A stretch of DNA of 64,000 nt from an uncultured Candidatus Saccharibacteria bacterium (GTDB lineage Bacteria > Patescibacteriota > Minisyncoccia > Ryanbacterales > GWA2-47-10b). The notes beneath the pieces were generated by a model. That model had not been told where the DNA came from and did not search any database. It worked only from the letters and a program-made list of their open reading frames with translations. This document shows, one piece after another, positions 1 to 64,000 of this stretch. A program made the translations under genes and the position numbers. Positions within the stretch are counted from its first letter, which is position 1, and every line of letters starts with the position of its first letter. The stretch spans positions 77,743 through 141,742 of the forward strand of contig CAYHJF010000001.1 of assembly GCA_964356915.1 (NCBI GenBank), in the 5' to 3' direction.

Positions 1-111
1 GCGCATTGGCACGACCATCTTTTGCAGGAGCGCGCGTATATACTTTTAAAAACGCGCCAAACTCAAGCACTTTCTCTACGCGCGCTTGCGGATGTACCTC
101 TACAGAAATTT

Positions 112-402
112 TCATTGAGTACGTCGACGGAACAACCAATGTCGCCGTTGAACATAGACCAATTCCCACCAATACTCTCCGAGCCGAAAACCTGCCCATA
201 CACCAGCAATGAACACGATAAAACTAATGCCCCGATACACGAAGAAAAGCGTTGACCACGTAAGACCAAAACTATACGCCTCAAAATCCCGTGCAAGTAA
301 TTGTAGATACCAAAGTTCGAGCAACGCCTGCAACACAAAAGCGATCAACCCCCCAAGGAAAATTGAGAGAAAGATATAGATACGATGTTTGAGTACTCCC
401 AT
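112..402 (-). CDS. hypothetical small membrane protein
   Basis: 96-aa ORF with 2-3 hydrophobic helices; no recognisable motif. Confidence 0.3.
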   Translation of the reverse strand: MGVLKHRIYIFLSIFLGGLIAFVLQALLELWYLQLLARDFEAYSFGLTWSTLFFVYRGISFIVFIAGVWAGFRLGEYWWELVYVQRRHWLFRRRTQ

Positions 403-410
403 ATACTCTA

Positions 411-677
411 TTATATTTCTTTCTCGAATTCTGGGAAATAGCCCTTGATATCACCTATATCAAACTCCTTAAGAATAGACTCTTTTGGTTCACGAGTAAG
501 TAAAAACCGAAATGCATCCTGAATAAATTGTTCGGGAGTGCGTCCCTGAGCAAACTGCACGTAATACGCCTCTTGGATAGTAACCGTAAAGTCACGAGCT
601 GAGACAAACTCATCAACCGTTACTTCGTAGCGTCTCTCTCCTACCTCTTGGACTTCAATCTGCGCGGTACGTCCCAT
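411..677 (-). CDS. hypothetical protein
   Basis: 88-aa ORF ending just upstream of the next minus-strand gene; no motif. Confidence 0.3.
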   Translation of the reverse strand: MGRTAQIEVQEVGERRYEVTVDEFVSARDFTVTIQEAYYVQFAQGRTPEQFIQDAFRFLLTREPKESILKEFDIGDIKGYFPEFEKEI

Positions 678-679
678 AC

Positions 680-1396
680 TTATCGGAATCGAACGGGCAC
701 GGCAAAAGATTTTGCATACTCAGGTAGACCGCTGGGATTATCATTCTCAAAAAGTACGTACCCTGTATTTGCGGTTGGCGCTCCAAATGAAAGCTTACCT
801 TCAAACTCCACAAAATCCTCTGTCATCCATTCGCCCTTTGCCTGTAACGGTCCTTTGGCAATCAATTTATTATTTTCATCAAAGATACTTACGGGCATAT
901 TTGCTTCAAAAAACCACGTGCCCCGTGCCTTACCCTTGAGCACGAGTGGAGTTGAGATAATTGAATTTGCAACAGGACTTTCGATAACAACTTCTGGTAC
1001 TTGTTGGCGTTCATAGGTAATCGGTATATGTCGGGACTCAACGGACGTACCATCCGCTCCGTATACTCGAGCCCATACCTCACCCTCGAGGCGTAACTCT
1101 CCTAATAAAAAACGCTCTTCATTATTTGGCAACTCTTTTCGAAAAATCGTATCGGCGTCAGCGTCAGCTCCTTGGTATAATATTTCTTCTTTAACAACAT
1201 TTTTTGTATGAAGAACGACTGATGAATCGGAACCGTGAACAACGGTTTTACCATCCATACGACTCGGGACGATCGAGATCTCTTCTACTATTGGCTCTTG
1301 CTTCTGATATACCTGTTTTCGTTCAGGTAAAAATTTGAGCGCGAGCGCAATAATGGCCAGTAAAATCCAAAACCCAAAAAATAATTTTCCTTTCAT
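680..1396 (-). CDS. membrane-anchored protein with C-terminal Gmad2-like Ig domain
   Basis: N-terminal TM (FFGFWILLAIIALAL); C-terminal region (GTWFFEA...GEWMTEDFVEFEGKLSF) resembles Gmad2 Ig-like domains. Confidence 0.45.
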   Translation of the reverse strand: MKGKLFFGFWILLAIIALALKFLPERKQVYQKQEPIVEEISIVPSRMDGKTVVHGSDSSVVLHTKNVVKEEILYQGADADADTIFRKELPNNEERFLLGELRLEGEVWARVYGADGTSVESRHIPITYERQQVPEVVIESPVANSIISTPLVLKGKARGTWFFEANMPVSIFDENNKLIAKGPLQAKGEWMTEDFVEFEGKLSFGAPTANTGYVLFENDNPSGLPEYAKSFAVPVRFR

Positions 1397-4254
1397 AGTA
1401 CGATATTTACAAGCTTATTACCCACAATAATAATATTCTTCGGTTCTTGCCCATTTATATATTTCTTAATCTGCTCGCTTGAAAGCGCGCGCTCTTTCAT
1501 CTCCTGTTCGGTAATAGTTGCGGCAACTTCAATAATCTCACGCATCTTACCATTAACCTGAATCACGAGTTTGACAGAAACATCATGCGTTAGCGCCTCA
1601 TCGTAAGTTGGCCACATACTCTTATGAATTGAGTCTTTCTCGCCGAGCATCTCAAAAAGCTCGTCAGCGACGTGAGGAGCGAGCGGGGCGAGAAGCTTTA
1701 GAAAATCTTTAAGATCTTTTTTACCAACAATCCGACCACCCTCTTCAAACGTGTTGAGACAAATCATAAGTGCAGAAATCGCCGTATTAAATTGAAGCGA
1801 CTCCATATCTTCACTCACTTTCTTAATTGCCTTTGCAATCGCACGCTCCGCTATCTCATCGGATTCACCATCGATAACGCATTCCTTAAAATCCCATACT
1901 CGGCTCAAAAATCGTACCATGCCCCGAATGCCTGTATCTTGAAAATCTCCTCCCTCCGTCAGCGGTGCCATAAAAGCCAAATACATGCGCAGTGCATCTG
2001 CTCCGTACACACGCAAATAATCGTCGGGGTTTATCACATTGCCACGAGACTTTGACATCTTCGCTCCATCTTTCGTAATAAGTCCATGTGCGCGAAATTG
2101 CTTGATTGGTTCACCGCCAGACTCTTTTGCAAAATCAACAAACCCAAGATCGTGCAGCGCCATCGAAACAAAACGAACGTACAGAAGATGAAGTACTGAA
2201 TGTTCCGCACCACCAATATACGAGTGAACGGGCGCCCATGTGCGAGCACGAGACTCTGATACAAATTCTTTTTTATTACTTGGATCGAGATAACGTAAGT
2301 AATACCACGCAGAATCTAAAAACGTATCTGAAACATCTGTTTCTCGGCGCGCCTTACCTCCACACTTCGGGCACGTCGTTTCATAAAACTCCGGAAAGTT
2401 CGCGAGCGGTGCTTTATCTGTTCCCGTCGGACGAAATTCTTTTACATCAGGTAACAACACAGGCAAATTTTCCTCCTTCTCTGAAATCCATTCTTTACAC
2501 GAGTCACACCAAATCATCGGGATTGGTGGTCCCCAATAACGCTGTCGAGAAATAAGCCAATCACGAAGACGATAATTTGTCTGTTGCTTCCCCTTAACTT
2601 TTTCTGTAATTTTCCATTTTGCTTCTCTCGAACTCATCCCATCAAACTCTCCTGAATTTGTCAGTATGCCATCTCCGGAATATATTTCTCCTAAAACCAA
2701 ACGTCGAAATCCAAGAAGATGATTTTCATCCTCCATTTTTTGCAAAACCTCATCTTTTGTCAGCCACTCGATAGTAAAATTTCCTTTTTCATCATGTTGG
2801 AGATTTTCTTCAACTCGCTCATCTCCTTTCAGCCGAAAATAAAGACTAGTCACCTCAATATTGCGCGCGACATTCTTTGAAAACGCAAAGTAGTGGTGAT
2901 GCATGAGCTCTGACTTTGCCACAAACTCTAGTTGCGTATACCCCGTTTCTTCTTGAATCTCACGGAGTGCTGTTGCTACCTCATCTTCACCCTCTTCACG
3001 CCCCCCACCAATAAACAGCGTCCCGCCAAGTTTTGACCCCCAGTTCAATGTTAAAAATTTCTTATGCTTTGGATCCTCAACAATAGCGACAATACTCCTG
3101 CGATGCTGTTCGTCCGGCATTATCTTCCCTGTCTCTGGCTCAATGACCAACGCAATAGGAAGTTCAAACTTCTTTGCAAATTCAAAATCACGCTCATCGT
3201 GTGCTGGCACTGCCATGATCGCGCCTGTACCATATCCGCCAAGTACATAATCCGCGACCCAAACCGGAATCTGCTTATCAGTCGCAGGATTGATCGCATA
3301 GATACCACTAAAAACCCCTGTTTTTTCTTTTCCGAGAGCCAAACGCTCCTCTTCTTTTCCACCAAGGCTCTTCGTGATGTATGCCCTTACTTCGTCGGGT
3401 GCCTGCCACCCAATATCAAGCCAAAATTTTGCAGTCTCTGGCGAGATAACAAGAAAAGTTGTGCCAAAAAGTGTATCGGGGCGTGTCGTAAATACATCTA
3501 CCGAATGTTTGCCGTCTTCTTGTCCCGGGATACCGGTGAGTGGAAATGTGATAAGAGCACCCTCTGATTTACCGATCCAATTACGCTGAGCAGTTGTAAT
3601 TCGCCCATCCCAATCAATATGATCGAGACCATCTAAAAGTCGTCCGGCGTATTTCGTAATTTTGAAAAACCACTGCTCTAATTCTTTTTGAATAACCTCT
3701 GTTCCACATCGCTCACATTTTCCAGCGATCACCTGTTCATTTGCGAGTACGGTCAAACACTTCGGGCACCAATTGACCGATGCTTTTTTTCGATACGCAA
3801 GCCCCGCCTTAAAAAGCTGAATAAACAGCCACTGTGTCCAGCGATAATATTCGGGGTCATACGTCTCGAGTTTTTCGTCCCATGCAAATGCATTGCCAAT
3901 CTCATGCAACTGACGATAAAAATTTTCCTCAGTGCGTAGAGCAAGTTTTTTTGGATGCTCCCCAATCTTAATGGCGTAATTTTCTGAATTGATACCAAAT
4001 CCATCAAGTCCCATTGGCTGAAACACATCATGTCCCTGCATTCGCTTAAAGCGTCCGTATATATCAACTCCCGTAAATGTGCGCACACCTCCAATATGCA
4101 ACCCCTCCGCGGATGGATAGGGGAACATCATGAGATTATAAAAAGGCTTCTTGGGATTATCTAGATCCGGCTCGTACAAACGGTCTTGCAACCACCGCTC
4201 GCGCCACTTTTTCTCAATCTTTTTAAAATCGTACGCCTTCATGAATTCTTTCAT
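1393..4254 (-). CDS. leuS: leucyl-tRNA synthetase, with an inserted Nudix domain
   Basis: HIGG-type class I motif, TTRPDTLFG editing motif, GTGAIMAVPAHDERDFEFA, NSGEFDGM, RLRDWLISRQRYWG and KMSKS all present; 953 aa; extra ~150 aa carries a Nudix box. Confidence 0.93.
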   Translation of the reverse strand: MKEFMKAYDFKKIEKKWRERWLQDRLYEPDLDNPKKPFYNLMMFPYPSAEGLHIGGVRTFTGVDIYGRFKRMQGHDVFQPMGLDGFGINSENYAIKIGEHPKKLALRTEENFYRQLHEIGNAFAWDEKLETYDPEYYRWTQWLFIQLFKAGLAYRKKASVNWCPKCLTVLANEQVIAGKCERCGTEVIQKELEQWFFKITKYAGRLLDGLDHIDWDGRITTAQRNWIGKSEGALITFPLTGIPGQEDGKHSVDVFTTRPDTLFGTTFLVISPETAKFWLDIGWQAPDEVRAYITKSLGGKEEERLALGKEKTGVFSGIYAINPATDKQIPVWVADYVLGGYGTGAIMAVPAHDERDFEFAKKFELPIALVIEPETGKIMPDEQHRRSIVAIVEDPKHKKFLTLNWGSKLGGTLFIGGGREEGEDEVATALREIQEETGYTQLEFVAKSELMHHHYFAFSKNVARNIEVTSLYFRLKGDERVEENLQHDEKGNFTIEWLTKDEVLQKMEDENHLLGFRRLVLGEIYSGDGILTNSGEFDGMSSREAKWKITEKVKGKQQTNYRLRDWLISRQRYWGPPIPMIWCDSCKEWISEKEENLPVLLPDVKEFRPTGTDKAPLANFPEFYETTCPKCGGKARRETDVSDTFLDSAWYYLRYLDPSNKKEFVSESRARTWAPVHSYIGGAEHSVLHLLYVRFVSMALHDLGFVDFAKESGGEPIKQFRAHGLITKDGAKMSKSRGNVINPDDYLRVYGADALRMYLAFMAPLTEGGDFQDTGIRGMVRFLSRVWDFKECVIDGESDEIAERAIAKAIKKVSEDMESLQFNTAISALMICLNTFEEGGRIVGKKDLKDFLKLLAPLAPHVADELFEMLGEKDSIHKSMWPTYDEALTHDVSVKLVIQVNGKMREIIEVAATITEQEMKERALSSEQIKKYINGQEPKNIIIVGNKLVNIVL

Positions 4255-4310
4255 GCTATGGGAAAAAACACTTCAAATCAAATGAAAAACCCCGTCAAAG
4301 ACGGGGGTGA

Positions 4311-5156
4311 CTAATCTAAAAGCATCATAGCGACAAGAGTATGAACGCGCCGAGCAAATGTAGGAACATCTTCATGCTCCAAAATATCGATCGGATGACC
4401 AAATTCAAGCGTGAGACGTGCGCCAGATTTGAGGCGCAAAAGAGAACCTTTGGGGAGCGCTTTATGCGCGCCGGAAAGTGCGAGTGGCACGATCGGGAGC
4501 TTTGCCTCTTTGGCAATCGCAAAAGGTCCCTTCTTGAATTCGCCAAGTCGCCCATCGTGCGAGCGTGTTCCTTCAGCAAAGAAAATGAGATTGACCGTCG
4601 GATCTGCTTGTACTGTGGCACGGATTGCCGCCATTGATTGTGCATGATCTGCCCGATCAATGATTGCCTGCGCACTCACCCGTGCAAGCGCTCCGACAAT
4701 CGGGTACGAAAGTACCTCTCTTTTTGCAACAAACCGCGCAAATGGAATTGTAGCGACAAGAAGCAAAACATCGAGCACGCTCTGATGATTTACCACGATC
4801 ACATGAGACCGCGACCAATCAACGCGATCATATCCGATGACCCGAACATCGATCCCTGCGCGTTCCAAGATCCATGGCGCCCAAAATCGTCGTACAAGAC
4901 GCCAATTGTATCGACTGCGCGTACGATCGCGCCACGCGCGGTCTCCCGCATAGACGCGCTGACACTCTGGATATTCGCGATGCCCTGTGCAAACAGGCGT
5001 ATGTCGCCTTAGTACTCGTATCGCACGTCTACCAATAACGATAGTCCGCCAAAACGCCGCGAGAACGATATAGGTATTACGAATAGCATTGTATGGGTGT
5101 CGAAGATATTGACCGACCGTCCATACAGGATACTTTGCATACGTCAGTGCGTTCAC
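4311..5156 (-). CDS. 1-acyl-sn-glycerol-3-phosphate acyltransferase-like (LPLAT family)
   Basis: FAEGTRS motif, N-terminal TM and a PlsC-like HxxxxD region; true start may be internal. Confidence 0.55.
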   Translation of the reverse strand: MNALTYAKYPVWTVGQYLRHPYNAIRNTYIVLAAFWRTIVIGRRAIRVLRRHTPVCTGHREYPECQRVYAGDRAWRDRTRSRYNWRLVRRFWAPWILERAGIDVRVIGYDRVDWSRSHVIVVNHQSVLDVLLLVATIPFARFVAKREVLSYPIVGALARVSAQAIIDRADHAQSMAAIRATVQADPTVNLIFFAEGTRSHDGRLGEFKKGPFAIAKEAKLPIVPLALSGAHKALPKGSLLRLKSGARLTLEFGHPIDILEHEDVPTFARRVHTLVAMMLLD

Positions 5157-5211
5157 ACGCGACTCCCTTCATAAGAAGAACGATTACCCTGTTCTTAGCA
5201 CGTCGCGCAAA

Positions 5212-6051
5212 TTACGCAAGCCGAAAAAGTTTTGTAGCATTCTCTGTCGTCGCGCGCGCTACCTCTTCATATGAAATACCGCGGAGCTCCGCTACTTTTT
5301 TTGCTATCTCTCGCACATACAATGGCTCGTTGCGCTTACCTCGATACGGCACCGGTGAGACATAAGGTGCATCCGTCTCAACCATAATCCGATCGAGTGG
5401 AGATTTGGTCAGGGCATCATCATAGTCACGCGCAAAGGTAATGACTCCTGTAAACGACAAATGAAATCCTAAATCTAAAAACATCTTGGCGTCTTCCCAT
5501 GAACCCGCAAAAAAATGAATCGTCCCACCCGCCTCATCGGCTTTTTCCTCGCGCAAAATTGGCGCGAGATCATGATACGCGTTTCGACAATGAATAATCA
5601 TCGGTTTTTTTACTTCGCGCGCAAGCTGAATCTGACGACGTAATGTCTCGTGCTGCTTATCTCGCTTGTCGTCCGTCTCGCCTGTCCGAAAATAATCGAG
5701 TCCACACTCTCCGATCGCTACCGTCTTTGAATCAAGCGCGAGTGTTTTGTAATAATCAAAATCAAATTCTTCTGTGCGCGTATCAAATCCCGGTACATTG
5801 TCTTCGCCGATTTCCTTGGCATCAACATGAAGCTCGGTCAGATGAATCGGGTGAAGCCCGACTGCCGCCCATACTCCGTCATCATATTTACGCGCATATT
5901 CAAGGGCACGTCGTGACGTACTTGCCTGCGACCCAACGAGAATCATCCCCACACCTCCCTCATGAGCTCGCGCAATGACCTCTGGGCCGTCCTCTTTAAA
6001 CGCATTGAAATTTACATGCGCGTGGATATCGATAAGTTCCCAATCTCTCAT
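5212..6051 (-). CDS. TatD family metal-dependent DNase/hydrolase
   Basis: IDIHAHVNF N-terminus, ETDAPY motif, ~279 aa. Confidence 0.85.
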   Translation of the reverse strand: MRDWELIDIHAHVNFNAFKEDGPEVIARAHEGGVGMILVGSQASTSRRALEYARKYDDGVWAAVGLHPIHLTELHVDAKEIGEDNVPGFDTRTEEFDFDYYKTLALDSKTVAIGECGLDYFRTGETDDKRDKQHETLRRQIQLAREVKKPMIIHCRNAYHDLAPILREEKADEAGGTIHFFAGSWEDAKMFLDLGFHLSFTGVITFARDYDDALTKSPLDRIMVETDAPYVSPVPYRGKRNEPLYVREIAKKVAELRGISYEEVARATTENATKLFRLA

Positions 6052-7607
6052 GACTGTACGGTATCAAAAGATGGGAAGAGTGCTACACCACCCTGTATAG
6101 TGACTTTTTCGTCATGCATGACGAATATATCTTTTATCTTTTGTGCGGTACTCGGCATAAACGGCTCGAGAAGAGGAACGGATGCAAGGATATGTGAGGC
6201 AAGATTCCACAGTACTGCGAGCGCCTTTTGTTCGTCAATCTTGATAAGTTTATATGGTTCGTAATCTTGAATATACCCATCGAGTAACGCAAAGAAGCTA
6301 AACAATATTTTTATGGCTTCTGTCAGCTCAGTTACTTCCATAGCGTGGCTATATCGCTCTTCTATTTCTTTATGAAAATATCGATGCAACGTCTCACTGT
6401 CGAGCTCAACGGTCTTCTCGGAAACCTCTTGGCGAAGCTGTCGCTTCAACGGAATTGTCGCGAGAATATCAGCGGGAGGCTTGGCGATACCATCTGGCGC
6501 GTATTTTTGGATCATCGTAAAGACACGCGAGACAAGATTGCCAAGTCCGTGGGCAAGATTTCCTTGATACACGTCTTGAAATCGCTCGAGCGTAAAATCC
6601 CCATCCCCACCAAATGGAATCTCGCGCATAAGAAAATACCGAAACGCATCTACACCGTATGTATCAATGATAGAAAGCGGGTTGATCACATTTCCGATTG
6701 TCTTTGACATCTTTTGCCCGCCAGAAATAATCATCCCGTGTACATAGAGCGCTTTGGGCAATGGAAGATTTGCAGCCATGAGCATCCCCGGCCAAATAAC
6801 CGCATGAAAACGTAGAATATCTTTGCCAACCACATGGAGATTGGCAGGCCACATCGTACTCATGCGCGACTCATCGGATGAACCATATCCTAAAGCCGAG
6901 AGATAGTTGGAAAGCGCGTCCGCCCACACATACATCGTATGCTCTGGATCTCGGGGCACTGGTATCCCCCAACCAATATCTTTTGAAGGGCGAGAAAAAC
7001 TAATATCTTCAACACCGTCAGCTAAAAACGCGAGAACTTCATTCTTGCGAACTTCTGGCAAAACTTGAAAGGCTCCCGACTCAATTGCACTTTTGATGCG
7101 TGAAGCATATTTTGAGAGTCGAAAAAAATAATTCTCCTCTTCTATGACTTCTGGCGCTTGATTGTGATCAGTACACTTTCCATCTACAAGATCTTTTTCT
7201 GTTACAAATGCTTCGTGCCCAATACAGTAAAGGCCTTTGTATGAAGATTTATACAAATCCCCTGACTCCATAAGCTTTTCCCACATCTTTTGCGCGCCCG
7301 GCCAATGATGTTCCTTATCCGCCGTGTAAATAAATCCATCATTGGATGCGTCAAGTCTCTGAAGTAGGTTTTTGAATTCCTCTCTTCGTTCTTCGACAAA
7401 TTTTTCGACGGGCACTCCCGCCTTTTCTGCTGAACGCAAAATCTTTGCCCCATGCTCATCCGTACCTGAAAGAAAAAACGTATCATCTCCCTTGAGGCGA
7501 TGATATCGCGCGCACACATCCGCAATCACATCAGCATACGCATGTCCTAGGTGTGGAGATGCGTTGGCATAATAAATAGGAGTTGTAATGTAAAATGTAC
7601 GGCTCAT
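6048..7607 (-). CDS. metG: methionyl-tRNA synthetase (short form)
   Basis: PIYYANASPHLGHAY (HIGH-type motif), KMSKT motif, 519 aa. Confidence 0.92.
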   Translation of the reverse strand: MSRTFYITTPIYYANASPHLGHAYADVIADVCARYHRLKGDDTFFLSGTDEHGAKILRSAEKAGVPVEKFVEERREEFKNLLQRLDASNDGFIYTADKEHHWPGAQKMWEKLMESGDLYKSSYKGLYCIGHEAFVTEKDLVDGKCTDHNQAPEVIEEENYFFRLSKYASRIKSAIESGAFQVLPEVRKNEVLAFLADGVEDISFSRPSKDIGWGIPVPRDPEHTMYVWADALSNYLSALGYGSSDESRMSTMWPANLHVVGKDILRFHAVIWPGMLMAANLPLPKALYVHGMIISGGQKMSKTIGNVINPLSIIDTYGVDAFRYFLMREIPFGGDGDFTLERFQDVYQGNLAHGLGNLVSRVFTMIQKYAPDGIAKPPADILATIPLKRQLRQEVSEKTVELDSETLHRYFHKEIEERYSHAMEVTELTEAIKILFSFFALLDGYIQDYEPYKLIKIDEQKALAVLWNLASHILASVPLLEPFMPSTAQKIKDIFVMHDEKVTIQGGVALFPSFDTVQS

Positions 7608-7616
7608 ATCGTATTT

Positions 7617-8660
7617 CTATTCTTCTTTTTTGCGCGCTTCCACATCACCCAAAAACTCGATAAGAATAACAGCGAGAGGTACTGCGATAATGATACCGAG
7701 AACCCCCGCGAGCTTGCCGCCAATCATAAGAGCGATAATCGCAAGCAATGGTGGTACACCCACGGTCTTACGGACAACTTGCGGGTAGATAAGGTGGTTT
7801 TCCATTTGTTGCACGATGAAATAAATACCCGCAACCAAAAGTCCTAAGAGCGGCTGTTGGATTGAGGCTACAACGATTGCAGGAATAGCCGCCATGATAG
7901 GACCAAAGTATGGAATCACCTCGAACACCGCGGAAAGGACTGCGAGCAAAAACGCATATCGTACCTGCAAAATCGTAAGTGCGATAAATACAAGCACGCC
8001 GATAATAACTCCGAGTAACATCTGGCCCTGAAGCCATCTACCAATTTTGCGCTGAGAGCGCGTCCACAAGCTTAATACATACGTTTCGTGCTCTTTGGGT
8101 GTCACGATGCGCAGAACATTTGCGATACCATCTTCCTGTACTGCGAGATAAAACGAGATAACAAATATAAATACAAAGGCGAAAACACTTGAAACAATCC
8201 CCGCAGTCGCGCTAAAGACGCCTCCAACCGCACCGCCAACCATCGAATTGACGCGGAGCGCCAAATCATGAAAGGTAGGCGCGATCAAATCAAACGGCAA
8301 CGCAGGAAACTTATCCTGAAGCTGTTCGAATGCCTTTTCAACTAACGTCGGAAGTTGCGCGAAGAAACTGCGAAAATCATTGGCGAGCGGTGGAATCAAA
8401 AAATAAAATATCGAGAGAATACCAAAAATCCCTCCAAGATAAATCAGCAAAACTCCAAGCACGCGCGGGATTTTCCATCGAGTAAGTCCTCGCACGAGCG
8501 GCTCTACTGAAGAAGCAATGACAACGGAGACTAAAATGATAAGCACGATATCTCGAATCGCATAAAGAAACCCGAGCCCTACAACCATGAGTAACAAGCG
8601 CGCAAGTGATCCTGTCGTAATCTGTATTGTTTGTTGCGTCTTACCTGTCATATTATCCAA
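7617..8660 (-). CDS. AI-2E family (PerM/YhhT-like) transporter
   Basis: 347 aa, ~8 TM segments, typical AI-2E topology and size. Confidence 0.7.
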   Translation of the reverse strand: MDNMTGKTQQTIQITTGSLARLLLMVVGLGFLYAIRDIVLIILVSVVIASSVEPLVRGLTRWKIPRVLGVLLIYLGGIFGILSIFYFLIPPLANDFRSFFAQLPTLVEKAFEQLQDKFPALPFDLIAPTFHDLALRVNSMVGGAVGGVFSATAGIVSSVFAFVFIFVISFYLAVQEDGIANVLRIVTPKEHETYVLSLWTRSQRKIGRWLQGQMLLGVIIGVLVFIALTILQVRYAFLLAVLSAVFEVIPYFGPIMAAIPAIVVASIQQPLLGLLVAGIYFIVQQMENHLIYPQVVRKTVGVPPLLAIIALMIGGKLAGVLGIIIAVPLAVILIEFLGDVEARKKEE

Positions 8661-9951
8661 GCTCTGTCATAAGTTTTATAAAGACATCTTTTGATTGGTG
8701 CGGACCGATAACCGTAAGATAACTATTGGATGTTCGGAAAAGTTTTTTTGCAATTCTATTGATATCCTCTTTGGATACCTTGTCGATCTTACGTTCGAGT
8801 TCTTCAGGAGTTGCGAGTTTATTGAGCAAGATCTCTTGCTCACCCAAAAATCCCGCGACCTCATCGGTCGATTCAAGCGCGATGGCGAGCCTACCTTTTG
8901 CATTATCTTTCGCGCGTGTTAATTCTTCGTTGGTCACACCTCCCTTGCGAATGCGCGCGAGATTTTCAACGATTCGCTGAACAACTTCTTGCGCCTTTGC
9001 GTGTGGAGTACCGGCATACGCGGCAAAATATCCAACTTTGCGATACGCCTCGTGCACTGCGCGCACTGCGTAGGCAAGACCTCTCCGCTCTCGGATGTCC
9101 ATGAAAAGACGTGAACTCATGTAGCCACCAAGAATAGTCGCAAGCACACCCGCAGCCATTTTATCTTTGTGCGACATATGAAAACCAGTCGTCCCAAGGA
9201 GTACGTGACTCTGCGCGGTATCTTTTTCAAAGATACGAACACGTGGACCAGCAGAAACGCGCGGAGGCTCGGGAGCTTTTTCAAATTTACCTGTGCGCAG
9301 ACCTGCGAAGGCTTTTTCAATTTTTGCAAATGTTGCGCTCTCTGAAACCTTCCCTGCGACAACAACGACGGTATTTGAAGCAACATACTGCGATTTCCAG
9401 TACTGCAAGAATGCTGAACGTTTCATCGAGTGAATATTTTTAGCAGTACCGATAACATCCCATCCGTATGGATGATCACCATATAAGTTTTCCTCAAAGA
9501 CAGACCAAATATATCGCATCGGATCATCCCAAATCATACTCATCTCTTCAAGAATCACTCCACGCTCTCGGTCAATCTCTTCTTCTTTCAAAAGTGCATC
9601 TTGTAAGATTTCCGAGACCCAATTGATACCAAATTGGGCATGCTTTGCATCAGCTTTAATCCAATATCCGGTTACCTCGCGAGAGGTAAACGCGTTGTGA
9701 ATAGCTCCGATTGCATCGAGCTGCCGATCAAGCTCACCTGGCTTTGGATATTTTTTTGTTCCTTTGAAAAACATGTGTTCCAAAAAATGAGAAAGACCAT
9801 TGATGTTTTTCTTTTCATAATTTGAACCCGTACCAATCAAAACAAGTACAGTGACGGTGTCAGTCCCTTCCATGGGAGCCACAATGGCACGGAGGCCGTT
9901 TGAGAATGTTTTTTTAGAAAATTTCATAGGAAAAGTGCTTTCAGCATACAC
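8653..9951 (-). CDS. M16 family zinc peptidase (pitrilysin/insulinase-like)
   Basis: HFLEHMFFKGT inverted zinc-binding HxxEH motif; 432 aa. Confidence 0.8.
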   Translation of the reverse strand: MYAESTFPMKFSKKTFSNGLRAIVAPMEGTDTVTVLVLIGTGSNYEKKNINGLSHFLEHMFFKGTKKYPKPGELDRQLDAIGAIHNAFTSREVTGYWIKADAKHAQFGINWVSEILQDALLKEEEIDRERGVILEEMSMIWDDPMRYIWSVFEENLYGDHPYGWDVIGTAKNIHSMKRSAFLQYWKSQYVASNTVVVVAGKVSESATFAKIEKAFAGLRTGKFEKAPEPPRVSAGPRVRIFEKDTAQSHVLLGTTGFHMSHKDKMAAGVLATILGGYMSSRLFMDIRERRGLAYAVRAVHEAYRKVGYFAAYAGTPHAKAQEVVQRIVENLARIRKGGVTNEELTRAKDNAKGRLAIALESTDEVAGFLGEQEILLNKLATPEELERKIDKVSKEDINRIAKKLFRTSNSYLTVIGPHQSKDVFIKLMTELG

Positions 9952-9986
9952 TGAAATTAAAGAAAATCAAAGGTGGATGAACGTGA

Positions 9987-11285
9987 TTAACGGAGCTTTT
10001 TTGAGAAAAAATCCGAGAGCTCCAAAGACCCAACACGCTCCTGCTCACCCGAGTCACGATCGCGCACAGTTACGGTATCATCTTCAAGCGTCTGGTAGTC
10101 AACGGTCACACACCACGGAGTACCGATTTCATCTTGCCTTCTATACCGTTTGCCCACATTACCAATATCGTCCCACACCACTGACCCAATAGTCTTTTTG
10201 AGCTCGCCATATATCTCACGCGCCTTAGCAACGAGGTGCTCTTTATTTGAAGCGAGTGGAAAAACTGCAACCTTAATTGGAGCAAGCGTAGGCTTGAGAC
10301 GCAGTACAACTCTTTTGGACCCACCTAATTCGTCTTCGTCATACGCGGAGAGTAAGACCGCAAGCACTGTGCGGTCAACACCAAGCGATGGCTCAATAAC
10401 ATGCGGGATAAATGTTTCGTTCGCCTCTTCGTCGCGATATGAGAGATCTTTTGAACTATATTCTGAATGCTTTGTGAGGTCGTAATTTGTACGATATGCG
10501 AGTCCATACAGCTCCTTTTTGCCAAACGGATATTCAAACTCAAAATCAATCGTACGCTTTGAATAGTGCGCGCGATCTCCTGCCGCTACCTCAAGCTCGC
10601 TTACTGACTCTTTTGTAAGACCAATTGAGTCACACCACCTGAGCATCTCGCTACGAAAATGTTCAAAATGCACCTCCCACTCTCCCTCGCGAACAAAATA
10701 TTCGATCTCCATTTGCTCGAACTCGCGAGAACGAAATACAAAATCGCGTGGCGTAATTTCATTTCGAAATGCCTTGCCGATCTGCGCGATACCAAAAGGA
10801 AGTTTTGGGTGAAACGAATCAATCACATTTTTGAAATTCACAAAAATCCCCTGCGCGGTCTCGGGACGAAGATAGGAAGTATTCGAAGAATCCTCAACTG
10901 CGCCCACCTGCGTCTTAAACATCATATTAAATTGGCGAGGCTCTGTAAGTGCGCCTTCGCATTCGGGACACGTCGTCCCTTCTATCTGATCAGCACGAAA
11001 TCGTCTTTTACACTTTGTGCACTCAACCATTGGATCTGCAAACCCAGCGACATGTCCTGACGCTTCCCACACTCGCGCATTCATCAAGATTGCCGCATCG
11101 AGCCCAAACATATCTTCACGCTCCAAAACAAATTGTTTCCACCAAAGAGACTTGATGTTATTTTTGAGCGCCACGCCAAGCGGACCATAGTCCCACGTAC
11201 CCGCAAGTCCTCCGTAAACTTCAGACCCCGGAAAGATAAACCCTCGGCGCTTTGCAAGCGAAATGATTTGTTCAAGCGATGTCAT
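9987..11285 (-). CDS. glyS: glycyl-tRNA synthetase (eukaryote/archaeal-type alpha2)
   Basis: N-terminus RRGFIFPGSEVYGGLAGTWDYGPLG typical of dimeric GlyRS; class II motifs. Confidence 0.9.
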   Translation of the reverse strand: MTSLEQIISLAKRRGFIFPGSEVYGGLAGTWDYGPLGVALKNNIKSLWWKQFVLEREDMFGLDAAILMNARVWEASGHVAGFADPMVECTKCKRRFRADQIEGTTCPECEGALTEPRQFNMMFKTQVGAVEDSSNTSYLRPETAQGIFVNFKNVIDSFHPKLPFGIAQIGKAFRNEITPRDFVFRSREFEQMEIEYFVREGEWEVHFEHFRSEMLRWCDSIGLTKESVSELEVAAGDRAHYSKRTIDFEFEYPFGKKELYGLAYRTNYDLTKHSEYSSKDLSYRDEEANETFIPHVIEPSLGVDRTVLAVLLSAYDEDELGGSKRVVLRLKPTLAPIKVAVFPLASNKEHLVAKAREIYGELKKTIGSVVWDDIGNVGKRYRRQDEIGTPWCVTVDYQTLEDDTVTVRDRDSGEQERVGSLELSDFFSKKLR

Positions 11286-11318
11286 AGTAGTGACCCTATC
11301 ATACGAAAACCTCTCACG

Positions 11319-13253
11319 CTACTCGCGCACGGCAGCACCATTCACAACCGCTTCAGGATCGTTCCCAATGTCCGTATTGATCTGATTTGTCGGTTGTAAG
11401 AAAAGTCGACCGGTAAATGAGTCTTCAGCACGAAACGATGCTGCGGAAATAAGTTGTGGCGTAGAATCAACTTGCGGGAGTGATGGCTTGATACCTATTT
11501 GAAACGTTACCTCGCGTGGCTGATTTACATATCCAGTGCCTGCGGGAATTGTGCCGGGCAACCATACAAGTTCACCGGTCGTCTGCTTATACTGAAGTCG
11601 CTCCTGACTTGGAACAACAACATTTTTCCACGATACGTATGAAGGCAACGTCGCCTTCACCTCAACATTCTTTAAATCGCTATATGCATTCGCAATGGAC
11701 CATACAACTGTATAGGTGGTCTCAAGACCAACACGAGGAGGCAATGGTCCTGTATTTTGAATGCTTTGCCCAAAATAATATCCGTTTTGTACAAATCGTG
11801 CGCGCGTAGCAACTTTGTACGCCTTTTCAAATACACCGGACAAATCAACTCCTTGATATCCTGATGGTACTTCGGTCGTATGAATACGAGACTTGAGTGT
11901 AATAACAAAATCCTTATCACTCGGTGAAGTAATAGGAATATCTTTTAATAAGAGTATGCCGAAATCAAATTCACCACTTGCGCCCGGTTCAACAACAGAA
12001 AGTGCCGGTACACGCCCCGGGACCCATCGAAGTGCGTTGCGAGACTGATCATATTCGCCAAGAGTACTGGAAAGCCTCCTCAAATCGAGTGCCTTTCCAT
12101 CGAGCACAACTTCAACTTCCACATTATGAACGGCTACCGGCAAATTGTTGCGCCATCGCACCGTCCCTCGGAGTTCATCTCCCGCCGTAACCACGCCTGG
12201 CTCTTGTTCCCCCTGACTCAATCCAACCGCGACAGACAAGAGCGATGAATTAACGGCATATGTTTCTGACACTGTATTAAACGCAATCCATGAATCTTGC
12301 GCTCGATCATATAAACCAACGCGCGCATGAAATGTTTCTGGATTTTCGCTTGGTTTAATCTTTCCTCGGAGCGTAACGATGAACTCTCCGCTTGCGGGCA
12401 AATCTCCAATCTTCCACACATTATTACCTTGTTCTGGCGCAGGGGATGCGTCTGCATATTCAAACGAATCCGGATACTCAACCATCACATACATACCTCG
12501 AAAAACATTTTCTGCGCTTGATGTTACATGTAATTTGATTTCAGCCTGCTGCCCACCCTGTAATCCTTGTGGGATATCAAACTGAATTCCTAGCGATGTC
12601 GCATAAATTTTTGATTCATAGGTAACATCTTTTGAAAACCGCGCCGAGGAATCTTGGGGTCGATACTCGAGAGAAACGCGACCTCCTACAATACTATCCT
12701 TGGGCCCAAATACAATTCCTTGAAATATTTCTTCACTCACCGCCTCCGGTCCGAGCGTCTGCAACTCGCGCTTTTCTCGCTTGAGGCCAGTTTTAGAAAA
12801 TTCTCCTACAACCGGTTGAGTGCCGTTTGGAAATTCAAAGACGAGCACGGCATTTTCCAGCGGCGTTTTATTGCCATTTTTATATGTCACACGCCACGCA
12901 ACTTTTCTACCCGCAACGATCTCTTCTCCTCCTTCAACGGAAATAGAAATATTTTGTAACGTATCATGCCCTGGTTTAAATAAATTAAAACCACCCGCCG
13001 TCCAAAATAAATATCCAAAAATACCAAGTAACATTACAACTCCGCCGCCGATCCCCCAACGTATGATTGATCGGCTTATTCGCTTTTCGCGCATATCCTC
13101 TGGAGGTTGAGCTTCTTGATACTCATGTTCTTGTTCGTGCGACCACGCACCTGAAACATCTGCTCGATGTTTATCAAGTTGTGGTTCTTCATACCTCCGA
13201 TCAAAGCGTTCGTTCTTTCGAAAGAGACGCTTCTGTAAATCATCAATTCCCAT
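11319..13253 (-). CDS. large membrane-anchored surface protein with repeated beta-sandwich (DUF11/CARDB-like) domains
   Basis: 644 aa; cytoplasmic N-terminus, single TM (GIGGGVVMLLGIFGYLFW), then repeated ~100-aa beta-rich units. Confidence 0.5.
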   Translation of the reverse strand: MGIDDLQKRLFRKNERFDRRYEEPQLDKHRADVSGAWSHEQEHEYQEAQPPEDMREKRISRSIIRWGIGGGVVMLLGIFGYLFWTAGGFNLFKPGHDTLQNISISVEGGEEIVAGRKVAWRVTYKNGNKTPLENAVLVFEFPNGTQPVVGEFSKTGLKREKRELQTLGPEAVSEEIFQGIVFGPKDSIVGGRVSLEYRPQDSSARFSKDVTYESKIYATSLGIQFDIPQGLQGGQQAEIKLHVTSSAENVFRGMYVMVEYPDSFEYADASPAPEQGNNVWKIGDLPASGEFIVTLRGKIKPSENPETFHARVGLYDRAQDSWIAFNTVSETYAVNSSLLSVAVGLSQGEQEPGVVTAGDELRGTVRWRNNLPVAVHNVEVEVVLDGKALDLRRLSSTLGEYDQSRNALRWVPGRVPALSVVEPGASGEFDFGILLLKDIPITSPSDKDFVITLKSRIHTTEVPSGYQGVDLSGVFEKAYKVATRARFVQNGYYFGQSIQNTGPLPPRVGLETTYTVVWSIANAYSDLKNVEVKATLPSYVSWKNVVVPSQERLQYKQTTGELVWLPGTIPAGTGYVNQPREVTFQIGIKPSLPQVDSTPQLISAASFRAEDSFTGRLFLQPTNQINTDIGNDPEAVVNGAAVRE

Positions 13254-13290
13254 AGAGTACTTTCAATTATATACAACCTTTGCCTTAAGG

Positions 13291-13866
13291 TCATGCCCGA
13301 ATATGATTTGCAGCCAAAATCCGCTCGATTGCCGCCTCAAAATGAGCAACTTCTACTGGATCAGCTAAGAAAACCGCGTCACCCGCACCAACGATGAACT
13401 GAACTGCCCGTTTACCAAAAAACTGCGTAAGCATCGTACGATCTGGGCAAAGCCCTAACGCCAAAAGAGTTCGTATCTTGAGCGCGGCAAGACGCTCATA
13501 TGAATTAAGTTGCTGTAATAACTCGACTGTTCGCCACAAATCAAGACTCTCCTCGCGCTCCGTAACAAGCTTCAAAAGAAACGCGCAAAATTGAGCCGCA
13601 TAAAATGACTCTGGACGAGACGAATCAACTCCCTGCATAACCTCTATATCAATCAATCTCCACACATCTCTTCCAACGGTCACCGTAATACGAACGGGAG
13701 CCCACAATATCACATGCCCCCGTAATTTCGATTTCTCATGACGAATACCTTTTGCAATAACATCAACTCGCCCCCATGTCTTTGTGTAAAATATAACCAT
13801 CCGATCCGCCTCTCCGATCGGATATGATCGGAGTATGTAAGCTTCAGACGTATAATACGTACTCAT
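13291..13866 (-). CDS. recO: DNA repair protein RecO (short form)
   Basis: N-terminus YILRSYPIGEADRMVIFYTKTWGRVDVIAKG matches the RecO N-terminal OB-fold domain. Confidence 0.7.
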   Translation of the reverse strand: MSTYYTSEAYILRSYPIGEADRMVIFYTKTWGRVDVIAKGIRHEKSKLRGHVILWAPVRITVTVGRDVWRLIDIEVMQGVDSSRPESFYAAQFCAFLLKLVTEREESLDLWRTVELLQQLNSYERLAALKIRTLLALGLCPDRTMLTQFFGKRAVQFIVGAGDAVFLADPVEVAHFEAAIERILAANHIRA

Positions 13867-16800
13867 GCCTCAAGCTTGGCAATTGCAATGCGCGTCTTTA
13901 TACCATCGATGAGTTGTTCTTCGTCAAGAAGAGGATTTTTTAACGAAGCGGGGAGGATAAACTCCGCAACACGCGCGCCCCTTTTTACAACCTCCGTAAA
14001 TTCTCCGAGAATTTCTGTATCCATGTCAACCGTAATCATATCCGTTGGGTGTAGCTCCGCGCGCTTACGCATATCCTGAAGAATACGGGTAATCTCTCGT
14101 GCAAGACCCTCAGCCTTAAGCTCTGGCGTTATCTCTAGATTAAGAAGCGCTAGTTCATTTTGCGCCTTATTGATATTTATAGCTTTTACATTGAGCTCAT
14201 CTTTAAGAATTGAAAGAAGTGCTTTATCGGTTACGGTAGTTTTTTTAACAATCAACGCGCCCAACGGCTGACGGACTTTGATGCCAGCGCGCGCGCGAAG
14301 CTCAAGCCCAAGCGCGGCAAGACGTCTCACTTCCTGCATTTGTGTAGTCAGTGTTTTTGATACAATTTTTTTCTTAGGCCACGTCTCAAGATGCACGCTC
14401 ACTGATGAACCACCAAGAGCCTGATATATAATCTCACTGGTAAACGGAACAAACGGAGCACACATCCTTGCAGTCTCCAGCAATACCGCTCTCAACGTTG
14501 CAATGCCATCTCCATCTTTCATGCGTTCACGCGAACGACGAATATACCATCGAGAAATATCTTCGCCTACAAACGCTTCGAGTTCACGCGCGGCCCCAAC
14601 AATATCATATCCATCCATACACTTTGTCACCTTATCGCGCACTTCACTCACGCGTGCCACAATCCATCGATCAAGTACATTTGCTGTCACGCGCTTCTTT
14701 TTTATCACTTCTGTATGCGCGTACATCTCATAAAACCGTAACCCGTTGAGCAAGAAATCGATAAAATTACGTTTTGTCTTTTCAACATCATTGATATCGA
14801 ATAACTTTGAATCCTCGGGCTGATTTATCGTATAGAAATACCATCGCACCGCATCAGCACCATATTTTTCAAAAAGCATATTCGGCTCAACAACATTTCC
14901 CTTTGACTTGGACATCTTCTTTCCTTTTGTATCGAGTACATGACCAAGCGACAACACATGTTTATACGGCGCTCCCTTCCCTAACAACACCGATACTGCA
15001 AGAAGCACATAAAACCATCCGCGCGTCTGATCAACAGCTTCCGCGATATAATCTGCTGGAAACGCGATTTTCTTATCGATGCGTTCTTTATGTTCAAAAG
15101 GATAGTGTGACTGCGCGAATGGCATCGCCCCCGAATCAAACCACACGTCTGCCACATCCGGCACGCGCTTCATGGACGATCCGCACCCCGTGCATCGTAC
15201 AGCGACAGCATCAATATACGGACGATGTACATCAAGCTCCCCTTTATCGTTGCGAGGCAGCGCTACTGCAAGAACCTTGTTAATGTCTCCGTTTTTTGGA
15301 TATTTACCACTCGGTTTTTTGTGGTCTTCGAGTACCGCCTTCATCACTCCCTCCAAAAACCACAACGTATCAGCGTGACTTACGATGATAATACGTTTGT
15401 GTTTGTGAAGTGTTTCGACACGCTGGAAAAACCGATAGGCCCGTTTTTTAAGATCATCCCACGACTCTCCATCACCCGGAAATGGAGTCGTAAAACGATC
15501 CACTCGCTCTTCCCATGCATCAATCTCTGACTCCGGCTTCATATTAAAGTCTCCAATATGAACCTCTCGCAAGTCCTCATCATATAAAACCGGTACGCCA
15601 AGCTCACGCGCAAGAATTTCTGTCGTCTCTTTTGTACGCAAGAGATCCGACGACAAAATAAGATCGATCTTTGCCTTTTTCAATTTCTTCGCCGCCAATT
15701 TTATCTCCTTTACTCCACGTGGCGTCAATCCAAGTTGATCTCCTTTTACTGTATTGGAGCCGATCTGGAGCTGATTATTTTTTGCAAAACCATGTCGTAC
15801 AAAATAATACACGTTGTCACTCGTAACGCCATGCTCTCCTAGTTCCTTCATCGAGCCAAACACATCGACACGGTCACACCCCTCACACTTCCACACAGGA
15901 ATCGGCGCGCCCCAATACCGTTCGCGTGAAAACGCCCAATCTCGCGCATCCTTAATCCATTGGCCAAACCGCCCATCTTTTAAATGTGCTGGATGCCATT
16001 CAACTGTTTTATTTGCCTCAACAAGCTCGCGGCGCAATTTACTGACACGCACCCACCATGACCGGCGCGCCACGTACAGAAGCGGCGTATCGCAACGCCA
16101 ACAAAATGGGTAGTCGTGCTCGTATACTTCTTTTTTCCAAAGAAGATTTTTTTGTTCGAGATCTTTAATGATTAACGGGTCAGCATCTTTTACAAAAATT
16201 CCCTGCCACTGTGGCACCACATTCGTAAAACGCCCCTCGTCATCGATTGTCGTAAGAATAGGCAAATCAAATTCTCGTCCAACTTTCATATCGTCCTCAC
16301 CAAATGCCGGCGCAATATGCACGATGCCCGTACCATCATCTTCGGAGATGAATTTTGCGGACACTACTTTATATGGTACGTTTTCAGCGCGAAATGGTGG
16401 ATCATATTCAAGTCCCACAAGATTTGCTCCTTTTTCCGCCCACTGCTGCTCTCTTTCTGGAAAAAGCTTGTCCGCAAGCTTTTTAAGCATAATAAACTTC
16501 TCACCCTTATCATCAACAGTGACGTACTCAAGATCAGGATGTACCGCCGCCGCGACGTTGGCAGGCAAAGTCCATGGCGTTGTCGTCCATACAAGCAGTG
16601 AACCTCGTCGAGTTTTTAAGGGAAATCTTACGTATACTGAATCGTCTTTTGTTTTTTTGTACCCTTGAGCAAGCTCATGACTTGAAAGTGCGGTGCCACA
16701 TCGCACGCACCACGGCAAAATTTTATAATCTTCATAAAAAAGCTTTTTATTCCAAAACTCCTTGATAACCCACCAGAGCGATTCAATATATGTATTATTG

Positions 16801-17264
16801 AGCGTGACATACGCGTTCTTAAAATCGAGCCAGTAGCCCATGCGATCGGTCATCTTCTCCCACTCGCCTTTGTAAAAAAATACGTCCTCGCGAGCTGTCT
16901 CAACAAATTTCTGAATACCAATTTTTTCTTCAATATCTCGCTTGCGCGTAATACCAAGTTTTTTTTCGGCAGCCATCTCTGTCGGCAACCCATGCGTATC
17001 CCATCCAGCGCGACGCTCAACCAAAAAACCTTGCATCGTCTTGTACCGAATCATGACATCCTTAAAAGCCCGCGCCTCTACGTGGTGAAGCCCCGGGAGA
17101 CCATTTGCATATGGAGGTCCCTCAAAAAAAACGAAGCGCTTGGATCCCTTGCGCTGCTTAAGGCTTTTCTCGAATATATTCTTCTCAGCCCAGAATCCAA
17201 GGACCTCGAGCTCATTTCGCATTTTTCTATTATTAACGAAAATGTTACTTATTTCAATGCTCAA
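13863..17264 (-). CDS. ileS: isoleucyl-tRNA synthetase, with an inserted histidine-phosphatase-like domain
   Basis: TTTPWTLPANVAAAVHP editing motif, WCVRCGTALS, KMSKSKGN; 1133 aa; TTG start; extra ~200 aa domain with RHG motif. Confidence 0.93.
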   Translation of the reverse strand: MSIEISNIFVNNRKMRNELEVLGFWAEKNIFEKSLKQRKGSKRFVFFEGPPYANGLPGLHHVEARAFKDVMIRYKTMQGFLVERRAGWDTHGLPTEMAAEKKLGITRKRDIEEKIGIQKFVETAREDVFFYKGEWEKMTDRMGYWLDFKNAYVTLNNTYIESLWWVIKEFWNKKLFYEDYKILPWCVRCGTALSSHELAQGYKKTKDDSVYVRFPLKTRRGSLLVWTTTPWTLPANVAAAVHPDLEYVTVDDKGEKFIMLKKLADKLFPEREQQWAEKGANLVGLEYDPPFRAENVPYKVVSAKFISEDDGTGIVHIAPAFGEDDMKVGREFDLPILTTIDDEGRFTNVVPQWQGIFVKDADPLIIKDLEQKNLLWKKEVYEHDYPFCWRCDTPLLYVARRSWWVRVSKLRRELVEANKTVEWHPAHLKDGRFGQWIKDARDWAFSRERYWGAPIPVWKCEGCDRVDVFGSMKELGEHGVTSDNVYYFVRHGFAKNNQLQIGSNTVKGDQLGLTPRGVKEIKLAAKKLKKAKIDLILSSDLLRTKETTEILARELGVPVLYDEDLREVHIGDFNMKPESEIDAWEERVDRFTTPFPGDGESWDDLKKRAYRFFQRVETLHKHKRIIIVSHADTLWFLEGVMKAVLEDHKKPSGKYPKNGDINKVLAVALPRNDKGELDVHRPYIDAVAVRCTGCGSSMKRVPDVADVWFDSGAMPFAQSHYPFEHKERIDKKIAFPADYIAEAVDQTRGWFYVLLAVSVLLGKGAPYKHVLSLGHVLDTKGKKMSKSKGNVVEPNMLFEKYGADAVRWYFYTINQPEDSKLFDINDVEKTKRNFIDFLLNGLRFYEMYAHTEVIKKKRVTANVLDRWIVARVSEVRDKVTKCMDGYDIVGAARELEAFVGEDISRWYIRRSRERMKDGDGIATLRAVLLETARMCAPFVPFTSEIIYQALGGSSVSVHLETWPKKKIVSKTLTTQMQEVRRLAALGLELRARAGIKVRQPLGALIVKKTTVTDKALLSILKDELNVKAININKAQNELALLNLEITPELKAEGLAREITRILQDMRKRAELHPTDMITVDMDTEILGEFTEVVKRGARVAEFILPASLKNPLLDEEQLIDGIKTRIAIAKLEA

Positions 17265-17321
17265 GACGATTGACTCTCATCTTATTCTTGTTACGCTGAC
17301 GCAAGAATTGGAGGACAAGAA

Positions 17322-17609
17322 ATGCTACTTGAAATCTGGCATCATAAAGATCGAGCATCTGAATGGGCTGAAGTATCCGCTGTAAGAATGACGGGACCTT
17401 CAACTGCGCAAATTTTTCTCTCTGACCCAAATCAAGTATGGTTTTTACTCGCCTCTCCAACGCGTGTCCATGAAAATGAAAATCGCTGGGTATATCACGC
17501 AACCATATCCATACAAACTAATGAGAAACTCGAGGGAGTACTCACAGCTATCCGTCATGATCTTGGTTTTAAGGAAATTTTTCTCCCATTTAAACTCCAT
17601 CTCACATAA
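17322..17609 (+). CDS. hypothetical protein
   Basis: 95-aa ORF on the plus strand between two minus-strand genes, followed by an intrinsic terminator hairpin at 17615-17645. Confidence 0.35.
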   Translation: MLLEIWHHKDRASEWAEVSAVRMTGPSTAQIFLSDPNQVWFLLASPTRVHENENRWVYHATISIQTNEKLEGVLTAIRHDLGFKEIFLPFKLHLT

Positions 17610-17611
17610 CA

Positions 17612-17648
17612 AAAAACACCGAGCTTTTATACTCGGTATTTTTATACT
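17612..17648. terminator. bidirectional intrinsic terminator
   Basis: caccgagc-loop-gctcggt hairpin flanked by T-runs on both strands. Confidence 0.5.
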
Positions 17649-17667
17649 ATCTCTCTAAACTTTATAT

Positions 17668-18405
17668 TTACTGTTCGATCATAACAGTCATCGTATCGCC
17701 CTGTTGGATCTTTCGCGCTACATCAATCCCACTCACTACTTTGCCGAATACTGTGTGTTTACCATTGAGATGGGGCTGAGGCGCGTCAGTAATAATAAAG
17801 AATTGACTGCCGTTTGTATTAGGACCCGCGTTCGCCATCGAGATCGCGCCTACATCATTTTTGAGAGACTGTAAGGAATAATCATACTGATATCCCTGTG
17901 CCTCATACCCCTTAATAACTTGCTCGGGTACACCAAGTGCTTTCGGATTTATTTCATCCGCAAATTTATACCCAGGACCACCTGTACCATTTCCTGAAGG
18001 ATCTCCTCCTTGGATCATGAATCCTTGGATGACGCGATGAAATGTAAGTCCATTGTAAAATCCTTTCTTCGCAAGCGTCACAAAGTTATCAACGGTCTTA
18101 GGAGCAACGCTCGGATATAATTCGATTTTAATTTCTCCTTTTGGAGTTTGCATCGCTACCTTGATAACTTGCGCGGCGACGACTGATGGGTTTTGTTCCA
18201 TAGATGGTTTTTGATTTAAATTTTGCTCAACCTGATTATTAATACCTTGTGCCGTGTCTTGGAAGGAATCCTTTGCCTCGCTCGGCTTTTTACCGTTAAA
18301 AATAAAGAGAACCGCTCCCGTGATAACAATAGCGGTCATAAATCCGCCAAGAATAATAGTTTGTTTTGATGCATCCATACCAAAATAGTATAGAGAGGTG
18401 CCCAT
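17668..18405 (-). CDS. TM-anchored cyclophilin-type peptidyl-prolyl cis-trans isomerase
   Basis: [14 protein letters not shown] and FFIT...[10 protein letters not shown] motifs; N-terminal TM. Confidence 0.85.
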
Positions 18406-18440
18406 GCAAACGCAAGAAAAACTCGCGCAATGCTATTAAT

Positions 18441-18743
18441 TTAAAAAAGTGATTGATAACTATTGAAAATATACGCAAACACACCTGCATAGCTCAAATC
18501 GAGTAAAAGTCCCGCATATATCCATCGTGATTTTAATAAAAATGATATAACGGTCACCACCCCAAGCGCGCTAAACGGGATAATGACAAAAAATACGTAG
18601 AATGCTCCTATAGCACCGTTCCATTCCGCACACGGAGTCAAGCCAAAGCAAAGAAGAAAACCAAAAAAACAAGAAACTCCGACGACAACAATAGCCACTA
18701 GCCACGCAAGAGTCTCTATAAAAAATTTTGTCATATCTTTCAT
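18441..18743 (-). CDS. hypothetical membrane protein
   Basis: 100 aa with 3 predicted TM helices. Confidence 0.35.
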   Translation of the reverse strand: MKDMTKFFIETLAWLVAIVVVGVSCFFGFLLCFGLTPCAEWNGAIGAFYVFFVIIPFSALGVVTVISFLLKSRWIYAGLLLDLSYAGVFAYIFNSYQSLF

Positions 18744-18748
18744 ATTCT

Positions 18749-20362
18749 CTACATTCGCTCTGGGGCAGAAACTCCCAAAAGCTTGAGTGTGCGCTCGATA
18801 GTCTGTTTTGCTAGTAAGGCAAGTCCAAGGCGTGCATATTCAACTTCGCGCCCACCGCCAATAACCTTTGTCGTCTCATAAAAACTCGTAAAAGTGCGCG
18901 CGAGCTCGTATACGTACCTCGTCAACCTCTGTACTTCAAAATCGACTGCCGTATCGTCGAGTACCCCCTGAAACTGAAGTATGTGTTTCAAAAGTGTGGC
19001 CTCTCGCTCACTTTCACATAATTCCCACTTCGCTTTTTTAAGATCAATTCTCTTCTTTGACTTACGCAAAATCCCCGCCGCGCGCGCATACGCATACTGC
19101 ACATAATAAACTGGATTGTCTTTGGAATGTTTTTTGGCAAGCGTCATATCGAATTGCATACCAGATCGTGGAGCATACTGAAGCATAAAAAATCGAAACG
19201 CGTCTTTACCTACTTCTTTTAATACTTCTTCCGCGGTCACAAAGTTTCCTTTCCGCTTCGACATAGTTACTACTTCACCATTCTTTATAAGATTCACCTG
19301 CCCATACATCGCTACATGAAAATGATCGAGCGGAAAGCCAAATGTATGCGCGATCGATTTAAGCTTTGGAATATGTCCCTCGTGCCCTTCGCCAAATACA
19401 TCGAGTACAAAATCATTTTTAGCGAATTTTTCTTTGTGATACGCGATATCATTTGCAAAATATAAGAGCGTGCCATCGGCCTTCGCCACCACCGTCTCTC
19501 TATCTTTCAAAAACTCATCATGCGGGGCATACCATACTGCCCCCTCCTTCTCGATTAACATTTTCTTGCGACGAAGTTCATCAAGTACTTTTTTTGTTTT
19601 GTTTTTTGCGAGCACGCTCTCCTTGATAATTTTATCAAACTTGATTCCGAGCTTTTTGAGCGTAGCAAAGTTTTCAACCCAAAACTTCTTGAGTGCCAAC
19701 TCGGCAAGAACACTCTTTCCATTTTTCTTCTTTAATAAAGTCTTTTTGTACTTACGAAACGCCGCGCGGGCAATTTCCTTTATATACTCACCTTCGTAAC
19801 CTTCCTCGGGCAACTGAGATGGAATTTTGCAGGCGACCAAATACCAATGCCACAAAGAATTTTCGAGTTTCGTGATCTGGGCACCCGCATCATTATGAAA
19901 ATACTCACGCGTCACCTTCCATCCTGTCGCTTCTATAATATTTGAAATTGTGTCCCCGAGCGGACCACCGCGCGCGTTCCCAACATGAATCGGACCTGTA
20001 GGGTTTGCCGAAACGAACTCAACAGAGACTGTTCCACGCTTCTTTTTTTTCTCTGGCTTAAGCGTTTCTTGAATCATTTGTCCAACGAATGCCGATGACA
20101 AGAAAAAGTTAAGAAACCCTGGCTGGGCAACTTGAATCGAATAAAAAGTATCTTGATGCTTTTCAAAAATCTTTTCAGCAAGCCCTTCAGCTACAGCAAT
20201 GGGACTTTTTCCTTCTTTTTTCGCTAAAATAAAAGCAACATTTGACGCATAGTCTCCGCGTCCGGCAATCTCCGGTACAGAAACTGTAAAATGTGCGTCA
20301 GCTCCAACTTCTTTGCGAATAATCTCTTCAATTATTTTTCGTATATTTCGTTCGGCCTGCAT
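18749..20362 (-). CDS. argS: arginyl-tRNA synthetase
   Basis: SANPTGPIHVGNARGG (HIGH-type motif), 537 aa, DALR-like C-terminus. Confidence 0.9.
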   Translation of the reverse strand: MQAERNIRKIIEEIIRKEVGADAHFTVSVPEIAGRGDYASNVAFILAKKEGKSPIAVAEGLAEKIFEKHQDTFYSIQVAQPGFLNFFLSSAFVGQMIQETLKPEKKKKRGTVSVEFVSANPTGPIHVGNARGGPLGDTISNIIEATGWKVTREYFHNDAGAQITKLENSLWHWYLVACKIPSQLPEEGYEGEYIKEIARAAFRKYKKTLLKKKNGKSVLAELALKKFWVENFATLKKLGIKFDKIIKESVLAKNKTKKVLDELRRKKMLIEKEGAVWYAPHDEFLKDRETVVAKADGTLLYFANDIAYHKEKFAKNDFVLDVFGEGHEGHIPKLKSIAHTFGFPLDHFHVAMYGQVNLIKNGEVVTMSKRKGNFVTAEEVLKEVGKDAFRFFMLQYAPRSGMQFDMTLAKKHSKDNPVYYVQYAYARAAGILRKSKKRIDLKKAKWELCESEREATLLKHILQFQGVLDDTAVDFEVQRLTRYVYELARTFTSFYETTKVIGGGREVEYARLGLALLAKQTIERTLKLLGVSAPERM

Positions 20363-20417
20363 ATACGCTACTCTAACGTAAAATCAAGTCCTGTACTATA
20401 GTAATAATACTATCGCT

Positions 20418-20858
20418 ATGCCCACACTGAATAAAAAAGTTCATTTTAACTATGAAGTTCTCGAAACCTTCGAAGCGGGTCTCGAGCTTCTTGGCTTTGA
20501 GGTTAAGTCCGTCACTAAAGGAAATGCGCATTTAGAAGGCGCTCGCGTTCTTATTCGCGGAGATGAGGCATTTGTCGTTGGGCTTTCTATCCCCCCATAC
20601 CAACAAAACAATACTCCAAAAGACTACGAACCGGATCGTACACGGAAATTACTCCTCCATAAAAAAGAAATCACATACTTAACAGGCAAAGCAAGCGAGC
20701 GGGGCTTGACATTAGTGCCAATTAAGTTGTATAATAAGGGCCGACGAATTAAGCTCTCTTTTGGTATCGCTCGCGGCAAAAAACTTTACGACAAACGCGA
20801 AACAATCAAAAAACGCGAGGTTGATCGCAAGATCGAACGAGAACTTAAAAACTCCTAA
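20418..20858 (+). CDS. smpB: SsrA-binding protein SmpB
   Basis: N-terminus KKVHFNYEVLETFEAGLELLGFEVKSV and C-terminal basic tail; 146 aa. Confidence 0.9.
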   Translation: MPTLNKKVHFNYEVLETFEAGLELLGFEVKSVTKGNAHLEGARVLIRGDEAFVVGLSIPPYQQNNTPKDYEPDRTRKLLLHKKEITYLTGKASERGLTLVPIKLYNKGRRIKLSFGIARGKKLYDKRETIKKREVDRKIERELKNS

Positions 20859-20914
20859 CTAGATTTTATACGTGGCTTTCGCAGAAATTCTCTCGATGTA
20901 TCGAGAGAATTTCT

Positions 20915-21269
20915 GGGGACGCTAGGCCTCGACGAGGAATCGTTTTCATTGAAAATCAGGCAAGAGCACGCTCGCTCATCTCTTTCAAAACTGTGTGAGC
21001 ATAATAAGTGCAAACTTATTTAACCGCCAACCGGCGATGGCATTTGCCTAGTCGCGGCGTTCTCTCACTTCGCTAGACGAAGTGAGCATCGGTCCGCAAT
21101 AGTCAGGTGAGCGGAATACCGGTGTTATAATCCCAGACTAGCGTGATGTGATGCTCGGTAGCATCGCGCGAAACTAATCGAGCAACTTCTTAAGATTCGT
21201 CTTGAGTACGCCTGTATAAATTTTTAGTGAGTCCATCTTCGCATGTGGGTTCGATTCCCACCGTCTCCA
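20915..21269 (+). ncRNA. ssrA: tmRNA (SsrA), ~355 nt
   Basis: Lies directly downstream of smpB. The 5' GGGGACG pairs with 3' CGUCUCC to form the acceptor stem. UCGACGAGG near the 5' end is tmRNA-like. The T-arm is GGGUUCGAUUCCCAC. An internal tag ORF begins GCA AAC (21010-21051) and reads ANLFNRQPAMAFA*. Confidence 0.7.
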
Positions 21270-21288
21270 CTGACAACACGACCCGCTT

Positions 21289-21318
21289 TTATGGCGGGTT
21301 TTGTGTTGGCAGTTGTCG
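21289..21318 (+). terminator. intrinsic terminator after tmRNA
   Basis: acccgc-ttttatg-gcgggt hairpin followed by TTTTGTGTT. Confidence 0.55.
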
Positions 21319-21387
21319 AATGAGTTGGGAATCGAACGCATGCCGGGGGCATGCGCGGCTCCGCACTAAGCGAAGCGCAGAAGGAGG

Positions 21388-21404
21388 ATTCCCACCGTCT
21401 CCAC
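21388..21404 (+). repeat. direct repeat of the tmRNA 3' terminal 17 nt (candidate att core)
   Basis: ATTCCCACCGTCTCCAC at 21254-21270 is repeated exactly at 21388-21404; an inverted T-arm fragment (gggaatcgaac) lies between the copies. Confidence 0.6.
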
Positions 21405-21583
21405 AACAAAACAGAATCGCCCTTGTGGCGATTTTTGTATTCTTGCAAAAATATTTAAATAAAGAACCACCCAAGTAGTGACCCCCGCCCCACAGGACGC
21501 CTCGCGACCTTGTGGGGCGATTCTGTTTTTGTATAAAAAACCGCCCTCTCACAAGAGAACGCGGCATGTAACTATTAAATTTT

Positions 21584-22315
21584 CTAAAACGAATACGTGA
21601 GACTTCCGCCAAATGTATACCACGTCTTTCGCTCATCGTGGACGGTAAGCGGAAAAATAACCTGTAACGTCGGTAAATCAATAAAGACCGATGGAACGAT
21701 CTCCCAATGCAACCAAAAATCGTAATGTCCAAGAAACCCCGAATCAAGGCCTCGATGAGTGCCTGAATCATAGAGCCAACCAAATTTATTGAGTAAAGAA
21801 CATGCGGGAAAGAACTCCCATTGATGCTCTACGCCAAACAAGGCATGAACTCCATTGAGTTCTTCTCCGCCCTGCTCAATCGGAATATGCCCCTCTACAT
21901 TTAGGAAGGGTACAAGACGCTGCGTTCTTGTAAGCGCGAATTCTCTTTTCACTTCTCCATACGGGCGCGCGGCGTCTTCGCCGCCAAAACTATCTTGATC
22001 GGAAAGGTCGAGATATCCGGCACCTACATTAACCCGAAACTCATGCCATTCTTTTCCCCAGCCGATTGAATAGTCGAGCGCAAAACGAGAATGACGCAAT
22101 GACGGCTCCGTACCATTAAGCCCGAGCGACCACCATACATTTGCATAAAACCCCCTTGGAAAATCTAGATGCAAGTTCGATTGCATAACGGGATCGTTAT
22201 ATACAACGATCCCTTCTGCAAGAACATACTTGCTCTTTGCTGACACAGAAAATGTATGAGCTTGGACAGAATGTGTAGCACATACAAGCAACCCTGCGGT
22301 CAACGCCCACTTCAC
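21584..22315 (-). CDS. outer-membrane beta-barrel-like protein (MipA/OmpV-like)
   Basis: Signal peptide (cleavage VQA|HT); aromatic-rich alternating pattern; C-terminal ...SLTYSF with terminal Phe, as in OMP beta-barrel signatures. Confidence 0.5.
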   Translation of the reverse strand: MKWALTAGLLVCATHSVQAHTFSVSAKSKYVLAEGIVVYNDPVMQSNLHLDFPRGFYANVWWSLGLNGTEPSLRHSRFALDYSIGWGKEWHEFRVNVGAGYLDLSDQDSFGGEDAARPYGEVKREFALTRTQRLVPFLNVEGHIPIEQGGEELNGVHALFGVEHQWEFFPACSLLNKFGWLYDSGTHRGLDSGFLGHYDFWLHWEIVPSVFIDLPTLQVIFPLTVHDERKTWYTFGGSLTYSF

Positions 22316-22412
22316 TCCATGTACCTCGCAATCGTTTTTTGAAGAACCATGTCGAACAACATACTACTTAAAAAAATAAACTGTGTCAAAAATACAGAAT
22401 CAAATATCGTAA

Positions 22413-23144
22413 CTACAAAATAAGATTTGCCTTCTTAAATTCTTCACGCACAAACGAATACCAGTTTTCATATCCTTTGTCACTCGGGTGAAATATATCA
22501 GCCGCATAATATACATACGGCTCTTCTTTGTATGGATCACGAGTACGCTGATGCCCACCATAGATATCAACGTAATGCGCGCTCGCATCTTGAGTCGCGG
22601 ATATGAAAATATTTCGAACGCGGCGCGTGCGATATGAAAAAAACCATCGCGTACCAAGCGGCAATAACTTCGATGTTCCCACATCTCCACTTGTGACAAG
22701 AAAAACATTTTTACTTATACCTGATGTAAGCTTCAATACATTTTGAATATCTAAAGAAAGTTGATCAAGATTTGTAAATCGTACAATATCATTCCCCCCG
22801 ATATGAATGACTACGAGATCATAAGATTCGTTTTTTATTTTTTCTAGCACTGTCACGAGCTGGTGCGTTTTCATTCCATTCACTCCCTTGTTTACAATTG
22901 AAGCTTGAGGAAAATCAGTGGCTAACCTCCCTGCCATTGAAAACATACCTTCTGAAGCGCCCGTGCCAACTGCCGTACTATCTCCAATTACTAAAATTCG
23001 AAATGTCGCTTCTGAATTTACGCGCGCATACGGCACCGCACGATGTGCAAGCTCTGTTCCAATGAGAATAAGTCTGCGTGTATTCAACGCCTGCACAAAA
23101 ATAAAAACTACGAGCACCGCCAAAAGAAAAAACATATATTTCAT
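22413..23144 (-). CDS. SGNH/GDSL family hydrolase (lipase/esterase), secreted or membrane-anchored
   Basis: Block I VIGDSTAVG, block III HIGGNDI, block V DIFHP; N-terminal signal/TM. Confidence 0.7.
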   Translation of the reverse strand: MKYMFFLLAVLVVFIFVQALNTRRLILIGTELAHRAVPYARVNSEATFRILVIGDSTAVGTGASEGMFSMAGRLATDFPQASIVNKGVNGMKTHQLVTVLEKIKNESYDLVVIHIGGNDIVRFTNLDQLSLDIQNVLKLTSGISKNVFLVTSGDVGTSKLLPLGTRWFFSYRTRRVRNIFISATQDASAHYVDIYGGHQRTRDPYKEEPYVYYAADIFHPSDKGYENWYSFVREEFKKANLIL

Positions 23145-23177
23145 AAACCTAAAAAAATAAAGTAAGCGCCCAACCTA

Positions 23178-23861
23178 CTACTGTACAGACAGCGTCGCTA
23201 CTATGCCTGACGCACCCTTAATCACCGCGCCATCAACATCACGCATCTCACTTACACTACATACAAACTCCCCTTTAGTATCAAGTGAGGCATCAAATTC
23301 AACAACGATTTCATTTGCCAATACTGTCCCAAATCGAGGCCCTGAAGTACCCGTCTTAATTTCAAAATCTTTTTTAAACCCGCTCGGACCTGCTATACCC
23401 CCAACGATCGTTGCCGACCCCTCCAAATGTTCGGCAGTAATTTTACAGTACAGATAACTTTTCGAACTTCCCTGATTTTTAACACCAATCGAACCCGTAA
23501 GAAGAATATCGTTTTGAGTAAAACGATCCATCTGATCCTTAATCTTATCGTAATATGTAACGGGATTGATCTTGAATTTGAAATAATGATTAAGCCCAAA
23601 GAGCACGAGTGGGGCGGCGACCACTGCCACTCCGGTATATTTTAAAATATTACTCGCACCAGAACCTGATGATGAGCCTGACTCACTTTTTACTTTATCG
23701 ATCTCCTGCTTAAGATTTTCTCCTCTCTCCTTTAAATCGCGTACGGTATCAATCTTACTTTTCACCTGTTCCGCTTTTTGAATCCGAAGAAAATTCCTCA
23801 CAAAAAAACCTCCTCGGTCTTTTTTTTCTTCCTCTTGTGATTTTTCGTTTTGCTCATCCAT
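23178..23861 (-). CDS. hypothetical bitopic membrane protein (charged coiled-coil N-terminus, TM, C-terminal globular domain)
   Basis: 227 aa; K/E-rich N-terminus, Ser/Gly linker, TM VAVVAAPLVLFGL. Confidence 0.4.
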   Translation of the reverse strand: MDEQNEKSQEEEKKDRGGFFVRNFLRIQKAEQVKSKIDTVRDLKERGENLKQEIDKVKSESGSSSGSGASNILKYTGVAVVAAPLVLFGLNHYFKFKINPVTYYDKIKDQMDRFTQNDILLTGSIGVKNQGSSKSYLYCKITAEHLEGSATIVGGIAGPSGFKKDFEIKTGTSGPRFGTVLANEIVVEFDASLDTKGEFVCSVSEMRDVDGAVIKGASGIVATLSVQ

Positions 23862-23882
23862 TAGAGTTTTAAAAATTCGATA

Positions 23883-24335
23883 CTAAAAAACTTTTTTACC
23901 TGACTCATTCCAACGCTTGAACAAATACCCCGCAACCGCAAGATACATAATCGCAGTAACAATAAATATCATCTTACTCCCCAGAATCGACATGCCAATA
24001 TTATTACCTGTAAGCCCTGTCAGTCCAAGATTGATTCCTGAAACAACGCTGATCAAAAACGCGATCAAATCGGGCTGATCTTTTTTACCAAATAAAACCT
24101 TATTTCCCGTAACCCATCGATAGAGAAGATATCCGGATACTGCGCCAGAGATAAGCCACGAAAGTGTTAACACCAAGCGCACAAGGCCAAAAAACATTGG
24201 CACTGGTAAAATCGCAAGAAGGACTGGCCTCCCACCAATCAATAGTGCAACCGCTGCGATTACAAGTCGCGCCTCTGACCACAAAAAACTATATCGCTCG
24301 AGCTGATCTGGATGAGAATATTCTTTAATATTCAT
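23883..24335 (-). CDS. hypothetical 4-TM membrane protein
   Basis: 150 aa, four hydrophobic helices. Confidence 0.4.
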   Translation of the reverse strand: MNIKEYSHPDQLERYSFLWSEARLVIAAVALLIGGRPVLLAILPVPMFFGLVRLVLTLSWLISGAVSGYLLYRWVTGNKVLFGKKDQPDLIAFLISVVSGINLGLTGLTGNNIGMSILGSKMIFIVTAIMYLAVAGYLFKRWNESGKKVF

Positions 24336-24437
24336 AAAAAATGACTGCTAGCTAATATATATTTAGAATACCACGGAGAAGAAAACTCAAGTAGTAAAGC
24401 ATGGAATTTTCTTTCATTCATCAGTATACTGAGCCTA

Positions 24438-25532
24438 ATGTTGGACTACGGAAACACGCGTGTCGGAATATTCTTTACAGGCCTCTTTTTTCTTTTTCTG
24501 GGAGGCATTGTTATCTATCGCCCCCAACTCATGGCAACGCCAACACCGCCGAAATCATATATCCCAGCTCCTCCAATCATAGAAACCGCGCCAATCTCAA
24601 AAACTGAGACGCCAAAAACAGAGACACCTCACCCACCTAAATCTCCTGCAACGCACGCTACAGAAACTACATCAACAACAACGGTAGCCACTACATCACC
24701 AACAACAAGCACGTCTACTCCTCTTGTTACAACAGAACTTCCTCAAGTCACTCTGAAGACTCAACCTGAAACCGTAATAACTGGTGGACTTCAATTTTCA
24801 TCACAAGTCTGGCAAGGAGTTATTCGCATCACAGGAAGCGTTGTTTTTTCACCATGGACAACTCTAACTATCAAACCTGGAACAAAAATTATCTTTGAGA
24901 AAAAACCTGATATCGCGGGCACGGACTGGACCGATAATGCAGATGCGTACACCAAAGATCACAACGACCCGACAGGACGAAGCGGATATCGTCTATCGCA
25001 TTACAGCATCACGGGCACGATCACCGCGATCGGCACAAAAGAAGAACCAATCATCTTTACGTCTGCCGAAGAAAAACCTGACTATGCGGATTGGGACCAA
25101 CTCATACTCTTAGAAGGTAGTATTTTAGATCATGTCGAGATCTCGTATGCACACAATGGCATTCTCACATATGGTGACAACGTCACGATAAAGAATAGTA
25201 AAATTCAAAGTTCGCTTTGGAGCTGTATCGATCTTTTCTCAACAGGAAACATTATTGAAAATAATGAAATTTTTCACTGTTGGCACCAGGCAATCGGCAT
25301 TAAAAAACAAGGACAAAATACTATCAAAGATAATCTCATTCATGATGTCTGGCTCGGGATTAATTGTGAAAATGGCGCAAACCCAACCATCACCGGCAAC
25401 GCATTTCGCGCAGCCCCTCAAAATAATACTTGCCAAGTTGGAGGAGATAATACAATCCTTGAAGCACCTCCTGACTCGCTTGGTGGCACATATGGTGGGG
25501 TACTAATATATCCGACACAAAAACAAAACTAA
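24438..25532 (+). CDS. secreted protein with Thr/Pro-rich linker and right-handed parallel beta-helix repeats
   Basis: N-terminal TM/signal; PTPPKSYIPAPP...TTSTTTVATTSPTTSTSTP linker; repeated N-x-I/V-x-N units (NVTIKNSKIQ, NIIENNEIFH, NTIKDNLIHD, NPTITGNAF) typical of PbH1 repeats. Confidence 0.6.
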   Translation: MLDYGNTRVGIFFTGLFFLFLGGIVIYRPQLMATPTPPKSYIPAPPIIETAPISKTETPKTETPHPPKSPATHATETTSTTTVATTSPTTSTSTPLVTTELPQVTLKTQPETVITGGLQFSSQVWQGVIRITGSVVFSPWTTLTIKPGTKIIFEKKPDIAGTDWTDNADAYTKDHNDPTGRSGYRLSHYSITGTITAIGTKEEPIIFTSAEEKPDYADWDQLILLEGSILDHVEISYAHNGILTYGDNVTIKNSKIQSSLWSCIDLFSTGNIIENNEIFHCWHQAIGIKKQGQNTIKDNLIHDVWLGINCENGANPTITGNAFRAAPQNNTCQVGGDNTILEAPPDSLGGTYGGVLIYPTQKQN

Positions 25533-25542
25533 ATAAAAAAGC

Positions 25543-25566
25543 TCTCTCAGAAGAGCTTTTTTATTA
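25543..25566 (+). terminator. intrinsic terminator
   Basis: aaaaagctctctcagaagagctttttt: perfect hairpin plus T-run. Confidence 0.7.
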
Positions 25567-25580
25567 CTACAAACAAGCTA

Positions 25581-25608
25581 TTGACAAAAGTGTGTTTTAG
25601 TGTATAGT
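25581..25608 (+). promoter_or_regulatory. near-consensus sigma70-type promoter
   Basis: TTGACA (25581-25586), 16-nt spacer, TATAGT (25603-25608); GAGGAG SD at 25635-25640, 9 nt before the ATG at 25650. Confidence 0.6.
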
Positions 25609-25649
25609 GGTCGCAACGTTCATTCCCAGAAGAAGAGGAGACTTTACCC

Positions 25650-25913
25650 ATGTCACGTCGCAACAGACACCGCCCCTGCGCTCACGGATGCGGGCACTTG
25701 GTCGCCTCAGGCGACCGCCACGCCACGGGCCACTGCCCGCCCAAGCGTGGTCGCCGTTCGCGCGACAAGCATCACTGGATGGGTGACGGCAGCATCGTCG
25801 GCATGAAGGAGATCGGCGTCGGCGCGGATGTCGGCACGCGTGGCGTTCCGGTCACCGGTGTCGGTGGCGGAAAGGCCAAAAGCCACCGCGTCGCCAAAGC
25901 CAAGACCGCCTGA
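25650..25913 (+). CDS. small basic Cys/His-rich protein encoded in GC-rich foreign DNA
   Basis: 87-aa ORF (MSRRNRHRPCAHGCGHL...HCPP...), ~65% GC versus ~45% host; bounded by a consensus promoter plus SD upstream and hairpins downstream. Confidence 0.4.
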   Translation: MSRRNRHRPCAHGCGHLVASGDRHATGHCPPKRGRRSRDKHHWMGDGSIVGMKEIGVGADVGTRGVPVTGVGGGKAKSHRVAKAKTA

Positions 25914-25994
25914 GACCAACCGCCTCGGGACGGCTTCGCATCGTGCGGAGCCGTCCCACCCCCCACTCTTCATCTTTATAGATATCTTTGTTTG

Positions 25995-26027
25995 AAAACC
26001 TCGTCCCAGACGAGGTCGTTTTTTTAA
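25995..26027 (+). terminator. intrinsic terminator
   Basis: cctcgtc-ccaga-cgaggtcg hairpin followed by TTTTTTT; a second hairpin (gcccct/aggggc) at 26040-26058. Confidence 0.6.
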
Positions 26028-26055
26028 TTATTAAAATAAAAAGCCCCTTTAGGGG

Positions 26056-26653
26056 CTACTTACGAATACGTGTGAGAAATTCGAGCGATTCTAAACGCAT
26101 CCGTTGTTGATATGAAACTGGTAAACCAAGGGCGTGATGCGAGAGTGCTGCAACGGAATATGCTAAAAATTGATGCGGGACGTTACCTTCAACAATCCTA
26201 CGCATATGAGTCTCGCTATCAAGGCCACGATGAAACGTCGTTGAGTATGAGTCTGCAATAATACATCCTATGAACTCAACCCTATCAAAGGGCGTTAGAC
26301 GCTCTGCGCCTCCAAAGCGATCTACAGCATCAAACGCGAGAGCAATGCCTTCGGCAAAACGCTCTCTCTTCGCCTGTCATAAGATCACGCAGTCGCTCAT
26401 CGACCTCTTCATTAAATATGCCAGCCCGTGCAGGATGAATGAGATACCACTCATTTGGCACAAAAGATTCAGCAATCTCAACGGGCCCCGAGAATCGCAA
26501 AAATGCATTTAATGCATACACGATACCTTCAAGATATTGTTGCTGCTCGTTTTGCACTCGAAACTCACGCATCCGAGCATCAACAACAGCATTAAAGCCC
26601 CTTACGCTTTCTGAGAGATTCGCTTCTGATATTTCAGGTGTGGCGAGTAGCAC
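26056..26653 (-). pseudogene. frameshifted gene of unknown function (two frames joinable at a CT-repeat)
   Basis: A 107-aa ORF ends at TGA 26330. A second reading frame, offset by one nucleotide from the first, is open from 26376 down to the stop at 26056 and encodes a protein-like sequence (...AKRERFAEGIALAFDAVDRFGG...LTRIRK*). The frames overlap at gctctctctt (26361-26370). Confidence 0.45.
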
Positions 26654-26790
26654 GTAACCTCCATCAAAGAACGTTTACTATAAAATATACTAACTTATGT
26701 TAAAAGTCAATGATTTATATGCGCCCAACTATCTCCCCCTCCGTGCATCATTCTTTCTAACCTTACTCACTATTCAGCCCCCAAAATGTA

Positions 26791-26819
26791 TTGACTTTTA
26801 GTAAAAATAGTGTTATAAT
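26791..26819 (+). promoter_or_regulatory. consensus sigma70-type promoter
   Basis: TTGACT (26791-26796), 17-nt spacer, TATAAT (26814-26819); AGGAGG SD at 26857-26862, 6 nt before the ATG at 26869. Confidence 0.65.
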
Positions 26820-26868
26820 GAATCCAGAAACGTGGCTACAAAAACGCCACCAAAATAGGAGGACCTTG

Positions 26869-27495
26869 ATGAAGACTTGGATGCTGCTGATGGCGCTCGT
26901 GCTCGTACCCTGCTGGACAAACGCCGACGAAGGCGGCCGCGCCGAACCTACATGGATGGAAGAAGTGCGTGGTGCAACGCCGATGCCGAAGATCTGCAAG
27001 CTCATGCAGGACAGCGACATCGAAGGCGTCGAGCCTCATGTCGCCAAGAAGGTTGCGGAAGGTCTCCTCACAGAGATCCTGCGGGCCGACAAGATCGTCG
27101 ATCGCATCTGCGACATGAGCGGTGGCGAGCAGATCGACTTCGCTGACGGCGAGATCGTCATCGCCGAAATCGGAGAGTGGCTGACTCTCGCCAACCTCCA
27201 GCCGAGCGACATCGGTGTATCAACCGCGGAATTGCGCGAACTGCTCAAGACGAACATCGCTCGCAACATCGCGCGATACCGCGAGCTCCACGCCAAAAGC
27301 GAGTGCACGAACGCCGACTGCTCCACTTTCTACACGGGGATGGCCCAAGGAGCGCTCGATCGCCTGCACTTCACCAAGGAAGACGTCGGACTCACTCAAG
27401 ATGACGTAGTCATCTTCGAGCTGACGACTACCACAACGACAACCGCCATGACGGCCAGCAGCACGACTTCGACTACGCTCGTCTCGTCCAACTGA
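26869..27495 (+). CDS. secreted protein with poly-Thr C-terminal tail, encoded in GC-rich foreign DNA
   Basis: 208 aa from the ATG after the SD; signal peptide MKTWMLLMALVLVPCWTNA|DEGG; C-terminus ELTTTTTTTAMTASSTTSTTLVSSN; ~60% GC; the track ORF 26791.. extends upstream in-frame, but the SD supports 26869. Confidence 0.5.
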   Translation: MKTWMLLMALVLVPCWTNADEGGRAEPTWMEEVRGATPMPKICKLMQDSDIEGVEPHVAKKVAEGLLTEILRADKIVDRICDMSGGEQIDFADGEIVIAEIGEWLTLANLQPSDIGVSTAELRELLKTNIARNIARYRELHAKSECTNADCSTFYTGMAQGALDRLHFTKEDVGLTQDDVVIFELTTTTTTTAMTASSTTSTTLVSSN

Positions 27496-27526
27496 CCACG
27501 ACGACACAACAAGGTTTGAGCAAACC

Positions 27527-27560
27527 TGATCAGCTCCCCTGCAACATTCCGTTGCAGGGA
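27527..27560 (+). terminator. intrinsic terminator
   Basis: cccctgcaac-attcc-gttgcaggg hairpin followed by TTTTTTAT. Confidence 0.65.
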
Positions 27561-27659
27561 TCTTTTTTATAAATATATTCGAAAAAAATAAAAACCGGAG
27601 AATATCCTCCGGCGATCTACGTGATTTCTTATACTGAAATTACGAAGTTACTTTGCAAC

Positions 27660-28220
27660 TCATGCACTGACATCGACAAATCTTCCTCTCGTAGCATCAA
27701 GCGCACGCTCATACAGATGATCTGCAATACCTCCAAGGGCACGTTCAGTTCGTCGATATGAGCCCGTCGGAGCGATTCCTCCATGAGAGATATTGGAATG
27801 TATTTCAAGAATCCTTCGATCTATAGCCCATCCAACAAATGGCAGTCGATCTACGTCAGCACCATAAAGAGAAACGCCCCGATTAGGCAACAACTCTCTC
27901 AAACTTCTAACAGATTGTTCTGAAGTGATAATTTCAATCGATACCCCTCTCGCTACTGCCTGCTCAAAAGCTCTCTTAAGCCTATCTACTTGGTAAAGCA
28001 CGTGATAGCACCCATAGGAACTACATACGATAACGATCGTTCGACGTGATTGCAAAATATCGGCAGAAAGCGCTGAAAGCGCGGCTTGGGGTGTTTCTCG
28101 ATACCCAAAAACCAAACGACTCTCCCATAACACTCGTACGATACCGACACATATACCTAATACACCTATGACCATAAGGAAAATGAGGGTCATTGGAACC
28201 TCCGTGATCAGATATACCAC
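27660..28220 (-). CDS. hypothetical membrane-anchored protein (possibly DUF218/SanA-like)
   Basis: 186 aa; N-terminal TM; weak resemblance to YdcF/SanA-type fold. Confidence 0.35.
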   Translation of the reverse strand: MVYLITEVPMTLIFLMVIGVLGICVGIVRVLWESRLVFGYRETPQAALSALSADILQSRRTIVIVCSSYGCYHVLYQVDRLKRAFEQAVARGVSIEIITSEQSVRSLRELLPNRGVSLYGADVDRLPFVGWAIDRRILEIHSNISHGGIAPTGSYRRTERALGGIADHLYERALDATRGRFVDVSA

Positions 28221-28275
28221 GCAACTTTGAGGCTAGGCAAGCAATCTTGACTAAACACCCATTTCTCTCTACACT

Positions 28276-28887
28276 ATGGAAACATTGATACAAAAGCCTC
28301 GCATTAACCATCAAATACGAGTCCCGGAAGTTCGGGTCATTGGAGAGGACGGCTCAAACCTCGGGGTTCAGCCAACCGCCAACGCCCTTGAACTCGCACT
28401 GGCTTCAGGCCTTGATCTTATTGAGATCTCGCCAACCGCACAGCCACCGGTAGTTCGTATCATGGATCGCGGCAAATATCAGTATCAACTCGATAAAGAA
28501 GCTCGGCAGGCACGTAAAAAATCGAAAGAAATTGAAATCCGCGGCATTCGAGTACGCCTTGGAACAGGCCTCAACGACCTGATTCTAAAAGCAAAAAAGG
28601 CTGAAGAGTTCCTATCGGATGGAGACCGAGTACAGATCCAGATGACGCTTCGTGGCCGAGAGAAAGGGATCAATAAGGATTTCGTTCACGAACGTCTTAA
28701 AAAATTATTGGAAGCGATAACCGTACCGTTCAAAGTAGCCGAAGCACCTAAAAAAGGACCGCGAGGACTTCTTATCACAATCGAACCAGACCACAATGGC
28801 AAAAACAAACAAATCAGTACTGAAAAGAATCAAGGTGACCAAAACGGGCAAAATCATGAAGCGAAGCCCGCACCAGAATCACTTTAG
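28276..28887 (+). CDS. infC: translation initiation factor IF-3 with C-terminal extension
   Basis: INHQIRVPEVRVIGEDGSNLGV and IMDRGKYQYQ motifs; 203 aa; low-complexity tail overlaps the rpmI start. Confidence 0.85.
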   Translation: METLIQKPRINHQIRVPEVRVIGEDGSNLGVQPTANALELALASGLDLIEISPTAQPPVVRIMDRGKYQYQLDKEARQARKKSKEIEIRGIRVRLGTGLNDLILKAKKAEEFLSDGDRVQIQMTLRGREKGINKDFVHERLKKLLEAITVPFKVAEAPKKGPRGLLITIEPDHNGKNKQISTEKNQGDQNGQNHEAKPAPESL

Positions 28888-28984
28888 TGCAAAACAGCGT
28901 CGCTCAAAGCAAATCGCCCGTAAAGGGTGGAAGGAATTTCAAATGGGCCAGGCTATTAAAAATCGTTATCTCCCGAACACCTAA
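28796..28984 (+). CDS. rpmI: ribosomal protein L35
   Basis: MAKTNKSVLKRIKVTKTGKIMKR...; 62 aa; canonical infC-rpmI-rplT order. Confidence 0.85.
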   Translation: MAKTNKSVLKRIKVTKTGKIMKRSPHQNHFSAKQRRSKQIARKGWKEFQMGQAIKNRYLPNT

Positions 28985-28986
28985 CC

Positions 28987-29334
28987 ATGACACGCGTTAA
29001 ACGAGGTACTATCGCGACAAAACGTCGTCGCAACGTCCTCAAACAAACTAAAGGATTCCGCTGGCAACGTAGCAAGAAAGAGCGCGCAGCAAAGGAAGCG
29101 CTCCTCCATGCATATACTCACTCATTCCAAGACCGCCGCAAAAAGAAAAGGGTATTTCGAAAGCAATGGAATGTCACGATTAATGCCGCATCTCGCCAAA
29201 ACGGAGTTTCATACAGCAAGTTGATCGCAGCACTCAAAAAGATGCATATCGATCTCGACAGAAAGATTCTCTCAATTCTTGCTAAGAAACATCCTGAGGT
29301 ATTTGAAAAGATACTCAAAGAAGCCGTCAAATAA
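28987..29334 (+). CDS. rplT: ribosomal protein L20
   Basis: MTRVKRGTIATKRRRNVLKQTKGF...; 115 aa. Confidence 0.9.
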   Translation: MTRVKRGTIATKRRRNVLKQTKGFRWQRSKKERAAKEALLHAYTHSFQDRRKKKRVFRKQWNVTINAASRQNGVSYSKLIAALKKMHIDLDRKILSILAKKHPEVFEKILKEAVK

Positions 29335-29344
29335 AAAAACAAAA

Positions 29345-29380
29345 ACCTCTCACTCTGAGAGGTTTTTGTTTTTTTATTTA
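29345..29380 (+). terminator. intrinsic terminator
   Basis: cctctcactctgagagg hairpin followed by a T-run. Confidence 0.65.
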
Positions 29381-29388
29381 TTCTACAC

Positions 29389-30129
29389 TTATGCGGGCAT
29401 GTACGTCCCGAGAATATACATTACGTAGACTCCGAGAAAAACGAGAGCAACCTGAACGATCGCCGAAGACTTATGTCGGTGGTGTAGCTCCGGAATCAAA
29501 TCCGAGGCTGCAAGATATAAGAAATTTCCAGCTACAACAGCAAGTAGATATCCAAGCACACCATCAAACGACGCCAACTTCATCCCAAGTAATGCCCCCA
29601 TAAGAGTAGTGACTGAAACTCCAACGTTCGCGATAAGTGCTTTTTTCTTACTGAAACCTCCGTGCAACAAAATAACGTAATCGCTCACCTCTTGAGGTAT
29701 TTCATGCGCGAGGATTGCAAGGGTAGCTAATGTACCAAGTTCGATACTCGCCTGGAAAGAAAGTGCGATAGCGACTCCATCAATAAAATTATGAATCGCA
29801 TCTCCAAAAATTACGAGGTACGGAGCAGCATCAACATGATCATCAGTTTCCTCATGCTCATGCGCGTGATACCAAAAGATTAATTTCTCAAGTACAAAGA
29901 ATAAAAGAAATCCGCCAAGCACCCACGAAAGCGAACTACGCGTATCAATTAATTCAAGCGACTCAGGTAGTACATCAAAAAATACTACCCCCAACAACGC
30001 ACCGACCGCAAAGCTAATAAACCAATGAACAAAACGTCGCACAAATCGCTCATTCATAATAACCGCGAGGCTCGCGGAAAAAGACACTAATGATTCAAGC
30101 GCGCTCGCGATGAGTATCGGAATTATCAT
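29389..30129 (-). CDS. ZIP family metal (zinc) transporter
   Basis: HEIPQEVSDYVILL signature and His-rich loop HAHEHEETDDH; 246 aa; ~8 TM. Confidence 0.8.
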   Translation of the reverse strand: MIIPILIASALESLVSFSASLAVIMNERFVRRFVHWFISFAVGALLGVVFFDVLPESLELIDTRSSLSWVLGGFLLFFVLEKLIFWYHAHEHEETDDHVDAAPYLVIFGDAIHNFIDGVAIALSFQASIELGTLATLAILAHEIPQEVSDYVILLHGGFSKKKALIANVGVSVTTLMGALLGMKLASFDGVLGYLLAVVAGNFLYLAASDLIPELHHRHKSSAIVQVALVFLGVYVMYILGTYMPA

Positions 30130-30640
30130 TATTTTTTTGTTTTAATTGTTTTCCATCCGACTTTTGTCGACGCGTAACGCTTGCGTGAGCACGCTCAAGC
30201 ACGGTACGCATATTTTTATGTTTCAACATCGTACGCGCTTTTTCATACGAAGCCCAGTGAAAATTTTTATGTTCCTCTGAAATTTGTACGCGTCCGTCAA
30301 AAACTTGTCCAAGATAGAACACTGCGTACTTCAAGCGTTTCTCCTGATTATCTGATTTTGGCGGCCACGCATATCGAAATTTTATATGCTCCTTATATCC
30401 CGGGAGAAAACGCATCCGCGTGTATCCCGTCTCTTCTTTTATTTCACGGCGAACTGTATCCATAACTTGTTCTCCCTCTTCAATGTGCCCTCGAGGAAAC
30501 GCCCAGTGGCCCTGCGGATACTGCAATAATAAATAGAGTATTTTGCCCTGCTTGCGTCGAAAAAGTACTGCACCAGCAGTCTGCTCAATCTTTATATCTT
30601 TATCCCGTTTTGGGTTTTTCTGTACTTTCTCTTCCAGCAT
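30095..30640 (-). CDS. Nudix hydrolase
   Basis: Nudix box GHWAFPRGHIEEGEQVMDTVRREIKEETGY; start trimmed to MLEEKVQ...; the 271-aa track ORF has an implausible Arg/Cys-rich N-terminal extension. Confidence 0.75.
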   Translation of the reverse strand: MLEEKVQKNPKRDKDIKIEQTAGAVLFRRKQGKILYLLLQYPQGHWAFPRGHIEEGEQVMDTVRREIKEETGYTRMRFLPGYKEHIKFRYAWPPKSDNQEKRLKYAVFYLGQVFDGRVQISEEHKNFHWASYEKARTMLKHKNMRTVLERAHASVTRRQKSDGKQLKQKNNDNSDTHRERA

Positions 30641-30994
30641 AAGTCTATTGTACACCACAGTATGCCATACGAATCCCCATCTTGTCTCGACTCCTATTGA
30701 ATAAACGGAGTTATTAACAGATATCGTAATAGGCTGTATTGAACATAACGCTCTTGATGATACTCTGGATTCAGGACCCCACAAGAAGCAAAGGTGTAAG
30801 AAGTGTGAGAGTGACCAAAAAGCTCTCGCGCAACGCGCAGCCCGACGTCTATACGTCATCCCACAAACACACCCCCTACACCCTCGCTTCCTCAGCACCT
30901 TCCCAAACAATCAAAAAAACTTCACCCATCACTCGCTGATGGGTCGTTTTGTATTTAGATTAAAAAAATAAAAAAATGAGTGTAGCAAAACTAT

Positions 30995-31627
30995 TTACTC
31001 GTCTCCCAAAAAAACTGACTCGCTCTTTGTATTCTCTTTTTGAATAAATGGATAGAGCATCATTAATACAACAACGCTTGCCATATTTAAGAGCGCACCA
31101 ATCAAGAATAAAATTTTAAACCCATATGCATCAGCAATGATGCCTCCGTATGCACTCCCCACAGCGGTTGAAAGCGTAAGACCAACAACACTAAGTAAAC
31201 TCCACTCAAACGCATCGCGTCCCTGATCAAGATGATGAGAAAATACAGAATAGTATGCGGCCATTAAAAGTGCTCCGCCAACTCCAGACATAATTTGTAA
31301 AAGATAAAGCTCCATAGTCGTACTCACAAATGGCAACGCGATAGGATATAGAGTTCCTAAAATACTACCTCCGAGCATCGCATAAAAATCATCCTTCTCT
31401 CCTTTTTCTAAATCAAGATAGCGCGCGATGGGAATTTGGACTACTGATTTTGCGACTGCCTCTACCGCAATTGCAAACCCTACTGTCGCAAGCGTTGCAC
31501 CCATAATAAATTTACCGATAAATATAGCAAAAAGTGGACCGAACAAAGAAAAGCTCACGTTCGCAATAAATAAAATAACTAAGAGAAGCTTAATTACTTT
31601 ATTGACATGAATGGAAAGATGAAACAT
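30995..31627 (-). CDS. 6-TM membrane protein (half-size MFS-like)
   Basis: 210 aa with six hydrophobic helices resembling the C-terminal half of an MFS transporter; possibly truncated. Confidence 0.4.
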   Translation of the reverse strand: MFHLSIHVNKVIKLLLVILFIANVSFSLFGPLFAIFIGKFIMGATLATVGFAIAVEAVAKSVVQIPIARYLDLEKGEKDDFYAMLGGSILGTLYPIALPFVSTTMELYLLQIMSGVGGALLMAAYYSVFSHHLDQGRDAFEWSLLSVVGLTLSTAVGSAYGGIIADAYGFKILFLIGALLNMASVVVLMMLYPFIQKENTKSESVFLGDE

Positions 31628-31636
31628 AAAAAAATT

Positions 31637-32257
31637 TTAGAATAAATGATCCTGCATATCCTCTGACTTTTGCGCGTGAACTGAATTATGAGCCACTAAA
31701 GAAGAAGCCATCCTCTCTAGTTCTACGGGTAACCGCTTAAAACTCTCCTCGAGTTGCCGCAACGTTTCCGTAGAGCGCAGTGCGGCAGCTGGATGGAAGA
31801 CGGGATACACATGCCGGCCCTCAACATGAAACATGCGTCCCTGGTCTCGCGATATTTTCCCCTCTGGCAAAAAATAGTTCATCGCAAAACGCCCGAGTGG
31901 CACAATAATTTTAGGATTCACGATATTAATCTGTCGCGTAAGATATGGTTTGTACGCGGCTATCTCCTCTGGTAGAGGATCGCGATTTTCGGGAGGTCGA
32001 CGTTTTACGATATTAGTAATATATACGCTACCTCGTTCCCAACCGATACTACCAAGCAACTTATCGAGTAACTGTCCGGAGCGCCCAACAAACGGTCGTC
32101 CTTGCTGATCCTCGCGAAGCCCGGGCGCCTCTCCAATACACATAACTTTTGCCTCAACATCCCCCTCGCCAAATACAAGATTCGCCCCCTGAAGTGGCAA
32201 CATCTTATCACCTACTACTTCTAATTCGAGGACTCGTAACTCATCGCTCTTTGTCAT
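31637..32257 (-). CDS. uracil-DNA glycosylase, family 4
   Basis: GEAPGLREDQQGRPFVGRSGQLL motif; 206 aa. Confidence 0.8.
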   Translation of the reverse strand: MTKSDELRVLELEVVGDKMLPLQGANLVFGEGDVEAKVMCIGEAPGLREDQQGRPFVGRSGQLLDKLLGSIGWERGSVYITNIVKRRPPENRDPLPEEIAAYKPYLTRQINIVNPKIIVPLGRFAMNYFLPEGKISRDQGRMFHVEGRHVYPVFHPAAALRSTETLRQLEESFKRLPVELERMASSLVAHNSVHAQKSEDMQDHLF

Positions 32258-32284
32258 ACATCAAGTCTCGCTGATTTTTTACGA

Positions 32285-33382
32285 TCAAGCAATGAAACCG
32301 ATAACACCGAAAATCTCTAAAAGGGCGCCGACTAAAAGTAATGTACTAAGCCCAAGAACTACTGCAAGACGGGTTGATAAAACTCGACGAGCAAGAAGTG
32401 CTATCGAGATACCTTCTATTCCTATTCCAAGAGCACCCACAATACTAATAATCTCTACAAAATCATTAATCCCTACAAAAAATAGTGCCGGAGGTACCAT
32501 CGCGACCAATAACCATGCAGTTATTGGTCTTGAGCCAAAGTCATACTCAAACGTAAAACGAAGCTCAAGCCCGAGTGTCAGATAAGACGTTACAATAGCA
32601 AGAAAACCAATCAATGAACCAATAACAAGCAGTCGACCGTACAAAATAGAAAGAGCATCTTGCGGAACTGCCTCACCCCCAATACCAAGTATTGCGGCAA
32701 TAAAAAGAGCATACAAAAATCCAACGATAATGGTCGTCACGAGCGTGATACTACGAAATCGCCTTTGCTCCCGACGACCGATCATGTCGATAACTTCAGG
32801 AACGACTGAAGCACCTGAAAACGCGAACAGGAAGATTCCATAGGGCAAAAACCAATCTCCACTGCCTTGCCATACCGTAGCCGGCAATACCTCAAACTGA
32901 GGGAGCAACATCCCACTCAAAAGTAGAATGAAAAATATCAGAAAAACAGTCAACCAAAAATTCACACCTCCTGCACGCCGTAAGTTAAGGGCCGTCAGTA
33001 AGCCAGCACCGATAAAAAAAATCCCACTTAAAAATACAAGATTTTGATTTGGGAAAAAATGTCTAAGAAAAAGCCCTCCTAAAACACCGTACGCGAGCAA
33101 ATATCCAAAATAACTAAATAACCGAGCGGTAAACGTAACTGCATAGCCTGTAAACCCAAAATACTCTTGCATATACCCTGGAAGACGGTGCTCATCTCGA
33201 GCACCGTGGGCAAGAATGATTTTCCCGTAAAGAAGGTGCACGACCGTCACGATGATCGCCGCAAGAACAAAGTGAAAAAGTGACCATGGGATACCAGCTT
33301 GCGCAACCGCATAGGGCATAGCAAACATACCAGCACCCACAATCATACCGATAAAAAGTCCGAGAGCTTCAAACGTCCGCAT
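32285..33382 (-). CDS. polytopic membrane transporter (amino acid permease-like)
   Basis: 365 aa, 10-11 TM helices; APC-like topology; no decisive motif. Confidence 0.45.
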   Translation of the reverse strand: MRTFEALGLFIGMIVGAGMFAMPYAVAQAGIPWSLFHFVLAAIIVTVVHLLYGKIILAHGARDEHRLPGYMQEYFGFTGYAVTFTARLFSYFGYLLAYGVLGGLFLRHFFPNQNLVFLSGIFFIGAGLLTALNLRRAGGVNFWLTVFLIFFILLLSGMLLPQFEVLPATVWQGSGDWFLPYGIFLFAFSGASVVPEVIDMIGRREQRRFRSITLVTTIIVGFLYALFIAAILGIGGEAVPQDALSILYGRLLVIGSLIGFLAIVTSYLTLGLELRFTFEYDFGSRPITAWLLVAMVPPALFFVGINDFVEIISIVGALGIGIEGISIALLARRVLSTRLAVVLGLSTLLLVGALLEIFGVIGFIA

Positions 33383-33385
33383 ATT

Positions 33386-33967
33386 TCAAACGCCCTGCTC
33401 TTTCACTTTATTTACCACTTCCGTAAGACGCTTGAGAAGAACCAACGGATCTTTCTCAATAACAATATTGGCATTGTCCTTCGCTCTATTAGAGACTTTG
33501 ATAATCTCATCAAGCAAATCTGTCGTTCCGCCACTTTCGGCAAGAATACCGATTGGCTTTCCATCTTCAAACGCAATCGTAAACTCATTTAATGTTCCTA
33601 TTCGCCCACATCCAATGATCACGGCGTCCGACGATCGAGTCAAAAGAAGATTGCGACCGGAGTATCCGAATCCTGTGTAGACAACCATATCCATATAATC
33701 AATCGGTAACTTGTATTGTTCGACGTGCTCTTTTTCTGACGCCGCAGGAGAAATGCCAATTGTAAAACCATTTCCTTCCTTTGCTCCAATAGCAGCCCAA
33801 TATGGAAAACCTGTCGTTGCACCATTTACTAAAATACCTCCCATATCGGCGATACCCTTCCCAATCGCCTTACCTACATCAAGCGCATCAATCGAACAGT
33901 GCCCTGTTTCCGCTGCACCTGAAATACAAAATTTAAGTCGCCGATGGATATGCTGTTTTTCTATCAT
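33386..33967 (-). CDS. LOG/TIGR00725 family Rossmann-fold protein
   Basis: 193 aa; GxGxxG-like ...VVYTGFGYSGRN... and ...IIGCGRIGTLNEF... typical of LOG-family proteins. Confidence 0.55.
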   Translation of the reverse strand: MIEKQHIHRRLKFCISGAAETGHCSIDALDVGKAIGKGIADMGGILVNGATTGFPYWAAIGAKEGNGFTIGISPAASEKEHVEQYKLPIDYMDMVVYTGFGYSGRNLLLTRSSDAVIIGCGRIGTLNEFTIAFEDGKPIGILAESGGTTDLLDEIIKVSNRAKDNANIVIEKDPLVLLKRLTEVVNKVKEQGV

Positions 33968-33979
33968 GCCTATATTCTA

Positions 33980-35332
33980 TCAGAATGAGACTGAGTCACC
34001 AAAATGAGGAGCACCCGCATTTACTCCAAGATAATCGCGTGCCCGCTGAACGAGAAACAAGCTCGCTGCCGCATCCCCTTGTACAACAAATACTTGCTTG
34101 AGCGTATCGCGATTCGACTCAATAAACGCGAGCAAGTCATTTGAATCAGCGTGTGCTGAGTACCCACGAATTGAACGAACGTCGCACCGCACAGGAACCT
34201 CTTCGCCAAAAATCCGCACTGACGATGCTTTCTCGATGATTTGGCGTGCGATAGAACCCGCAGCCGCATATCCGATGAATAAGATTGTATTCTCTTTCTG
34301 AGGAAGATAACGACGAGCATGGTGCAAAATACGCCCGCCAGTCATCATGCCAGCACCCGCAAGAATAATTTTTGGGCCCTTTACTGTATTAATATTTTTT
34401 GACTCATCACTCGTCAACGTTCGCTGAAGAAGCGGGAAATTAAAAATATCGTCTCCCTCACGAATCAATTTCTTGGTGTCGTCGCTAAAATATGACGTAT
34501 ATTTTCGATATACTGCTGTCGCTTTGATAGAAAGTGGACTATCAAGGAATACTGGCACGGATGTTACCCGCCCATGCTCAATCAACTCATTTAAATCAAC
34601 TAGAATCTCCTGCGTACGTTCGAGCGCAAACGCTGGGATCATCAACGTGCCGCCCCTCTTTATTGTATCTTCGATCGCGCGCTCAAATTTTTCTTTTCGT
34701 TCACCACGATCTTCATGAACCCGATTTCCATATGCCGATTCAATTGTTAAATAATCAACATTTGCTACATGATCCGTTGGCGGCAATAACGGCATCGGCA
34801 CATTACCTAAATCTCCCGTAAACAAAAATGTCTTTCCCTGAACTTTAATCTCCACCATCGCTGAACCAAGAATATGTGCTGCATTAAAAAATTTAACCTC
34901 AAAATCACCAACATGAAATGTCTCGTAGTACGGAACTGTATCCCACATCTCGAGAGCATGCTTGAGATCTTCCATGTCATAGAACGCACCACTCTCTCCT
35001 TCGCGCGTTGCCTCTTTTTCCAAAACACCAAGGCTGTCCTCGAGCATGAGTGCGGCAAAATCTTTAGTCGGGGGAGTTGAATATATTTTTCCCGTAAAAC
35101 CGGCACGCGCAAGTTTTGGGACACGACCCACGTGATCAATATGTGCGTGAGTTACAAAGAGCGCATCGATGGTTTTTGGATCATACGCAAATTCTTCTTT
35201 GTTTTTGGCGGCGCAAAAACGTGGACATTGAAACATTCCGCAGTCAACAAGAATTCGTGTATGCTCGGTTTCGAGTAAATAATTAGCGCCTGTTACCTCT
35301 TGAGTACCCCCATGAAATGAAAGCTTAAGCAT
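33980..35332 (-). CDS. MBL-fold beta-CASP ribonuclease (RNase J/CPSF-like)
   Basis: HAHIDHVG motif II, beta-CASP region; start trimmed to MLKLSFHGG... Confidence 0.75.
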   Translation of the reverse strand: MLKLSFHGGTQEVTGANYLLETEHTRILVDCGMFQCPRFCAAKNKEEFAYDPKTIDALFVTHAHIDHVGRVPKLARAGFTGKIYSTPPTKDFAALMLEDSLGVLEKEATREGESGAFYDMEDLKHALEMWDTVPYYETFHVGDFEVKFFNAAHILGSAMVEIKVQGKTFLFTGDLGNVPMPLLPPTDHVANVDYLTIESAYGNRVHEDRGERKEKFERAIEDTIKRGGTLMIPAFALERTQEILVDLNELIEHGRVTSVPVFLDSPLSIKATAVYRKYTSYFSDDTKKLIREGDDIFNFPLLQRTLTSDESKNINTVKGPKIILAGAGMMTGGRILHHARRYLPQKENTILFIGYAAAGSIARQIIEKASSVRIFGEEVPVRCDVRSIRGYSAHADSNDLLAFIESNRDTLKQVFVVQGDAAASLFLVQRARDYLGVNAGAPHFGDSVSF

Positions 35333-35705
35333 GTACCCTATTATATCGAGAAAGAACCGCCCACAACAGGACTGCCCCCATGATATCCATGGAAAGATCA
35401 AAGATAGTATCGAGTTGCCAAATCGGGTCTGTAAGTCGCACTTCGCCAACCCCAAAAAATGGTGCACTGATAAAGAATTCCAGCGCCTCCCATAGTCCGC
35501 CAACAACAAGAACTATTGTAATGAGCGCACTAAACCCCGAACGAGGAATGAATGAGTGTACGACAATCGCAATCCAAGCACCACCAAGCGCATGCATCAC
35601 AAAATCAGTCCACCAGACATTCTCATAGGTGTGATTTAATATCAAACAACGATGCGTGAGCATGAGGGCTGCAAGCATGACTACAATCAAAAGAAAATTT
35701 CTCAC
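35325..35705 (-). CDS. hypothetical 4-TM membrane protein
   Basis: 126 aa, hydrophobic. Confidence 0.35.
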   Translation of the reverse strand: MRNFLLIVVMLAALMLTHRCLILNHTYENVWWTDFVMHALGGAWIAIVVHSFIPRSGFSALITIVLVVGGLWEALEFFISAPFFGVGEVRLTDPIWQLDTIFDLSMDIMGAVLLWAVLSRYNRVHA

Positions 35706-35711
35706 AGTACC

Positions 35712-36308
35712 TTAAAACATTGAATCCTCTTCCGAACGATGAAAGCTATGGATTTCCTCTGAGGTAAACCAATGCTTAATCTCGTAGGCCGCTTCTTCTG
35801 GATTACCGGATGCGTGAATAAGATTATGTACGGCGCGCTTTTGAACATTGGCGAGCACGGGAGAGTCTACTGAAAAATCACCACGGATTGTACCCATCTC
35901 AGCAAAAGCCGGAATCGTTGAACCAATGATTTTACGAACCATCTTGATAGCATGCAATCCCTCTATAACAATTTTTACAATCGGACCTGAAATCATAAAA
36001 TCAACAAGCCACTCGCGTACACGCCCTCCAATCTCTAATTCATCCTCTGTTCCGTAATCATCCATGAGCGTTGAAGGAATATTAAATTCCTGATAGCTGC
36101 GAGACGTGTTCTTGCCAAGTCCTTGAATCCATCCTGTATCTTTAGGGTAATGATCATTCATCTGCTCCTTTGTAGGATGAATCATTTGAAGCGCGATAAC
36201 CTTGAGCCCGCGCTGCTCAATGCGACGAATAATCTCACCGATTAACGCGCGTTTTACACCGTCGGGTTTAATAAGAATGAGCGTCCGTTCTTGTTGTGGC
36301 TTTGCCAT
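35712..36308 (-). CDS. ndk: nucleoside diphosphate kinase with ~45-aa internal insertion
   Basis: TLILIKPDGVKR..., NLIHASGNPEEAAYEIKHWF (active-site His); 198 aa versus ~140 typical. Confidence 0.85.
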   Translation of the reverse strand: MAKPQQERTLILIKPDGVKRALIGEIIRRIEQRGLKVIALQMIHPTKEQMNDHYPKDTGWIQGLGKNTSRSYQEFNIPSTLMDDYGTEDELEIGGRVREWLVDFMISGPIVKIVIEGLHAIKMVRKIIGSTIPAFAEMGTIRGDFSVDSPVLANVQKRAVHNLIHASGNPEEAAYEIKHWFTSEEIHSFHRSEEDSMF

Positions 36309-36344
36309 AATATAGTAGCTAGCCTATCACAATATAGAAAATAT

Positions 36345-37214
36345 TCAATCGCGAGTAATGCGCAAATCCCGTCCATCCGTTTCAAAAATTACCATTCCAT
36401 CTTGATCGGTACGAAACAATTTTGCGCCGATATGCTTAATGCGCTCGAGAGTTTTTAGGACAGGATGCCCATACCTATTATTCGCTCCGACCGACACGAC
36501 AGCAATTTCAGGATGAACTCTTTCAAGAAATAAATTTGTTGATGCATTCGCAGATCCATGATGCGCAACTTTTAAAACATCGCTCGCAAGCTCTGTTTTT
36601 GATAACGCTAAACGAATCTCGTCGCCCTTCTCGAGATCTCCAGCAAGAAAAAACTCTCTGGCACCATATTTCAACCGCCCGACAATCATTGACTCATTTG
36701 CTTTCTTTGACCTTGGAGCAAAATCTTCTGGCCACGGCCCTAAAATATCAAACTCGACTCCATCACCCAATACGATTCGGTCGCCGAGCAATATCGTGTC
36801 TTCAACAATGCCATGCTCTTTTATAAGTCCTACCCAATCGGCATACACCGTCGTACTCGCAGTCATACCGTTGGTAAAAATTCTCTCCACGTCATAATGC
36901 TTGAGAACCTCAACAAGACCTCCGAGGTGATCGGCATCTGTATGCGTCGCGATTACTACATCGATCGACTTATCGTAAGCGGGCATAATCTTACCCAATT
37001 CTGACAATACGCGTCCATTATATCCGCCGTCAATCAGCATTTGTTTACCCGATGGCGTTTCAATAAAAATCGCATCTCCCTGCCCTACATCCAACATAGC
37101 AACACGAAGCAAACCACCATGAAAAGAAAAAATCACGTACCATATAAATGTTGTGGCAAGTAATAAAATACCTACTATAAATTTTTGTAATCTAGAAAAC
37201 ATGAATCGATGCAA
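36345..37214 (-). CDS. ComEC/Rec2 C-terminal metallo-beta-lactamase domain protein
   Basis: VAMLDVGQGDAIFIETP... and HTDADHLGG motifs. Confidence 0.75.
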   Translation of the reverse strand: MHRFMFSRLQKFIVGILLLATTFIWYVIFSFHGGLLRVAMLDVGQGDAIFIETPSGKQMLIDGGYNGRVLSELGKIMPAYDKSIDVVIATHTDADHLGGLVEVLKHYDVERIFTNGMTASTTVYADWVGLIKEHGIVEDTILLGDRIVLGDGVEFDILGPWPEDFAPRSKKANESMIVGRLKYGAREFFLAGDLEKGDEIRLALSKTELASDVLKVAHHGSANASTNLFLERVHPEIAVVSVGANNRYGHPVLKTLERIKHIGAKLFRTDQDGMVIFETDGRDLRITRD

Positions 37215-38205
37215 AGAATTGTATCACCTGTAATTGATATGCTGCCACGAGATATACTGGCCATGCAATAAATGAGGCACTATAGGGCATAATGTATCCA
37301 GCGATACCTGCAAAAAAACCAAAGCCCATAAGAACCGGAATGGTTGGTAATACGAATACATTTGCAGGAATTGAAAATGGTGAAACTAAGCCAAAATAAT
37401 ATGTAATAAGCGGTAATGTTGCGATCTGCGCGGCAAGCGTTGAAGATAGTGCCTCACGAATGGCACGCGGTAAATATGCAAACTTTTTATCAAAAAATGG
37501 GACAAAGGTAATAAGCCCCCACGTGGCAGCAACCGACAACTGAAAGCCAATATCATTAAATAAAATCTCTGGAACAAAAAATATCATCATACTTGCAGCA
37601 AGCCATAATGCATTTTTTGTATCATAATTTTCTCCGTACGCGCGAGCAATAGAAACAAGTGATCCCATAATCGCAGCTCGTACCACGGAACTTGCGGCTC
37701 CTGTTGCAAGTACAAACATCCACACGGCCGCGAGCGCCACTGGCACATACTGCACAAAACGTCCTACATACTCAACAATAATAGTCACGTTATAACCAGA
37801 AAGAGCAGTGATATGCGATGTCCCTGTACGTCGAAAAGCATCTCTGATTTCGCGCGGAATATTTGAACGCACACCCACCATCACCCCTGCAACATACGAT
37901 CCGTATGGCTCCGGTAATGCTCGATTAAGCCCCGTAACAAAAGCGTCCCTTATCGGCACTAATAGTAAAACGAACGGTTCAAGAAAGCGAAATTCAATTA
38001 TCTCTCCGCTCCCACGAAGAACTCCGAGTAAGAAAAAAAATGCCGCGAATACGACAACGCGAAAATTACTTGTAGCAACAAATGAAAGCGCGATAAGAAG
38101 TGCTAACGTCAGCGCTCCCGTGCGAAATAAAAGCACCGACACAGGTAACAGAAACCCGAGGATAATACCAACAGCGAAAATAGCACAATACACGCGAACT
38201 CTCAT
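37192..38205 (-). CDS. ComEC/Rec2 competence-domain membrane protein
   Basis: 337 aa polytopic membrane protein immediately upstream of and overlapping (23 nt) the ComEC MBL ORF. Confidence 0.65.
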   Translation of the reverse strand: MRVRVYCAIFAVGIILGFLLPVSVLLFRTGALTLALLIALSFVATSNFRVVVFAAFFFLLGVLRGSGEIIEFRFLEPFVLLLVPIRDAFVTGLNRALPEPYGSYVAGVMVGVRSNIPREIRDAFRRTGTSHITALSGYNVTIIVEYVGRFVQYVPVALAAVWMFVLATGAASSVVRAAIMGSLVSIARAYGENYDTKNALWLAASMMIFFVPEILFNDIGFQLSVAATWGLITFVPFFDKKFAYLPRAIREALSSTLAAQIATLPLITYYFGLVSPFSIPANVFVLPTIPVLMGFGFFAGIAGYIMPYSASFIAWPVYLVAAYQLQVIQFFASIHVF

Positions 38206-38247
38206 ATATCTATTCGTACCAAAAAAATCAGAAAAATAAAAAAGCGG

Positions 38248-38625
38248 CTAAGACCCTAGACGTGCCTGCCGCTTTGCTACATATATATCTCGCCGTACTC
38301 CAACGAGTTGATAGGTACTTTTTCGAATCGACTCGTCCAAATCATATCCTCGTATGATAATTACAATGATATGTGTTCGTGGGTGGAGCTCTTCGAACCT
38401 TCGCTTCCCGCCCTGCGAACTCTTGATTTGAATGAATATCTTACCAACGTCAGTATAGATAATCGCATCAATACCTTTTCGATCAAGCTCGCGCGAAGCC
38501 CGTTCAACGCCCCTAAACCACTCTGGAGCATCTCGAGGGTGCTCTCGAAATACGGCAAGAAAGCGATTTTCACGCTGTCCGCCACGCTCACGCCCCATAC
38601 TACCAAACGCCTGAGCAACACCCAT
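38248..38625 (-). CDS. hypothetical protein
   Basis: 125-aa ORF, basic, no motif. Confidence 0.3.
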   Translation of the reverse strand: MGVAQAFGSMGRERGGQRENRFLAVFREHPRDAPEWFRGVERASRELDRKGIDAIIYTDVGKIFIQIKSSQGGKRRFEELHPRTHIIVIIIRGYDLDESIRKSTYQLVGVRRDIYVAKRQARLGS

Positions 38626-38718
38626 AGAACACCTCTACGTGCACTCTAAAGAAAGCTCCCTGCACCGTCAACATCGTCATGATATACTATCAATGTCATT
38701 ATTAATAAAAAGAAAAAT

Positions 38719-38910
38719 ATGTTCAACAACAATATTTACAATCTGCTCATGCAAATCACTGAAGAGCATAAAAGTCTCTGGCGTATCAAGAATGAATATA
38801 TGAAAGATGCGAGCAAGGCGAGTGACTGCAAGGTATTTTGGGTAAAGTTAGCGAAAGATAAAGAGACACATATCAAGGAACTTGAGAAATTGATCCGTAA
38901 ACACATGTAA
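38719..38910 (+). CDS. hypothetical small protein
   Basis: 63-aa ORF followed by a strong bidirectional terminator at 38915-38950. Confidence 0.3.
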   Translation: MFNNNIYNLLMQITEEHKSLWRIKNEYMKDASKASDCKVFWVKLAKDKETHIKELEKLIRKHM

Positions 38911-38912
38911 AT

Positions 38913-38950
38913 AAAAATCCCCCTGCCGGAAGCTGGGGGATTTTTATTTA
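38913..38950. terminator. bidirectional intrinsic terminator
   Basis: aaaaatccccctgccggaagctgggggatttttattt. Confidence 0.7.
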
Positions 38951-38955
38951 CATCA

Positions 38956-39402
38956 TTAGAGTAAACTTGATTGTTTCGGATTATCAAGCGCTTCGTTGAC
39001 CATGCGATCGGCAACTTTATTTTGTTCACGCGGAACGTGTTTGAAGATAACGCTCGCGAAATCCATCTTGAGATTCCCTACATCGATAAAAAACTTAAAA
39101 AGCTTTTCGCTCTCCATTTTATATTCACCAGAAAGCTGCTTTACCGCGAGCTGAGAATCCATCCTCATCTCGACATGCATCATGGCACATGCACCTTTGC
39201 CATAGAGTTGTTTGAGTTTCTTAAGCGCGTACACGATCGCGGCATATTCCGCTTCGTTGTTTGTCCGAACACCAAGTGCTTCACCATACGTCTTGACGAC
39301 CACTCCTTTTTCGTCACAAATCGCAACGCCAAGCGCGGCAGGCCCCGGGTTCCCTCGAGAACCCCCATCAGTATAGGTGACTACTTTTTGACTCTTTTCC
39401 AT
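38956..39402 (-). CDS. rnhA: ribonuclease HI
   Basis: VTYTDGGSRGNPGPAALGV... motif; 148 aa. Confidence 0.85.
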   Translation of the reverse strand: MEKSQKVVTYTDGGSRGNPGPAALGVAICDEKGVVVKTYGEALGVRTNNEAEYAAIVYALKKLKQLYGKGACAMMHVEMRMDSQLAVKQLSGEYKMESEKLFKFFIDVGNLKMDFASVIFKHVPREQNKVADRMVNEALDNPKQSSLL

Positions 39403-40235
39403 GGAAATTTTTTATCAGCTGAAAACGCAAACGCTGCCGCGCGCTTATGACCTCCTCCTCCATATTTTTCAGCAATCTTCGATACATCCACCTTTCCATT
39501 TGAACGTAAACTAACAATGATCTTACCACTTCGCTCAGACCACATAATGGCCATGGGTGGCACCCTCTCGATAAGTGCGGCTCCGATTTCGGAGACTAAA
39601 TGAGGAAAATTTGAAGCGAGTACTCGATGCCCCTGAAATGTGACTACCTCTGCAATACCAACGGCCTTTCTGATGATTGTCTCCTGATAACGAAAAATCG
39701 CTGCTCCCTCATCGATAATTTTTCTGCAAGTTTTTGCATTCTCAAGATCGCGCGCAAATTTATTCCATATTGTAAAATCAAAGTCACGCACAGAAAGTGC
39801 CGAGGAAATCTCTCGCGTATGCGACAGCTTCCATTTCCAAATATCAACATCCTCTACGTGTTGCAACAATTTTGGAACTTTCTTTTTTGGAAAAAAATAA
39901 TTCCATGCGATCACCGCACCTGAATGATTGAGTTGATAGCGATGTTCGTGCGCCATCTTGGTCTCCTTTTCAGCGCTAATATGATGATCAAGCGCTACAA
40001 CGAGCTTCGCTTCTTCAACAATCTTTTTCATGATCGGTGGAGGAAAGCTAAAATCAAGAATAAAAACAAACGCGTCTTTAATAATTGACGGTGGTACTGC
40101 ATTGTCTCGTGCCATAGCAATATAAGTCGCCTTTGCACCAAACTTTTTATACGCCGCCCATGCTGCACCAAATCCATCGGGGCAACCCTTGTGATATAAA
40201 ATAACTATATTATTTTTCTTTTCTTTCTTTTTCAT
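39381..40235 (-). CDS. DHH-family phosphoesterase (NrnA-like)
   Basis: DHH motif (VALDHHISAEK) and DHHA1 GGGH motif (GGGHKRAAAF). Confidence 0.75.
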   Translation of the reverse strand: MKKKEKKNNIVILYHKGCPDGFGAAWAAYKKFGAKATYIAMARDNAVPPSIIKDAFVFILDFSFPPPIMKKIVEEAKLVVALDHHISAEKETKMAHEHRYQLNHSGAVIAWNYFFPKKKVPKLLQHVEDVDIWKWKLSHTREISSALSVRDFDFTIWNKFARDLENAKTCRKIIDEGAAIFRYQETIIRKAVGIAEVVTFQGHRVLASNFPHLVSEIGAALIERVPPMAIMWSERSGKIIVSLRSNGKVDVSKIAEKYGGGGHKRAAAFAFSADKKFPWKRVKK

Positions 40236-41026
40236 GATAGATACTTCGCATTTCTCAACCAGTAATTATTTTCCCACTCCCACAATGTCTTTGCGGCATT
40301 GAATGCCTTAATATCATAGTAAAAATAGGGGAACTCGCGAAGTTCTATATCTCCAATAACAGGACCCCACGTATGCTCATTTTCTTTGCAATAATTTTCT
40401 GGCTTACCCGTACCGCTCCGAATCTTAACTCGTCCGCCTTTATCACGCCGCTTCGCAATACACTCTGTGCACTGTTGGTACTGATCGATGCGCAAAATCC
40501 AGCGCGTCTCAATGGGGCGTGGAAGTCCTAGCGCATCACGTACGCGTGGTTCTGTAAGCGCTTGCACATATGCTGCGGTCTGAAGATTGTATTCAGGATA
40601 AAACCCGATCGAAGTCTTGATATCAAGCACGCCAAATTTTCCATCAATTTCAGCAAGTGCGTCTACCGTACCCGCATACCGATGAATACCTGACCATACC
40701 TGCTTTTCAATATATTCAGGATGGAAATGAATGCCTCGCATCTCGTAATACTCACGAAATGCCTCTGCCGCTGGCCTCACCTCTTCGGGCACCTCTACAT
40801 CATTACCAACTGCGAGAGACTGCACTACTTCATGCACGAGTGAACCATGTTCTGCAGATTTATTTTTTACTGCTTCAGCCGCCTCAAAACTCCCCATTTC
40901 GATAAAGAAACCTTGGAGTCCTGGTTTTGATTTTACTTCAAGAATACGCGTTACTCGTGGATACCACACTCCATCGATAATATATCCGTTTTGATCTTGA
41001 AAGTCTTTCGCGTCAGCGTAGCGCAT
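40232..41026 (-). CDS. PD-(D/E)xK nuclease family protein (Cas4/RecB-like fold)
   Basis: GTVDAL...VLDIKTS (D...D-x-K) followed by QTAAY (QxxxY); C-terminal C-x2-C...C cluster. Confidence 0.5.
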   Translation of the reverse strand: MRYADAKDFQDQNGYIIDGVWYPRVTRILEVKSKPGLQGFFIEMGSFEAAEAVKNKSAEHGSLVHEVVQSLAVGNDVEVPEEVRPAAEAFREYYEMRGIHFHPEYIEKQVWSGIHRYAGTVDALAEIDGKFGVLDIKTSIGFYPEYNLQTAAYVQALTEPRVRDALGLPRPIETRWILRIDQYQQCTECIAKRRDKGGRVKIRSGTGKPENYCKENEHTWGPVIGDIELREFPYFYYDIKAFNAAKTLWEWENNYWLRNAKYLS

Positions 41027-41665
41027 TTATTTTGTAAACTTGAATGTCTCTAAAATCTCTTCGAGTTTGGGTAAGTGTTCATAATTTGAACTCGAGTATT
41101 GTATTTTTAATCCTTTCTCGGGGATAGATATGATGCGATACGTCCCTGCTTCGTCTCCTTGCTCTTGTCTAGTTGCCCTAGAACCATGAAAGGTAAATAT
41201 TTTTGGCTCAGAAGGGGGGCCACCGTAACCACAACTTTCACAATGAGGTCCTGACATTTCCTGATTAATACGGAGTAACTCTTCCCTTATAAATTCTTCC
41301 ACCGTACTTTTTTTAATCTTCCCAATATAAACTAAATCATTATCTTTATTGATTGCAGCGATTTCATAACCATCACGAAAAGAAAATGCTACTGGATACC
41401 TAAACTCAAACCCATACTCCTCATTTCGATACGTTTTCCAATTCGATGTATCTATACCACTTTCGATCGTTGAACTTGCCATCTTTGGCTTTACGGGTAC
41501 ATTTACTTGCTGAATATCAGACTCTATTTGATGGAGTTCTTCTTCAAGTAAGAACTGCTGAGCTACATACCAAACACTTCCTACAATGATAAATAACACG
41601 AGACCGCCCCAGAGTAGGAGACGGTGAGGATGAATTTCGGGCTGGGATTCAAGTGAGCCGAGCAT
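41027..41665 (-). CDS. hypothetical TM-anchored extracytoplasmic protein
   Basis: 212 aa; N-terminal TM LLLWGGLVLFIIVGSVWYV. Confidence 0.4.
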   Translation of the reverse strand: MLGSLESQPEIHPHRLLLWGGLVLFIIVGSVWYVAQQFLLEEELHQIESDIQQVNVPVKPKMASSTIESGIDTSNWKTYRNEEYGFEFRYPVAFSFRDGYEIAAINKDNDLVYIGKIKKSTVEEFIREELLRINQEMSGPHCESCGYGGPPSEPKIFTFHGSRATRQEQGDEAGTYRIISIPEKGLKIQYSSSNYEHLPKLEEILETFKFTK

Positions 41666-41689
41666 TGCTCTAGTGTAGCATGCTCTGTG

Positions 41690-42826
41690 CTATTTTTTGA
41701 GTACTTCTATCCCTGGGAGTGAGCCGTCTGCAAGAAAATCAAGCATCGCCCCTCCTCCAGTTGAAACATGATAAAACTTTTTATGTAATTTCATATGATC
41801 AAGAACTGAGAGCGTATCGCCACCTCCCAAAATTACTTTTGTCTTTAATCTAGAGAGCCCCTTGAGCAAGTCTTCCGTACTTTTTGAATACCCTTTTTCT
41901 AGATACCCAAGTGGCCCATTCCAAACAATCAGACGTGTCAATCGAGCAAGATCGATGAGCCCTTTTACAGTCTCGGGACCAATATCATAAATACTCTCTT
42001 TCGGTCGAATCTTTGTGATATCTTTTCCCTTTGCACCCTTATTAACCCGAGCGTCAAGCGGAAAAAATATTTTCTTTGAAGTAAAAAAATCTTCTTTAAT
42101 TTTTGATACCGCTTCTTCATCGTGAACCGACTTACCGATTTCTAATCCATGAGCTCTTAGAAATGTATTCGCAAGCGCTCCTCCGATAAAAATCGCATCT
42201 GCTTTCGGCATAAATACTTTCATGAGCGCAAATTTTGTCTCGAATTTTACTCCGCCGACAATCAGTAAAAATGGATGCGCGGGGCTAAGTGCCTCTGACA
42301 AACGCCTAACTTCGCGCTCACAAAGAGGCCCCATATAACTTGGAAGGTATTTTGTAATACCAACAATAGATGCATGCTCACGATGAGAAACGCTAAAGGC
42401 TTCGTTTACGTAAAAATCACCGAAAGAAGCGAGAGTCCTAGCAAATACCGGATTATTATCAGTCTCTCCTTTAGCAAAACGAATATTTTCGAGTAAAACA
42501 ATTTTTGCACCAGAACTCAATCCTACATCAACCGCACTCTTTGAATATTCTTTTACAAAAGAAATCTTTGAGTGAATTAATCGTTCGAGCTGTCCCACGA
42601 TCGGCCCAAATGAAAGCTGCTTTTTTGTTACGCTATCTTCAATATGCGCCAACAGTATAATGCGCGCGCCACGTTTTAAAAGCATAGATAACGTTGGCAA
42701 TGTCTCATGAATCCGAAAACTATCCTGCAACTTACCCCCTTTTATTGGTTCGTTAAAATCAACGCGAACAACAGCGGTTTTACCTTTGAGATTTTTTGGT
42801 ATTACTAAGAAAGATTTTTTGCGCAT
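41690..42826 (-). CDS. pgk: phosphoglycerate kinase
   Basis: N-terminus VRVDFNEP, hinge and C-terminal GGGA(M)LDFL motifs; 378 aa. Confidence 0.9.
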   Translation of the reverse strand: MRKKSFLVIPKNLKGKTAVVRVDFNEPIKGGKLQDSFRIHETLPTLSMLLKRGARIILLAHIEDSVTKKQLSFGPIVGQLERLIHSKISFVKEYSKSAVDVGLSSGAKIVLLENIRFAKGETDNNPVFARTLASFGDFYVNEAFSVSHREHASIVGITKYLPSYMGPLCEREVRRLSEALSPAHPFLLIVGGVKFETKFALMKVFMPKADAIFIGGALANTFLRAHGLEIGKSVHDEEAVSKIKEDFFTSKKIFFPLDARVNKGAKGKDITKIRPKESIYDIGPETVKGLIDLARLTRLIVWNGPLGYLEKGYSKSTEDLLKGLSRLKTKVILGGGDTLSVLDHMKLHKKFYHVSTGGGAMLDFLADGSLPGIEVLKK

Positions 42827-43563
42827 GCGATGATATCAAAAAAGTATTTTACTTCGCGCGACTGACGCCCAACTAAAAGACCTGCAATCTCACGCTCCTC
42901 AAGAAATTGACGTGCGTTTTTACCATCCACCGATCCTCCGTAGAGCACGCGCACTTTACGCGCAGTTTTTATGTCGTACCGATCAGCGATAATCTTTTTA
43001 ATAAAAAGTGCCATTTCATTAGCATCTTTGGGTTGGGCTGGTTTTTTCGCACCAATCGCCCAGACAGGCTCATAAGCAATGGTTACCAAACCCACTTGAT
43101 CTCGTTTAACTTTATCGAGAGCCCTCTCAACCTGCTCACGCACTACATTGAAAAATAAACCGTCATGATCACGATGTTTTTCTCCCACGCAGACAATCGG
43201 ATGCAACTTTAATGCAATTGTCGCACGAAGCTTCTTGTTTACTGTTTCATTTGTCTCACCAAAATATTCTCGTCGCTCTGAATGACCAAGAATGACATGA
43301 GAAACTCCGAAACTCTTAAGCATCCCTCCCGAGACCGCACCTGTAAATGCTCCTTCTCCTTCAAAATACATATCCTGCGCACCAAGAAATGCTTTCTTGA
43401 AAGCTCGAAACGTGCTCAGAAATGGAAATGGTGGCGCTATAACAACTTCCGTATTTTTTGGTAACGTATTTTTTTTAAATGAACCCACGAAAGACTCTAC
43501 TTCTCGCAGCGTACGAGGGTACATCTTCCAATTACCAACAATGAGAATTTTCTTAACTGCCAT
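42805..43563 (-). CDS. tpiA: triosephosphate isomerase
   Basis: IAYEPVWAIG and GNWKM motifs. Confidence 0.9.
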   Translation of the reverse strand: MAVKKILIVGNWKMYPRTLREVESFVGSFKKNTLPKNTEVVIAPPFPFLSTFRAFKKAFLGAQDMYFEGEGAFTGAVSGGMLKSFGVSHVILGHSERREYFGETNETVNKKLRATIALKLHPIVCVGEKHRDHDGLFFNVVREQVERALDKVKRDQVGLVTIAYEPVWAIGAKKPAQPKDANEMALFIKKIIADRYDIKTARKVRVLYGGSVDGKNARQFLEEREIAGLLVGRQSREVKYFFDIIACAKNLS

Positions 43564-43566
43564 AGG

Positions 43567-44655
43567 TTACATCTTTCTTAAATATGCCGCGGCTTCTTCG
43601 GGAGCAATCGCGACTACCTCGACCCCTGTACCAAGCTCGACGCCCGCAAAATGCGAAGTTTTTGGATAAATTTCCAAATGCCAGTGATAAAAATCATAGT
43701 CACCATTTTTGCTAATTGGAGCGGTATGAACAAAAAAATTGTATGCCGGTTTTTTTAGTGCTTTCTTTAATTTCTTAAGTGCGGTGGTCAAAGCATCGGC
43801 CAAAGAAAGGCGTTCGGCTGGGGTAATATTTTCAAAACGTGCGTCGTGGCGTAATGGAGTGATTCGTATCTCAAATGCGAGTCGAGATGCGTACGGAGCG
43901 ATAACCAAAAAATCTTTGTTTTTATATATAACTCTGTCTTTTTGTTGGAGCTCCCATTTATTCATCTCACAGTGGACGCATTTTTTATGCTCATGATGAT
44001 AGAGCTTCGCTCCTGAAATGGATCGTTGAACGTTGGGCGGTACAATCGGTAACGCAATAATTTGTGAGTGAGGATGCCATACTGACGCTCCCGCACGTGA
44101 ACCATGATTATGAAAAATAAAAATATATTCGAGACATGCTTCGTTACGATGATATAAAACACGATCTTGATATGCCTGAATCACGCGCTCTGCTTCACGC
44201 GCCGTCATATCCCACAAAAATTTTGAATGCGCGCGTGGAATAACAATCTCATGAAATCCTACGCCTGCCATGTGTTTATAAAGGCCGTATGGAAATGGAG
44301 ATGGACATGTCCGCCCGACATGCTTCATGACAGCTGGAAATTTATTGGGGATTACCTGAAGCATCCAATCTTTTTTCGAGATAGCGCGATCTTCTTTGCC
44401 ACGTTTTGAGTACCATGTGAGTGGATCTACTTGATTGCTCACTTGCGGATCTTCAAAAGGGCAGTTTTTGAGCGCGGTTGGCTTATCATCAACAGATTTT
44501 GCGAATTGCTGAGGACGACGTCTACGGCCAGGTGCAATAAGTACCCATTCATTACTAACAACATTTTGACGTAATTCCGGTTGATCGCTCATGATTGGCG
44601 TGAACGCGTATACACTCCCGTGATAAGCCACCACCGCACCTTCACCGTCTCCCAC
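43567..44655 (-). CDS. galT: galactose-1-phosphate uridylyltransferase-like (HIT superfamily)
   Basis: CxxC plus H...H zinc site and HPHSQI active-site motif; 362 aa. Confidence 0.7.
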   Translation of the reverse strand: MGDGEGAVVAYHGSVYAFTPIMSDQPELRQNVVSNEWVLIAPGRRRRPQQFAKSVDDKPTALKNCPFEDPQVSNQVDPLTWYSKRGKEDRAISKKDWMLQVIPNKFPAVMKHVGRTCPSPFPYGLYKHMAGVGFHEIVIPRAHSKFLWDMTAREAERVIQAYQDRVLYHRNEACLEYIFIFHNHGSRAGASVWHPHSQIIALPIVPPNVQRSISGAKLYHHEHKKCVHCEMNKWELQQKDRVIYKNKDFLVIAPYASRLAFEIRITPLRHDARFENITPAERLSLADALTTALKKLKKALKKPAYNFFVHTAPISKNGDYDFYHWHLEIYPKTSHFAGVELGTGVEVVAIAPEEAAAYLRKM

Positions 44656-45335
44656 AACACTTGGATGTATCCTGAAAGTTTCACATGGCTCGCCGCATCA
44701 TTCACCCAATAGGCAGGTATAATACCGAGCCGAAAGCGAAAGTGTCGCGCGAGTGCAAGCATCTCAATATCAAAACCCCAACGATTAATACGGGATACCT
44801 TAAATATCCTTTGAGCTACTGCCGCAGTACACGCCTTAAATCCACATTGAGTATCCCAAATACCTCGTACCGCAACGATCTGAATAAACAGATTGCCCAT
44901 ATTACCCAAAAATCTCTTATGCCATACTTGCGGGATTGCCTGCTTAGCACCCTTTGCATCTTTTTCATCGCGAGAGCATATGACAACATCGTACCCTGCA
45001 TCAAAAAGTACGGACATTTTATCGTAGTGGCTAATATCAGTTGAGTTGTCAGCATCAGTAAAAAGACGTATATCTCCCGTCGCCTTCAGCATACCTTCAC
45101 GGACTGTATAGCCCTTGCCACGATTTTCTTTGCGATCAATAAAATAAAAACCCGTTTTACCCTTTAACCACTCATTTACCACATTTGAGGTACCATCTTT
45201 TGACCCATCGCTCACCAATAATACTTCCCACGTGAAATGCTGTTTTTGTAAATATGCCGAAACGGCTTCGAGTGTTTTTTTAATTCGCTTTTCTTCGTTG
45301 TAACACGGAATGATAACGGAAAGTTTCGGATTCAT
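44589..45335 (-). CDS. family 2 glycosyltransferase (Dpm1/GtrB-like)
   Basis: LSVIIPCYNEE..., DGSKDGT and DAD motifs; start trimmed to MNPKLSV... Confidence 0.75.
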   Translation of the reverse strand: MNPKLSVIIPCYNEEKRIKKTLEAVSAYLQKQHFTWEVLLVSDGSKDGTSNVVNEWLKGKTGFYFIDRKENRGKGYTVREGMLKATGDIRLFTDADNSTDISHYDKMSVLFDAGYDVVICSRDEKDAKGAKQAIPQVWHKRFLGNMGNLFIQIVAVRGIWDTQCGFKACTAAVAQRIFKVSRINRWGFDIEMLALARHFRFRLGIIPAYWVNDAASHVKLSGYIQVLWETVKVRWWLITGVYTRSRQS

Positions 45336-45339
45336 ATCG

Positions 45340-45744
45340 TTATCGTAGCATATTCTTTTTACGATCCAAAAAACTCTGAAGGACGATGGCTGCGGCGGAA
45401 GCATCGATCTTATTTGAGCCTCCGCTGCGCCATGCTTCTTTTGAAGATAACAGCTCTGGCTCATACTCAAATTCAATACCTGCACCCTTAAGTTGCTCTC
45501 CGAACTCACGCACATGCTTTGTCATATCTGTCTCTTGCCCGCCAAAACCAAGCGGTAGCCCAAGAACCACAAGCTCAACTGATTCTCGCGCGCAAATAGC
45601 CGTAATCATCTCAAGAGTATCTTCATCTTGTGCTATTACTGAATTCGGAAACGCGAGCGTCTTTCCTTCATCAGAGAGGGCAAGCCCAACTCGTTTCGTA
45701 CCAAAATCAATTCCTAATAGTCGAGATTTATTCTTAAAGTCCAT
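45340..45744 (-). CDS. ruvX: Holliday junction resolvase-like RuvX/YqgF
   Basis: LLGIDFGTKRVGLALSD N-terminal motif; 134 aa. Confidence 0.85.
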   Translation of the reverse strand: MDFKNKSRLLGIDFGTKRVGLALSDEGKTLAFPNSVIAQDEDTLEMITAICARESVELVVLGLPLGFGGQETDMTKHVREFGEQLKGAGIEFEYEPELLSSKEAWRSGGSNKIDASAAAIVLQSFLDRKKNMLR

Positions 45745-45748
45745 CCCC

Positions 45749-46504
45749 TTACGTCATTATCTGAGGCCCTTGAGCTGTAAGTAAGATAGTATGTTCAAAA
45801 TGAGCCGCTGATTTACCATCTGCCGTAAGCCACACCCAGCCAGTTTTATCTGTTTTTAATTTTCGAGACCCGAGTACTACCATAGGCTCAAGTGCGAGCA
45901 CCATACCCTCCACAAGACGCCCACCCACTCCTCGCGTACCCCAGTTTGGCACTTCGGGATCTTCATGTACCGCATCTCCTACGCCATGGCCAACAAGCTC
46001 ACGAACCACCGCATATCCCTTACCCTCAACAAAAGATTGTATAGCCGCACCAATATCTCCTATACACCCACCCACACGCGCTTCTTGAATACCAATATCG
46101 AGGGCTTGGCGCGTTACTTTAATCAGGTCAGCACTTTCCTCTGAGACACTCCCAACAGGCACTGTAATCGCCGTATCAGTAAAAATACCTTGATACTGCA
46201 TGCCGATATCAAGTCCTACGATATCACCTTCCTCGAGTACTCGTTCCCCTGGAATACCGTGTACGATCTCGTCATTCACAGAAACGCACAATGATGCTGG
46301 ATATGCCATGGCCGTACCGCGCGTGCGATACTTTTTAAACGATGGCACCCCTCCCAACTCTCGAATAAGTCTCTCTGCAACTTGATCAAGTTCAATTGTC
46401 TTAAGCCCTGGACGCACCATGTCCGCGACTCGATAAAGAATATCATGGAGTTTTTTACCCCCTTCACGTAACGAAGTCTCCTGATCTGCATGTGAGATAA
46501 TCAT
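45749..46504 (-). CDS. map: methionine aminopeptidase type I
   Basis: Metal-ligand motifs (DIVGLDIG, HGVGDAVHE); 251 aa. Confidence 0.9.
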   Translation of the reverse strand: MIISHADQETSLREGGKKLHDILYRVADMVRPGLKTIELDQVAERLIRELGGVPSFKKYRTRGTAMAYPASLCVSVNDEIVHGIPGERVLEEGDIVGLDIGMQYQGIFTDTAITVPVGSVSEESADLIKVTRQALDIGIQEARVGGCIGDIGAAIQSFVEGKGYAVVRELVGHGVGDAVHEDPEVPNWGTRGVGGRLVEGMVLALEPMVVLGSRKLKTDKTGWVWLTADGKSAAHFEHTILLTAQGPQIMT

Positions 46505-47211
46505 TCGAGTACTTTTTTTAACGTACTATCAATATCTGTAGCAATAACTTCTGGAGAACGCTCACCACTCACTTCAAAAATAGGAAGCCCGAGTGCAACA
46601 AAAAATGCGAGAATACTTTCAGCTGAATGCTTGTAAACATAAAGACGCTCTTCCATCGCCTTTTCATTATCAAGTGTTCTCACTTTTAATTCGCCGCCGC
46701 AAATCGTGCAGTACGCAAGTGCCTTTGTTTCTTCCGACCATGGAAATGGTGTTCCACAACTTTTGCATACCCTTCGATGTGTATTACGAAATATAGACGT
46801 CTCGTCAGACACGGCCAAGTGCACTACATATACGTGACCTTGCCCATACATCTGAAGTAAGATTGGCATCATAAACTCTGCTTCCTCACGAGTACGTGGC
46901 GAACCTGAAAAAATAATTCCCTTGCCTGTTGCGGCAATTCGCTCAATACCATCTTTTACAACGCTCTTGACCCACTCTGACGAACAAAGTTCTCCTGCCT
47001 CAAATTTGAGACGCTCAATTTGGATGACTGGATCTTCCTTATTTTTATCGGCATAAAGAACCTCCTCAAGAACGCGTCCTGTATTGAAGTGCCAGAAACC
47101 ATCGAAGCGTTTAACAACTTCGTTGGCCTGTGTACCCTTACCCGATCCAGGAGGGCCAATAAAAATAATCGCGGAGGATTGTGTCATATCGTCATGGTAG
47201 TATAGGGACAC
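46501..47211 (-). CDS. adk: adenylate kinase with Zn-binding lid
   Basis: GPPGSGKGTQ P-loop; CKSCG...CTICGG lid. Confidence 0.9.
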   Translation of the reverse strand: MSLYYHDDMTQSSAIIFIGPPGSGKGTQANEVVKRFDGFWHFNTGRVLEEVLYADKNKEDPVIQIERLKFEAGELCSSEWVKSVVKDGIERIAATGKGIIFSGSPRTREEAEFMMPILLQMYGQGHVYVVHLAVSDETSIFRNTHRRVCKSCGTPFPWSEETKALAYCTICGGELKVRTLDNEKAMEERLYVYKHSAESILAFFVALGLPIFEVSGERSPEVIATDIDSTLKKVLE

Positions 47212-47251
47212 TAAAACTCAAAGCCCTCGCTTCATGCGAGGGCTTTTTAGT

Positions 47252-48529
47252 CTAATCGTATTCGCGGAGCGTCATCTGCGCCCGTATCTGTTTCACCGTC
47301 TCAATAATTACCGAAACAACGATGAGAAGTGCAGTACCCCCAATTGAGAGTGTCCCACCACCAACTATATTTTGAATGATAAGTGGAAGAATCGCGATCG
47401 CCCCAAGAAAGAATGCTCCGAAAAAAGTAATACGCGTAATAAGTTTTGAAAGATATTCTGACGTAGACGGTCCTGGACGAATCCCCGGAATAAACCCTCC
47501 CTGCTTCTGCAGGTTTGATGAAATCGCCTCGGGATCAAACGTCACTGCCGTATAAAAATATGTAAAGAGAAATACAAAACTAAAATAGAGTGACCCGTAA
47601 AGCCATTGATGATTAATAAATCCTGCGAGCGCACTGCCAATCCGCGCGATCGTTGCATTTGCGGAATTCGCCATGAAACTACCGATCATTGTTGGCATAA
47701 GAAGAATTGAGATAGCAAAGATGATTGGGATTACTCCTGCCTGATTAACTCGAAGAGGGAGATAGGTAGAAACACCTCCGTACATTTTCATACCACGCAC
47801 GCGGCGTGCGTAAGAAATCGGAATCGGTCGCTCAGCTTCCGTAATAATTACGACTCCCGCAATCACAATAGGAGCAATCACTAAGAATGCGAGCGTACTT
47901 TGAAGAACGGCTGGATCAAATCCGGCGCCTGGGCGTAATTGCTGCCAAAGCTGGATAGCAGAGCGTGGAATACCTGAGATAATACCTGCAAAAATAATGA
48001 GAGAAACTCCATTTCCAATACCATACTCTGAAATCAACTCTCCCATCCACATAAGAAATACTGACCCTGCGGCAGTAATAACAAGAGTTTGAAAAAGTTC
48101 AAATCCTCCAAGCTGAGGAATAATGCCCTGTTGGGTGAGTAGTGCCAAAATTCCATATCCCTGCATAAATGCGAGGGGGACAGTAAGCCACCGTGAATAT
48201 TGATTAAACTTACGTCGCCCTGCTTCTCCTGACTCTTGATAGATTTCTTTGAGAGACGGAAAGATCATCGTCAAAAGCTGCATAATGATAGAGGCTGTAA
48301 TGAATGGTCCAACACCAAGCATCACAATTGAAACATTTTCCAGCGCACCTCCTGAAAAAATATTGAGCAACCCAAAAATATTATCACCCAAAAAACGCCC
48401 AAGAGTACTTGGGTCAACTGCCGGAATCGGGATTGCAGCAAAGAGACGGAAAAGAGCGAGAAATCCTAACGACCAGATAATTTTTGCTCGAATGTCCTTA
48501 TCCTTAAAAACAGCGAGAAATGCGTTCAT
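47252..48529 (-). CDS. secY: preprotein translocase subunit SecY
   Basis: 425 aa, 10 TM, SecY signature regions; position after rplO. Confidence 0.92.
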   Translation of the reverse strand: MNAFLAVFKDKDIRAKIIWSLGFLALFRLFAAIPIPAVDPSTLGRFLGDNIFGLLNIFSGGALENVSIVMLGVGPFITASIIMQLLTMIFPSLKEIYQESGEAGRRKFNQYSRWLTVPLAFMQGYGILALLTQQGIIPQLGGFELFQTLVITAAGSVFLMWMGELISEYGIGNGVSLIIFAGIISGIPRSAIQLWQQLRPGAGFDPAVLQSTLAFLVIAPIVIAGVVIITEAERPIPISYARRVRGMKMYGGVSTYLPLRVNQAGVIPIIFAISILLMPTMIGSFMANSANATIARIGSALAGFINHQWLYGSLYFSFVFLFTYFYTAVTFDPEAISSNLQKQGGFIPGIRPGPSTSEYLSKLITRITFFGAFFLGAIAILPLIIQNIVGGGTLSIGGTALLIVVSVIIETVKQIRAQMTLREYD

Positions 48530-48918
48530 GATTTAACGAGCTCACAATCTTTGACGTTGAAACTTTTCAAAAGATCGCCCGGAGCTAAAATCTTTACACG
48601 TGGGGTCTTACCCGCAATACGATGAATAACTCCTCGCGCGACAAGTAACTTAGGAGTGATCGTTTCACCGGCTTTAAATTTGCGCACAATAATAGATGCT
48701 TTCACAGCTACGATTGTTTTTGGAGCAAATGTTTGATTATATCCCTTTTTCTTTGGGATTTTCTTAATCAAGTCGCGCATCTCAGGATAAATGCGTCGTC
48801 CTGCTCGCGCCTTCTGACCCTTGGTACCGCGCCCTGAAAACGTACCACGTTTACCACCACGGCCTCGGCGGATCTTGGTCTTTCTTGCACTATTTGATTT
48901 AAGAGTGTGGAGTTGCAT
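48526..48918 (-). CDS. rplO: ribosomal protein L15
   Basis: KIRRGRGGKRGTFSGRG motif. Confidence 0.88.
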   Translation of the reverse strand: MQLHTLKSNSARKTKIRRGRGGKRGTFSGRGTKGQKARAGRRIYPEMRDLIKKIPKKKGYNQTFAPKTIVAVKASIIVRKFKAGETITPKLLVARGVIHRIAGKTPRVKILAPGDLLKSFNVKDCELVKS

Positions 48919-49402
48919 GAACTTTAAATTTCTTAAGGGCCTCTATCGTAACCCGAGCATTATTAAGTTTATTTGTTGAGCGAGATAAAATTTTCGCGCT
49001 CGCATTTTCAATACCCGCGAACGCAAGAATCGAACGTACTGCACCTCCCGCTACCAAACCTCGACCTTCGCGAGCTGGCTTCAAAATTAAATGGGAGGAA
49101 CCAAAACGCGCCTCGACTTCGTAAGGCACAGATTTTGTTTTCGTAATCGGTACGTGAATATATGCTTTTTTCGCTGCTCGAAGTGCTTTCTCGATAGCCA
49201 AGGCTGTATCAGCACCTTTTGCAACACCAACGCCCACCTTGCCCGCTCTGTCTCCAGCAACAACGGTCGCGCGGAAACTGAACCGACGACCGCCAGCAAC
49301 AACACGCGCGACACGGCGTAAATCAACCATCCGATGTTCTACATCAGATGGTTCGCGACGCTTGCGCGGTTCACGGCCTCTATATTGTGATCGTTCTGCC
49401 AT
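48899..49402 (-). CDS. rpsE: ribosomal protein S5
   Basis: VVAGGRRFSFRATVVAGD and KGADTALAI motifs; overlaps the rplO start (no L30 gene between). Confidence 0.9.
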   Translation of the reverse strand: MAERSQYRGREPRKRREPSDVEHRMVDLRRVARVVAGGRRFSFRATVVAGDRAGKVGVGVAKGADTALAIEKALRAAKKAYIHVPITKTKSVPYEVEARFGSSHLILKPAREGRGLVAGGAVRSILAFAGIENASAKILSRSTNKLNNARVTIEALKKFKVHATPHS

Positions 49403-49405
49403 AAT

Positions 49406-49750
49406 TTAAAATATTAGTCCTCCTTGGCGCGCGCCCTCTGCGACCGCAGCAATTCTTCCGTGAAATCGAAAGCCGCCGCGATCAAATACGACTGCTGTGA
49501 CTCCCTTTTCTTTTGCTTTCTTCGCGATCTCAAGACCTATCGCGGTCGCACGCTCTGTTTTCGTGCCCTTCTGTACCTTCACATCGGAGGCACTCACAAT
49601 CGTAACCCCCTTTGCATCATCAATCAATTGTACTCGCAAGTATCGCACAGATCGAGAAACAGAAAGACGCGGGCGTGATGCGTCTCCCCAGATCTTTGCT
49701 CGCACGCGACGATGGCGTGCGATATGCTTTGTTTGTTTCGTGCGCTTCAT
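49406..49750 (-). CDS. rplR: ribosomal protein L18
   Basis: RHRRVRAKIWG...PRLSVSRS motif. Confidence 0.88.
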   Translation of the reverse strand: MKRTKQTKHIARHRRVRAKIWGDASRPRLSVSRSVRYLRVQLIDDAKGVTIVSASDVKVQKGTKTERATAIGLEIAKKAKEKGVTAVVFDRGGFRFHGRIAAVAEGARQGGLIF

Positions 49751-49753
49751 ATG

Positions 49754-50296
49754 TTATGCGGATCCTGTTGCCTTCTTACCAGCCTTGCGACGAATAACCT
49801 CACCTTGGTATCGGATACCCTTACCTTTGTACGGTTCGGGCTTCTTGAGAGCGCGAATCTTTGCAGCCGTACGCCCTACCAAGTCTTTCGAAATACCTGA
49901 AATAGTCACGGTATTTTTTTCAACAACAAAAGTAATACCCTCTGGTGCTGAAAAAAATACCGGATGTGAAAATCCAAGAGCAAATTGTAAATCTTTGCCC
50001 TTCAACTCAACTCGATATCCAACTCCCTCGAGCTCAAGCTTTTTCTCATATCCACTCACCACGCCGATAACCATGTTTGCGACCAACGCACGAAATGTAC
50101 CCCACAATTTCTTTGCCTGTCTACTTGTACGATTAAGAACAATCGTAACTTCACTGCCAGCGACATCAATGCGTACATCTGGATGAATCGCTAAAGAAAG
50201 TGATCCTTTAGGACCCTTTACTTCGATCTTTCCAGAGGTAACTTCTATAGTTACTCCGGTCGGAAGTGTAATAGGTTGTGCACCAACGCGACTCAT
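49754..50296 (-). CDS. rplF: ribosomal protein L6
   Basis: MSRVGAQPITLPTGV... two-domain L6. Confidence 0.9.
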   Translation of the reverse strand: MSRVGAQPITLPTGVTIEVTSGKIEVKGPKGSLSLAIHPDVRIDVAGSEVTIVLNRTSRQAKKLWGTFRALVANMVIGVVSGYEKKLELEGVGYRVELKGKDLQFALGFSHPVFFSAPEGITFVVEKNTVTISGISKDLVGRTAAKIRALKKPEPYKGKGIRYQGEVIRRKAGKKATGSA

Positions 50297-50305
50297 ATTA
50301 TATAT

Positions 50306-50701
50306 TTACCAGATTTCAAATAATACCTCTCCGCCAATACGACCTCTTCGCGCCTCCATACTCGTCATTAAACCCTTAGACGTAGAAATAATCTGAAGTC
50401 CGTGACGATGTCGAAATGGCTGCATCTCCGTTGACTTGCGATACACGCGACGCGCCTGCTTTGAAACGCGACGAGTACCTTCAATGCGTCCTCGCTTATC
50501 GTCAGCATATACGAGCTCGACTTCAATCATCTTGCGAGCACGCTTACCACGACGATCTGATTTGCCAATATATCCTTCGCGCTCCAAAAGCTTTGCAACT
50601 TCCCACGTAAGCGCCGAATAAGGAACCATTGTTGTTCCTCTACCGACAGCTTGCGCATTACGAATGCGGACTAAAAAGTCAGATAATAAATCTCTTACCA
50701 T
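50306..50701 (-). CDS. rpsH: ribosomal protein S8
   Basis: [10 protein letters not shown]-terminal motif. Confidence 0.9.
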
Positions 50702-50880
50702 GATGATTTACGTACTCCTGGGATCATGCCGTCGTTAGCAAGTTCACGAAAACAGATACGACACAATTGAAACTCTCGCATGTACCCACGCTTTCGACCA
50801 CAACGAAAACATCGGCGCACTATCCGCGACGAGAATTTTGGTTTTCTTTCTGCTCGTACCCGTACCGATGTCTTAGCCAT
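50695..50880 (-). CDS. rpsZ: ribosomal protein S14 type Z (zinc-binding)
   Basis: 61 aa; CxxC...CRIC motif. Confidence 0.88.
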
Positions 50881-50905
50881 AAGTTTCGTGATTTTACGTT
50901 ATTTT

Positions 50906-51457
50906 TCAATCTTTTGCAAGCGGAAATCCGAGCGTTGTAAAAAGGATTTTTGCTCGTTCCCGAGAACCGGCGGTCGTTACTATACTCACCTGTAAACTAA
51001 AAATTCGACGCACATCCTCTCCAATCATTTCAGGAAAAATAATGTGCTCTCGAATCCCAATATGCATGTTCCCATGTTCATCGAGACCCTCTTCCTTCAA
51101 CCCACGGAAGTCGCGTGTACGTGGAATTGCTGACAAAACAAGACGATCAAGAAAGTCCCACATACGCTTCCCTCGCAACGTAACACGAAATCCGACTGTC
51201 ATACCTTTCCGCGACTTAAATGATGCGATCGCGATACGCGCGGGACGACCCTGAACTGCTTGCCCCGTAATCTGTACGAGAGCCTTACGAACATCTTCCC
51301 GCTCTTTTTCATCACGCGCACGTCCAACACCGACGTTAACAACGACTTTTTCAAGACGTGGCACGGCCATAACACTACGGCCCTTAAACGCCGGGATCGT
51401 TTCTTTTGTATATCGCTCTTTGAGGCTTACATTGGTCATGATAGATCTCCTCCACAT
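50906..51457 (-). CDS. rplE: ribosomal protein L5
   Basis: L5 fold motifs; the start is possibly internal ([10 protein letters not shown]). Confidence 0.9.
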   Translation of the reverse strand: MWRRSIMTNVSLKERYTKETIPAFKGRSVMAVPRLEKVVVNVGVGRARDEKEREDVRKALVQITGQAVQGRPARIAIASFKSRKGMTVGFRVTLRGKRMWDFLDRLVLSAIPRTRDFRGLKEEGLDEHGNMHIGIREHIIFPEMIGEDVRRIFSLQVSIVTTAGSRERAKILFTTLGFPLAKD

Positions 51458-51753
51458 TTCTTACAGATACGACTCTTGCTAGACCCCTCCATACGATACG
51501 CAACTCGAGTACCTTTACTACATCGAGGACATACAACAAGGAGACGAGATGCTGGAACAGGATGAGCAAGATTTACACGCTGACCCTTTTCCCCTGCACG
51601 ACGAGGTCGTGTATGGCGCACATGCATATTAATACCCTCAACGAGTACGCGGTCTTCTTCGGGATATACACGAACAACCTTACCCTTCTTACCGCGATCC
51701 TTACCTACTTGAATAAGTACTGTATCGCCTTTTTTAATCTTTGACCTGATCAT
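51436..51753 (-). CDS. rplX: ribosomal protein L24 (KOW) with C-terminal Zn-ribbon extension
   Basis: [25 protein letters not shown] motif; C-terminal CPRC...CKKC. Confidence 0.88.
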
Positions 51754-52115
51754 AGTACCTCCTCCGCAAGTGAAATAATCTTTGTATAACCGCGATCACG
51801 TAACTCTCGAGCAACAGGCCCAAAAATACGCGCACCTTTCGGCTCTTTCTTTTCAACTACAACGGCAGCATTGTCATCAAAGCGTATATATGAGCCGTCT
51901 TTTCGGCGGAAAGGATTGCGCTGACGTACAATCACTGCACGCACAATCTCTTTCTTCTTGAGCATTTTGCGTGGTTCAGCGGTCTGTACTGATGCAACAA
52001 CAAGATCCCCAATTTGAGCATACCGGCGTTTCGATCCTCCAAGCACCTTGAACACACGGATGATTTTGGCACCTGTGTTGTCAGCAACATTCAATAATGT
52101 TCGTGGTTGAATCAT
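51750..52115 (-). CDS. rplN: ribosomal protein L14
   Basis: [17 protein letters not shown]... Confidence 0.92.
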
Positions 52116-52124
52116 ATACTTATA

Positions 52125-52361
52125 TTATTCGACTACTGCCCAGCGTTTTTCACGCGACATCGGGCGAATAGCACGGATCGTAACCTTCTGTCCCTCTTGA
52201 ATACTTGGATTTTCACAATGAGCTTTATATCGTTTCGTGGTGCGAATAAACTTACGATATTTCGGATGCTGCTTTAAACTTACAACCTCAACAATCACCG
52301 TCTTTTGCATTTTGGTGGACATAACCTTACCGGTCATTGTTTGAATATGTTTTTCGCTCAT
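52125..52361 (-). CDS. rpsQ: ribosomal protein S17
   Basis: GKVMSTKMQKTVIVEV... OB-fold motif. Confidence 0.88.
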   Translation of the reverse strand: MSEKHIQTMTGKVMSTKMQKTVIVEVVSLKQHPKYRKFIRTTKRYKAHCENPSIQEGQKVTIRAIRPMSREKRWAVVE

Positions 52362-52546
52362 GATTGTTTCTCCTGAAGCAGAGTCAAAATTCGTGCGCGA
52401 CCACGACGAAGTTCACGCGATTCTTTTACATTCTTTGATCGTGCGCGAAAGTGTTCGAACTGGATTTTGGAAATTTTCTCGCTCATCTCTTTAAGCAAGA
52501 CTTCCAATTCATTCGCTGATTTTATCCTTAATTCTTTCGTTTTCAT
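52358..52546 (-). CDS. rpmC: ribosomal protein L29
   Basis: 62 aa; ELR...EL...L helical protein at the conserved position. Confidence 0.8.
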
Positions 52547-52956
52547 ACTCTCTCCACGATTTTTGTTCTAATCGGCATCTTCCCTCCCGCGCGTCGCAAC
52601 GCTTCACGCGCCGTATCACGAGGAATACCATCGATTTCAAATAGAATACGTCCTGGACGAACAGGAAACACGTAGTGATCAACACTACCCTTTCCGCCAC
52701 CCATCGTTACTTCTGGAGGACGCCTTGTAATTGGCTTGTCAGGGAAAATACGGATCCAAATCTTACCACCTCTTTGTACATATCGAGTCATCGCCTTACG
52801 CGCTGCTTCAATCTGACGAGAATTAATCCACGCAGCTCCATCAGCCTTCAAGCCATATGAACCGTACGCCAACGTAGTGCCACGCACCTCAACTTGGCGC
52901 TTGCGCGATCGTCCCTTCTGCCACTTCCGATATTTTACTTTTTTTGGTACCAACAT
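52543..52956 (-). CDS. rplP: ribosomal protein L16
   Basis: [16 protein letters not shown]... motif. Confidence 0.92.
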
Positions 52957-52959
52957 ACG

Positions 52960-53610
52960 CTACTCTCCTTTCTTATCTTTATCAAATACTTCGCCCTTGT
53001 AGACCCAGACTTTGATGCCAATTGTACCGTAAGGAAGGGTTGCCGTATCGCGCGCAAAATCAACATCCGCACGAAGCGTCTGTAGAGGAATACGCCCTCG
53101 CTTTAACCATTCCCGACGACCCATCTCAGCTCCATCAAGGCGTCCCTTCAAATATATACGTACTCCTTCCACGCCCTGTGTCGTTATGGTCTTTTCGATT
53201 GTCTGTTTCAAAATACGGCGGAAAGGAAGACGCTTCTCAAGATCCTGAACAACCTGACGCGCAACAACGCGCGCGTCTGACTGCGGGTTACGGATTTCTT
53301 CAATTGATAATTTCAAATCCTTAAACCCGAATTTCTTTTGTAACTCGCGCTTGAGACGCTCTACTCCCTCACCTCCTCGCCCGATGATTAACCCTGGTCG
53401 CGGAGTCTTAATGATTACGTTGATCGCATTACGCGAACGCTCGATCTCAACTCCAGCGGCAAGCTGGGAGCGAAGACGCTTCATAATCCACTCCCGCATC
53501 ATTACATCTTCTTTAAGCGTTTTAGAAAAACCTTTCGCCTGAAACCAGCGCGATTTCCAATCGCGAAGCGTACCGATGCGGAATGAATATGGATGAACGC
53601 TGTGTGTCAT
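52960..53610 (-). CDS. rpsC: ribosomal protein S3
   Basis: KH domain plus C-terminal domain; HPYSFRIG N-terminus. Confidence 0.92.
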   Translation of the reverse strand: MTHSVHPYSFRIGTLRDWKSRWFQAKGFSKTLKEDVMMREWIMKRLRSQLAAGVEIERSRNAINVIIKTPRPGLIIGRGGEGVERLKRELQKKFGFKDLKLSIEEIRNPQSDARVVARQVVQDLEKRLPFRRILKQTIEKTITTQGVEGVRIYLKGRLDGAEMGRREWLKRGRIPLQTLRADVDFARDTATLPYGTIGIKVWVYKGEVFDKDKKGE

Positions 53611-53612
53611 AA

Positions 53613-53954
53613 TTATTTTTTAGCTTCCAACGTCAAAGTAATGTGACTTGTCTTTTTACGAATGCGTGACGCGCGACCATGTGCACGCGGCAAAGAACGC
53701 TTATACACCGGTCCCTCGTCAACGCGAATATCTTTAATCGTAAGTGTCTCTGAAGCTGGAACTTTTGCATTATGACGCACGTTTGCAACAGCACTCTTCA
53801 AAAGTTTCTCTATCGGATGAGCGCCACGTTTGACGATAATATGAAGCGCTTCAAACGCATCTTCAACTTCTCGTCCCTTGATTGCATCCGTCACCAAACG
53901 CACCTTGCGAGGCGCGATGCGAAGTCTGCGTAATTGTGAGGTAAAGAGTGCCAT
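53613..53954 (-). CDS. rplV: ribosomal protein L22
   Basis: IAPRKVRLV...I.G motif. Confidence 0.88.
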   Translation of the reverse strand: MALFTSQLRRLRIAPRKVRLVTDAIKGREVEDAFEALHIIVKRGAHPIEKLLKSAVANVRHNAKVPASETLTIKDIRVDEGPVYKRSLPRAHGRASRIRKKTSHITLTLEAKK

Positions 53955-53963
53955 AAATCTATA

Positions 53964-54287
53964 TTATTTTTTTGCTGCTTGCGCCGTCTCAGTAGCCTTT
54001 ACCTTTGCAGCTGCTTCAATTTCTTTTTGCATCTTACCACCATGACGCATAAATTTACGGGTTGGAGAGAACTCACCCAAACGGTGTCCGACCATTTCTT
54101 CCGTCACGCTGACAGAAATAAAATCACGACCATTATGTACGCCGAATGTATGGCCCACCATCTCAGGAGAAATCTGGGATGCGCGTGACCACGTCTTAAT
54201 AACCGTCTTTGAATTCGGGGTTGATGCTTTTACCTTCTTGAGAAGCTTCGGATCGATAAACGGTCCTTTTTTTAGTGATCGTGCCAT
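53964..54287 (-). CDS. rpsS: ribosomal protein S19
   Basis: [15 protein letters not shown] motif. Confidence 0.9.
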
Positions 54288-54296
54288 ATATATTCT

Positions 54297-55124
54297 TTAT
54301 TTTTTGCGACGTGAAATAATCAACATACGCGAGTATTTCTTCTTATTGCGAGTCTTCACGCCTCGTGTCCCTTTGCCCCAGAGGTTCTTAGGACGACGCG
54401 TACCACGCATCTGTCGACCTTCACCACCTCCATATGGATGATCAACGGGATTCATCGCAGAACCGCGTACCGTTGGGCGAATGCCCATATGTCGCGATCG
54501 ACCTGCTTTCCCAACATTTACAAACATATGCTCTTCATTTGAAAGACTCCCGATTGTTGCCCAACCACTTGCGGGCACCTTACGAACTTCTTTTGAAGGC
54601 ATTTTAATCGTCGTGTAGTCACCTTCATGACCAAGGATTTCGGCATTTGTACCCGCGGAACGAACTAACCGGCCGCCTCCATTTGGCTTCACTTCGATAT
54701 TATAAACGGGCGTTCCTGGAAGAAGCTTACCAATCGCCATCGCATTTCCCGCCTTTGGCTCAGCATCGATTGAATACAAAATTTCATCCCCGACTTTCAT
54801 ACTTTTACCAGCAAGGATATACCGCTTCTCGCCATCACGATATTGAGCAAGTGCGATAAACGTAGTGCGGTTTGGATCATACTCAATTGCAGCAATACGC
54901 GCAGGAACTTCTTTTTTATCGTACCCGAAAGAAACCAATCGATAGAGTCGCTTAGCACCAGCACCCTTATGACGAACGGTAATGCGTCCTACATTATTAC
55001 GCCCAACAGCGCGCTGAAAACCATGCGTAAGCGCTTTCTCCGGTTTTTTTTGCGTAAGCAATTTGCGGTACTCGATGACCGTCATGCCACGCACACCTGG
55101 TGATGTAGGACGAAGTATTTTCAT
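54297..55124 (-). CDS. rplB: ribosomal protein L2
   Basis: HKGAGAKRLYR and GGGEG motifs; 275 aa. Confidence 0.93.
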   Translation of the reverse strand: MKILRPTSPGVRGMTVIEYRKLLTQKKPEKALTHGFQRAVGRNNVGRITVRHKGAGAKRLYRLVSFGYDKKEVPARIAAIEYDPNRTTFIALAQYRDGEKRYILAGKSMKVGDEILYSIDAEPKAGNAMAIGKLLPGTPVYNIEVKPNGGGRLVRSAGTNAEILGHEGDYTTIKMPSKEVRKVPASGWATIGSLSNEEHMFVNVGKAGRSRHMGIRPTVRGSAMNPVDHPYGGGEGRQMRGTRRPKNLWGKGTRGVKTRNKKKYSRMLIISRRKK

Positions 55125-55126
55125 AA

Positions 55127-55552
55127 TTAAAAAATGTCGATAGCCTCGCCTTGACGCAAAGCTACCACGGCCTTCTTATAACCTTTCTTAACTCCCTCCG
55201 TCAACCCACGACGACGAGGTTTTTCATGTACTTTAACAACTTGAACATGCTCAACATGCACGCTGTACGTCTTTTCAACAGCACTTTTGATTTCTCGTTT
55301 TGTTGACTTTGGATGTACGCGAAACGTGTACTGACCATCTTCTGAAAGCATGCGGGCTCGTTCAGTAACATGAGGAGCGATAAGCGCAAATCGCCCAACG
55401 GAAATATTTAAAACAGCTGGAGCGACAACGTTCTTTTTTGTCTGAGTCTGAATCTCTTCTTTCTCTGGGCGACTATCGGAAATACGCGTCTTTTTGCGAG
55501 CCTCATTCTTCTCAACCTTTTCTTTCTTCTTTAAAAAATCAAATAATGTCAT
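55127..55552 (-). CDS. rplW: ribosomal protein L23 with Lys/Glu-rich N-terminal extension
   Basis: C-terminal L23 core (FRVHPKSTKREIK...VNV); 141 aa. Confidence 0.8.
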   Translation of the reverse strand: MTLFDFLKKKEKVEKNEARKKTRISDSRPEKEEIQTQTKKNVVAPAVLNISVGRFALIAPHVTERARMLSEDGQYTFRVHPKSTKREIKSAVEKTYSVHVEHVQVVKVHEKPRRRGLTEGVKKGYKKAVVALRQGEAIDIF

Positions 55553-55561
55553 ATATTTTCC

Positions 55562-56206
55562 TTACGCGGTAATTTTTTCAACGGCATCTTTAGTAATCAG
55601 AACGTACTTTGGAAGAAGTGCTGTTTCAGCATTAATATTGCGCGCCTGATCTACATCAATAAACGGGATGTTACGGATTGAACGTATAGTCGCAGACTCT
55701 GATGTACCCAAGAGAATAAGCGCGCGACCTCCGCGAATACCAAACTTCTCTGCACCAACTCCTGCGCTAAATACCTTAAGCGCTGATGCGGCAGTTTTTG
55801 TCTTTCCTTCAGGGAAAGTAATTTTATCAACAAACAAAATCTCGCCATCTTTCAATTTCTTTGAAAGAACTGTCGCGAGTGCCTTTCGACGAACCATCTT
55901 ATTAAGCTTGCGCTCATAAACTTTTTCCGTGCGAGGACCGTGCGTCGTGCCACCTCCAATCCATATTGGAGATCGAGTGGAACCGTGTCGCGCTCTACCG
56001 GTACCCTTTTGGCGCCATGGCTTCTTACCTCCACCGCGCACCTCTCCTCTCCCTTTCGTGTGAGCAGTACCGGCGCGTCGTGAAGATTGCAAGATAGTTA
56101 TAACCTCATGAACGAGCGTCGCGTTCCAACGAACACCAAAAATCTTATCAGAGACTTCAACTTCTCCTGTCTTTTTACCTTCGATATTGTAGAGCGGCGC
56201 TTTCAT
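55562..56206 (-). CDS. rplD: ribosomal protein L4
   Basis: L4 family; position between rplC and rplW. Confidence 0.88.
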   Translation of the reverse strand: MKAPLYNIEGKKTGEVEVSDKIFGVRWNATLVHEVITILQSSRRAGTAHTKGRGEVRGGGKKPWRQKGTGRARHGSTRSPIWIGGGTTHGPRTEKVYERKLNKMVRRKALATVLSKKLKDGEILFVDKITFPEGKTKTAASALKVFSAGVGAEKFGIRGGRALILLGTSESATIRSIRNIPFIDVDQARNINAETALLPKYVLITKDAVEKITA

Positions 56207-56214
56207 ACAAAAAA

Positions 56215-56760
56215 TTATGCGGTTATCTCCAAAAGCGTTCCTCGAGCGCCTGGTACAGCACCGCGAAGATAAAGCTGATTCTTTTCGATATCAATCTTGG
56301 CGACCTTCAAATTTCGAACGGTAATACGCTCTTGGCCCATGCGTCCACCCATGCGCGTTCCCTTAAGTACACGCTGAGGCCATACAGCTCCGATAGAGCC
56401 CGGTTCACGATGAGCATGCTTAGTACCGTGAGTCTTAGGAGCACCCTTGAAACCATGGCGCTTTACTACACCCTGGAAACCACGCCCCTTTGTAAGGCCG
56501 GAGACCTTAACAAAATCACCCAACGCAAAGACCGAAACGTCGATAGAAGCTCCATTTTCAAATGAACCCTCTGTAAGCTTGAACTCCTTTTTTACTCTTC
56601 CAGATTGTACCTGTATAGCCTTATACCCGTCTTTTTCATCAGTTTTGAGTTGAGTTACGGTCATCGGAGCCGACTGAACAATAGTCACAGGGACAACTGT
56701 GCCATCATCTTCAAATATTTGGGTCATGGTGACCTTTTTACCAAGTATGAATTTTTTCAT
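56215..56760 (-). CDS. rplC: ribosomal protein L3 (short, 181 aa)
   Basis: GRGFQGVVKRHGF and W...K...G motifs. Confidence 0.85.
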   Translation of the reverse strand: MKKFILGKKVTMTQIFEDDGTVVPVTIVQSAPMTVTQLKTDEKDGYKAIQVQSGRVKKEFKLTEGSFENGASIDVSVFALGDFVKVSGLTKGRGFQGVVKRHGFKGAPKTHGTKHAHREPGSIGAVWPQRVLKGTRMGGRMGQERITVRNLKVAKIDIEKNQLYLRGAVPGARGTLLEITA

Positions 56761-56940
56761 GGGTCAACTTGAGCTTTTAGCTTTTTGGGCTAACAAAATG
56801 CCCCGCTAGGGCGGAGCACTTTCTCCACCAACCTTTTCTAGAGTTGTTATCTAGAAAACATGGAGTATTTATAGCAGATCAGCATTCGCTTGTCTAGAGG
56901 CCAGAAAGGGTGGTTCCTAGTAACTGAAGTGCCAAGTACA

Positions 56941-56978
56941 TAAATAAAAATCCCCGAGAAAGTCTCTTCGGGGAAGTA
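56941..56978 (-). terminator. intrinsic terminator (minus strand) inside the rpsJ-rplC gap
   Basis: On the minus strand: ccccgaagagactttctcgggga followed by TTTTATTTAT. Confidence 0.5.
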
Positions 56979-57224
56979 ACATATAACTTACGGGAGTGCG
57001 GCAATAAATTCTCTCAGGAGTGCCGCTACAATGCGATCCAGATCCGGATCGTCTGTAGTCATCATGGAAAGTGCGCGTAACCGATCTTTCGCAGGATCGA
57101 ATACGTGCCCAATAACCCCCCCCTCCGACAGGCATATCGCATGATTTCTGAAAAAGTTGTAGCTTCTATAGAAAATCGATTCATGCGAACCTCCTCACGT
57201 AGACATACCATGCAAGCCCCCAAA

Positions 57225-57256
57225 ATCAAAATCCCCCGCGAGCGCGGGGGATTTTG
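57225..57256. terminator. bidirectional hairpin/terminator immediately downstream of rpsJ
   Basis: aaaatcccccgcgagcgcgggggatttt: perfect 9-bp GC stem with T/A runs on both sides. Confidence 0.55.
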
Positions 57257-57263
57257 TAGCAAT

Positions 57264-57593
57264 CTACATTTTTACTTCGACATCGACACCAGCAGGAAGG
57301 TTGAGATTTGTAAGCGCATCTACGATCTTTGATGTCGGCTCTATGATATCAACGATGCGTTTATGAACTCTAATTTCAAACTGTTCGCGAGCGTTTTTAT
57401 GAACGAAGGTTGAGCGATTAACCGTATACTTACGGATTTCCGTTGGAAGCGGCACCGGACCTACGATATTGCCACCGTATCGGCGAGCGGTATCGACAAT
57501 TTGGCGAACCGAAGAATCGATTACCTTATTGTCGTAGGCACGGATGCGAATCCGTAACTTACTTCCTTCTTGTTTATCTTTTGCAGTAGCCAT
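57264..57593 (-). CDS. rpsJ: ribosomal protein S10
   Basis: KLRIRIRAYD...VVDTARR...GPVPLPT motif. Confidence 0.9.
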   Translation of the reverse strand: MATAKDKQEGSKLRIRIRAYDNKVIDSSVRQIVDTARRYGGNIVGPVPLPTEIRKYTVNRSTFVHKNAREQFEIRVHKRIVDIIEPTSKIVDALTNLNLPAGVDVEVKM

Positions 57594-57612
57594 GCGCTCA
57601 ATCTGTAGTTAT

Positions 57613-58824
57613 TTATTTATCGATTTTTGTAACAACACCTGCGCCGACAGTCTTGCCACCTTCGCGGATAGCAAAGCGCTGTTTCTCTTCAAGGGCAACA
57701 GGATTGATTAATTTAACCTTAAACTTCATGGTATCGCCTGGCATAACCATTTCAGTACCCTCAGGCAAGGTTACATCACCCGTTACATCCGTTGTGCGGA
57801 TATAGAATTGAGGCTTATAACCATTGAAAAATGGTGTGTGACGACCACCTTCATCCTTGTTCAAGATATAGACCTCCGCTTCAAACTCTGTATGGGGGGT
57901 GACAGAGCCACCCTTTGCAAGCACCTGACCACGCTCAACATCCTCTTTCTTAAGCCCACGGAGAAGAAGTCCTGCATTATCTCCAGCCATACCTTCATCG
58001 AGCTGTTTATTAAACATTTCGATACCTGTAACGGTTGTCTTTGCGGTTGGCTTGATACCAATAATTTCGATATCTTCACCTACCTTGATCTTGCCGCGTT
58101 CAATACGACCTGTAACTACAGTACCGCGTCCTTCAATTGAGAAAACGTCCTCGACAGGCATAAGAAATGGTCTGTCAGTTTCACGAACTGGATCAGGAAC
58201 GTATGTATCAAGAGCTTCGGTCAACTTTAAGATTGCCTGAACTGCTGGATCGTCCTTTGAAGTTGCTTCGAGCGCCTTGAGCGCTGAACCCTTAATAATA
58301 GGGCACTCATCGCCTGGGAAATTGTACTTCGTAAGTAATTCGCGAATTTCCGTCTCCACGAGCTCTACGAGCTCTGGATCATCAACCGCATCAACCTTGT
58401 TGATGAATACGATTATTTTTGGAACACCAACTTGATACGCAAGAAGGATATGTTCACGAGTCTGAGGCATCGGACCGTCTGTTGCAGCAACAACAAGAAT
58501 CGCGCCGTCCATTTGAGCCGCACCCGTAATCATGTTTTTGATATAATCTGCGTGTCCTGGAGCATCGATATGTGCGTAATGACGTGTCGCAGTCTCATAT
58601 TCTGAGTGGTGAAGAGCGATTGTAATACCACGTGCGCGCTCTTCGGGCGCGTTATCAATCTGATCCACCTTTTCGAGGCGAACCTTATTACCCGCCAAGT
58701 TAAGCGAGTGGAGAATCGCAGCCGTAAGAGTCGTCTTACCGTGGTCAACGTGACCAATGGTACCGACATTTACGTGCGTCTTTGAACGTTCAAATTTTTC
58801 CGCTGCCATAAAAAATAAAGTCAA
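57613..58824 (-). CDS. tuf: elongation factor Tu
   Basis: [18 protein letters not shown] and NKVD GTPase motifs; 403 aa. Confidence 0.95.
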
Positions 58825-59107
58825 AAACTAGAGCCAATAATACGAGCCTTAGAGCCCATTGCCATGAAAAGTCATGGCAAATAACGTACTGACCATAGTA
58901 AGGAAGGAGTGCCCTGCTGTCAATAGCTTTTGGAGCTACAAAGGAAGATCTTCAAGAGGGAGATTTTCGAGATCAATATCGTCTTCAGTCGCCTCCTTAG
59001 AGAAGGGAGCTTCGTTTTCTTTTTCAGTTTCTTTTTCGTTTGTTTCCATATTGGACACCGAAATCCTATCACAAAATGTCCGAAATATAAAAAGGCCCAT
59101 TGGGCCT

Positions 59108-59560
59108 TTAATCTCTGAGCATTTTGCTCATTGGTTGAATTTGAACCAAATCTTGGGTCCGAAGCGAACCATCTTTCCTATACGCTTGCTCTTCAAAAAA
59201 TCGTATGAGAGGAACGGGAACATCGGCCTTACTCTGAAGCTTTGCCCCATCAAAAGCATATCGATCAAATCTACTAACCAGCGCGGTGCCAATGCTCCGG
59301 CGTCGGTAGCTAGGATGAACGCATAGATGTTGGAGCAAGACAATACTATGCCCCAGCATACAAAGCCTTATTGTACCGACTGCTTCGTCAGTCCTCCCCT
59401 CTAAAAATGCTAAAAAATGCACAACTCCTCGGGCAAAATCATAGCCATCTTGACCATGCCCCGAGTATCCTACGAGCCGCCGCAGCACTAAAGCTTGTCG
59501 AACATGCTGTGTGAATTGAGCATCTTCAAGATCTGCTACGACAAGATTAATAGCGATCAT
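59108..59560 (-). CDS. GNAT family N-acetyltransferase
   Basis: Motif A LQHLCVHPSYRRRSIGTALV; start trimmed to MIAINL... Confidence 0.6.
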   Translation of the reverse strand: MIAINLVVADLEDAQFTQHVRQALVLRRLVGYSGHGQDGYDFARGVVHFLAFLEGRTDEAVGTIRLCMLGHSIVLLQHLCVHPSYRRRSIGTALVSRFDRYAFDGAKLQSKADVPVPLIRFFEEQAYRKDGSLRTQDLVQIQPMSKMLRD

Positions 59561-59865
59561 GTGTGCGCCTCGGAAACTCGGCGGCGCGTAAAGCGACGAA
59601 CTGGATACCGAGTACCACACTTAACACATTTAAGCTGATCACGCGGATTTTGCATTGGCTTCAGTGAGCCATCACACCTCTTACGAGAAGAAACCCGTCG
59701 ATCATAGAAAAGCAAATCGCCCTCAAGATCATTTACCGTATTCGCGGCGATACGTGGCCTTCGACGGATACCTCTAACATGACGGAATCCTCTCCCCACC
59801 GATCCTCCCGTGTAATGAAATCCAGAGCAAAAATTAGCACGTAAATATTTTTTTGTAAACGGCAC
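59557..59865 (-). CDS. hypothetical Arg-rich small protein with C-terminal CxxC
   Basis: 102-aa ORF between the GNAT gene and the terminator at 59869-59900; very basic; contains CVKCG; weak. Confidence 0.2.
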   Translation of the reverse strand: MPFTKKYLRANFCSGFHYTGGSVGRGFRHVRGIRRRPRIAANTVNDLEGDLLFYDRRVSSRKRCDGSLKPMQNPRDQLKCVKCGTRYPVRRFTRRRVSEAHT

Positions 59866-59901
59866 GCATAATAAAAAGCGGCGTGTAGCCGCTCTATTGT
59901 T

Positions 59902-60741
59902 TTATACACCGTGTGCCCATAGATATACTTGAGCTTTGCGAATAAGACCGCTAAGTCGCGCTTGATCGCTCTGCAAGATCGCGAATACAACCTCATCAAG
60001 CGACTGCCATGCTCTTGACCGTACGAGTTGGCCACTTGGATTTAAAAATTGAATGGCTGTCACTAACTCAGGATCATTGATGGCAAACCGCTCTGATGCT
60101 TGCAAGATATTAGTAAAAAGTGGAGTTGCAAATTCTCGACAACGCCCAAGATTGGCATCCAACTTCTCAAGCGTTAAAAGAAAAATAAGACTCGTGAGAT
60201 GTGGGAGCACTTGAACCAAAGACATCATCATGTCGTGCTCTTCTGTAGTAGTCTCGACGATCTCTACCTGAAGAGCTCCGAGAACTCTATCGACAAAATC
60301 GGTCCACTGGTCAAGCCGCGCCCGTACAACCGCGATACGCTCACCGCTCAACGTCAGTTGGCTTGGCGGCCGACACAGAGGATGTAATCCTACAACCTCT
60401 GCTTGTGACTCAAGCATATGAGTAACAACATCATGTTTGAGTGATGCAACATCAATCCATAGTTGGTTGGGTCGTGACAGTGGTACGAGTGCTTGGATCA
60501 CACTCGCAATCGACTGCAACGGCAACACAAAAACCACAACATCAGCGATACGCACGAGTTCTTCATTTGTCATCTCAGTATCAAGGTCTGATCCTAAAAT
60601 ACTCGTGCAAAGATTGCCCTGAGAAAATCGCTGACTCGCGAAAAATGAGCGCAACCACTGACCGTAATGACCTCTGCAACCAACAATACCTACCGTTATG
60701 CGTTGCATCCACTCCTCCGGCTCGGAATGTAGCACGGGCAA
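59902..60741 (-). CDS. prephenate/arogenate dehydrogenase-like (TyrA family)
   Basis: N-terminal Rossmann ITVGIVGCRGHYG, VVGLHPLCRP (compare GGHPMAG), EEHD...SLVQVLPHL (compare EEHD...AVSHLPH). Confidence 0.6.
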   Translation of the reverse strand: MPVLHSEPEEWMQRITVGIVGCRGHYGQWLRSFFASQRFSQGNLCTSILGSDLDTEMTNEELVRIADVVVFVLPLQSIASVIQALVPLSRPNQLWIDVASLKHDVVTHMLESQAEVVGLHPLCRPPSQLTLSGERIAVVRARLDQWTDFVDRVLGALQVEIVETTTEEHDMMMSLVQVLPHLTSLIFLLTLEKLDANLGRCREFATPLFTNILQASERFAINDPELVTAIQFLNPSGQLVRSRAWQSLDEVVFAILQSDQARLSGLIRKAQVYLWAHGV

Positions 60742-60747
60742 AATAAA

Positions 60748-60778
60748 AAAGCGAGACGCGCGTCTCGCTTTTTTATTT
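60748..60778. terminator. bidirectional intrinsic terminator
   Basis: aaaaaagcgagacgcgcgtctcgctttttt. Confidence 0.7.
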
Positions 60779-60786
60779 TGAATAAT

Positions 60787-62898
60787 TTATTTTTTACCAG
60801 CCACAATTTCAGCGGCAACATTCTTTGGAACTTCTTCGTATGCAAAGAATTCCATTGAATACGATCCTCGTCCTTCTGTCTTTGACCTAAGGTTTGTCAC
60901 GTATCCAAACATTTCGGAGAGCGGTACTTTCGCATCAATCACTTTCAAGTTAAAACGGTCCTCCATGTGTTCAATACGACCACGCTTTGAGTTAAGATCT
61001 CCCGTAATCTCACCCATGAAATCAGCAGGGACAATAACCTCAACTTTCATGATCGGTTCAAGAAGTACCGGATCCGCACGTCGCGCAGCCTCTTGAAACG
61101 CCATCGAGCCTGCGATCTTAAATGCTGCTTCCGATGAGTCAACATCATGGTATGAACCATCAAAAATCGCAACAAAGACATCAACAATTGGAAACCCCGC
61201 AATAACACCTCTATCAAGTGCCTCTCGAACACCTTTTTGTACGGCGGGAATAAACTCTTGAGGTACTAAACCTCCCTTAATTTCATTTTTAAATTCAAAG
61301 CCTGCGCCAGCCTCGCGAGGCTCAACACGGAGCCATACGTGCCCATACTGACCACGACCTCCTGACTGTTTAATATATTTTCCTTCTGCCTGCGCTGCTT
61401 TCTTAATTGTTTCTTTATACGCAACTTGTGGCTTCCCAACATTCGCCTCTACTTTAAATTCGCGCTTCATGCGATCAACAATAATTTCAAGATGCAACTC
61501 TCCCATACCCGAAATAATTGTCTCGAGCGTTTCTTGATTTGTAGAAATACGAAACGTTGGATCTTCTTCAGAAAGACGACGAAGTGCAATACCCATTCTT
61601 TCTTGATCTACTTTTGTTTTTGGTTCAATTTTGAGATCTACAACGGGTTCGGGGAATGTAATTTGTTCGAGAATAATTTTGTGATCAGGGTCACAGAGCG
61701 TATCACCGGTCGTCGTGCCTTTGAGACCGACAATTGCGGCAATCTCTCCGGCGTGCACCTCTTTTACTTCTTCGCGATGATTTGCGTGCATACGAAGAAT
61801 ACGGCCAACTCGTTCCTGCTGATCTTTGGTCGTATTATATATATATGATCCTGCGGTTAGCATACCCGAATATACACGAAAATATGTTAGCTGGCCGACA
61901 AAAGGATCGGTCTGGAGTTTAAATGCGAGCGCTGAAAAAGGAGCCTCATCATTTGTCTCACGTGTCGCTTCCGTATTGGTCTTCGGATCAATACCTACAA
62001 CTGGGGGAAGATCCTGTGGACTTGGTAAGTAGTCAATAACCGCATCAAGTACCAACTGAACTCCTTTATTCTTAAGAGCCGAACCACAAAATACTGGAAT
62101 GAGACGGTATGCAATACATGCTTTACGTAGTGCTTTTTTCAGCTCATCCACAGATATCTCTTTTCCTTCAAGATATCGCTCGGTCAACGAATCATCAGTC
62201 TCAACAATTCTTTCAATCAAATCATGGTGCGCCCTCTCTGCCTCAGCCTTCATATCTTCTGGGATGTCTCCTTCGATAATCTTTTCTCCATGCTCACCCT
62301 CTGATCGATATGCTTTCATCTTGAGTACATCAACGATACCGGCAAAGTCTCCCTCTAACCCGATTGGGAGTTGCATGGCAATCGCATTTGGAGAAAGGCG
62401 CTCAAGAATTGATTTGTAACTGCGATCAAAAGACGCGCCCATACGATCAAGTTTGTTGATAAAACAAATACGCGGCACTTCGTATTTATCCGCTTGTCGC
62501 CATACCGTCTCTGACTGCGGCTCCACGCCCGCGACTCCATCGAAAACAACAACTCCTCCATCAAGTACACGCAGCGAACGTTCTACTTCTACGGTAAAGT
62601 CTACGTGCCCCGGAGTATCAATGATATTAATACGATACTCGTTATCTTTATTTTGTTTTTCCTTTGGAAGATATGATGGCCTCCAAAAACATGTGGTTGC
62701 AGCTGATGTAATCGTAATACCGCGCTCACGTTCTTGCTCCATCCAGTCCATCGTCGCCTCACCTTCATGAACTTCGCCAATCTTATGCGAAACACCTGTA
62801 TAAAATAATACCCGTTCGGAGACGGTTGTTTTTCCAGCATCAATGTGCGCAATAATACCGATATCGCGCACGCGTTCCAAAGGATAATCTCGTGCCAT
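60787..62898 (-). CDS. fusA: elongation factor G
   Basis: [19 protein letters not shown] GTPase motifs; 703 aa. Confidence 0.95.
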
Positions 62899-62916
62899 AT
62901 ATAGTTTAGAAATTAA

Positions 62917-63387
62917 TTACCAAGAAAAATGTGCGAACGCTTTGTTTGCTTCTGCCATACGATGTGTATCAAGTTTCTTCTTGATTGCACTTCCTTCGTT
63001 CTTTGACGCGAGCATCAACTCTTCAGCAAGTTTTTGAGCCATCGGCTTTCCCTTCTTTGAGCGTGCTGCGTCTAAAAGCCATCTCATTGCGAGCGCAACG
63101 CGACGATTACCGCTCACTTCTCGTGGCACCTGATAGTTTGCACCTCCTACACGACGAGACTTTACCTCAACGAGCGGACCGATATTGATGATTGCTTCGT
63201 TCAGTAATTTTACTGGCTCAGCAACTTTGTGAGTAGTTTTTATAAATTCGATTGCATCGTAAACAACGCTGCGAGCAACGGACTTCTTGCCGCTCAACAT
63301 AACATTATTAATCAAGCGCTCAACCATAAAATCCCCAAACATTGGGTCAGCATTTAATGGTCGTTTTGTTGCTCGTTTACGTCGCAT
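62917..63387 (-). CDS. rpsG: ribosomal protein S7
   Basis: 156 aa; S7 family (KSVARSVVYDA...). Confidence 0.92.
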   Translation of the reverse strand: MRRKRATKRPLNADPMFGDFMVERLINNVMLSGKKSVARSVVYDAIEFIKTTHKVAEPVKLLNEAIINIGPLVEVKSRRVGGANYQVPREVSGNRRVALAMRWLLDAARSKKGKPMAQKLAEELMLASKNEGSAIKKKLDTHRMAEANKAFAHFSW

Positions 63388-63399
63388 ACTATATTAAAA

Positions 63400-63816
63400 T
63401 TATTTTGCTTTTGGGCGCTTTGCACCATACTTCGAACGACCCTGTCTGCGACTCTCGACGCCAGAGGCATCAAGTACGCCACGAACAATATGATAACGAA
63501 CACCTGGCAAGTCTTTAACACGACCACCGCGGATCATAACCACCGAATGCTCCTGAAGATTGTGACCGATACCAGGAATATATGCAGTAACTTCAGTTCC
63601 ATTAGTCAACCGAACGCGAGCTACTTTACGAATAGCGGAGTTTGGTTTTTTTGGAGTCTGGGTAGTTACCTTTACGCATACACCTCGCTTGAAAGGGGAA
63701 GCGTAATAAATCGGGCGGTTATGAATTGAATTAAAACCAACTTGAAGAGCCGGGGCTTTTGATTTCCTCGGGGCTGCTTTTCTTCCTTTTCGTACTAATT
63801 GCTGAATCGTTGGCAT
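63400..63816 (-). CDS. rpsL: ribosomal protein S12
   Basis: [13 protein letters not shown]...PKKPNSA...; start trimmed from the track ORF to the canonical MPTIQQL. Confidence 0.92.
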
Positions 63817-64000
63817 AAAAACAAGTATATCCGAGAATACCAAAGGAAAGGTTGCTGGTCAAGAGGTTCAAGGCTGCAGCACGTCACCTCATATCAAAAA
63901 CAAATAAAAATACCTCTCGCGATTCACGAAAGGCATGATTAGAAAATTAACGCGCCGCCGTTACTGGCAGGCGCAGGGGACGCCCGCGGTGGACGCCTTG

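What the first reader, a model, noticed from the sequence alone, without database searches (positions are those of the whole stretch)
2700..3140. LeuRS carries an in-frame Nudix hydrolase domain inserted in the CP1/editing region
E. coli LeuRS has only ~40 aa between the conserved editing-domain motif GTGAIMAVPAHDERDFEFA and the NSGEFDGM motif. Here the gene has ~150 extra residues at that position. They contain a textbook Nudix box (GX5EX7REUXEEXGU), GGREEGEDEVATALREIQEETGY, encoded at ~2938-3010. The reading frame is continuous and all LeuRS catalytic motifs (HIGG, KMSKS) are intact, so this looks like a domain fusion rather than a pseudogene. aaRSs synthesise Ap4A and related dinucleotides, and Nudix enzymes hydrolyse them. 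A Nudix module embedded in an aaRS editing domain has not, to my knowledge, been described.
Basis: partly seen in the sequence, partly recalled or inferred. Interest (0 to 1): 0.7.

Follow-up and report, generated by a model that had tools for sequence, protein, structure and literature searches.

The report
LeuRS with embedded Nudix hydrolase domain
A groundwater candidate-phyla-radiation bacterium encodes a complete leucyl-tRNA synthetase with an apparently active Nudix pyrophosphatase domain spliced into its proofreading domain, and this design is widespread in these bacteria yet I found no paper describing it.

Summary

It is not a one-off. 78 of the 120 best LeuRS homologs, all from Patescibacteria (CPR), carry the insert at the same site with conserved catalytic residues. 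Relatives carry this Nudix subfamily at up to four LeuRS positions, in one to three copies. Others carry serine-hydrolase, Ham1 or ASCH inserts. The IleRS in this window carries a histidine-phosphatase insert.

The substrate is unknown, because sequence, profile and fold searches give only generic Nudix similarity.

I read it as an autonomous nucleotide pyrophosphohydrolase carried by an insertion-tolerant synthetase. It is a new variant of known kinds, undescribed in the literature I searched.

The parts
1393..4254 (-). Complete leucyl-tRNA synthetase ORF (953 aa) carrying the insert
   Evidence: ORF list. TIGR00396 leuS_bact 879 bits against a cutoff of 548. Phmmer to T. thermophilus LeuRS 1H3N gives E 6e-205. 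AF2 model pLDDT 92.9, pTM 0.86. Foldseek TM 0.83 to E. coli LeuRS 4AQ7.
4087..4098 (-). HIGH-type signature, variant HIGG (aa 53-56)
   Evidence: L52, H53 and G55 are invariant in 103 aligned homologs and the fourth position varies (consensus HVGN).
3115..3585 (-). CP1 editing domain, part N-terminal to the insert (aa 224-380). Includes the T-rich motif FTTRPDT (nt 3472-3492) and GTG...AHDERD (nt 3175-3231).
   Evidence: PF13603 profile positions 1-149 of 185, E 2.2e-56. T256, T257, R258, D260, T261, D353 and D356 are invariant across 103 homologs.
2689..3108 (-). Inserted segment (aa 383-522) absent from T. thermophilus and other insert-less LeuRS
   Evidence: The 1H3N alignment breaks at chain 372/375. 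Spacer lengths are 13-57 aa in insert-less homologs against 159-193 aa in insert-bearing ones.
2725..3105 (-). Nudix-fold domain (aa 384-510)
2938..3006 (-). Nudix box GX5EX7REUXEEXGU (aa 417-439)
   Evidence: The strict box is present in 68 of 78 insert-bearing homologs. G, E, RE and EE..G are invariant or over 90% conserved, as are downstream K460, E489 and W497 (full-length numbering).
2575..2688 (-). CP1 editing domain, part C-terminal to the insert (aa 523-560, includes NSGEFDGM)
   Evidence: The alignment to 1H3N resumes at query 523 = chain 375. AF2 shows strands 371-375 and 529-531 flanking the insert.
2047..2061 (-). KMSKS catalytic loop (aa 732-736)
   Evidence: K732, S734, K735 and S736 are invariant.
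1510..1848 (-). Anticodon-binding-type helical domain (aa 803-915)
   Evidence: PF08264 E 3.1e-20.

Best explanation
The gene encodes a bifunctional protein. It is a complete, probably fully working bacterial-type LeuRS (aminoacylation plus CP1 post-transfer editing). A roughly 140-residue Nudix-fold domain has been inserted into a surface loop of the editing domain, between two short strands that a few residues join in ordinary LeuRS.

The Nudix lobe keeps every residue of the catalytic Nudix box and a conserved downstream Glu. It therefore most likely works as a Mg2+-dependent pyrophosphohydrolase.

I think it acts autonomously on a free nucleotide-type substrate (nucleoside di- or triphosphate derivatives, with dinucleoside polyphosphates among the candidates). 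That would be nucleotide house-cleaning or salvage. LeuRS would serve as an insertion-tolerant, always-expressed carrier, not as a mechanistic partner.

Shown here: the architecture, the predicted fold, the conservation of catalytic residues, the distribution across Patescibacteria, and recurrent insertions at several sites. Inferred: enzymatic activity, substrate class, and independence from aminoacylation and editing.
For: Architecture and integrity. The fold is confidently predicted both in the full protein (aa 384-520 at pLDDT 94-98, pTM 0.86) and alone, and it matches Nudix structures.

Selection on catalysis: the inserts average only 37% pairwise identity against 62% for the LeuRS core, yet the Nudix-box G/E/RE/EE/G positions stay invariant or over 90% conserved.

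Evidence for autonomy:
- Free-standing proteins of the same subfamily exist (L021, 182 aa; many representatives of 126-230 aa).
- The same subfamily sits at four different LeuRS positions and in one to three copies.
- It also sits in a PepA-GNAT protein (P0181).
- Close LeuRS relatives lack the insert. For example P0012 is 77% identical in the core to insert-bearing P0003.
- The insert is kept in a LeuRS whose editing motifs have degenerated (L026).
- Unrelated hydrolases occupy LeuRS loops in relatives: Ser_hydrolase, Ham1 and ASCH.
- The IleRS of this same window carries a histidine-phosphatase insert, and so do all 120 of its best homologs.

The editing and synthetic-site residues are invariant whether or not the insert is present.
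Against: There is no biochemistry. The substrate could not be assigned: NCBIfam equivalogs are all far below their cutoffs (best YtkD/RppH 31.7 bits against 154), and the PDB sequence, profile and fold rankings are flat.

The subfamily strongly prefers LeuRS. 105 of the 150 best representatives carry LeuRS motifs, and insertion into LeuRS happened repeatedly. This is more than a neutral 'hitch-hiking' model predicts and points to some functional tie to LeuRS.

I could not inspect model coordinates. I therefore do not know whether the Nudix active site faces the CP1 pocket or the tRNA acceptor end.

A sub-clade has E->Q and R->A/M/T changes in the box, so not all members need be active.
Confidence: 0.5

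Rival explanations
1. One reading: the Nudix lobe is coupled to aaRS side-chemistry. It would hydrolyse Ap4A/Ap3A (or released aminoacyl-adenylate-derived products) made at the LeuRS synthetic site.
Against: The similarity to Ap4A hydrolases is confined to the Nudix box (E about 1e-3) and is no better than to ADP-ribose, NDP-sugar, mRNA-decapping or inositol-pyrophosphate enzymes. The same window encodes a separate Nudix protein (box at 30422-30490) whose five best PDB matches are all Ap4A hydrolases over nearly its full length (E 5e-15 to 5e-11), so that role appears already filled. Other hydrolase types replace or accompany the Nudix in relatives. I could not evaluate the Tyr specificity motif of ApnA hydrolases (PMC5389931).
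Confidence: 0.2
2. The Nudix lobe acts on RNA ends. It would be an RppH/NudC-like 5'-pyrophosphohydrolase or decapping activity, aimed at tRNALeu (or other RNAs) held by LeuRS.
For: The best curated-family hit for the insert is TIGR02705 nudix_YtkD ('RNA deprotection pyrophosphohydrolase'), aligned over most of the profile, followed by RppH models. RppH and decapping Nudix enzymes (AvrM14, oomycete effectors, 2KDV/6D13) rank high in the fold searches. From established LeuRS-tRNA structures, CP1 sits next to the tRNA acceptor end.
Against: The scores are far below the family cutoffs (31.7 against 154.4 bits). Bacterial tRNAs normally carry a 5' monophosphate after RNase P cleavage (general knowledge). 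Free-standing and PepA-embedded copies of the same subfamily exist. The geometry was not testable.
Confidence: 0.1
3. The insert is a non-catalytic Nudix-fold module. It would serve a structural role, bind tRNA or sense a nucleotide, as some members of the Nudix homology clan do.
For: The Nudix clan includes non-enzymatic members (PMC5389931). A sub-clade of inserts has E->Q plus R->A/M/T substitutions in the box (8 of 78), and 2 of 78 have E->D. In LeuRSs with several Nudix domains, one copy is usually of this degenerate type. The insert evolves much faster than the LeuRS core.
Against: In this window's protein, and in 68 of 78 relatives, the full catalytic box is intact. The REUXEE glutamates and a downstream Glu are invariant or nearly so despite 37% mean identity. 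That pattern is the signature of selection on catalysis.
Confidence: 0.1
4. Artefact: a chimeric assembly, or a frameshifted or pseudogenised LeuRS.
For: None found.
Against: The reading frame is continuous. The identical protein is on four contigs, three of which were fetched and confirmed, from separate assemblies. 78 homologs carry the insert at the same site. The fused protein is modelled with very high confidence. Base composition shows no striking break at the insert.
Confidence: 0.01

Closest known systems
Bacterial-type leucyl-tRNA synthetase (T. thermophilus 1H3N/2BTE, E. coli 4AQ7)
   Same: It has the full catalytic core, the CP1 editing domain with the T-rich and Asp motifs, KMSKS, and the anticodon-binding and C-terminal domains. 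It is 31-37% identical, with TM 0.78-0.83.
   Different: It carries a 140-aa Nudix domain in a CP1 loop. Its HIGH motif is HIGG. About 20 residues replace the ~70-residue stretch around the leucine-specific domain (1H3N residues 564-635). Mycoplasma mobile LeuRS also lacks that domain and still charges tRNA (abstract of PMC3643597, listed).
Bifunctional NadM-Nudix (NMN adenylyltransferase/ADP-ribose pyrophosphatase, e.g. PDB 2QJO)
   Different: That protein is an end-to-end fusion with a metabolic link between the two activities (NAD and ADP-ribose). Here the Nudix is nested inside an editing domain and no metabolic link is known.
Free-standing Nudix hydrolases of unknown or varied specificity (closest fold: E. 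faecalis MutT/nudix protein 2AZW)
   Different: It is only 17% identical, and 2AZW has no assigned function. The insert belongs to a Patescibacteria-centred subfamily that is mostly embedded in LeuRS.
Asymmetrical Ap4A hydrolases (NUDT2, C. elegans 1KT9, lupin 1F3Y)
   Different: The insert matches them only across the box (E about 1e-3). The separate Nudix gene in this window matches them over its full length (E 5e-15).
Other aaRSs with an extra enzymatic domain: the IleRS-GNAT family (NCBIfam NF040702) and the IleRS-histidine-phosphatase protein in this window
   Same: Each is a class Ia synthetase with a second catalytic domain built into the polypeptide.
   Different: The inserted enzyme, the host synthetase and the insertion site all differ. 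None is characterised, as far as I could find.
Mycobacterial MutT1 (Nudix + histidine-phosphatase two-domain enzyme; PDB 5GG5, 9CXX)
   Different: In MutT1 both domains are in one small protein. Here they sit in two different synthetases.

Membership tests
Bacterial leucyl-tRNA synthetase (TIGR00396 leuS_bact) | Whole-protein HMM score above the curated cutoff | tested here: met
   879.3 bits against a cutoff of 548.4.
Bacterial leucyl-tRNA synthetase (TIGR00396 leuS_bact) | Class I signature motifs HIGH and KMSKS | tested here: inconclusive
   KMSKS is intact (aa 732-736). The HIGH motif is HIGG, and the fourth position varies across the family (consensus HVGN), while L52, H53 and G55 are invariant. 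This is compatible with activity but is not the canonical motif.
Bacterial leucyl-tRNA synthetase (TIGR00396 leuS_bact) | CP1 editing domain with the T-rich motif and the conserved Asp residues | tested here: met
   PF13603 E 2.2e-56. FTTRPDT and AHDERD are present. T256, T257, R258, D260, T261, D353 and D356 are invariant in 103 homologs.
Bacterial leucyl-tRNA synthetase (TIGR00396 leuS_bact) | Overall LeuRS fold | tested here: met
   AF2 pLDDT 92.9. Foldseek TM (normalised by target) 0.78-0.83 to T. thermophilus and E. coli LeuRS.
Bacterial leucyl-tRNA synthetase (TIGR00396 leuS_bact) | Leucylation of tRNALeu and hydrolysis of mischarged tRNALeu | not testable with these tools
   This needs enzyme assays.
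Nudix hydrolase superfamily (PF00293) | Pfam NUDIX score above the gathering threshold | tested here: met
   49.1 bits against 21.1, E 7.6e-13, aa 384-510.
Nudix hydrolase superfamily (PF00293) | Nudix box GX5EX7REUXEEXGU | tested here: met
   GGREEGEDEVATALREIQEETGY at aa 417-439 fits every position. It is conserved in 68 of 78 homologs.
Nudix hydrolase superfamily (PF00293) | Alpha/beta/alpha Nudix fold | tested here: met
Nudix hydrolase superfamily (PF00293) | Mg2+-dependent hydrolysis of a nucleoside-diphosphate-X substrate | not testable with these tools
   This needs enzyme assays.
Asymmetrical Ap4A hydrolase (NUDT2-like) subfamily | Full-length similarity to characterised Ap4A hydrolases | tested here: not met
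   The insert matches 1F3Y at E 1.2e-3 over 36 residues (box only) and NUDT2 at E 0.02. By contrast, the other Nudix gene in the window matches 1KT9 and NUDT2 at 5e-15 and 5e-13 over about 130 residues.
Asymmetrical Ap4A hydrolase (NUDT2-like) subfamily | Conserved X-loop tyrosine downstream of the Nudix box (PMC5389931) | tested here: inconclusive
   A conserved Tyr (Y455, in the HHHYFAFSK motif) lies 16 residues after the box. I could not superpose structures to see whether it is equivalent to NUDT2 Y87.
RppH/YtkD RNA pyrophosphohydrolase (TIGR02705, NF001936) | Equivalog HMM score above the cutoff | tested here: not met
   31.7 bits against 154.4 (YtkD), and 21.7 against 118 (RppH).

The most novel reading that the evidence does not exclude
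The hydrolase modules built into Patescibacteria class Ia synthetases may not be passengers. These are Nudix, serine hydrolase, Ham1 and ASCH in LeuRS, and histidine phosphatase in IleRS. They could act in cis as an extra layer of 'chemical proofreading' or self-protection at the synthetase. For example, they could destroy nucleotide-type by-products or aminoacyl-nucleotide (adenylate-mimic) inhibitors right where these bind.

Three hints point this way. The same Nudix subfamily was captured by LeuRS repeatedly and at several sites. Stand-alone 'CP1 fragment + Nudix' ORFs exist. And the subfamily occurs in a PepA-GNAT-GNAT-Nudix protein. PepA-type peptidases process peptide-nucleotide antibiotics (reference title listed in bioRxiv 10.1101/2020.03.04.977132). 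From my own knowledge, not tested here, RimL/MccE-type GNATs detoxify the processed antibiotic.
Probability: 0.12. Interest if true: 0.85.

Novelty: new variant of a known kind. Interest (0 to 1): 0.6.

Why it matters
Aminoacyl-tRNA synthetases are among the best-studied enzymes. Their added domains have been catalogued mainly in eukaryotes, where they support non-translational functions.

Here a second, apparently active enzyme sits inside the proofreading domain of a bacterial LeuRS. This is not a curiosity of one genome but a recurrent design across the candidate phyla radiation. It comes with sister designs: other hydrolases in LeuRS, and a phosphatase in every close IleRS relative.

If the inserted enzymes work together with the synthetase, this would reveal a new kind of quality control or self-defence at the first step of translation. 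If they are autonomous, it shows that ultra-small genomes pack house-cleaning enzymes into essential genes, and that CP1 and CP2 loops are natural, engineerable insertion sites.

Either way, annotation pipelines currently mislabel many of these proteins ('class I tRNA ligase family protein', 'NUDIX domain-containing protein', 'alpha/beta fold hydrolase'). That can make a genome look as if it lacks LeuRS.

Tried and rejected
- Searching the word-indexed protein database with the insert alone found only one fragment. The whole LeuRS was needed as the query.
- The afdb50 fold library was unavailable.
- A neighbour-joining tree, and the correlation between core distance and Nudix distance (Spearman -0.17), were meant to separate one gain plus losses from many gains. 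I do not rely on them. The 120 sequences were picked by total score to the query, which forces a trade-off between core and insert similarity. Only the nearest-neighbour pairs (an insert-less LeuRS whose closest core relative bears the insert) are used as evidence.
- The ApnA-hydrolase tyrosine motif could not be checked without coordinates.
- I considered an intein or mobile-element origin and rejected it. The segment is a complete Nudix fold with no other Pfam hit, and base composition shows no striking break.
- I considered misassembly and rejected it.
- Literature searches for LeuRS/aaRS + Nudix, CPR/Patescibacteria + aaRS + Nudix, CP1 insertions in Patescibacteria, and aaRS + histidine phosphatase found nothing relevant. 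The library lacks most subscription-journal papers, so absence there is not proof.
Full report
**1.

The region lies inside one uninterrupted ORF, 1393..4254 on the minus strand, encoding 953 aa.
- GTGAIMAVPAHDERDFEFA at aa 342-360
- the Nudix box GGREEGEDEVATALREIQEETGY at aa 417-439 (nt 2938-3006)
- NSGEFDGM at aa 533-540
- HIGG at aa 53-56
- KMSKS at aa 732-736

Pfam finds the LeuRS editing domain (PF13603, profile positions 1-149 of 185, aa 224-380). This is followed immediately by NUDIX (PF00293, aa 384-510, E 7.6e-13, 49.1 bits against a gathering score of 21.1), and then the rest of the class I core and the anticodon-binding domain. NCBIfam scores the whole protein as bacterial LeuRS at 879 bits, against a cutoff of 548.

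Against T. thermophilus LeuRS (1H3N) the alignment runs to chain residue 372 and resumes at 375. About 140 residues (aa 383-522, nt 2689-3108) are therefore extra.

The strict Nudix-box pattern occurs only twice in all six frames of the 64-kb window. The identical protein is called on four contigs; the three fetched come from separate assemblies of Hainich groundwater metagenomes. Misassembly is therefore excluded for practical purposes.

**2. Both halves look functional**

An AlphaFold2 model built on 103 homologs has mean pLDDT 92.9 and pTM 0.86. The insert (aa 384-520) is at pLDDT 94-98. It is flanked by short strands at 371-375 and 529-531.

The model superposes on E. coli and T. thermophilus LeuRS with target-normalised TM 0.78-0.83.

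The insert modelled alone (pLDDT 93.8) is a textbook Nudix fold:
- Foldseek gives 531 PDB matches at E<=1e-3.

In the 103-sequence alignment, the editing-site residues (T256, T257, R258, D260, T261, D353, D356), KMSKS and H53/G55 of the HIGH motif are invariant, whether or not the homolog carries the insert.

Two deviations from canonical LeuRS are lineage features and are not tied to the insert:
- The HIGH motif reads HIGG (family consensus HVGN).
- About 20 residues replace the ~70-residue stretch around the leucine-specific domain (1H3N residues 564-635).

**3. It is one member of a large family**

Of the 120 best LeuRS homologs, 78 carry a 159-193-residue segment at exactly this position. 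The other 42 have 13-57 residues there. All the named sources are Patescibacteria/CPR: Sung-, Lipton-, Niyogi-, Yanofsky-, Ryan- and Colwellbacteria, among others.

A scan of species-representative genomes found about 33 further loci with the order LeuRS-up / Nudix / LeuRS-down. They come from Minisyncoccia, Paceibacterota, Saccharimonadia, Gracilibacteria and Magasanikbacteria.

The inserts are diverse, with 37% mean pairwise identity against 62% for the LeuRS core, and they form several sequence clusters. Even so:
- 68 of 78 keep the strict box.
- The G, E, RE, EE and G positions are invariant or over 90% conserved, as are a downstream Lys, Glu and Trp.
- Ten sequences deviate. Eight have E->Q with R->A/M/T/E, and two have E->D.

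A profile of the insert, searched against 1.84 billion representative proteins, gives 886 hits at E<=1e-10 and 108 at E<=1e-30.

**4. The wider anatomy changes the interpretation**

Among the 150 best representatives of this Nudix subfamily, 105 carry LeuRS motifs. The domain is not always in the same place:
- 86 copies are in the CP1 loop seen here.
- 13 lie before CP1, upstream of the QxNWIG motif.
- A few lie in the first CP1 hairpin or after the RQRYWG...C..C zinc region.
- Twelve proteins carry two or three copies, usually one canonical and one of the E->Q type.

L023 (Taylorbacteria) is a clear example of the alternative site.

The subfamily also exists in other contexts:
- as free-standing proteins of roughly 126-230 aa (for example L021 at 182 aa)
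- as roughly 250-390-aa ORFs made of a CP1 fragment plus Nudix, such as L019 in a Clostridiales-labelled MAG; some of the others may be truncated LeuRS calls
- inside a PepA (M17)-GNAT-GNAT protein

Several insert-less LeuRSs have an insert-bearing protein as their closest core relative (77-82% identity). The insert has therefore been lost or gained repeatedly. One Saccharibacteria LeuRS (L026) keeps an intact Nudix box although its T-rich editing motif has decayed.

Other enzymes occupy the same or neighbouring loops in relatives:
- a serine hydrolase (PF06821), at three different sites
- a Ham1/ITPase domain
- an ASCH domain

In this very window, the IleRS (13863-17264, TIGR00392 at 840 bits) has a histidine-phosphatase domain (PF00300, 108 bits) inserted after RERYWG...C..C. 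All 120 of its best homologs share it.

**5. What it most likely does**

The conserved catalytic residues argue for an active Mg2+-dependent pyrophosphohydrolase. The substrate cannot be read from the sequence:
- The best curated family is YtkD/RppH, at 31.7 bits against a cutoff of 154.
- PDB sequence and profile searches put lupin Ap4A hydrolase, an uncharacterised MutT/nudix protein and ADP-ribose pyrophosphatase within one order of magnitude of each other.

A separate Nudix gene in the window (box at 30422-30490) matches C. elegans and human Ap4A hydrolases over nearly its full length (E 5e-15 and 5e-13).

I weighed these points for autonomy: free-standing homologs, multiple insertion sites, repeated loss, unrelated hydrolases in the same loops, and the IleRS parallel. 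On that basis my best reading (about 0.5) is an autonomous nucleotide house-cleaning or salvage enzyme that uses an insertion-tolerant, constitutively needed synthetase as its carrier.

The marked preference of this subfamily for LeuRS is the main argument against pure hitch-hiking. It keeps the coupled models alive:
- hydrolysis of ApnA or adenylate by-products (about 0.2)
- action on RNA or tRNA ends (about 0.1)
- a non-catalytic module (about 0.1)
- a speculative self-protection role (see the novel case)

I could not inspect model coordinates. The orientation of the Nudix active site relative to the CP1 pocket and the tRNA acceptor end is therefore the most important missing piece.

**6. 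Comparison with what is known, and novelty**

The protein passes the membership tests for bacterial LeuRS and for the Nudix superfamily. It fails those for the NUDT2-like Ap4A hydrolases and for RppH/YtkD.

The nearest architectural analogue is NadM-Nudix, a HIGH-superfamily nucleotidyltransferase fused end-to-end to a Nudix domain (PMC7824862; 2QJO). An NCBIfam model for an IleRS with a GNAT domain shows that other aaRS-enzyme chimeras have been catalogued.

Seven full-text searches found no paper describing a Nudix domain in LeuRS or any aaRS, or hydrolase insertions in CPR synthetases. The library omits much subscription literature, and the proteins themselves are in public databases under generic names.

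I therefore rate it a new variant of known kinds and not categorically new. Interest is about 0.6. It is a real, conserved and previously unremarked design in a textbook enzyme, but its function is unresolved and one plausible explanation is mundane.

Noticed in passing
window 13863-17264 (-): This IleRS (1133 aa; TIGR00392 at 840 bits) has an in-frame histidine-phosphatase superfamily domain (PF00300, 108 bits, aa 487-637) inserted after RERYWGAPIPVWKCEGCD. All 120 best IleRS homologs, all from Patescibacteria, carry PF00300 too. I found no literature on it.
   Followed up: partly
window 30095-30910 (-), Nudix box at 30422-30490: A free-standing Nudix protein (Pfam NUDIX, 68 bits). Its five best PDB matches are all Ap4A hydrolases (C. 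elegans 1KT9 at 5e-15, human NUDT2 at 5e-13, over about 130 residues). It is a likely dedicated Ap4A hydrolase in the same genome. It is only 40% identical to the LeuRS insert, over 57 residues.
   Followed up: yes
window 1393-20362: Four class I synthetase genes lie on the minus strand within 20 kb: LeuRS 1393-4254, MetRS 6048-7607, IleRS 13863-17264 and ArgRS 18749-20362. MetRS (519 aa) and ArgRS (537 aa) show no extra domains.
   Followed up: partly
window 4087-4098 (-) and about 2062-2130 (-): The LeuRS HIGH signature is HIGG (family consensus HVGN). About 20 residues (aa 708-730) replace the ~70-residue stretch around the leucine-specific domain (T. thermophilus 1H3N residues 564-635). 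Both are lineage-wide features, present with or without the insert.
   Followed up: partly
relatives P0013, P0027, P0038, P0039, P0050; L015:1855-5490, L028:1828-5277, L016:1486-4710, L023:1141-3747: Relatives of this LeuRS carry other inserted enzymes: a serine hydrolase (PF06821) at three different sites, Ham1/ITPase (PF01725), and ASCH (PF04266). These are often combined with the Nudix insert.
   Followed up: partly
P0122, P0123, P0130 (three Nudix domains); P0124, P0125, P0127, P0128 (two): These LeuRS proteins have two or three Nudix domains. Two are usually in tandem before CP1, with or without one in the CP1 loop. One copy usually has the degenerate box (E->Q, R->A).
   Followed up: partly
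L019:2650-3510; P0138, P0168, P0219, P0214: These ORFs of about 280-350 aa consist of a C-terminal piece of the CP1 editing domain plus the Nudix domain, with no LeuRS body nearby. L019 is from a Clostridiales-labelled oral MAG, and its editing Asp motif is changed to AHIPEH. They could be excised modules, gene fragments or horizontally transferred pieces.
   Followed up: partly
P0181 (1318 aa): A leucyl-aminopeptidase (M17/PepA) protein with two GNAT domains (one of the RimL/MccE-type family PF13302) and a Nudix domain of the same subfamily as the LeuRS insert (133 bits to the insert profile).
   Followed up: no
L026:1870-4683 (Saccharibacteria MAG): A LeuRS whose T-rich editing motif has degenerated (FSAHFEACYADTF in place of FTTRPDTLFG, and GTGIVKCSAHDERDF). 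The inserted Nudix domain nevertheless keeps a perfect box.
   Followed up: no
L023:1141-4507: The LeuRS reading frame is split into two overlapping ORFs (1141-3750 and 3482-4507). This is either a frameshift in the MAG assembly or a genuinely split gene.
   Followed up: no
L008, L016 (MAGs labelled Gammaproteobacteria); L038 (labelled Woesearchaeota): These CPR-type LeuRS-Nudix genes sit in MAGs with non-CPR taxonomic labels. The cause is probably binning or labelling error, not true occurrence outside Patescibacteria.
   Followed up: no
window 20915-21272 (+): A tmRNA gene (Rfam RF00023, 88 bits). It is the only Rfam family found in the window at gathering threshold.
   Followed up: no

Follow-up and report, generated by a model that had tools for sequence, protein, structure and literature searches.

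Few enzymes are as highly conserved as the aminoacyl-tRNA synthetases (aaRSs), and apart from the CP1 editing domain it is rare for their Rossmann-fold core to house an accessory catalytic domain. The ileS gene in the window (the whole 64-kb stretch of DNA analysed here) raises the question of why a histidine-phosphatase domain should sit inside such a core. The question has several parts. Is the host protein still an isoleucyl-tRNA synthetase (IleRS), is the insert an intact enzyme, where did it come from, and is it tied to aminoacylation? The features on which the answers rest are collected in Table 1.

The host gene has the features of a complete IleRS. The ORF scores 840.5 bits against the NCBIfam equivalog TIGR00392 ileS (cut-off 621.4), and the Pfam domains tRNA-synt_1, Anticodon_1 and DUF5915 flank His_Phos_1 within its 1133 residues. 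As the first-pass annotation had stated, the frame is uninterrupted, the KMSKS motif is intact and so is the editing region, the CP1 part aligning with the IleRS2 of P. megaterium (PmIleRS2) across residues 14-479. The ATG at codon 15 is a likelier start than the mechanically assigned TTG because homologues align from residue ~18. The best PDB matches are PmIleRS2 (8c8w, 812 bits) and the T. thermophilus enzyme (TtIleRS, 1ile, 791 bits), and the IleRS1 structures 8c9f and 1ffy score lower (~346-350 bits). In addition, the C-terminal region is DUF5915 and not the zinc-binding region of IleRS1, which places the protein among the type-2 (eukaryote-like) enzymes. The insert excepted, 8c8w and 1ile resemble the ORF end to end, sharing with it the DUF5915 C-terminus, the CP3 zinc knuckle (TtIleRS) and the GXHH motif (IleRS2). 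Class I membership is marked by GLHH (aa 58-61), KMSKS and Anticodon_1; the GXHH form has been described in mupirocin-hyper-resistant IleRS2 (PMC10485003). A Zn motif is present in CP3 of T. thermophilus IleRS, and the structure of CP3 differs among IleRSs (PMC7191050). In our ORF the two knuckle halves lie in VWKCEGCDRV (aa 457-466) and RCTGCG (aa 690-695), the latter preceded by DVHRPYID (aa 678-685).

Table 1. Positions of the ileS features, the neighbouring genes and the LeuRS Nudix domain in the window
Feature	Position (nt)	Strand	Basis
ileS ORF, 1133 aa, IleRS with internal His_Phos domain	13863..17264	-	Uninterrupted frame, Pfam, NCBIfam, PDB alignment
G58-L-H-H61, non-canonical GXHH form of the class I HIGH motif	17082..17093	-	Sequence
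CP3 zinc knuckle, first half, C460-E-G-C463	15876..15887	-	Sequence, alignment with IleRS relatives
Histidine-phosphatase insert (His_Phos_1, PhoE/CobC-like), aa ~477-675	15240..15836	-	Pfam, alignment gap, AF2, Foldseek
RHG motif, aa 490-492, with R490 and H491 (predicted phospho-accepting histidine)	15789..15797	-	Sequence, family conservation
R543, second phosphate-pocket arginine, in SSDLLRTKET	15636..15638	-	R in 167/170 copies
E567, predicted general acid, in LREVHIGDF	15564..15566	-	155 E + 11 D of 170 copies; PhoE alignment
H630, second catalytic histidine, in IIIVSHADTLW (aa 625-635)	15375..15377	-	H in 165/170 copies; rest gaps
CP3 zinc knuckle, second half, C691-T-G-C694	15183..15194	-	Sequence, alignment with IleRS relatives
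KMSKS loop of IleRS, intact, aa 783-787	14904..14918	-	Sequence
recO-like gene, 4-nt overlap with ileS stop, downstream cluster member	13291..13866	-	ORF list, Pfam, synteny
argS (ArgRS), upstream member of conserved argS-(HP)-ileS-recO-DUF11-hisS cluster	18749..20362	-	Pfam, synteny
Nudix domain, aa 384-510, in LeuRS ORF 1393-4254 (-)	2725..3105	-	NUDIX E=7.6e-13

Between the two halves of the knuckle the protein departs from all solved IleRSs. Residues 14-479 and 676-1067 of the ORF align to chain residues 10-478 and 485-885 of 8c8w, and ~190 residues occupy the place of a 7-residue PmIleRS2 loop; the same gap appears on alignment to insert-less IleRS. At the CP3 tip, where this ORF has a ~190-aa enzyme domain, the chain of solved IleRSs spans 7-40 residues, so that the earlier estimates of some 20-40 residues for the canonical spacing and ~200 for the insertion were roughly right and right, respectively. 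Pfam assigns His_Phos_1 (PF00300) to aa 487-637 with E=6.3e-31 and 108 bits (gathering cut-off 21.7). In the AF2 model of aa 455-700 (pLDDT 93.6, pTM 0.90), the insert has the alpha/beta/alpha His_Phos fold. The best PDB matches of the modelled insert in Foldseek are PhoE (1h2e), PspA (4ij6, TM 0.79), GpgP and CobC, and the probability is 1.00 to PhoE, PspA, the cofactor-dependent phosphoglycerate mutase-type dPGMs and CobC, with TM values of at most 0.79. According to our modeling, the insert is an independent, confidently folded His_Phos domain. The Pfam search, the comparison of orthologues and the AlphaFold model thus agree with the first-pass annotation, in which a histidine-phosphatase domain separates the Zn-knuckle elements and the rest of IleRS is intact.

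Among solved structures, PhoE is closest to the insert in sequence (E=1.5e-11), and the acid motif LREVHIGDF aligns with LREIHLGDW of PhoE, giving the shared pattern LRE(V/I)H(I/L)GD(F/W). PhoE (YhfR) of Geobacillus stearothermophilus (PDB 1h2e/1ebb) is a broad-specificity phosphatase of ~200 aa with the same RHG...R...E...H set. It is, however, a free-standing soluble enzyme that is only ~25% identical to the insert, whereas the insert is embedded in an aaRS and is part of a subfamily that is specific to Patescibacteria and associated with argS/ileS genes. The top NCBIfam match is another small histidine phosphatase, the CobC alpha-ribazole-5'-phosphate phosphatase (TIGR03162; 6e4b, 6nru, 1v37), whose substrate is a nucleotide-like 5'-phosphate; the insert lacks a cobalamin-pathway context. 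No NCBIfam equivalog threshold is reached by the insert subfamily. CobC identity was rejected on scores of 84.5 vs 162.9 bits (TIGR03162) and 64.4 vs 250 (PRK15004), dPGM identity on 83 vs 225 (dPGM_arch), 56.5 vs 261 (GpmB) and 26.6 vs 81.7 (pgm_1), and the PspA and SixA assignments likewise fall below their NCBIfam cut-offs. Therefore, the label "PGAM-like" given at first holds as far as the histidine-phosphatase superfamily is concerned but not for phosphoglycerate mutase; the insert is PhoE/CobC-like.

The residues needed for catalysis are in place. RHG at 15789-15797 and the later IIIVSHADTLW were both located correctly in the first reading. Conservation was assessed in 170 domain copies from 156 proteins with pairwise identity of at most 50%. 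R490 and H491 are kept in 167 of them, the other three being gaps in fragments, and the figures for the remaining positions are similar (Table 1). R543, E567 and H630 align with the equivalent residues of PhoE. The insert thus has the RHG with its nucleophilic histidine, the second arginine, the second histidine and the acidic donor of branch 1 of the superfamily. Since this set is essentially invariant while the copies otherwise share ~35% identity, it bears the mark of selection for catalysis. Judged from the sequence, the catalytic site is intact and the domain appears active. It would hydrolyse phosphomonoesters through a phospho-H491 intermediate.

A clue to the origin of the insert comes from its relatives. 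A free-standing protein of ~190 aa from the same subfamily is widespread in other Patescibacteria, where its gene (HP) lies between argS and ileS and often abuts or overlaps ileS. We defined the subfamily by a high score against an insert-only HMM together with a position within ileS or directly upstream, and the insert in the window has both. It scores 205 bits, within the range of the free-standing members (195-237) and above that of generic His_Phos proteins (68-124). Two candidates, P0007 and P0008, were rejected as generic His_Phos proteins with a low insert-HMM score and no aaRS neighbours. The order argS-HP-ileS is found at L095, L096 and L099 and HP-ileS at L098, while at L040 and L088-L094 argS-HP lies beside a convergent ileS; a single free-standing copy is located upstream of leuS. 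The insert-bearing loci read argS-ileS::HP-recO-DUF11-hisS. No free HP copy occurs within ±6 kb of these loci, nor is there a second, free copy in the 64-kb window. A gene that is free between argS and ileS elsewhere and absent near the fused loci appears to be a neighbour internalised into ileS, and in this lineage the ileS frame would have absorbed the free-standing gene.

The fusion is not confined to this contig. In 38 species genomes of Patescibacteria (~40 related genomes), a single ORF carries the insert at this site, and the insert boundaries are the same in sequences that are only ~40% identical. At least 150 representative protein clusters (50% identity) match the architecture, and 380 proteins do so at E<=1e-30. 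In other lineages, the same domain occurs at three further IleRS sites, one of them after KMSKS and beside the anticodon-binding domain. Tandem duplicates occur in IleRS, and one ValRS carries four copies. In a best-hit comparison, domain copies are ~33-40% identical to one another whatever their insertion site. In a neighbour-joining core tree, star-like and without support values, the insert-less IleRSs of L040 and L044 nest within the insert-bearing clade. In another related contig, L001, ileS is broken by three frameshifts.

Taken together, we consider it likely that the gene encodes a working type-2 IleRS of Patescibacteria (CPR, Paceibacteria-like) and that its CP3 carries an embedded PhoE/CobC-type phosphatase, an internalised neighbour gene whose activity is tied to class Ia aminoacylation. 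Because the phosphatase lies inside the ileS frame, it is produced in a 1:1 ratio with IleRS, to which short linkers tether it. Its activity would be functionally tied to class Ia aminoacylation rather than to glycolysis, and candidate substrates are nucleotide products (AMP or other nucleoside phosphates) and tRNA ends that bear a phosphate. The first-pass annotation had suggested a part in the turnover of nucleotides or aminoacyl-adenylates, or else a moonlighting function. The operon-adjacent free form and the repeated insertion into IleRS and ValRS support a functional connection of some kind with the class Ia synthetases. At the same time, the several IleRS positions and the free-standing state make it unlikely that the domain needs an exact placement with respect to the tRNA CCA end, which weakens direct channelling. 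The shared gene order in these small genomes could also reflect ancestry rather than function.

The insert may instead be a hitch-hiking housekeeping phosphatase or a small phosphoglycerate mutase that has no mechanistic link to aminoacylation and was fused by chance into an essential, constitutively expressed neighbour in a streamlined genome. We regard this as somewhat unlikely. The free-standing form does resemble an ordinary ~190-aa "broad specificity phosphatase PhoE" protein, dPGM_arch is the second-best NCBIfam match at 83 bits, the domain can sit at several sites or stand alone, and its pI is not conserved. However, those 83 bits are far from the equivalog cut-off of 225, and in the region of the acid motif the match is to the phosphatase PhoE, whereas dPGMs have an E-R-H-Y-G motif in place of the PhoE-type acid motif. 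Repeated insertion at four IleRS sites and in ValRS, in up to four copies, is hard to ascribe to chance, and placement in argS/ileS/leuS operons is conserved across divergent lineages.

A second synthetase of the same genome offers a companion case. The LeuRS-Nudix fusion noted by the first-pass annotation is real. The Nudix domain directly follows the LeuRS editing domain, its Nudix box GGREEGEDEVATALREIQEETG is intact (LeuRS aa 417-438, nt 2941-3006), and in one relative the corresponding LeuRS site holds an alpha/beta-hydrolase. An extension of our explanation, which we think unlikely in this broad form, is that IleRS, ValRS and LeuRS of Patescibacteria provide a platform on which a histidine phosphatase, a Nudix enzyme and an alpha/beta serine hydrolase jointly maintain the substrates of aminoacylation, in a step not described so far. 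Such accessory hydrolases might, for example, strip (pyro)phosphate off damaged or toxin-modified tRNA 3' ends or destroy adenylate-like inhibitors, and the argS-HP-ileS operon would then represent the same pathway as the IleRS::HP fusion, in a different form.

A narrower proposal is that the insert repairs tRNA ends by removing a 3'(2')-phosphate from the CCA end after nuclease damage or (pyro)phosphorylation by a toxin. Toxic alarmone-synthetase homologues are known to pyrophosphorylate tRNA CCA ends. Under such a scheme the LeuRS Nudix domain would carry out a prior pyrophosphate cleavage, and chargeable tRNA would be restored at the synthetase. It fits that one genome has two phosphohydrolases (His_Phos and Nudix), each embedded in a different class Ia enzyme, as does the association of the domain with tRNA-binding enzymes only. 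In addition, CP3 directly follows the CP2-CP3 linker (ARDWxxSRxRYWG), and in yeast IleRS (PMC7955072) this linker lines the pocket for A76 of the tRNA. Nevertheless, the insertion sites vary, one lying after KMSKS by the anticodon-binding domain, free-standing forms exist, and no RNA-end-acting enzyme of the histidine-phosphatase fold is among the Foldseek neighbours. The pI of the domain ranges from 5.1 to 9.8 across the family, so that the family lacks the conserved basic surface that an RNA-binding module would be expected to show; as a guide to RNA binding, these values are mildly negative at most. Specific repair of tRNA ends is therefore quite improbable.

Loss of catalysis is a further alternative. 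Histidine-phosphatase-fold proteins are often dimers or tetramers, and a pseudo-enzyme could act solely as a structural, oligomerisation or binding scaffold, in keeping with this oligomeric habit and with the variability of CP3 among IleRSs (PMC7191050). The invariance of the catalytic residues in 170 copies that are otherwise ~35% identical makes such a role very improbable. Finally, the chance of an assembly chimera, frameshift-joined genes or an intein-like mobile insertion is practically negligible, as the only point in its favour is the frameshifted L001 gene, while uninterrupted ORFs in the window as well as in 38 independent species genomes that stem from different studies, the same boundaries in divergent sequences, an insert GC content near that of the rest of the gene (44.4% vs 45.8%) and the lack of intein or endonuclease domains in Pfam exclude both the chimeric and the mobile-element readings.

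The embedded phosphatase has partial precedents among known systems. NCBIfam curates an [quoted passage not shown] family (NF040702, ileS_w_GNAT), an IleRS with an extra enzyme domain; there the additional domain is an acetyltransferase of the GNAT type rather than a phosphatase, and our ORF is no member (327.8 vs 1999 bits). The CP1 editing domain is also hydrolytic and also inserted in the Rossmann-fold core of IleRS, ValRS and LeuRS. Unlike the lineage-specific His_Phos insert in CP3, with its predicted phosphomonoester hydrolysis, CP1 is universal, has another fold and cleaves aminoacyl esters. In the bifunctional RNase H/acid phosphatase (NF005567, Rv2228c type), a CobC-like phosphatase is fused to a nucleic-acid enzyme, but end to end and with another partner, whereas the insert here is internal and scores 60 vs 326 bits. 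Full-text literature searches found no paper describing an IleRS or other aaRS with a histidine-phosphatase insert. The architecture is a newly noticed variant of accessory-domain aaRSs.

In this study, we describe an apparently active, IleRS-embedded phosphatase that spans a large part of the Patescibacteria. A domain that is fused in some genomes and adjacent in others gives a classic signal of functional partnership. Pipelines annotate the fusions merely as "class I tRNA ligase family protein", and metabolic reconstructions of CPR bacteria, organisms with minimal metabolism, may miscount the protein as a phosphoglycerate mutase. As a small and tractable protein of ~190 aa, it offers a way forward, since its substrate could reveal a new side of tRNA charging, quality control or nucleotide economy.

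The isoleucyl-tRNA synthetase (IleRS) of the window carries a histidine phosphatase (HP) domain inside its zinc-binding CP3 subdomain. The first-pass annotation had proposed such an insert from the sequence alone, and every motif it quoted was recovered where it had placed it (see table). Pfam bears the proposal out, with a His_Phos_1 match at E=6.3e-31 whose 108 bits clear the gathering score of 21.7; tRNA-synt_1 lies on both sides of this domain, followed by Anticodon_1 and DUF5915. The entire protein is assigned to ileS by NCBIfam (840.5 bits, cut-off 621.4). Its closest solved relative is the type-2 enzyme of Priestia megaterium (IleRS2, PDB 8c8w), to which residues 14-479 and 676-1067 align over chain residues 10-478 and 485-885. 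Because the alignment splits at query 479/676, ~190 residues stand in place of a 7-residue loop. At 44.4% GC, the insert is no different from the remaining gene (45.8%) or the window (44.8%).

The CxxC pairs on either side of the insert form the zinc knuckle of CP3, and the alignment places the insert at the distal tip of this subdomain, with an N-terminal linker of ~10 residues and a C-terminal one of ~3. CP3 topology is unlike among the T. thermophilus, S. aureus, and Candida IleRS structures, and its zinc-binding motif is present in the first and absent from the other two (PMC7191050). The CP2-CP3 linker (ARDWxxSRxRYWG; here ARDWAFSRERYWG) precedes CP3; in yeast IleRS, it lines the reveromycin A pocket at the tRNA-binding site (PMC7955072). 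The host synthetase is intact: its anticodon domain and editing region are both present, as are KMSKS and a GXHH variant of HIGH. This swapped form, G-L-H-H, is tied to mupirocin hyper-resistance in type-2 IleRS (PMC10485003).

Features of the window IleRS and of the surrounding synthetase genes
Feature	Residues (aa)	Window position (nt)	Strand	Remark
leuS		1393-4254	minus	953 aa
Nudix domain of LeuRS	384-510	2725-3105		E=7.6e-13
Nudix box of LeuRS	417			GGREEGEDEVATALREIQEETG
metS		6048-7607	minus	
hisS		9987-11285	minus	
ileS		13863-17264	minus	1133 aa, one uninterrupted frame
ileS stop/recO-like start		13863-13866		4-nt overlap
GXHH motif		17082-17093	minus	GLHH
CEGC	460-463			first knuckle half
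His_Phos_1	487-637			
RHG	490-492	15789-15797	minus	
IIIVSHADTLW	625-635			
DVHRPYID	678-685			
CTGC	691-694			second knuckle half
KMSKS	783-787			
argS		18749-20362	minus	
tmRNA		20915-21272	plus	Rfam 88 bits, tag peptide ANLFNRQPAMAFA

The embedded phosphatase is predicted to fold autonomously with its catalytic set complete. A confident AlphaFold2 model of residues 455-700 (mean pLDDT 93.6, pTM 0.90) was built with 64 aligned sequences, and Foldseek matched the insert model in the PDB to histidine-phosphatase-fold proteins only, including PhoE (1h2e), phosphoserine phosphatase PspA (4ij6, TM 0.79), glucosyl-3-phosphoglycerate phosphatase, CobC, and dPGMs. In sequence, the insert comes closest among solved proteins to PhoE/YhfR (E=1.5e-11), whose acid-motif region LREIHLGDW aligns with LREVHIGDF of the insert. 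The insert falls below every NCBIfam equivalog cut-off, including those of cobC (84.5 against 162.9), dPGM_arch (83 against 225), PspA (57 against 350), and SixA (31 against 74.5). Since no equivalog is reached, the insert is a branch-1 histidine phosphatase of the PhoE/CobC type and not an identifiable mutase. In an alignment of 170 domain copies from 156 proteins, R490, H491, R543, and H630 are kept in all copies covering the position, position 567 is occupied by E (155 copies) or D (11 copies), and E600 and R608 are also nearly invariant. The invariance of this set among copies otherwise ~35% identical argues that selection acts on the catalysis of the domain, and it makes a non-catalytic role unlikely. 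The enzyme would hydrolyze phosphomonoesters via phospho-H491, with R490, R543, and H630 forming the phosphate pocket and E567 acting as the acid.

A scan of one genome per GTDB species gave 41 loci that encode the junction and the insert, all but two with Patescibacteria-type labels (among them Colwellbacteria, Yanofskybacteria, Niyogibacteria, Harrisonbacteria, Tyrphobacter, Paceibacter, and the complete genome AP024682). A single ORF runs through both IleRS halves and the insert in 38 of them, with 42-59% identity to the window protein. The insertion boundaries are identical throughout, and the gap closes exactly in the IleRS of archaea, Bacilli, and two patescibacterial loci, L040 and L044. 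An assembly chimera is thus excluded. When 1.84 billion cluster representatives were searched exhaustively with a profile, 380 proteins reached E<=1e-30; nearly every one of the top 150 is an IleRS, complete or fragmentary, with junction and insert in one stretch. A word-indexed collection of 5.8 billion proteins returned five fragments only, neither the window IleRS nor its full-length fused relatives; compared with more than 150 fused relatives among the representatives, this points to limited sensitivity of the word index. At one locus (L001, 1102-4635), on a long-read-style ENA contig, the fused gene is split into four gene calls by three frameshifts, which probably reflect sequencing error rather than a pseudogene. 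Two loci, L044 (CAYWEH010000006.1) and L004 (CAZBFO010000002.1), are labelled 'uncultured Gammaproteobacteria'; these labels look wrong because the IleRS and synteny are patescibacterial.

The same phosphatase also occurs as a free-standing gene. At L040, an insert-less IleRS is adjoined by a 187-aa His_Phos ORF directly downstream of argS, which scores 217 bits against an insert-only HMM, within the range of true inserts. Searching with this ORF led to a family of free-standing proteins; in each of four contexts inspected, HP follows argS and converges with an ileS that lacks the insert. With the isolated domain as profile, 1748 proteins reached E<=1e-15, and the top 120 are, with few exceptions, free-standing patescibacterial proteins of 187-200 aa. 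Free-standing forms score 195-237 bits against the insert-only HMM, compared with 124 and 68 bits for the generic His_Phos proteins P0007 and P0008. Five additional contexts, from more divergent loci, read argS-HP-ileS-x-recO-DUF11-hisS (L095), argS-HP-orf-ileS-orf-recO (L096), HP-ileS-recO (L098), argS-HP-ileS-recO-DUF11-hisS with ileS in an 11-nt overlap (L099), and spoU-HP-orf-leuS (L097). In the window, the order is argS, a small ORF, cyclophilin, ileS::HP, recO, DUF11, and hisS. At least 20 insert-bearing loci have argS followed by ileS::HP, then recO, DUF11, hisS, and M16 where the flank allows. Not one of these loci holds a free-standing copy within ±6 kb, and the 64-kb window contains no second copy; the two forms are therefore complementary. 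The simplest reading of these gene orders would move the gene between argS and ileS by ~1.4 kb, into the stretch of ileS that encodes the CP3 loop. A neighbor-joining tree without support values puts the insert-less L040 and L044 inside the insert-bearing group. L044 has argS followed by ileS (1000 aa), with neither insert nor neighboring His_Phos gene, and its IleRS groups with insert-bearers; this state may be a loss of the insert.

Capture by synthetases was not confined to one site. Among 150 representatives, at least 96 are certain CP3 cases and 11 have two to four copies. Further sites lie between DxWFxSG and DQTRGWF (P0074, P0122, P0129), after the second knuckle half (P0074), and past KMSKS, where the anticodon-binding domain begins (P0050, P0117, P0122, P0129, P0134, P0140), and CP3 holds tandem pairs in P0091, P0093, P0095, and P0135. 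Where these IleRS variants are multi-domain, they have two or three His_Phos domains. The P0122 cluster is found on contigs up to 1.06 Mb. P0071 (1161 aa, 3.9-kb contig) is a ValRS fragment, best matched by valS in NCBIfam, with four His_Phos copies, each with RHG. The LeuRS-Nudix fusion of the first-pass annotation also holds, the Nudix domain lying directly after the CP1 editing domain with a canonical, intact box. In the patescibacterial LeuRS of L097 (7550-10585, plus strand), exactly this position is taken at aa 383-566 by a serine hydrolase of the alpha/beta type (PF06821), and the second gene upstream of that leuS is a free-standing His_Phos gene. NCBIfam likewise has a curated model of an IleRS bearing a GNAT domain.

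One strand of the window carries five synthetase genes in a span of 19 kb, alongside recO and the genes of two M16 peptidases, a surface-type DUF11 protein, and a cyclophilin. The overlap of ileS with the recO-like ORF suggests translational coupling. The order argS-(HP)-ileS-recO-DUF11-hisS-M16 is kept across divergent Patescibacteria. Apart from the tmRNA gene, no Rfam or tRNA-type gene turned up in the 64-kb window.

That the domain is either fused to or encoded beside its synthetase, and that IleRS and ValRS have captured it repeatedly, argues for a tie between HP activity and class Ia aminoacylation; the chief alternative is a hitch-hiking housekeeping phosphatase. We favor co-localization or co-expression of an enzyme whose substrate diffuses or is presented flexibly; this substrate might be AMP, the reaction product, or another nucleoside phosphate, or else a tRNA end that bears a phosphate. 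The specific task of tRNA 3'-phosphate repair, perhaps in tandem with the LeuRS Nudix domain, is an attractive but speculative possibility. Rigid channelling is not favored, because the domain is also free-standing, occupies several sites, and has no conserved pI (5.1-9.8).

Accessory and inserted synthetase domains are a known phenomenon, and the sequences are already in databases as 'class I tRNA ligase family protein' or 'isoleucine--tRNA ligase' and, for the free form, 'broad specificity phosphatase PhoE'. In the literature searched, which took in part of the subscription journals, we found no description of a histidine phosphatase inserted into IleRS or ValRS, nor of the argS-HP-ileS linkage. 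The IleRS::HP architecture is a clear, testable lead.

Follow-up and report, generated by a model that had tools for sequence, protein, structure and literature searches.

The end of the tmRNA gene ssrA occurs twice in this stretch of DNA, once where the gene requires it and once a short way downstream, which raises the question of what placed the second copy there. A sequence-only reading of the locus had proposed that the 3' end of ssrA served as an att-type integration target, and that the roughly 7 kb of accessory genes beyond the repeat point to an old or decayed island or to a mini-insertion. We followed the proposal through the window (the whole stretch of DNA analysed, 64 kb) and through related ssrA loci. 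The host is represented by a Patescibacteria (Parcubacteria) MAG of Hainich groundwater; contigs of well H41 encode exactly its SmpB, a protein that NCBI assigns to a Patescibacteria group bacterium.

The duplicated end of ssrA

The gene is a standard one-piece ssrA encoding the tag peptide ANLFNRQPAMAFA. Read from the sequence, the acceptor stem of its tmRNA pairs 5' GGGGACG with CGTCTCC and includes the G3:U70 pair. The features of the locus, from smpB to the first gene block downstream, are as follows.

20418-20858, smpB, directly 5' of ssrA
20915-21270, plus strand, ssrA, the tmRNA gene (ARAGORN; Rfam RF00023, 88.2 bits, full length)
21253-21270, plus strand, repeat copy 1, GATTCCCACCGTCTCCAC, the functional gene end, which supplies the 3' strand of the tmRNA acceptor
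21271-21311, plus strand, T1, a long terminator hairpin with a T-rich 3' arm, part of the insert (terminator scan; -21.3 kcal/mol, z -5.3)
21312-21325, plus strand, spacer with the motif GAATGAG, which is common to lineage L234 (read from sequence)
21326-21396, plus strand, structured module, a three-way junction (covariance model, folds, covariation)
21327-21337, inverted T-arm motif GGGAATCGAAC
21326-21333 and 21387-21394, plus strand, closing stem of the module, TGGGAATC and GATTCCCA, its 5' strand being the inverted T-arm copy
21337-21355, plus strand, hairpin H1 of the module
21358-21376, plus strand, hairpin H2 of the module
21387-21404, plus strand, repeat copy 2, continuous with the flank CCAC|AAC...
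21411-21438, plus strand, T2, a terminator hairpin in register with T1 (-11.5 kcal/mol, z -3.5)
21486-21519, plus strand, T3, a third terminator hairpin, with a T-run to 21531 (-24.8 kcal/mol, z -3.8)
21542-21561, minus strand, convergent terminator of a minus-strand gene of 243 aa, where the lineage-specific gene block starts

The duplication, first taken to be 17 nt, is one base longer: 18 nt are repeated exactly, at an offset of 134 nt, and they reach from T-loop position 4 to the discriminator plus C, with the boundary at TTC|GATT. Two matches to the 18-mer occurred in 0 of 100 shuffles. A distant second att copy had been envisaged as well; none came to light, degenerate copies included, in the 64-kb window at up to 4 mismatches or in 21405-29000 at up to 6, so there is none up to infC. 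Five contigs assembled independently from one groundwater well (Hainich, H41) agree at every base of 20859-21600, and the duplicated end is therefore not an assembly artefact.

The in-register likeness of the two copies runs on through the next 37 nt, giving 55 nt at 73%, because a terminator hairpin lies 3' of each copy; beyond these 55 nt the two 134-nt units are unrelated. Between the copies lies the inverted copy of the T-arm that had been noticed from the sequence, about 2 nt from where it was first placed (21326-21340, 15 nt, 93% complementary to 21246-21260). The three terminator hairpins reported earlier are real too, the first of them occupying 21271-21311 rather than the slightly shifted position given before. 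All three are among the 11 sites that a terminator scan returned in 2 kb, against 2.7 expected, and with their G+C-rich stems followed by T-runs they are terminator-like hairpins and predicted terminators. T2 is probably the original ssrA terminator; it is of the A-tract/stem/T-tract type typical of the clade, and the ssrA terminators of relatives resemble it oftener than T1 (33 vs 12 of 48, which is weak evidence). The 3' arm of T3 is a near-copy of that of T2 and pairs perfectly over 15 nt with the T2 5' arm (21408-21422 with 21515-21529). T3 is also 91% identical over 46 nt to positions 6308-6352 of L096, a stretch 1.4 kb downstream of that lineage's own ssrA. A conserved promoter after copy 2, suspected from L231, L234 and L094, was rejected: what L234 has there is a hairpin with a T-run behind it, a terminator of the same sort as T2.

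The two copies differ in their roles. In L216b, L094 and L096 copy 2 has decayed, and the tmRNA can be completed by copy 1 only; the CCACAA flank of copy 2 is also found in several relatives. Copy 1 was probably brought by the insert and would mark an attL-like junction, while copy 2 is probably the displaced original 3' end of ssrA, at an attR-like junction and now a non-functional fragment. A group I intron in the tmRNA T-loop does not account for the arrangement: Rfam finds tmRNA only, the gene needs no splicing to be complete, and copy 1 leads straight into T1.

Related loci and the folded module

A metagenome scan with an 18-mer from the tmRNA tag region supplied about 50 further ssrA loci of the group. 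The insert layout recurs 3' of ssrA in at least eight other lineages, and the insert family occupies exactly this ssrA site in other Parcubacteria. The short inserts have their parts in the same order as in the window, namely the ssrA end, then a terminator or else an A/T-rich stretch, a short spacer, T-loop and T-stem in reverse complement (GGGAATYGAAC), H1, H2 and the second ssrA end. That second end lies at the following distances.

L118, +130
L231/232, +141
L234-236, +142, 20 nt exact
L168, +155, 28 nt exact
L198, +185, 24 nt exact
L087/088/210, +432, with an 84-aa GIY-YIG ORF between the copies

Sizes keep to a narrow range of 130-185 bp in the window, L118, L231/232, L234-236, L168 and L198. 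Degenerate versions whose second copy has decayed occur in L094, L096 and L211/216. Across lineages the repeat block is 16-28 nt long and ends at or barely past the gene end, and copy 2 ranges from perfect to decayed, as is expected of a displaced fragment. Copy 2 matches the tmRNA of its own lineage in each case, which requires either a recent insertion per lineage or gene conversion. There is one module per locus except in L216, which has two; in L216/L211 two terminator-plus-module units flank a 2.36-kb segment with two genes. About half of the close lineages lack the module, as do sister genomes of carriers.

Filled and empty alleles can be compared directly in a sister clade in which ssrA abuts infC. 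In L166 and L226 only one ssrA end is present, and a 23-nt spacer leads from it to the infC leader; L168 and L198 are filled at that very point (by 155 and 185 bp). To the right of copy 2 both filled alleles continue with the native flank of the empty ones, and therefore copy 2 is the original end, and copy 1 with what follows it is the insert. This assignment also fits the window, where the comparison is less close, the empty site having been seen in the sister clade only and the nearest SmpB to that of the window lineage being 80% identical. The empty alleles could alternatively have arisen by deletion between the direct repeats; the unit is discrete either way. The anatomy thus fits the att-type target duplication proposed for ssrA, and sister genomes differ precisely by the presence or absence of inserts with this layout.

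The island proposed downstream fared differently. We compared synteny on the contigs of eleven relatives with SmpB 74-80% identical. (Relatives found by an SmpB search of genome contigs were at most 57% identical among the matches listed.) All eleven keep the backbone ileS-PPIase-argS, smpB-ssrA and, after the interval, infC-rplT-(Zip)-NUDIX, and the filling between ssrA and infC differs in each lineage, from 0.1 to 9 kb. In the window the interval and the gene that follows it are made up as listed here.

21584-28220, hypervariable ssrA-infC filling, with four minus-strand genes and GC-rich ORFs
21584-22315, gene of the protein earlier called 'OMP-like', without a Pfam match
22413-23144, gene of a GDSL/SGNH hydrolase (Pfam)
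24438-25532, gene of a beta-helix protein (Pfam)
28276-28887, infC

Pfam thus upheld the SGNH hydrolase and the beta-helix protein of the earlier reading and gave the 'OMP-like' label no match. The beta-helix protein alone among the accessory proteins of the window has a homologue in the relatives' loci (L091, next to infC). Elsewhere the interval holds GIY-YIG and CarboxypepD_reg genes (L087), peptidase M19 and CopC (L089), an isochorismatase/HAD/PRT/PfkB set (L092), or Obg and others (L094, L095, L234); in a more distant clade ssrA directly abuts infC. The ssrA-infC interval is a genuine plasticity hot spot. An alignment with relatives had been proposed to see whether the stretch is an indel relative to a smpB-ssrA-infC backbone; the relatives share that backbone around lineage-specific filling. 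The earlier reading holds in so far as the interval is hypervariable; the repeat, however, encloses 116 nt without a gene or ORF, consisting of T1 and the 71-nt three-way-junction module, and the 7 kb of accessory genes lie outside the repeat-bounded segment. No integrase gene was detected between ssrA and infC by Pfam or tblastn, as the first reading had it.

What the insert does contain is a conserved fold. A covariance model built from L118, L216b, L231 and L234, with the window left out, gave a single match in the 64 kb, at 21326-21396 on the plus strand (31.1 bits, E 8.9e-6), and over 0.85 Mb of related loci its matches adjoin ssrA only (L094, the first L216 unit and the partial L087 module). 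A dispersed repeat is ruled out by the same results, with a single copy in the window and all family matches beside ssrA. Every module forms a three-way junction of the closing stem GGGAATY/RATTCCC, H1 and H2, in which the two hairpins sit inside the stem formed by the inverted T-arm copy and the first bases of copy 2. The window module has fold energies of -31.7 kcal/mol on the plus strand and -36.9 kcal/mol on the minus strand, with z-scores of -3.5 and -5.8, and its DNA folds are also significant. It corresponds to no Rfam family: the window region gives tmRNA only, even at E up to 10, and L087, L089, L094 and L096 were checked at gathering thresholds.

Covariation was counted on the model-fitted alignment, which leans towards structure; there, 89.6% of cells pair, against 70% when shuffled (0/500), and partner-slid controls give 30-55%. 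Compensatory changes on both sides occur in 11 of the 19 pairs, and in all 7 pairs of H2 taken alone. The H1 stems differ between lineages yet remain paired: GCATGCC/GGCATGC in the window, GGAGTGCC/GGCACTCC in L216b, GGGAATTTT/AAAATTCCC in L234 and CGGAAACC/GGTTTCCG in L168. A change at the Y of the inverted motif is matched by one at the first base of copy 2, the pair being C:G in the window and L118 and T:A in L168 and L234. The spacer of the module is conserved in structure and not in sequence. Mismatches comprise 10 A.C and 5 G.T, counts that do not decide the folding strand. The sequence AATCGAAC occurs inside some tmRNAs, some 85 nt upstream of the T-arm; we judged this motif unrelated because it does not track the T-loop sequence of its lineage.

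Origin of the insert

We infer that the insert is not debris but a self-contained miniature unit, which can be likened to a cis-mobilizable element or to an empty cassette. On balance it is probably a unit without a recombinase of its own, with the module as its attachment site and the enzyme encoded elsewhere. Such a unit would have entered the tmRNA gene as a 134-bp gene-less insertion into the site between T-loop and 3' end, and the two 18-nt copies would be its left and right junctions. It would have supplied copy 1 to replace the gene end, along with T1 as a strong terminator of its own and the 71-nt module, and would have shifted the original end (copy 2), with T2 and T3, 134 nt downstream. 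The insertion itself would be site-specific recombination at the ssrA T-arm, catalysed in trans by a recombinase; the predicted empty-site junction is ...GGGTTCGATTCCCACCGTCTCCACAACAAAACAGAATCG... and the predicted circular junction ...GCGCAGAAGGAGGATTCCCACCGTCTCCACTGACAACACGACC.... The position of the module between terminators T1 and T2, and the hairpins that outlast copy 2 in some lineages, argue for a role at the DNA level that serves the element and not the host.

We searched for the enzyme and for mobile forms. Precomputed Pfam lists for about 14 annotated lineages show no recombinase gene within 10 kb of ssrA, and tblastn with XerD and gamma-delta resolvase, a search of low sensitivity, detected none either, whether in the window or in the related ssrA loci. 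The insert was not met in circular or excised form, nor on a phage or plasmid: three gapped patterns for module or repeat had 0 matches in the viral contigs of IMG/VR, where the plain 18-mer mostly hits phage tRNA-like or tmRNA genes of other hosts; in one viral contig fragment an integrase adjoins the same 18-mer. Duplicated 3' ends at tRNA genes of the related loci were looked at in 7 tRNAs only, too few to inform.

The viral fragment speaks for a different history, in which a larger integrase-bearing island integrated at ssrA and then lost its interior by deletion, leaving the att junctions and short arms. The classic repeat anatomy (PMC4383910) and the hypervariable downstream interval agree with such a remnant, and the two-gene segment in L216/L211 indicates that larger cargo can sit at the site. 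We nevertheless consider it unlikely: deletions striking at random in each lineage would not have ended with one and the same order of parts at nearly the same size (130-185 bp) in six or more lineages, and no integrase-bearing version was seen among the roughly 60 related ssrA loci. The hairpins, moreover, are near-perfect and covarying, which indicates maintenance and not decay. In place of the old or decayed island of the sequence-only reading stands a family whose members recur at 130-185 bp and share a conserved fold that covaries.

GIY-YIG genes suggest a route through break repair, in which a homing-type endonuclease of this family would cut the T-loop, the donor allele would be copied, and re-annealing via the donor's second ssrA end would duplicate the gene end. 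In at least 13 lineages a small GIY-YIG ORF is the immediate neighbour of ssrA and has the same orientation; that of L087 stands between the two repeat copies, and the constant left boundary in the T-loop could be the cleavage position. The L087 ORF, however, was inserted secondarily and took the place of the 5' half of a module that already stood there: the 54 nt that follow it match the 3' half of the module of L231 at 43/54. GIY-YIG cassettes elsewhere, as in L185 and others, adjoin ssrA without any repeat, and together with the pre-existing module they rule out the L087 ORF as the origin of the repeat. The window contains no GIY-YIG gene, and break repair leaves the inverted T-arm copy and the covarying hairpins unexplained. 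We regard it as quite improbable.

The strong covariation and the folds, significant on either strand (z -3.5 for plus, -5.8 for minus), could also reflect selection on a functional structured RNA or regulatory element, for tRNA-like processing, as a decoy or as a back-up terminator, with the repeat kept for pairing or recognition; that copy 2 tracks the tmRNA end of each lineage would agree with this. Terminators nevertheless flank the module on both sides, Rfam has no match to it, and the mismatch spectrum points to no clear strand. The element is missing, besides, from about half of the close lineages and from sister genomes of carriers, and in L216b, L094 and L096 copy 2 and the closing stem have decayed while the hairpins persist. 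A host function of this kind is very unlikely.

Simple local tandem duplication of the ssrA 3' end and terminator, by slippage or unequal exchange and with no mobile element, is hardly credible: copy 1 with T1 does align in register with copy 2 and T2 (55 nt, 73%), and T2 and T3 do have a duplicated 3' arm in common, but the two 134-nt units are unrelated beyond those 55 nt, the same event with the same content would have to recur in many lineages, and the idea is largely refuted by the comparison with the tmRNA body, which the insert does not resemble, and by the covariance model, which reveals a foreign structured module homologous to those of other lineages. Descent of the insert from the tmRNA 3' body, as a duplicate since decayed, was rejected as well, local alignments being no better than shuffles.

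Comparison with known systems

Insertion into a tmRNA gene with regeneration of the gene end is textbook, E. coli CP4-57 being an example of an island at ssrA. In the islands and prophages that tyrosine integrases have placed in tRNA and tmRNA genes, as catalogued by Islander, the target gene is regenerated, a 3' fragment is displaced, and the identity block extends from a loop to the gene end (PMC4383910). The window resembles them in its intact, regenerated target and in the direct, displaced 3' fragment at the other end; it differs in that the copies enclose 116 nt with no gene, no integrase is nearby, and the unit has a conserved fold. For annotation this carries a warning, as software that detects islands by matching tmRNA genes to displaced fragments would report these 134 bp as an 'island'.

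The ssrA islands of Dehalococcoides have their boundary in mid-T-loop and a repeat of about 20 nt, and use the serine recombinase DsiB (PMC3146451). The mid-T-loop boundary, the 18-nt repeat and the region of high plasticity 3' of ssrA are common ground, and some Dehalococcoides units also lack integration genes of their own (PMC3146451). In contrast, Pfam lists and the low-sensitivity tblastn revealed no dsiB-type module, DsiB or DsiA in the window or the related ssrA loci, and the window has no tandem repeat array; upstream of the right repeat, the window family has a covarying three-way junction where Dehalococcoides has a 15-bp linear motif (PMC3146451).

MITEs and other palindromic repeats of this kind are small, gene-less and foldable with short inverted ends, as is the insert. 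Unlike them, it occurs once per 64 kb and at one specific site, and its flanking repeat is 16-28 nt of gene sequence and not a short target-site duplication. CIMEs are kilobase-sized, whereas the unit here measures 130-185 bp and has no known parent element. They are att-flanked elements without recombination genes, derived from ICEs/IMEs (PMC5704250, PMC7563491), and they have in common with the insert att-type repeats as bounds, the absence of a recombinase of their own and a presumed recombinase in trans.

Our literature searches yielded no account, and we are not aware of a prior description, of a gene-less insert of 130-185 bp with a conserved, covarying three-way-junction fold that recurs at the ssrA T-loop site only, across Candidate Phyla Radiation lineages, and has no recombinase nearby. 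Its occurrence offers a handle on how tiny, reduced genomes acquire and shuffle accessory genes beside ssrA.

Attachment sites that act as folded single strands are known from the integron attC and from CTXphi attP(+) (PMC4246890, PMC4792948). In CTXphi two inverted attP sites pair within the strand, and the host XerCD recombines the folded single-stranded DNA (PMC4246890). As in both systems, the inserts place an inverted target core 50-100 nt upstream of a direct copy fused to native flank, and pairing of the two could rebuild the target duplex; as in attC, the paired inverse core and core surround a spacer of which only the structure is conserved, and no recombinase gene is present in cis. 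The target here is the ssrA T-arm and not attI or dif, no integron integrase was detected, and there is no cassette array or ssDNA replicon. Against the attC core consensus, RYYYAAC / GTTRRRY, the sequence ATCGAAC matches at 6 of 7 positions, and the right-hand GTT is missing. The inverted arm corresponds to the target bottom strand across the junction (TGGGAATC|GAAC), and the top strand matches to the right of the junction only, an arrangement that presumably resembles the partly unpaired CTXphi site.

We suggest, tentatively and as a doubtful extension of the miniature-unit reading, that the module may be a folded single-strand attachment site that rebuilds the ssrA T-arm duplex and is used by a host recombinase in trans; the inserts would then represent an undescribed cassette-insertion system without its own recombinase, at the tmRNA gene of Parcubacteria, seeding the ssrA-infC region. 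If this were true, a folded attachment site served in trans would be a third example beside integron attC and the Xer-exploiting phages.

Flanks of the tmRNA gene

Two elements of the window lie upstream of ssrA, the tmRNA gene:
20706-20735 (+), perfect sigma-70 consensus (TTGACA, 18 nt, TATAAT; 12/12), inside the smpB coding region and 180 nt 5' of ssrA
20875-20922, inverted repeat of 23 nt (87%), bridging the smpB-ssrA gap and reaching 8 nt into the 5' end of the tmRNA
They may act as the promoter of ssrA and as a leader or processing hairpin.

Downstream, terminator hairpins T2 and T3 share their arms: the 5' arm of T2 (21408-21422) pairs perfectly with the 3' arm of T3 (21515-21529) over 15 nt, and the 3' arm of T2 is a shortened copy of the 3' arm of T3. 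These arm relations suggest an origin by splitting or partial duplication of an older terminator. The T3 region (21485-21530) is also 91% identical to a hairpin (6308-6352) that lies 1.4 kb downstream of ssrA, past two ORFs, in the related ssrA locus L096, so the insertion site may have T3 as its conserved flank on the right.

Some tmRNA genes contain the motif AATCGAAC (GGGGGAATC in Clostridia) 55-85 nt 5' of the T-arm, whose region it partly complements. It occurs in:
L026, 10742-10812 (-)
L066, 3580-3650 (-)
L158, L189, L196, L224 and L123
Considered as a relative of the module, the predicted three-way junction with an inverted T-arm copy and hairpins H1 and H2, this motif was judged unrelated.

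GC-rich stretches before infC

Between the beta-helix gene of the window and infC, G+C content rises to 56-59% at 25500-25999 and 27000-27499, from a background of about 43%; in the related locus L091 the beta-helix gene adjoins infC. The stretches are probably a separate, foreign insertion, and they contain two ORFs without a Pfam match:
25650-25913, 87 aa
26791-27495, 234 aa
Just past the first of these ORFs lies a second, inverted copy of module hairpin H2 (25933-25953 (-), CGGCTCCGCACnAnGCGAAGC), which keeps the 7-bp H2 stem including its C.A mismatch; an equal number of matches was reached in none of 100 shuffles. This copy may be what is left of a further module, located where the GC-rich segment borders its surroundings.

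Putative mobile genes beside the tmRNA gene

L216, a related ssrA locus, has two identical copies of an 86-nt direct repeat (10925-11010 and 13290-13375; also found in L211), comprising the ssrA end, a terminator, a spacer, the inverted T-arm motif and the 5' arm of H1. The repeats bracket 2.36 kb of sequence in which one gene encodes an NTP-transferase/AAA_33 kinase and the other a histidine phosphatase; thus cargo can sit between two terminator-plus-module units.

The 18-mer, the exact repeat of the tmRNA 3' end, recurs in viral contigs, where its matches are mostly phage tRNA-like or tmRNA genes. On IMG/VR contig L105 a tyrosine-recombinase-like ORF (6905-7603) ends 60 nt ahead of a tmRNA 3' fragment carrying the identical 18-mer (7663-7680); thus a virus that carries an integrase and belongs to another host also appears to use the 18-mer block as its attachment core.

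The L216 breakpoint falls in the H1 loop, and the same hairpin is disrupted by a GIY-YIG ORF in L087. At least 13 related lineages carry small GIY-YIG nuclease genes (about 80-95 aa) immediately beside the tmRNA gene and on its strand, upstream in some and downstream in others; the window has none. They include:
L087, 11060-11299, downstream of ssrA
L185, 2899-3159 (contig reoriented, ssrA on +), downstream of ssrA
L225, L213, L162, L148, L154 and L169, 3' of ssrA
L191, L095, L203 and L094, 5' of ssrA
L096, 5' of smpB
Set against sister genomes, the L185 cassette is an insertion. The GIY-YIG genes beside ssrA have the look of free-standing genes for homing-type endonucleases, with the ssrA locus as their target.

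Follow-up and report, generated by a model that had tools for sequence, protein, structure and literature searches.

Phage morons, such as gene 15 of HK97, carry their own promoter and their own terminator and have a deviant GC content (Cumby, Davidson & Maxwell 2012, PMC3594210). A small gene for an 87-amino-acid (87-aa) protein, located in the 64-kb stretch of DNA that was analyzed here (the window), resembles these phage genes in several respects. For example, it forms a unit with its own promoter (11 of 12 consensus matches), its own terminator (a hairpin followed by seven T residues) and a deviant GC content (z = 7.9), and some members of the family to which it belongs are found in phage-like contigs. 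However, the unit is located outside of any prophage, with smpB and tmRNA upstream and infC and rplT downstream, and its neighbors have no matches to phage hallmark genes. Thus, it does not have the location that defines a moron, which is an extra gene of a phage or prophage genome when this is compared with related phages. Additionally, the gene is kept at orthologous chromosomal loci and its GC excess has been kept over saturating divergence, so this composition is no simple mark of recent horizontal transfer. If an old phage origin of the family holds, then the chromosomal units would resemble domesticated morons.

The encoded protein can be compared with two further groups of described systems. 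CCHC knuckles (zf-CCHC, as in retroviral nucleocapsid) and rubredoxin-like knuckles both present a short Cys-Cys-His-Cys set on a beta-hairpin, and the members of this family resemble them in having a putative ligand set of this kind, on a predicted beta-hairpin, within a very basic and largely disordered polypeptide. The spacing is different, with C-x2-C-x4-H-x4-C in zf-CCHC versus C-x2-3-C-x9-10-H-x4-C in the family, none of the Pfam zinc-finger models reaches threshold on the family and there is no structural match either. The second group comprises nucleoid proteins with Lys/Ala-rich histone-like tails, such as chlamydial Hc1 and, in its C-terminal tail, mycobacterial HupB/MDP1. The 87-aa protein shares with this group a strongly basic C-terminal segment of low complexity that is rich in Lys and Ala (KAKSHRVAKAKTA), as well as a presumed high abundance, but no sequence homology was found, the tail is short and folds of the HU or H1 type are absent.

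In this study, we describe the unit, the family of its product and the history of its unusual composition. Our preferred reading, which we regard as moderately probable, is that the locus is a monocistronic gene of an undescribed family whose product likely contains a zinc knuckle and binds nucleic acid, and that the GC excess of this gene is stable.

Anatomy and coding strand of the unit

The preliminary description had proposed a self-contained expression unit composed of a promoter, a Shine-Dalgarno sequence, an 87-aa open reading frame (ORF), a stem-loop and a terminator. All of these elements were found, in the interval from 25581 to 26025 on the plus strand, and at the level of sequence the combination of promoter, ribosome-binding site, ORF and terminator confirms that the unit is self-contained. 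A consensus scan locates a candidate sigma-70-type promoter at 25581-25608 (TTGACA-N16-TATAGT, a sequence match at 11 of 12 positions), with the -35 element TTGACA at 25581-25586, a 16-nt spacer and the -10 element TATAGT at 25603-25608. Transcription would accordingly be expected to start near 25615. The Shine-Dalgarno sequence GAGGAG (25635-25640) is read directly 9 nt 5' of the ATG, and the coding region, as defined by homologues and by the codon-position test described below, extends from 25650 to 25913 and specifies a protein with a pI of 11.4 and a net charge of +13. The stop codon is followed by a GC-rich hairpin in the 3' UTR (25927-25957), identified with a repeat finder, that has 14-nt arms with 93% complementarity and a 3-nt loop. 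This hairpin has no T-run and may protect the 3' end of the mRNA. A predicted intrinsic terminator follows at 25998-26025, with an 8-bp stem formed by ACCTCGTC and GACGAGGT (25998-26016), a 3-nt loop, and then CG and seven T residues. On the other side, the gene of an upstream beta-helix protein ends at 25532 and has a terminator hairpin of its own at 25532-25565.

Promoter sites with at least 11 of 12 consensus matches occur four times in the 64-kb window when both strands are counted, compared with 1.4 times in shuffled sequence. One belongs to the 87-aa gene and one to an adjoining orphan cassette (cassette 2), a third, with all 12 matches (12/12), precedes tmRNA by about 200 nt, and the fourth is a chance match inside the MetRS gene. 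The expression signals are also conserved in the family, which is represented by a single copy in the window. At 12 of 19 loci there is a promoter with 11 or 12 matches no more than 160 nt upstream, where 0.09 would be expected at the background rate of one site per 34.5 kb for the same loci, and seven of these 12 loci have a perfect TTGACA/TATAAT pair. Homologues have their Shine-Dalgarno sequence (AAGGAG, GGAGG or AGGAGG) in the same position, with a strong one at most loci, and a hairpin plus T-run is present shortly 3' of the stop codon at 15 of the 19 homologous loci. From these signals we consider it likely that the unit is transcribed constitutively, strongly and as a single gene.

In the public contig, the gene called at this position is instead a minus-strand ORF (25707-25973). 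No record was returned when the exact 87-aa sequence was looked up, the only existing entry being a 44-aa fragment (P0002). Comparison with homologues favors the plus strand. For example, P0001 is a relative with 61% identity in which 18 of 47 identical residues are specified by different codons, including Arg codons CGT versus AGG. In a codon alignment of 19 sequences, codon positions 1, 2 and 3 at 15 columns of conserved residues differ in 3.4, 3.5 and 52% of pairs, respectively (0.034, 0.035 and 0.519). Additionally, frame +1 is the only one that remains open throughout the 19 homologous coding sequences; the other five are each interrupted by stops in several members and, without exception, in the window itself. 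Judged by this substitution pattern the plus-strand ORF is under purifying selection, and it is almost certainly a real, conserved protein-coding gene. This agrees with the preliminary description both in its choice of the 87-aa ORF and in its view of the minus-strand ORFs as artefacts of GC-rich frames.

The DNA itself also appears to be sound. Contigs assembled from the 0.1-um fraction of Hainich well H41 (replicates R1-R3) encode the neighboring 364-aa protein, and the window is approximately 100% identical to three independently assembled replicate contigs across the GC-rich block and both of its junctions. Agreement among three independent assemblies indicates that the block is not a one-off assembly chimera. 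Where the public contigs depart from the window, they all do so within 25944-25990. Contig L003 stops at 25942, a run of N occupies 25944-25946 in L001, and four mismatches are found in L002 at 25965-25990. The breaks in L003 and L001 coincide with the loop between the two arms of the 14-bp palindrome (25927-25957). Similarly, the homologue on contigs L005-L010 is followed by a 20-bp palindrome, at which contigs L007, L009 and L010 come to an end and L006 is interrupted by a run of N. As the breaks recur at inverted repeats, they are best explained as artefacts of sequencing or assembly (coverage of the affected assemblies is 3-7x) rather than as biological junctions. The clustered differences, with one contig end and one run of N among them, are what could be cited for a chimera, and the choice made by the gene caller in L001 is what could be cited for a real gene on the minus strand. 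Given the concordance of the three assemblies over both junctions, the position of the breaks in palindromes, and the stops in the minus frames of the window and of many homologues, we assign either of these explanations a negligible likelihood.

A GC-rich island in an AT-rich genome is often a structured RNA, so we also considered whether the block is mainly a structured non-coding or dual-function RNA in which the ORF is incidental or secondary. Relative to dinucleotide shuffles, whole transcripts do have more stable folds (z = -2.9 and -4.6). When coding sequences of the family are compared with synonymous-codon shuffles, the mean z is -0.95 with 15 of 19 values negative, which corresponds to a nominal p of 0.002 if kinship among the sequences is ignored. 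However, the coding sequence in the window has a z of +0.34 and thus folds no better than its synonymous shuffles. RNAalifold analysis of three orthologous transcripts gave many broken pairs and a covariation term of +6.6, which is penalizing. At gathering thresholds, Rfam models match tmRNA only in the window, and between 25400 and 27700 the matches obtained at E < 10 are at chance level. These tests point to no specific conserved structure and at most to a weak and generic selective pressure toward strong folding of the mRNA. Together with the protein-like pattern of substitution, they make an RNA-based explanation of the block highly improbable.

A family of small basic proteins with a putative zinc knuckle

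Homologues of the 87-aa protein are few. An HMM search of 1.84 billion representative sequences returned 14 matches (P0001 and 13 others), a profile search returned 18 matches, and a degenerate, hand-made DNA pattern recovered one genome locus and 12 further metagenome loci with none among viral sequences. Protein-pattern scans with alignment A1 or with P0012 returned no relatives in genome, metagenome or viral contigs. There are now approximately 30 distinct sequences of 64-98 aa, which have so far been found in Patescibacteria/Parcubacteria of groundwater and similar metagenomes as well as in two GC-rich, phage-like contigs. The only names attached to them are "hypothetical protein [Parcubacteria group bacterium]" and that of a "Patescibacteria group bacterium" bin. 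Searches of the family against Pfam, NCBIfam, PHROGs and PADLOC gave no match above threshold, and the window protein in particular has no Pfam zinc-finger match; two single members have sub-threshold matches to zinc models (PknG_rubred, 0.013; Zn_ribbon_3, 0.016). Profile searches against PDB gave either nothing or a chance-level match to eS24 (E ~8), searches of the predicted model against PDB and BFVD found no structural match, and our literature searches found no description of the family. Based on these comparisons, the 87-aa protein is a member of what appears to be a previously undescribed family of small proteins.

Members of the family share the pattern C-x2-3-C-x9-10-H-x4-C, a linker rich in Arg and Lys, and an RG-x-x-V-x-G motif. 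In the window protein the N-terminal motif, C10-x3-C14-G-H16-x-V18 ... G21-D-R-H24-x4-C29-P-P, is encoded at 25677-25742 and constitutes a putative CCHC zinc knuckle, while the C-terminal motif, R64-G65-V-P-V68-T-G70, is encoded at 25839-25859 and is followed by a Gly-rich stretch and then by the Lys/Ala-rich tail. Alignments define conserved residues (window numbering) at C10, C14, G15, H16, V18, G21, [D/N]22, R23 and H24, and further at C29, P30, P31, R64, G65, V68 and G70. Among these, C14, V18, G21 and H24 are invariant across alignments, and C10, H16, C29, P30 and P31, as well as R64, G65, V68 and G70, are conserved in at least 90% of sequences. In P0009 a His is present in place of C29 and could still function as a metal ligand, and in P0023 a Phe is present in place of H16, so the likely set of ligands is C10, C14, H24 and C29. 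AlphaFold2 models built from 13 or 21 sequences are confident for residues 10-30 alone, which are predicted to form a beta-hairpin with a pLDDT of about 83. The overall pLDDT is 60-64, and the remainder of the chain is predicted to be disordered with the exception of a low-confidence helix at residues 74-84. All members are extremely basic, with a pI of 10.4-11.7 and a net charge of +11 to +18. From the conserved residues and the modelled hairpin, a zinc-binding CCHC knuckle is a probable feature of the family.

The preliminary description had listed among its candidate identities a small metal-binding or nucleic-acid-binding protein and a precursor of the RiPP/bacteriocin type. The conserved Cys and His residues and the high net charge fit the former, which is the best supported of the identities that it offered. 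The latter would have an N-terminal leader and a Gly/Val-rich C-terminal core that is modified and exported, and features such as the small size, the conserved Cys residues, the Gly-rich conserved C-terminal motif and the strong promoter are in keeping with such a peptide. However, the genes that surround the family change at almost every locus, and no conserved neighbor gene was found across at least 12 contexts. Depending on the locus, neighbors encode a beta-helix protein, a CBS-domain protein, Wzy_C, CspA with a DEAD-box helicase, a PDDEXK protein, MNT/HepT, or a membrane protein with AhpC or DksA. This variability leaves no room for an operon partner or for a cluster of the RiPP type. There is no conserved adjoining radical-SAM enzyme, cyclodehydratase, lanthipeptide synthetase, peptidase, ABC exporter or other modifying enzyme or transporter. 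Furthermore, the best-conserved part of the protein is its N-terminal Cys/His knuckle, which is atypical of a leader, a signal or double-glycine leader is lacking, and there is no match to a precursor model in Pfam or NCBIfam. We therefore regard the precursor as very improbable.

Composition, residence and possible origin of the gene

Sliding-window GC and codon-usage analyses reveal both a GC-rich block and a choice of codons that is not that of the host, and so bear out the anomalous GC content noted in the preliminary description. GC content is 62.7% across 25601-26000 and reaches 77% in 60-nt windows. The block itself extends from approximately 25650 to 25960 and coincides with the ORF and the first hairpin, with the promoter, leader and terminator located outside of it; it thus continues for 47 nt beyond the stop codon into the non-coding hairpin. 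Relative to a set of 69 host ORFs (non-overlapping, at least 100 codons), the 87-aa ORF has a GC content of 0.682 versus 0.451 +/- 0.029 (z = 7.9) and a GC3 of 0.773 versus 0.396 +/- 0.058 (z = 6.5). If the same protein is encoded with host codon usage its GC content becomes 0.561, compared with an observed 0.686, which indicates that about half of the excess is due to amino-acid composition and about half to codon choice. The former share comes from Gly, Ala, Arg and Pro, and the latter from choice of the G/C-ending codons GCC, GTC, GGC, CAC, GAC, CGC and AAG, of which GCC, GTC and GAC account for 11%, 12% and 21% of their codon families in the host. As GC3 is 0.42-0.45 in the window's genes for IF3 and the ribosomal protein L20, the bias does not reflect ordinary translational selection. 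A matching codon bias (GCC, GTC, GGC, GAC, CGC and AAG), unlike that of the host, is present in the adjoining cassette 2, whose protein retrieved only itself in a homologue search. A common foreign origin and a common selection would fit this shared bias equally well.

One interpretation of these features is that the ORF and its hairpin were recently acquired from a GC-rich donor, either a phage or a bacterium, and now reside in unameliorated form behind a host-like promoter, with cassette 2 having arrived next door in a like manner. The non-host codon usage shared with cassette 2 and the extension of the GC-rich block into the non-coding hairpin are consistent with such an event, as is the high GC3 (0.77-0.92, the highest in the family) of the clade formed by the window, L004 and L026. 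Comparison of orthologous loci leads to a different conclusion. Family ORFs have a GC content of 58-72% within flanks of 40-51%, which is an excess of 12-31 GC points, and the same architecture and GC excess are present at no fewer than 15 other Patescibacteria loci. L004 is orthologous to L026, L031 and L032, with promoter, coding sequence, terminator and downstream region aligning at 62-73% identity. Between L004 and L031, identity in the coding sequence (72.7%) is about the same as that downstream (71.7%), so the gene has diverged as much as its neighborhood, although the homology of this pair begins exactly at the -35 element, as might be expected of a transferred cassette. In a syntenic trio (L005, L013 and L022), the membrane protein encoded upstream is 53-64% identical at the amino-acid level, and its gene has third-position differences of 0.57-0.59 and a GC3 of 0.32-0.48. 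The small gene of the trio has 52-66% identity, third-position differences of 0.66-0.72 and a GC3 of 0.61-0.68. Each lineage has thus kept a GC3 excess of 0.2-0.3 despite saturation of synonymous sites, which is not expected of a neutral relic of recent transfer.

Searches for traces of mobility were also negative. There are no direct or inverted repeats that flank the cassette, no repeat of the tmRNA 3' end was found of the kind that marks an attachment site, and the neighbors have no integrase and no prophage or defense matches beyond weak GDSL and PLD-like similarities. Searches of INPHARED phages and PLSDB plasmids by tblastn and blastn gave no significant match, a result that speaks against a vector or an engineered module, and scans of viral contigs were likewise empty. 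The engineered origin raised in the preliminary description is effectively excluded, as the DNA was assembled from environmental samples, the family is a natural one and there are no vector matches. The proposal of a recent transfer is also not supported, since GC-rich homologues with the same architecture are located at orthologous loci of related genomes (L004/L026/L031 and L005/L013/L022). The presence of GC-rich small homologues at the same locus in relatives had been named beforehand as an outcome that would speak against it, and this is what we observe for the loci of other members of the family. Sequence comparisons thus support a gene that is resident and vertically inherited rather than a recent or engineered insert, and we consider recent acquisition to be unlikely.

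An older event involving phage is a separate matter. Contigs L016 (47 kb) and L024 have a GC content of 60-65%, are phage-like and each contain one member of the family, an observation that would also accommodate a recent GC-rich donor. In both contigs the member is part of a tight, same-strand operon of small genes and has neither its own promoter nor a GC contrast with its surroundings, and genes of PHROG families are located nearby (phrog_6361, 2e-33; phrog_3199, 7e-18; phrog_3236, 7.5e-10). These contigs are compatible with, and hint at, an old phage origin of the family.

Proposed function and significance

We propose that the near-consensus sigma-70 promoter drives synthesis of a monocistronic transcript of about 410 nt that would consist of a short leader, a strong ribosome-binding site, the 87-codon ORF, the 3' hairpin and the intrinsic terminator. 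In the translated product, the N-terminal Cys-Cys-His-Cys knuckle (C10, C14, H24 and C29) most likely binds zinc and is joined by an Arg/Lys-rich, intrinsically disordered linker to the RG-x-x-V-x-G-x-G motif and the Lys/Ala-rich tail. The protein may be an abundant binder of nucleic acid, for example an RNA or DNA chaperone or a factor associated with the nucleoid or ribosome. The extreme charge of the family and its conserved consensus promoter make an abundant nucleic-acid-binding role the most likely of the functions considered, while the rare and patchy occurrence of the family (about 30 sequences) speaks against a core role in the ribosome or nucleoid. On balance, we give even odds to an abundant nucleic-acid-binding protein of the chaperone-like or nucleoid/ribosome-associated type.

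The GC excess is a stable property of the family that could result from selection on the mRNA, in regard to its stability or structure. Alternatively, it may derive from a very old, phage-derived and moron-like origin that has been ameliorated only in part. Maintenance by selection and incomplete amelioration of an old transfer appear to us to be evenly matched as explanations. A more far-reaching proposal, which we put forward as tentative and less likely than not, is that these zinc-knuckle proteins are specific to Patescibacteria and very highly expressed, that the synonymous sites of their genes are actively held G/C-rich within minimal genomes that are otherwise AT-rich, and that the family has been systematically missed as a result of wrong-strand gene calls. 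The cause of such a composition could be a need for a hyper-stable, folded mRNA or, instead, gene exchange with GC-rich phages.

The results have consequences for annotation and for the analysis of genome composition. In this GC-rich island annotation has failed, with an antisense call made public and the true product off record, and such small genes are consequently under-counted. Compositional islands equipped with a promoter and a terminator of their own are normally attributed to recent horizontal transfer, yet here one persists past synonymous saturation. This calls for caution in the detection of islands on the basis of GC content and provides a possible example of gene-specific selection on synonymous GC. 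For the ultra-small CPR/Patescibacteria, of which few lineage-specific proteins have been characterized so far, the family adds a conserved and probably abundant small protein to their cell biology. Two of its conserved features are unusual, the consensus promoter and the persistent excess of GC. Should the tentative proposal of a highly expressed, Patescibacteria-specific family prove true, then the family would be a new abundant nucleic-acid-binding component of CPR cells, associated with the nucleoid or the ribosome, and would offer a clean, naturally occurring example of selection that acts on the GC content of a specific gene.

Gene calls and contig differences over cassette 1

Public annotation of the DNA of cassette 1, the GC-rich unit that encodes a small basic putative zinc-knuckle protein, differs between the contigs that carry it. 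The public gene call in L001 chose an antisense ORF of 91 aa (L001 11270-11545, corresponding to window 25707-25973 on the minus strand), and no gene is called over this DNA in L002. The 87-aa cassette 1 protein is absent from the record, where the sole entry is a 44-aa fragment (P0002). Gene callers are misled by GC-rich islands within AT-rich genomes.

Every difference between the window and the three public contigs falls within 25942-25990. A contig end at 25942, an N run at 25944-25946 and a small indel at 25949 all lie at or beside the loop of a 14-bp hairpin. Additionally, L002 has four clustered mismatches to the window in the AT-rich spacer (25965, 25973, 25986 and 25990) that may reflect errors from low coverage or differences between strains.

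A second GC-rich cassette and its surroundings

Another GC-rich cassette is present within the window at 26791-27568. It is composed of a promoter at 26791-26819 (TTGACT-N17-TATAAT with an upstream TG, matching the consensus at 11 of 12 positions), a Shine-Dalgarno-type AGGAGG at 26857-26862, a 208-aa ORF at 26869-27495 that begins with a signal-peptide-like segment and is rich in Thr at its C-terminus, and a terminator at 27537-27568. Its GC content is 0.593 (z = 4.9 relative to the host ORFs of the window) and its GC3 is 0.766 (z = 6.4); recalculation with host codons gives an expected GC of 0.469 versus the observed 0.593. A bias toward G/C-ending codons is common to both cassettes. A search of the cassette 2 protein against 5.8 billion clusters returned only the protein itself, making it a complete orphan.

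Two ORFs on the minus strand occupy the interval between the cassettes, one of 107 aa (26330-26653) and one of 49 aa in a different frame (26056-26205). A promoter-like site accompanies them on that strand at 26710-26682, as does a terminator at 26057-26042. These ORFs, for which a family search gave no match, may represent a single disrupted gene (pseudogene). A further minus-strand ORF of 186 aa (27660-28220) adjoins infC and shows weak PLD-like, inactive-HKD and DrmC-like similarity that is sub-threshold in both Pfam (E = 0.0016) and PADLOC (E = 0.0008).

The sole perfect (12/12) promoter site in the window, TTGACA-N18-TATAAT at 20706, lies ahead of a tmRNA gene matched by Rfam with 88 bits (20915-21272), which encodes the tag peptide ANLFNRQPAMAFA and has smpB immediately upstream in the public contig.

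The family gene in other loci

Homologues of the cassette 1 gene occur in several settings. For example, the family gene in L011 is followed after 11 nt by a small GC-rich ORF at 2568-2750 (60 aa, starting MEKQIEWTATGYRPGD) and then by a 181-aa ORF, neither of which has a relative within the window. A second homologue, P0012, is located at 5001-5207 of L016 (Logan contig SRR29078210_5300; 47 kb, 60% GC), where start and stop codons overlap and the gene lacks its own promoter. This contig, which contains tightly packed small genes on the same strand and gives two PHROG matches, is probably from a phage infecting a GC-rich host.

When L004 is compared with its orthologous loci L031 and L026, homology starts (at ~630 in L004) precisely with the -35 hexamer in the promoter of the small gene, and the genes upstream are unrelated, with a CBS-domain gene found only in L004. 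This sequence comparison suggests that the left edge of the small-gene unit is a rearrangement or insertion boundary.
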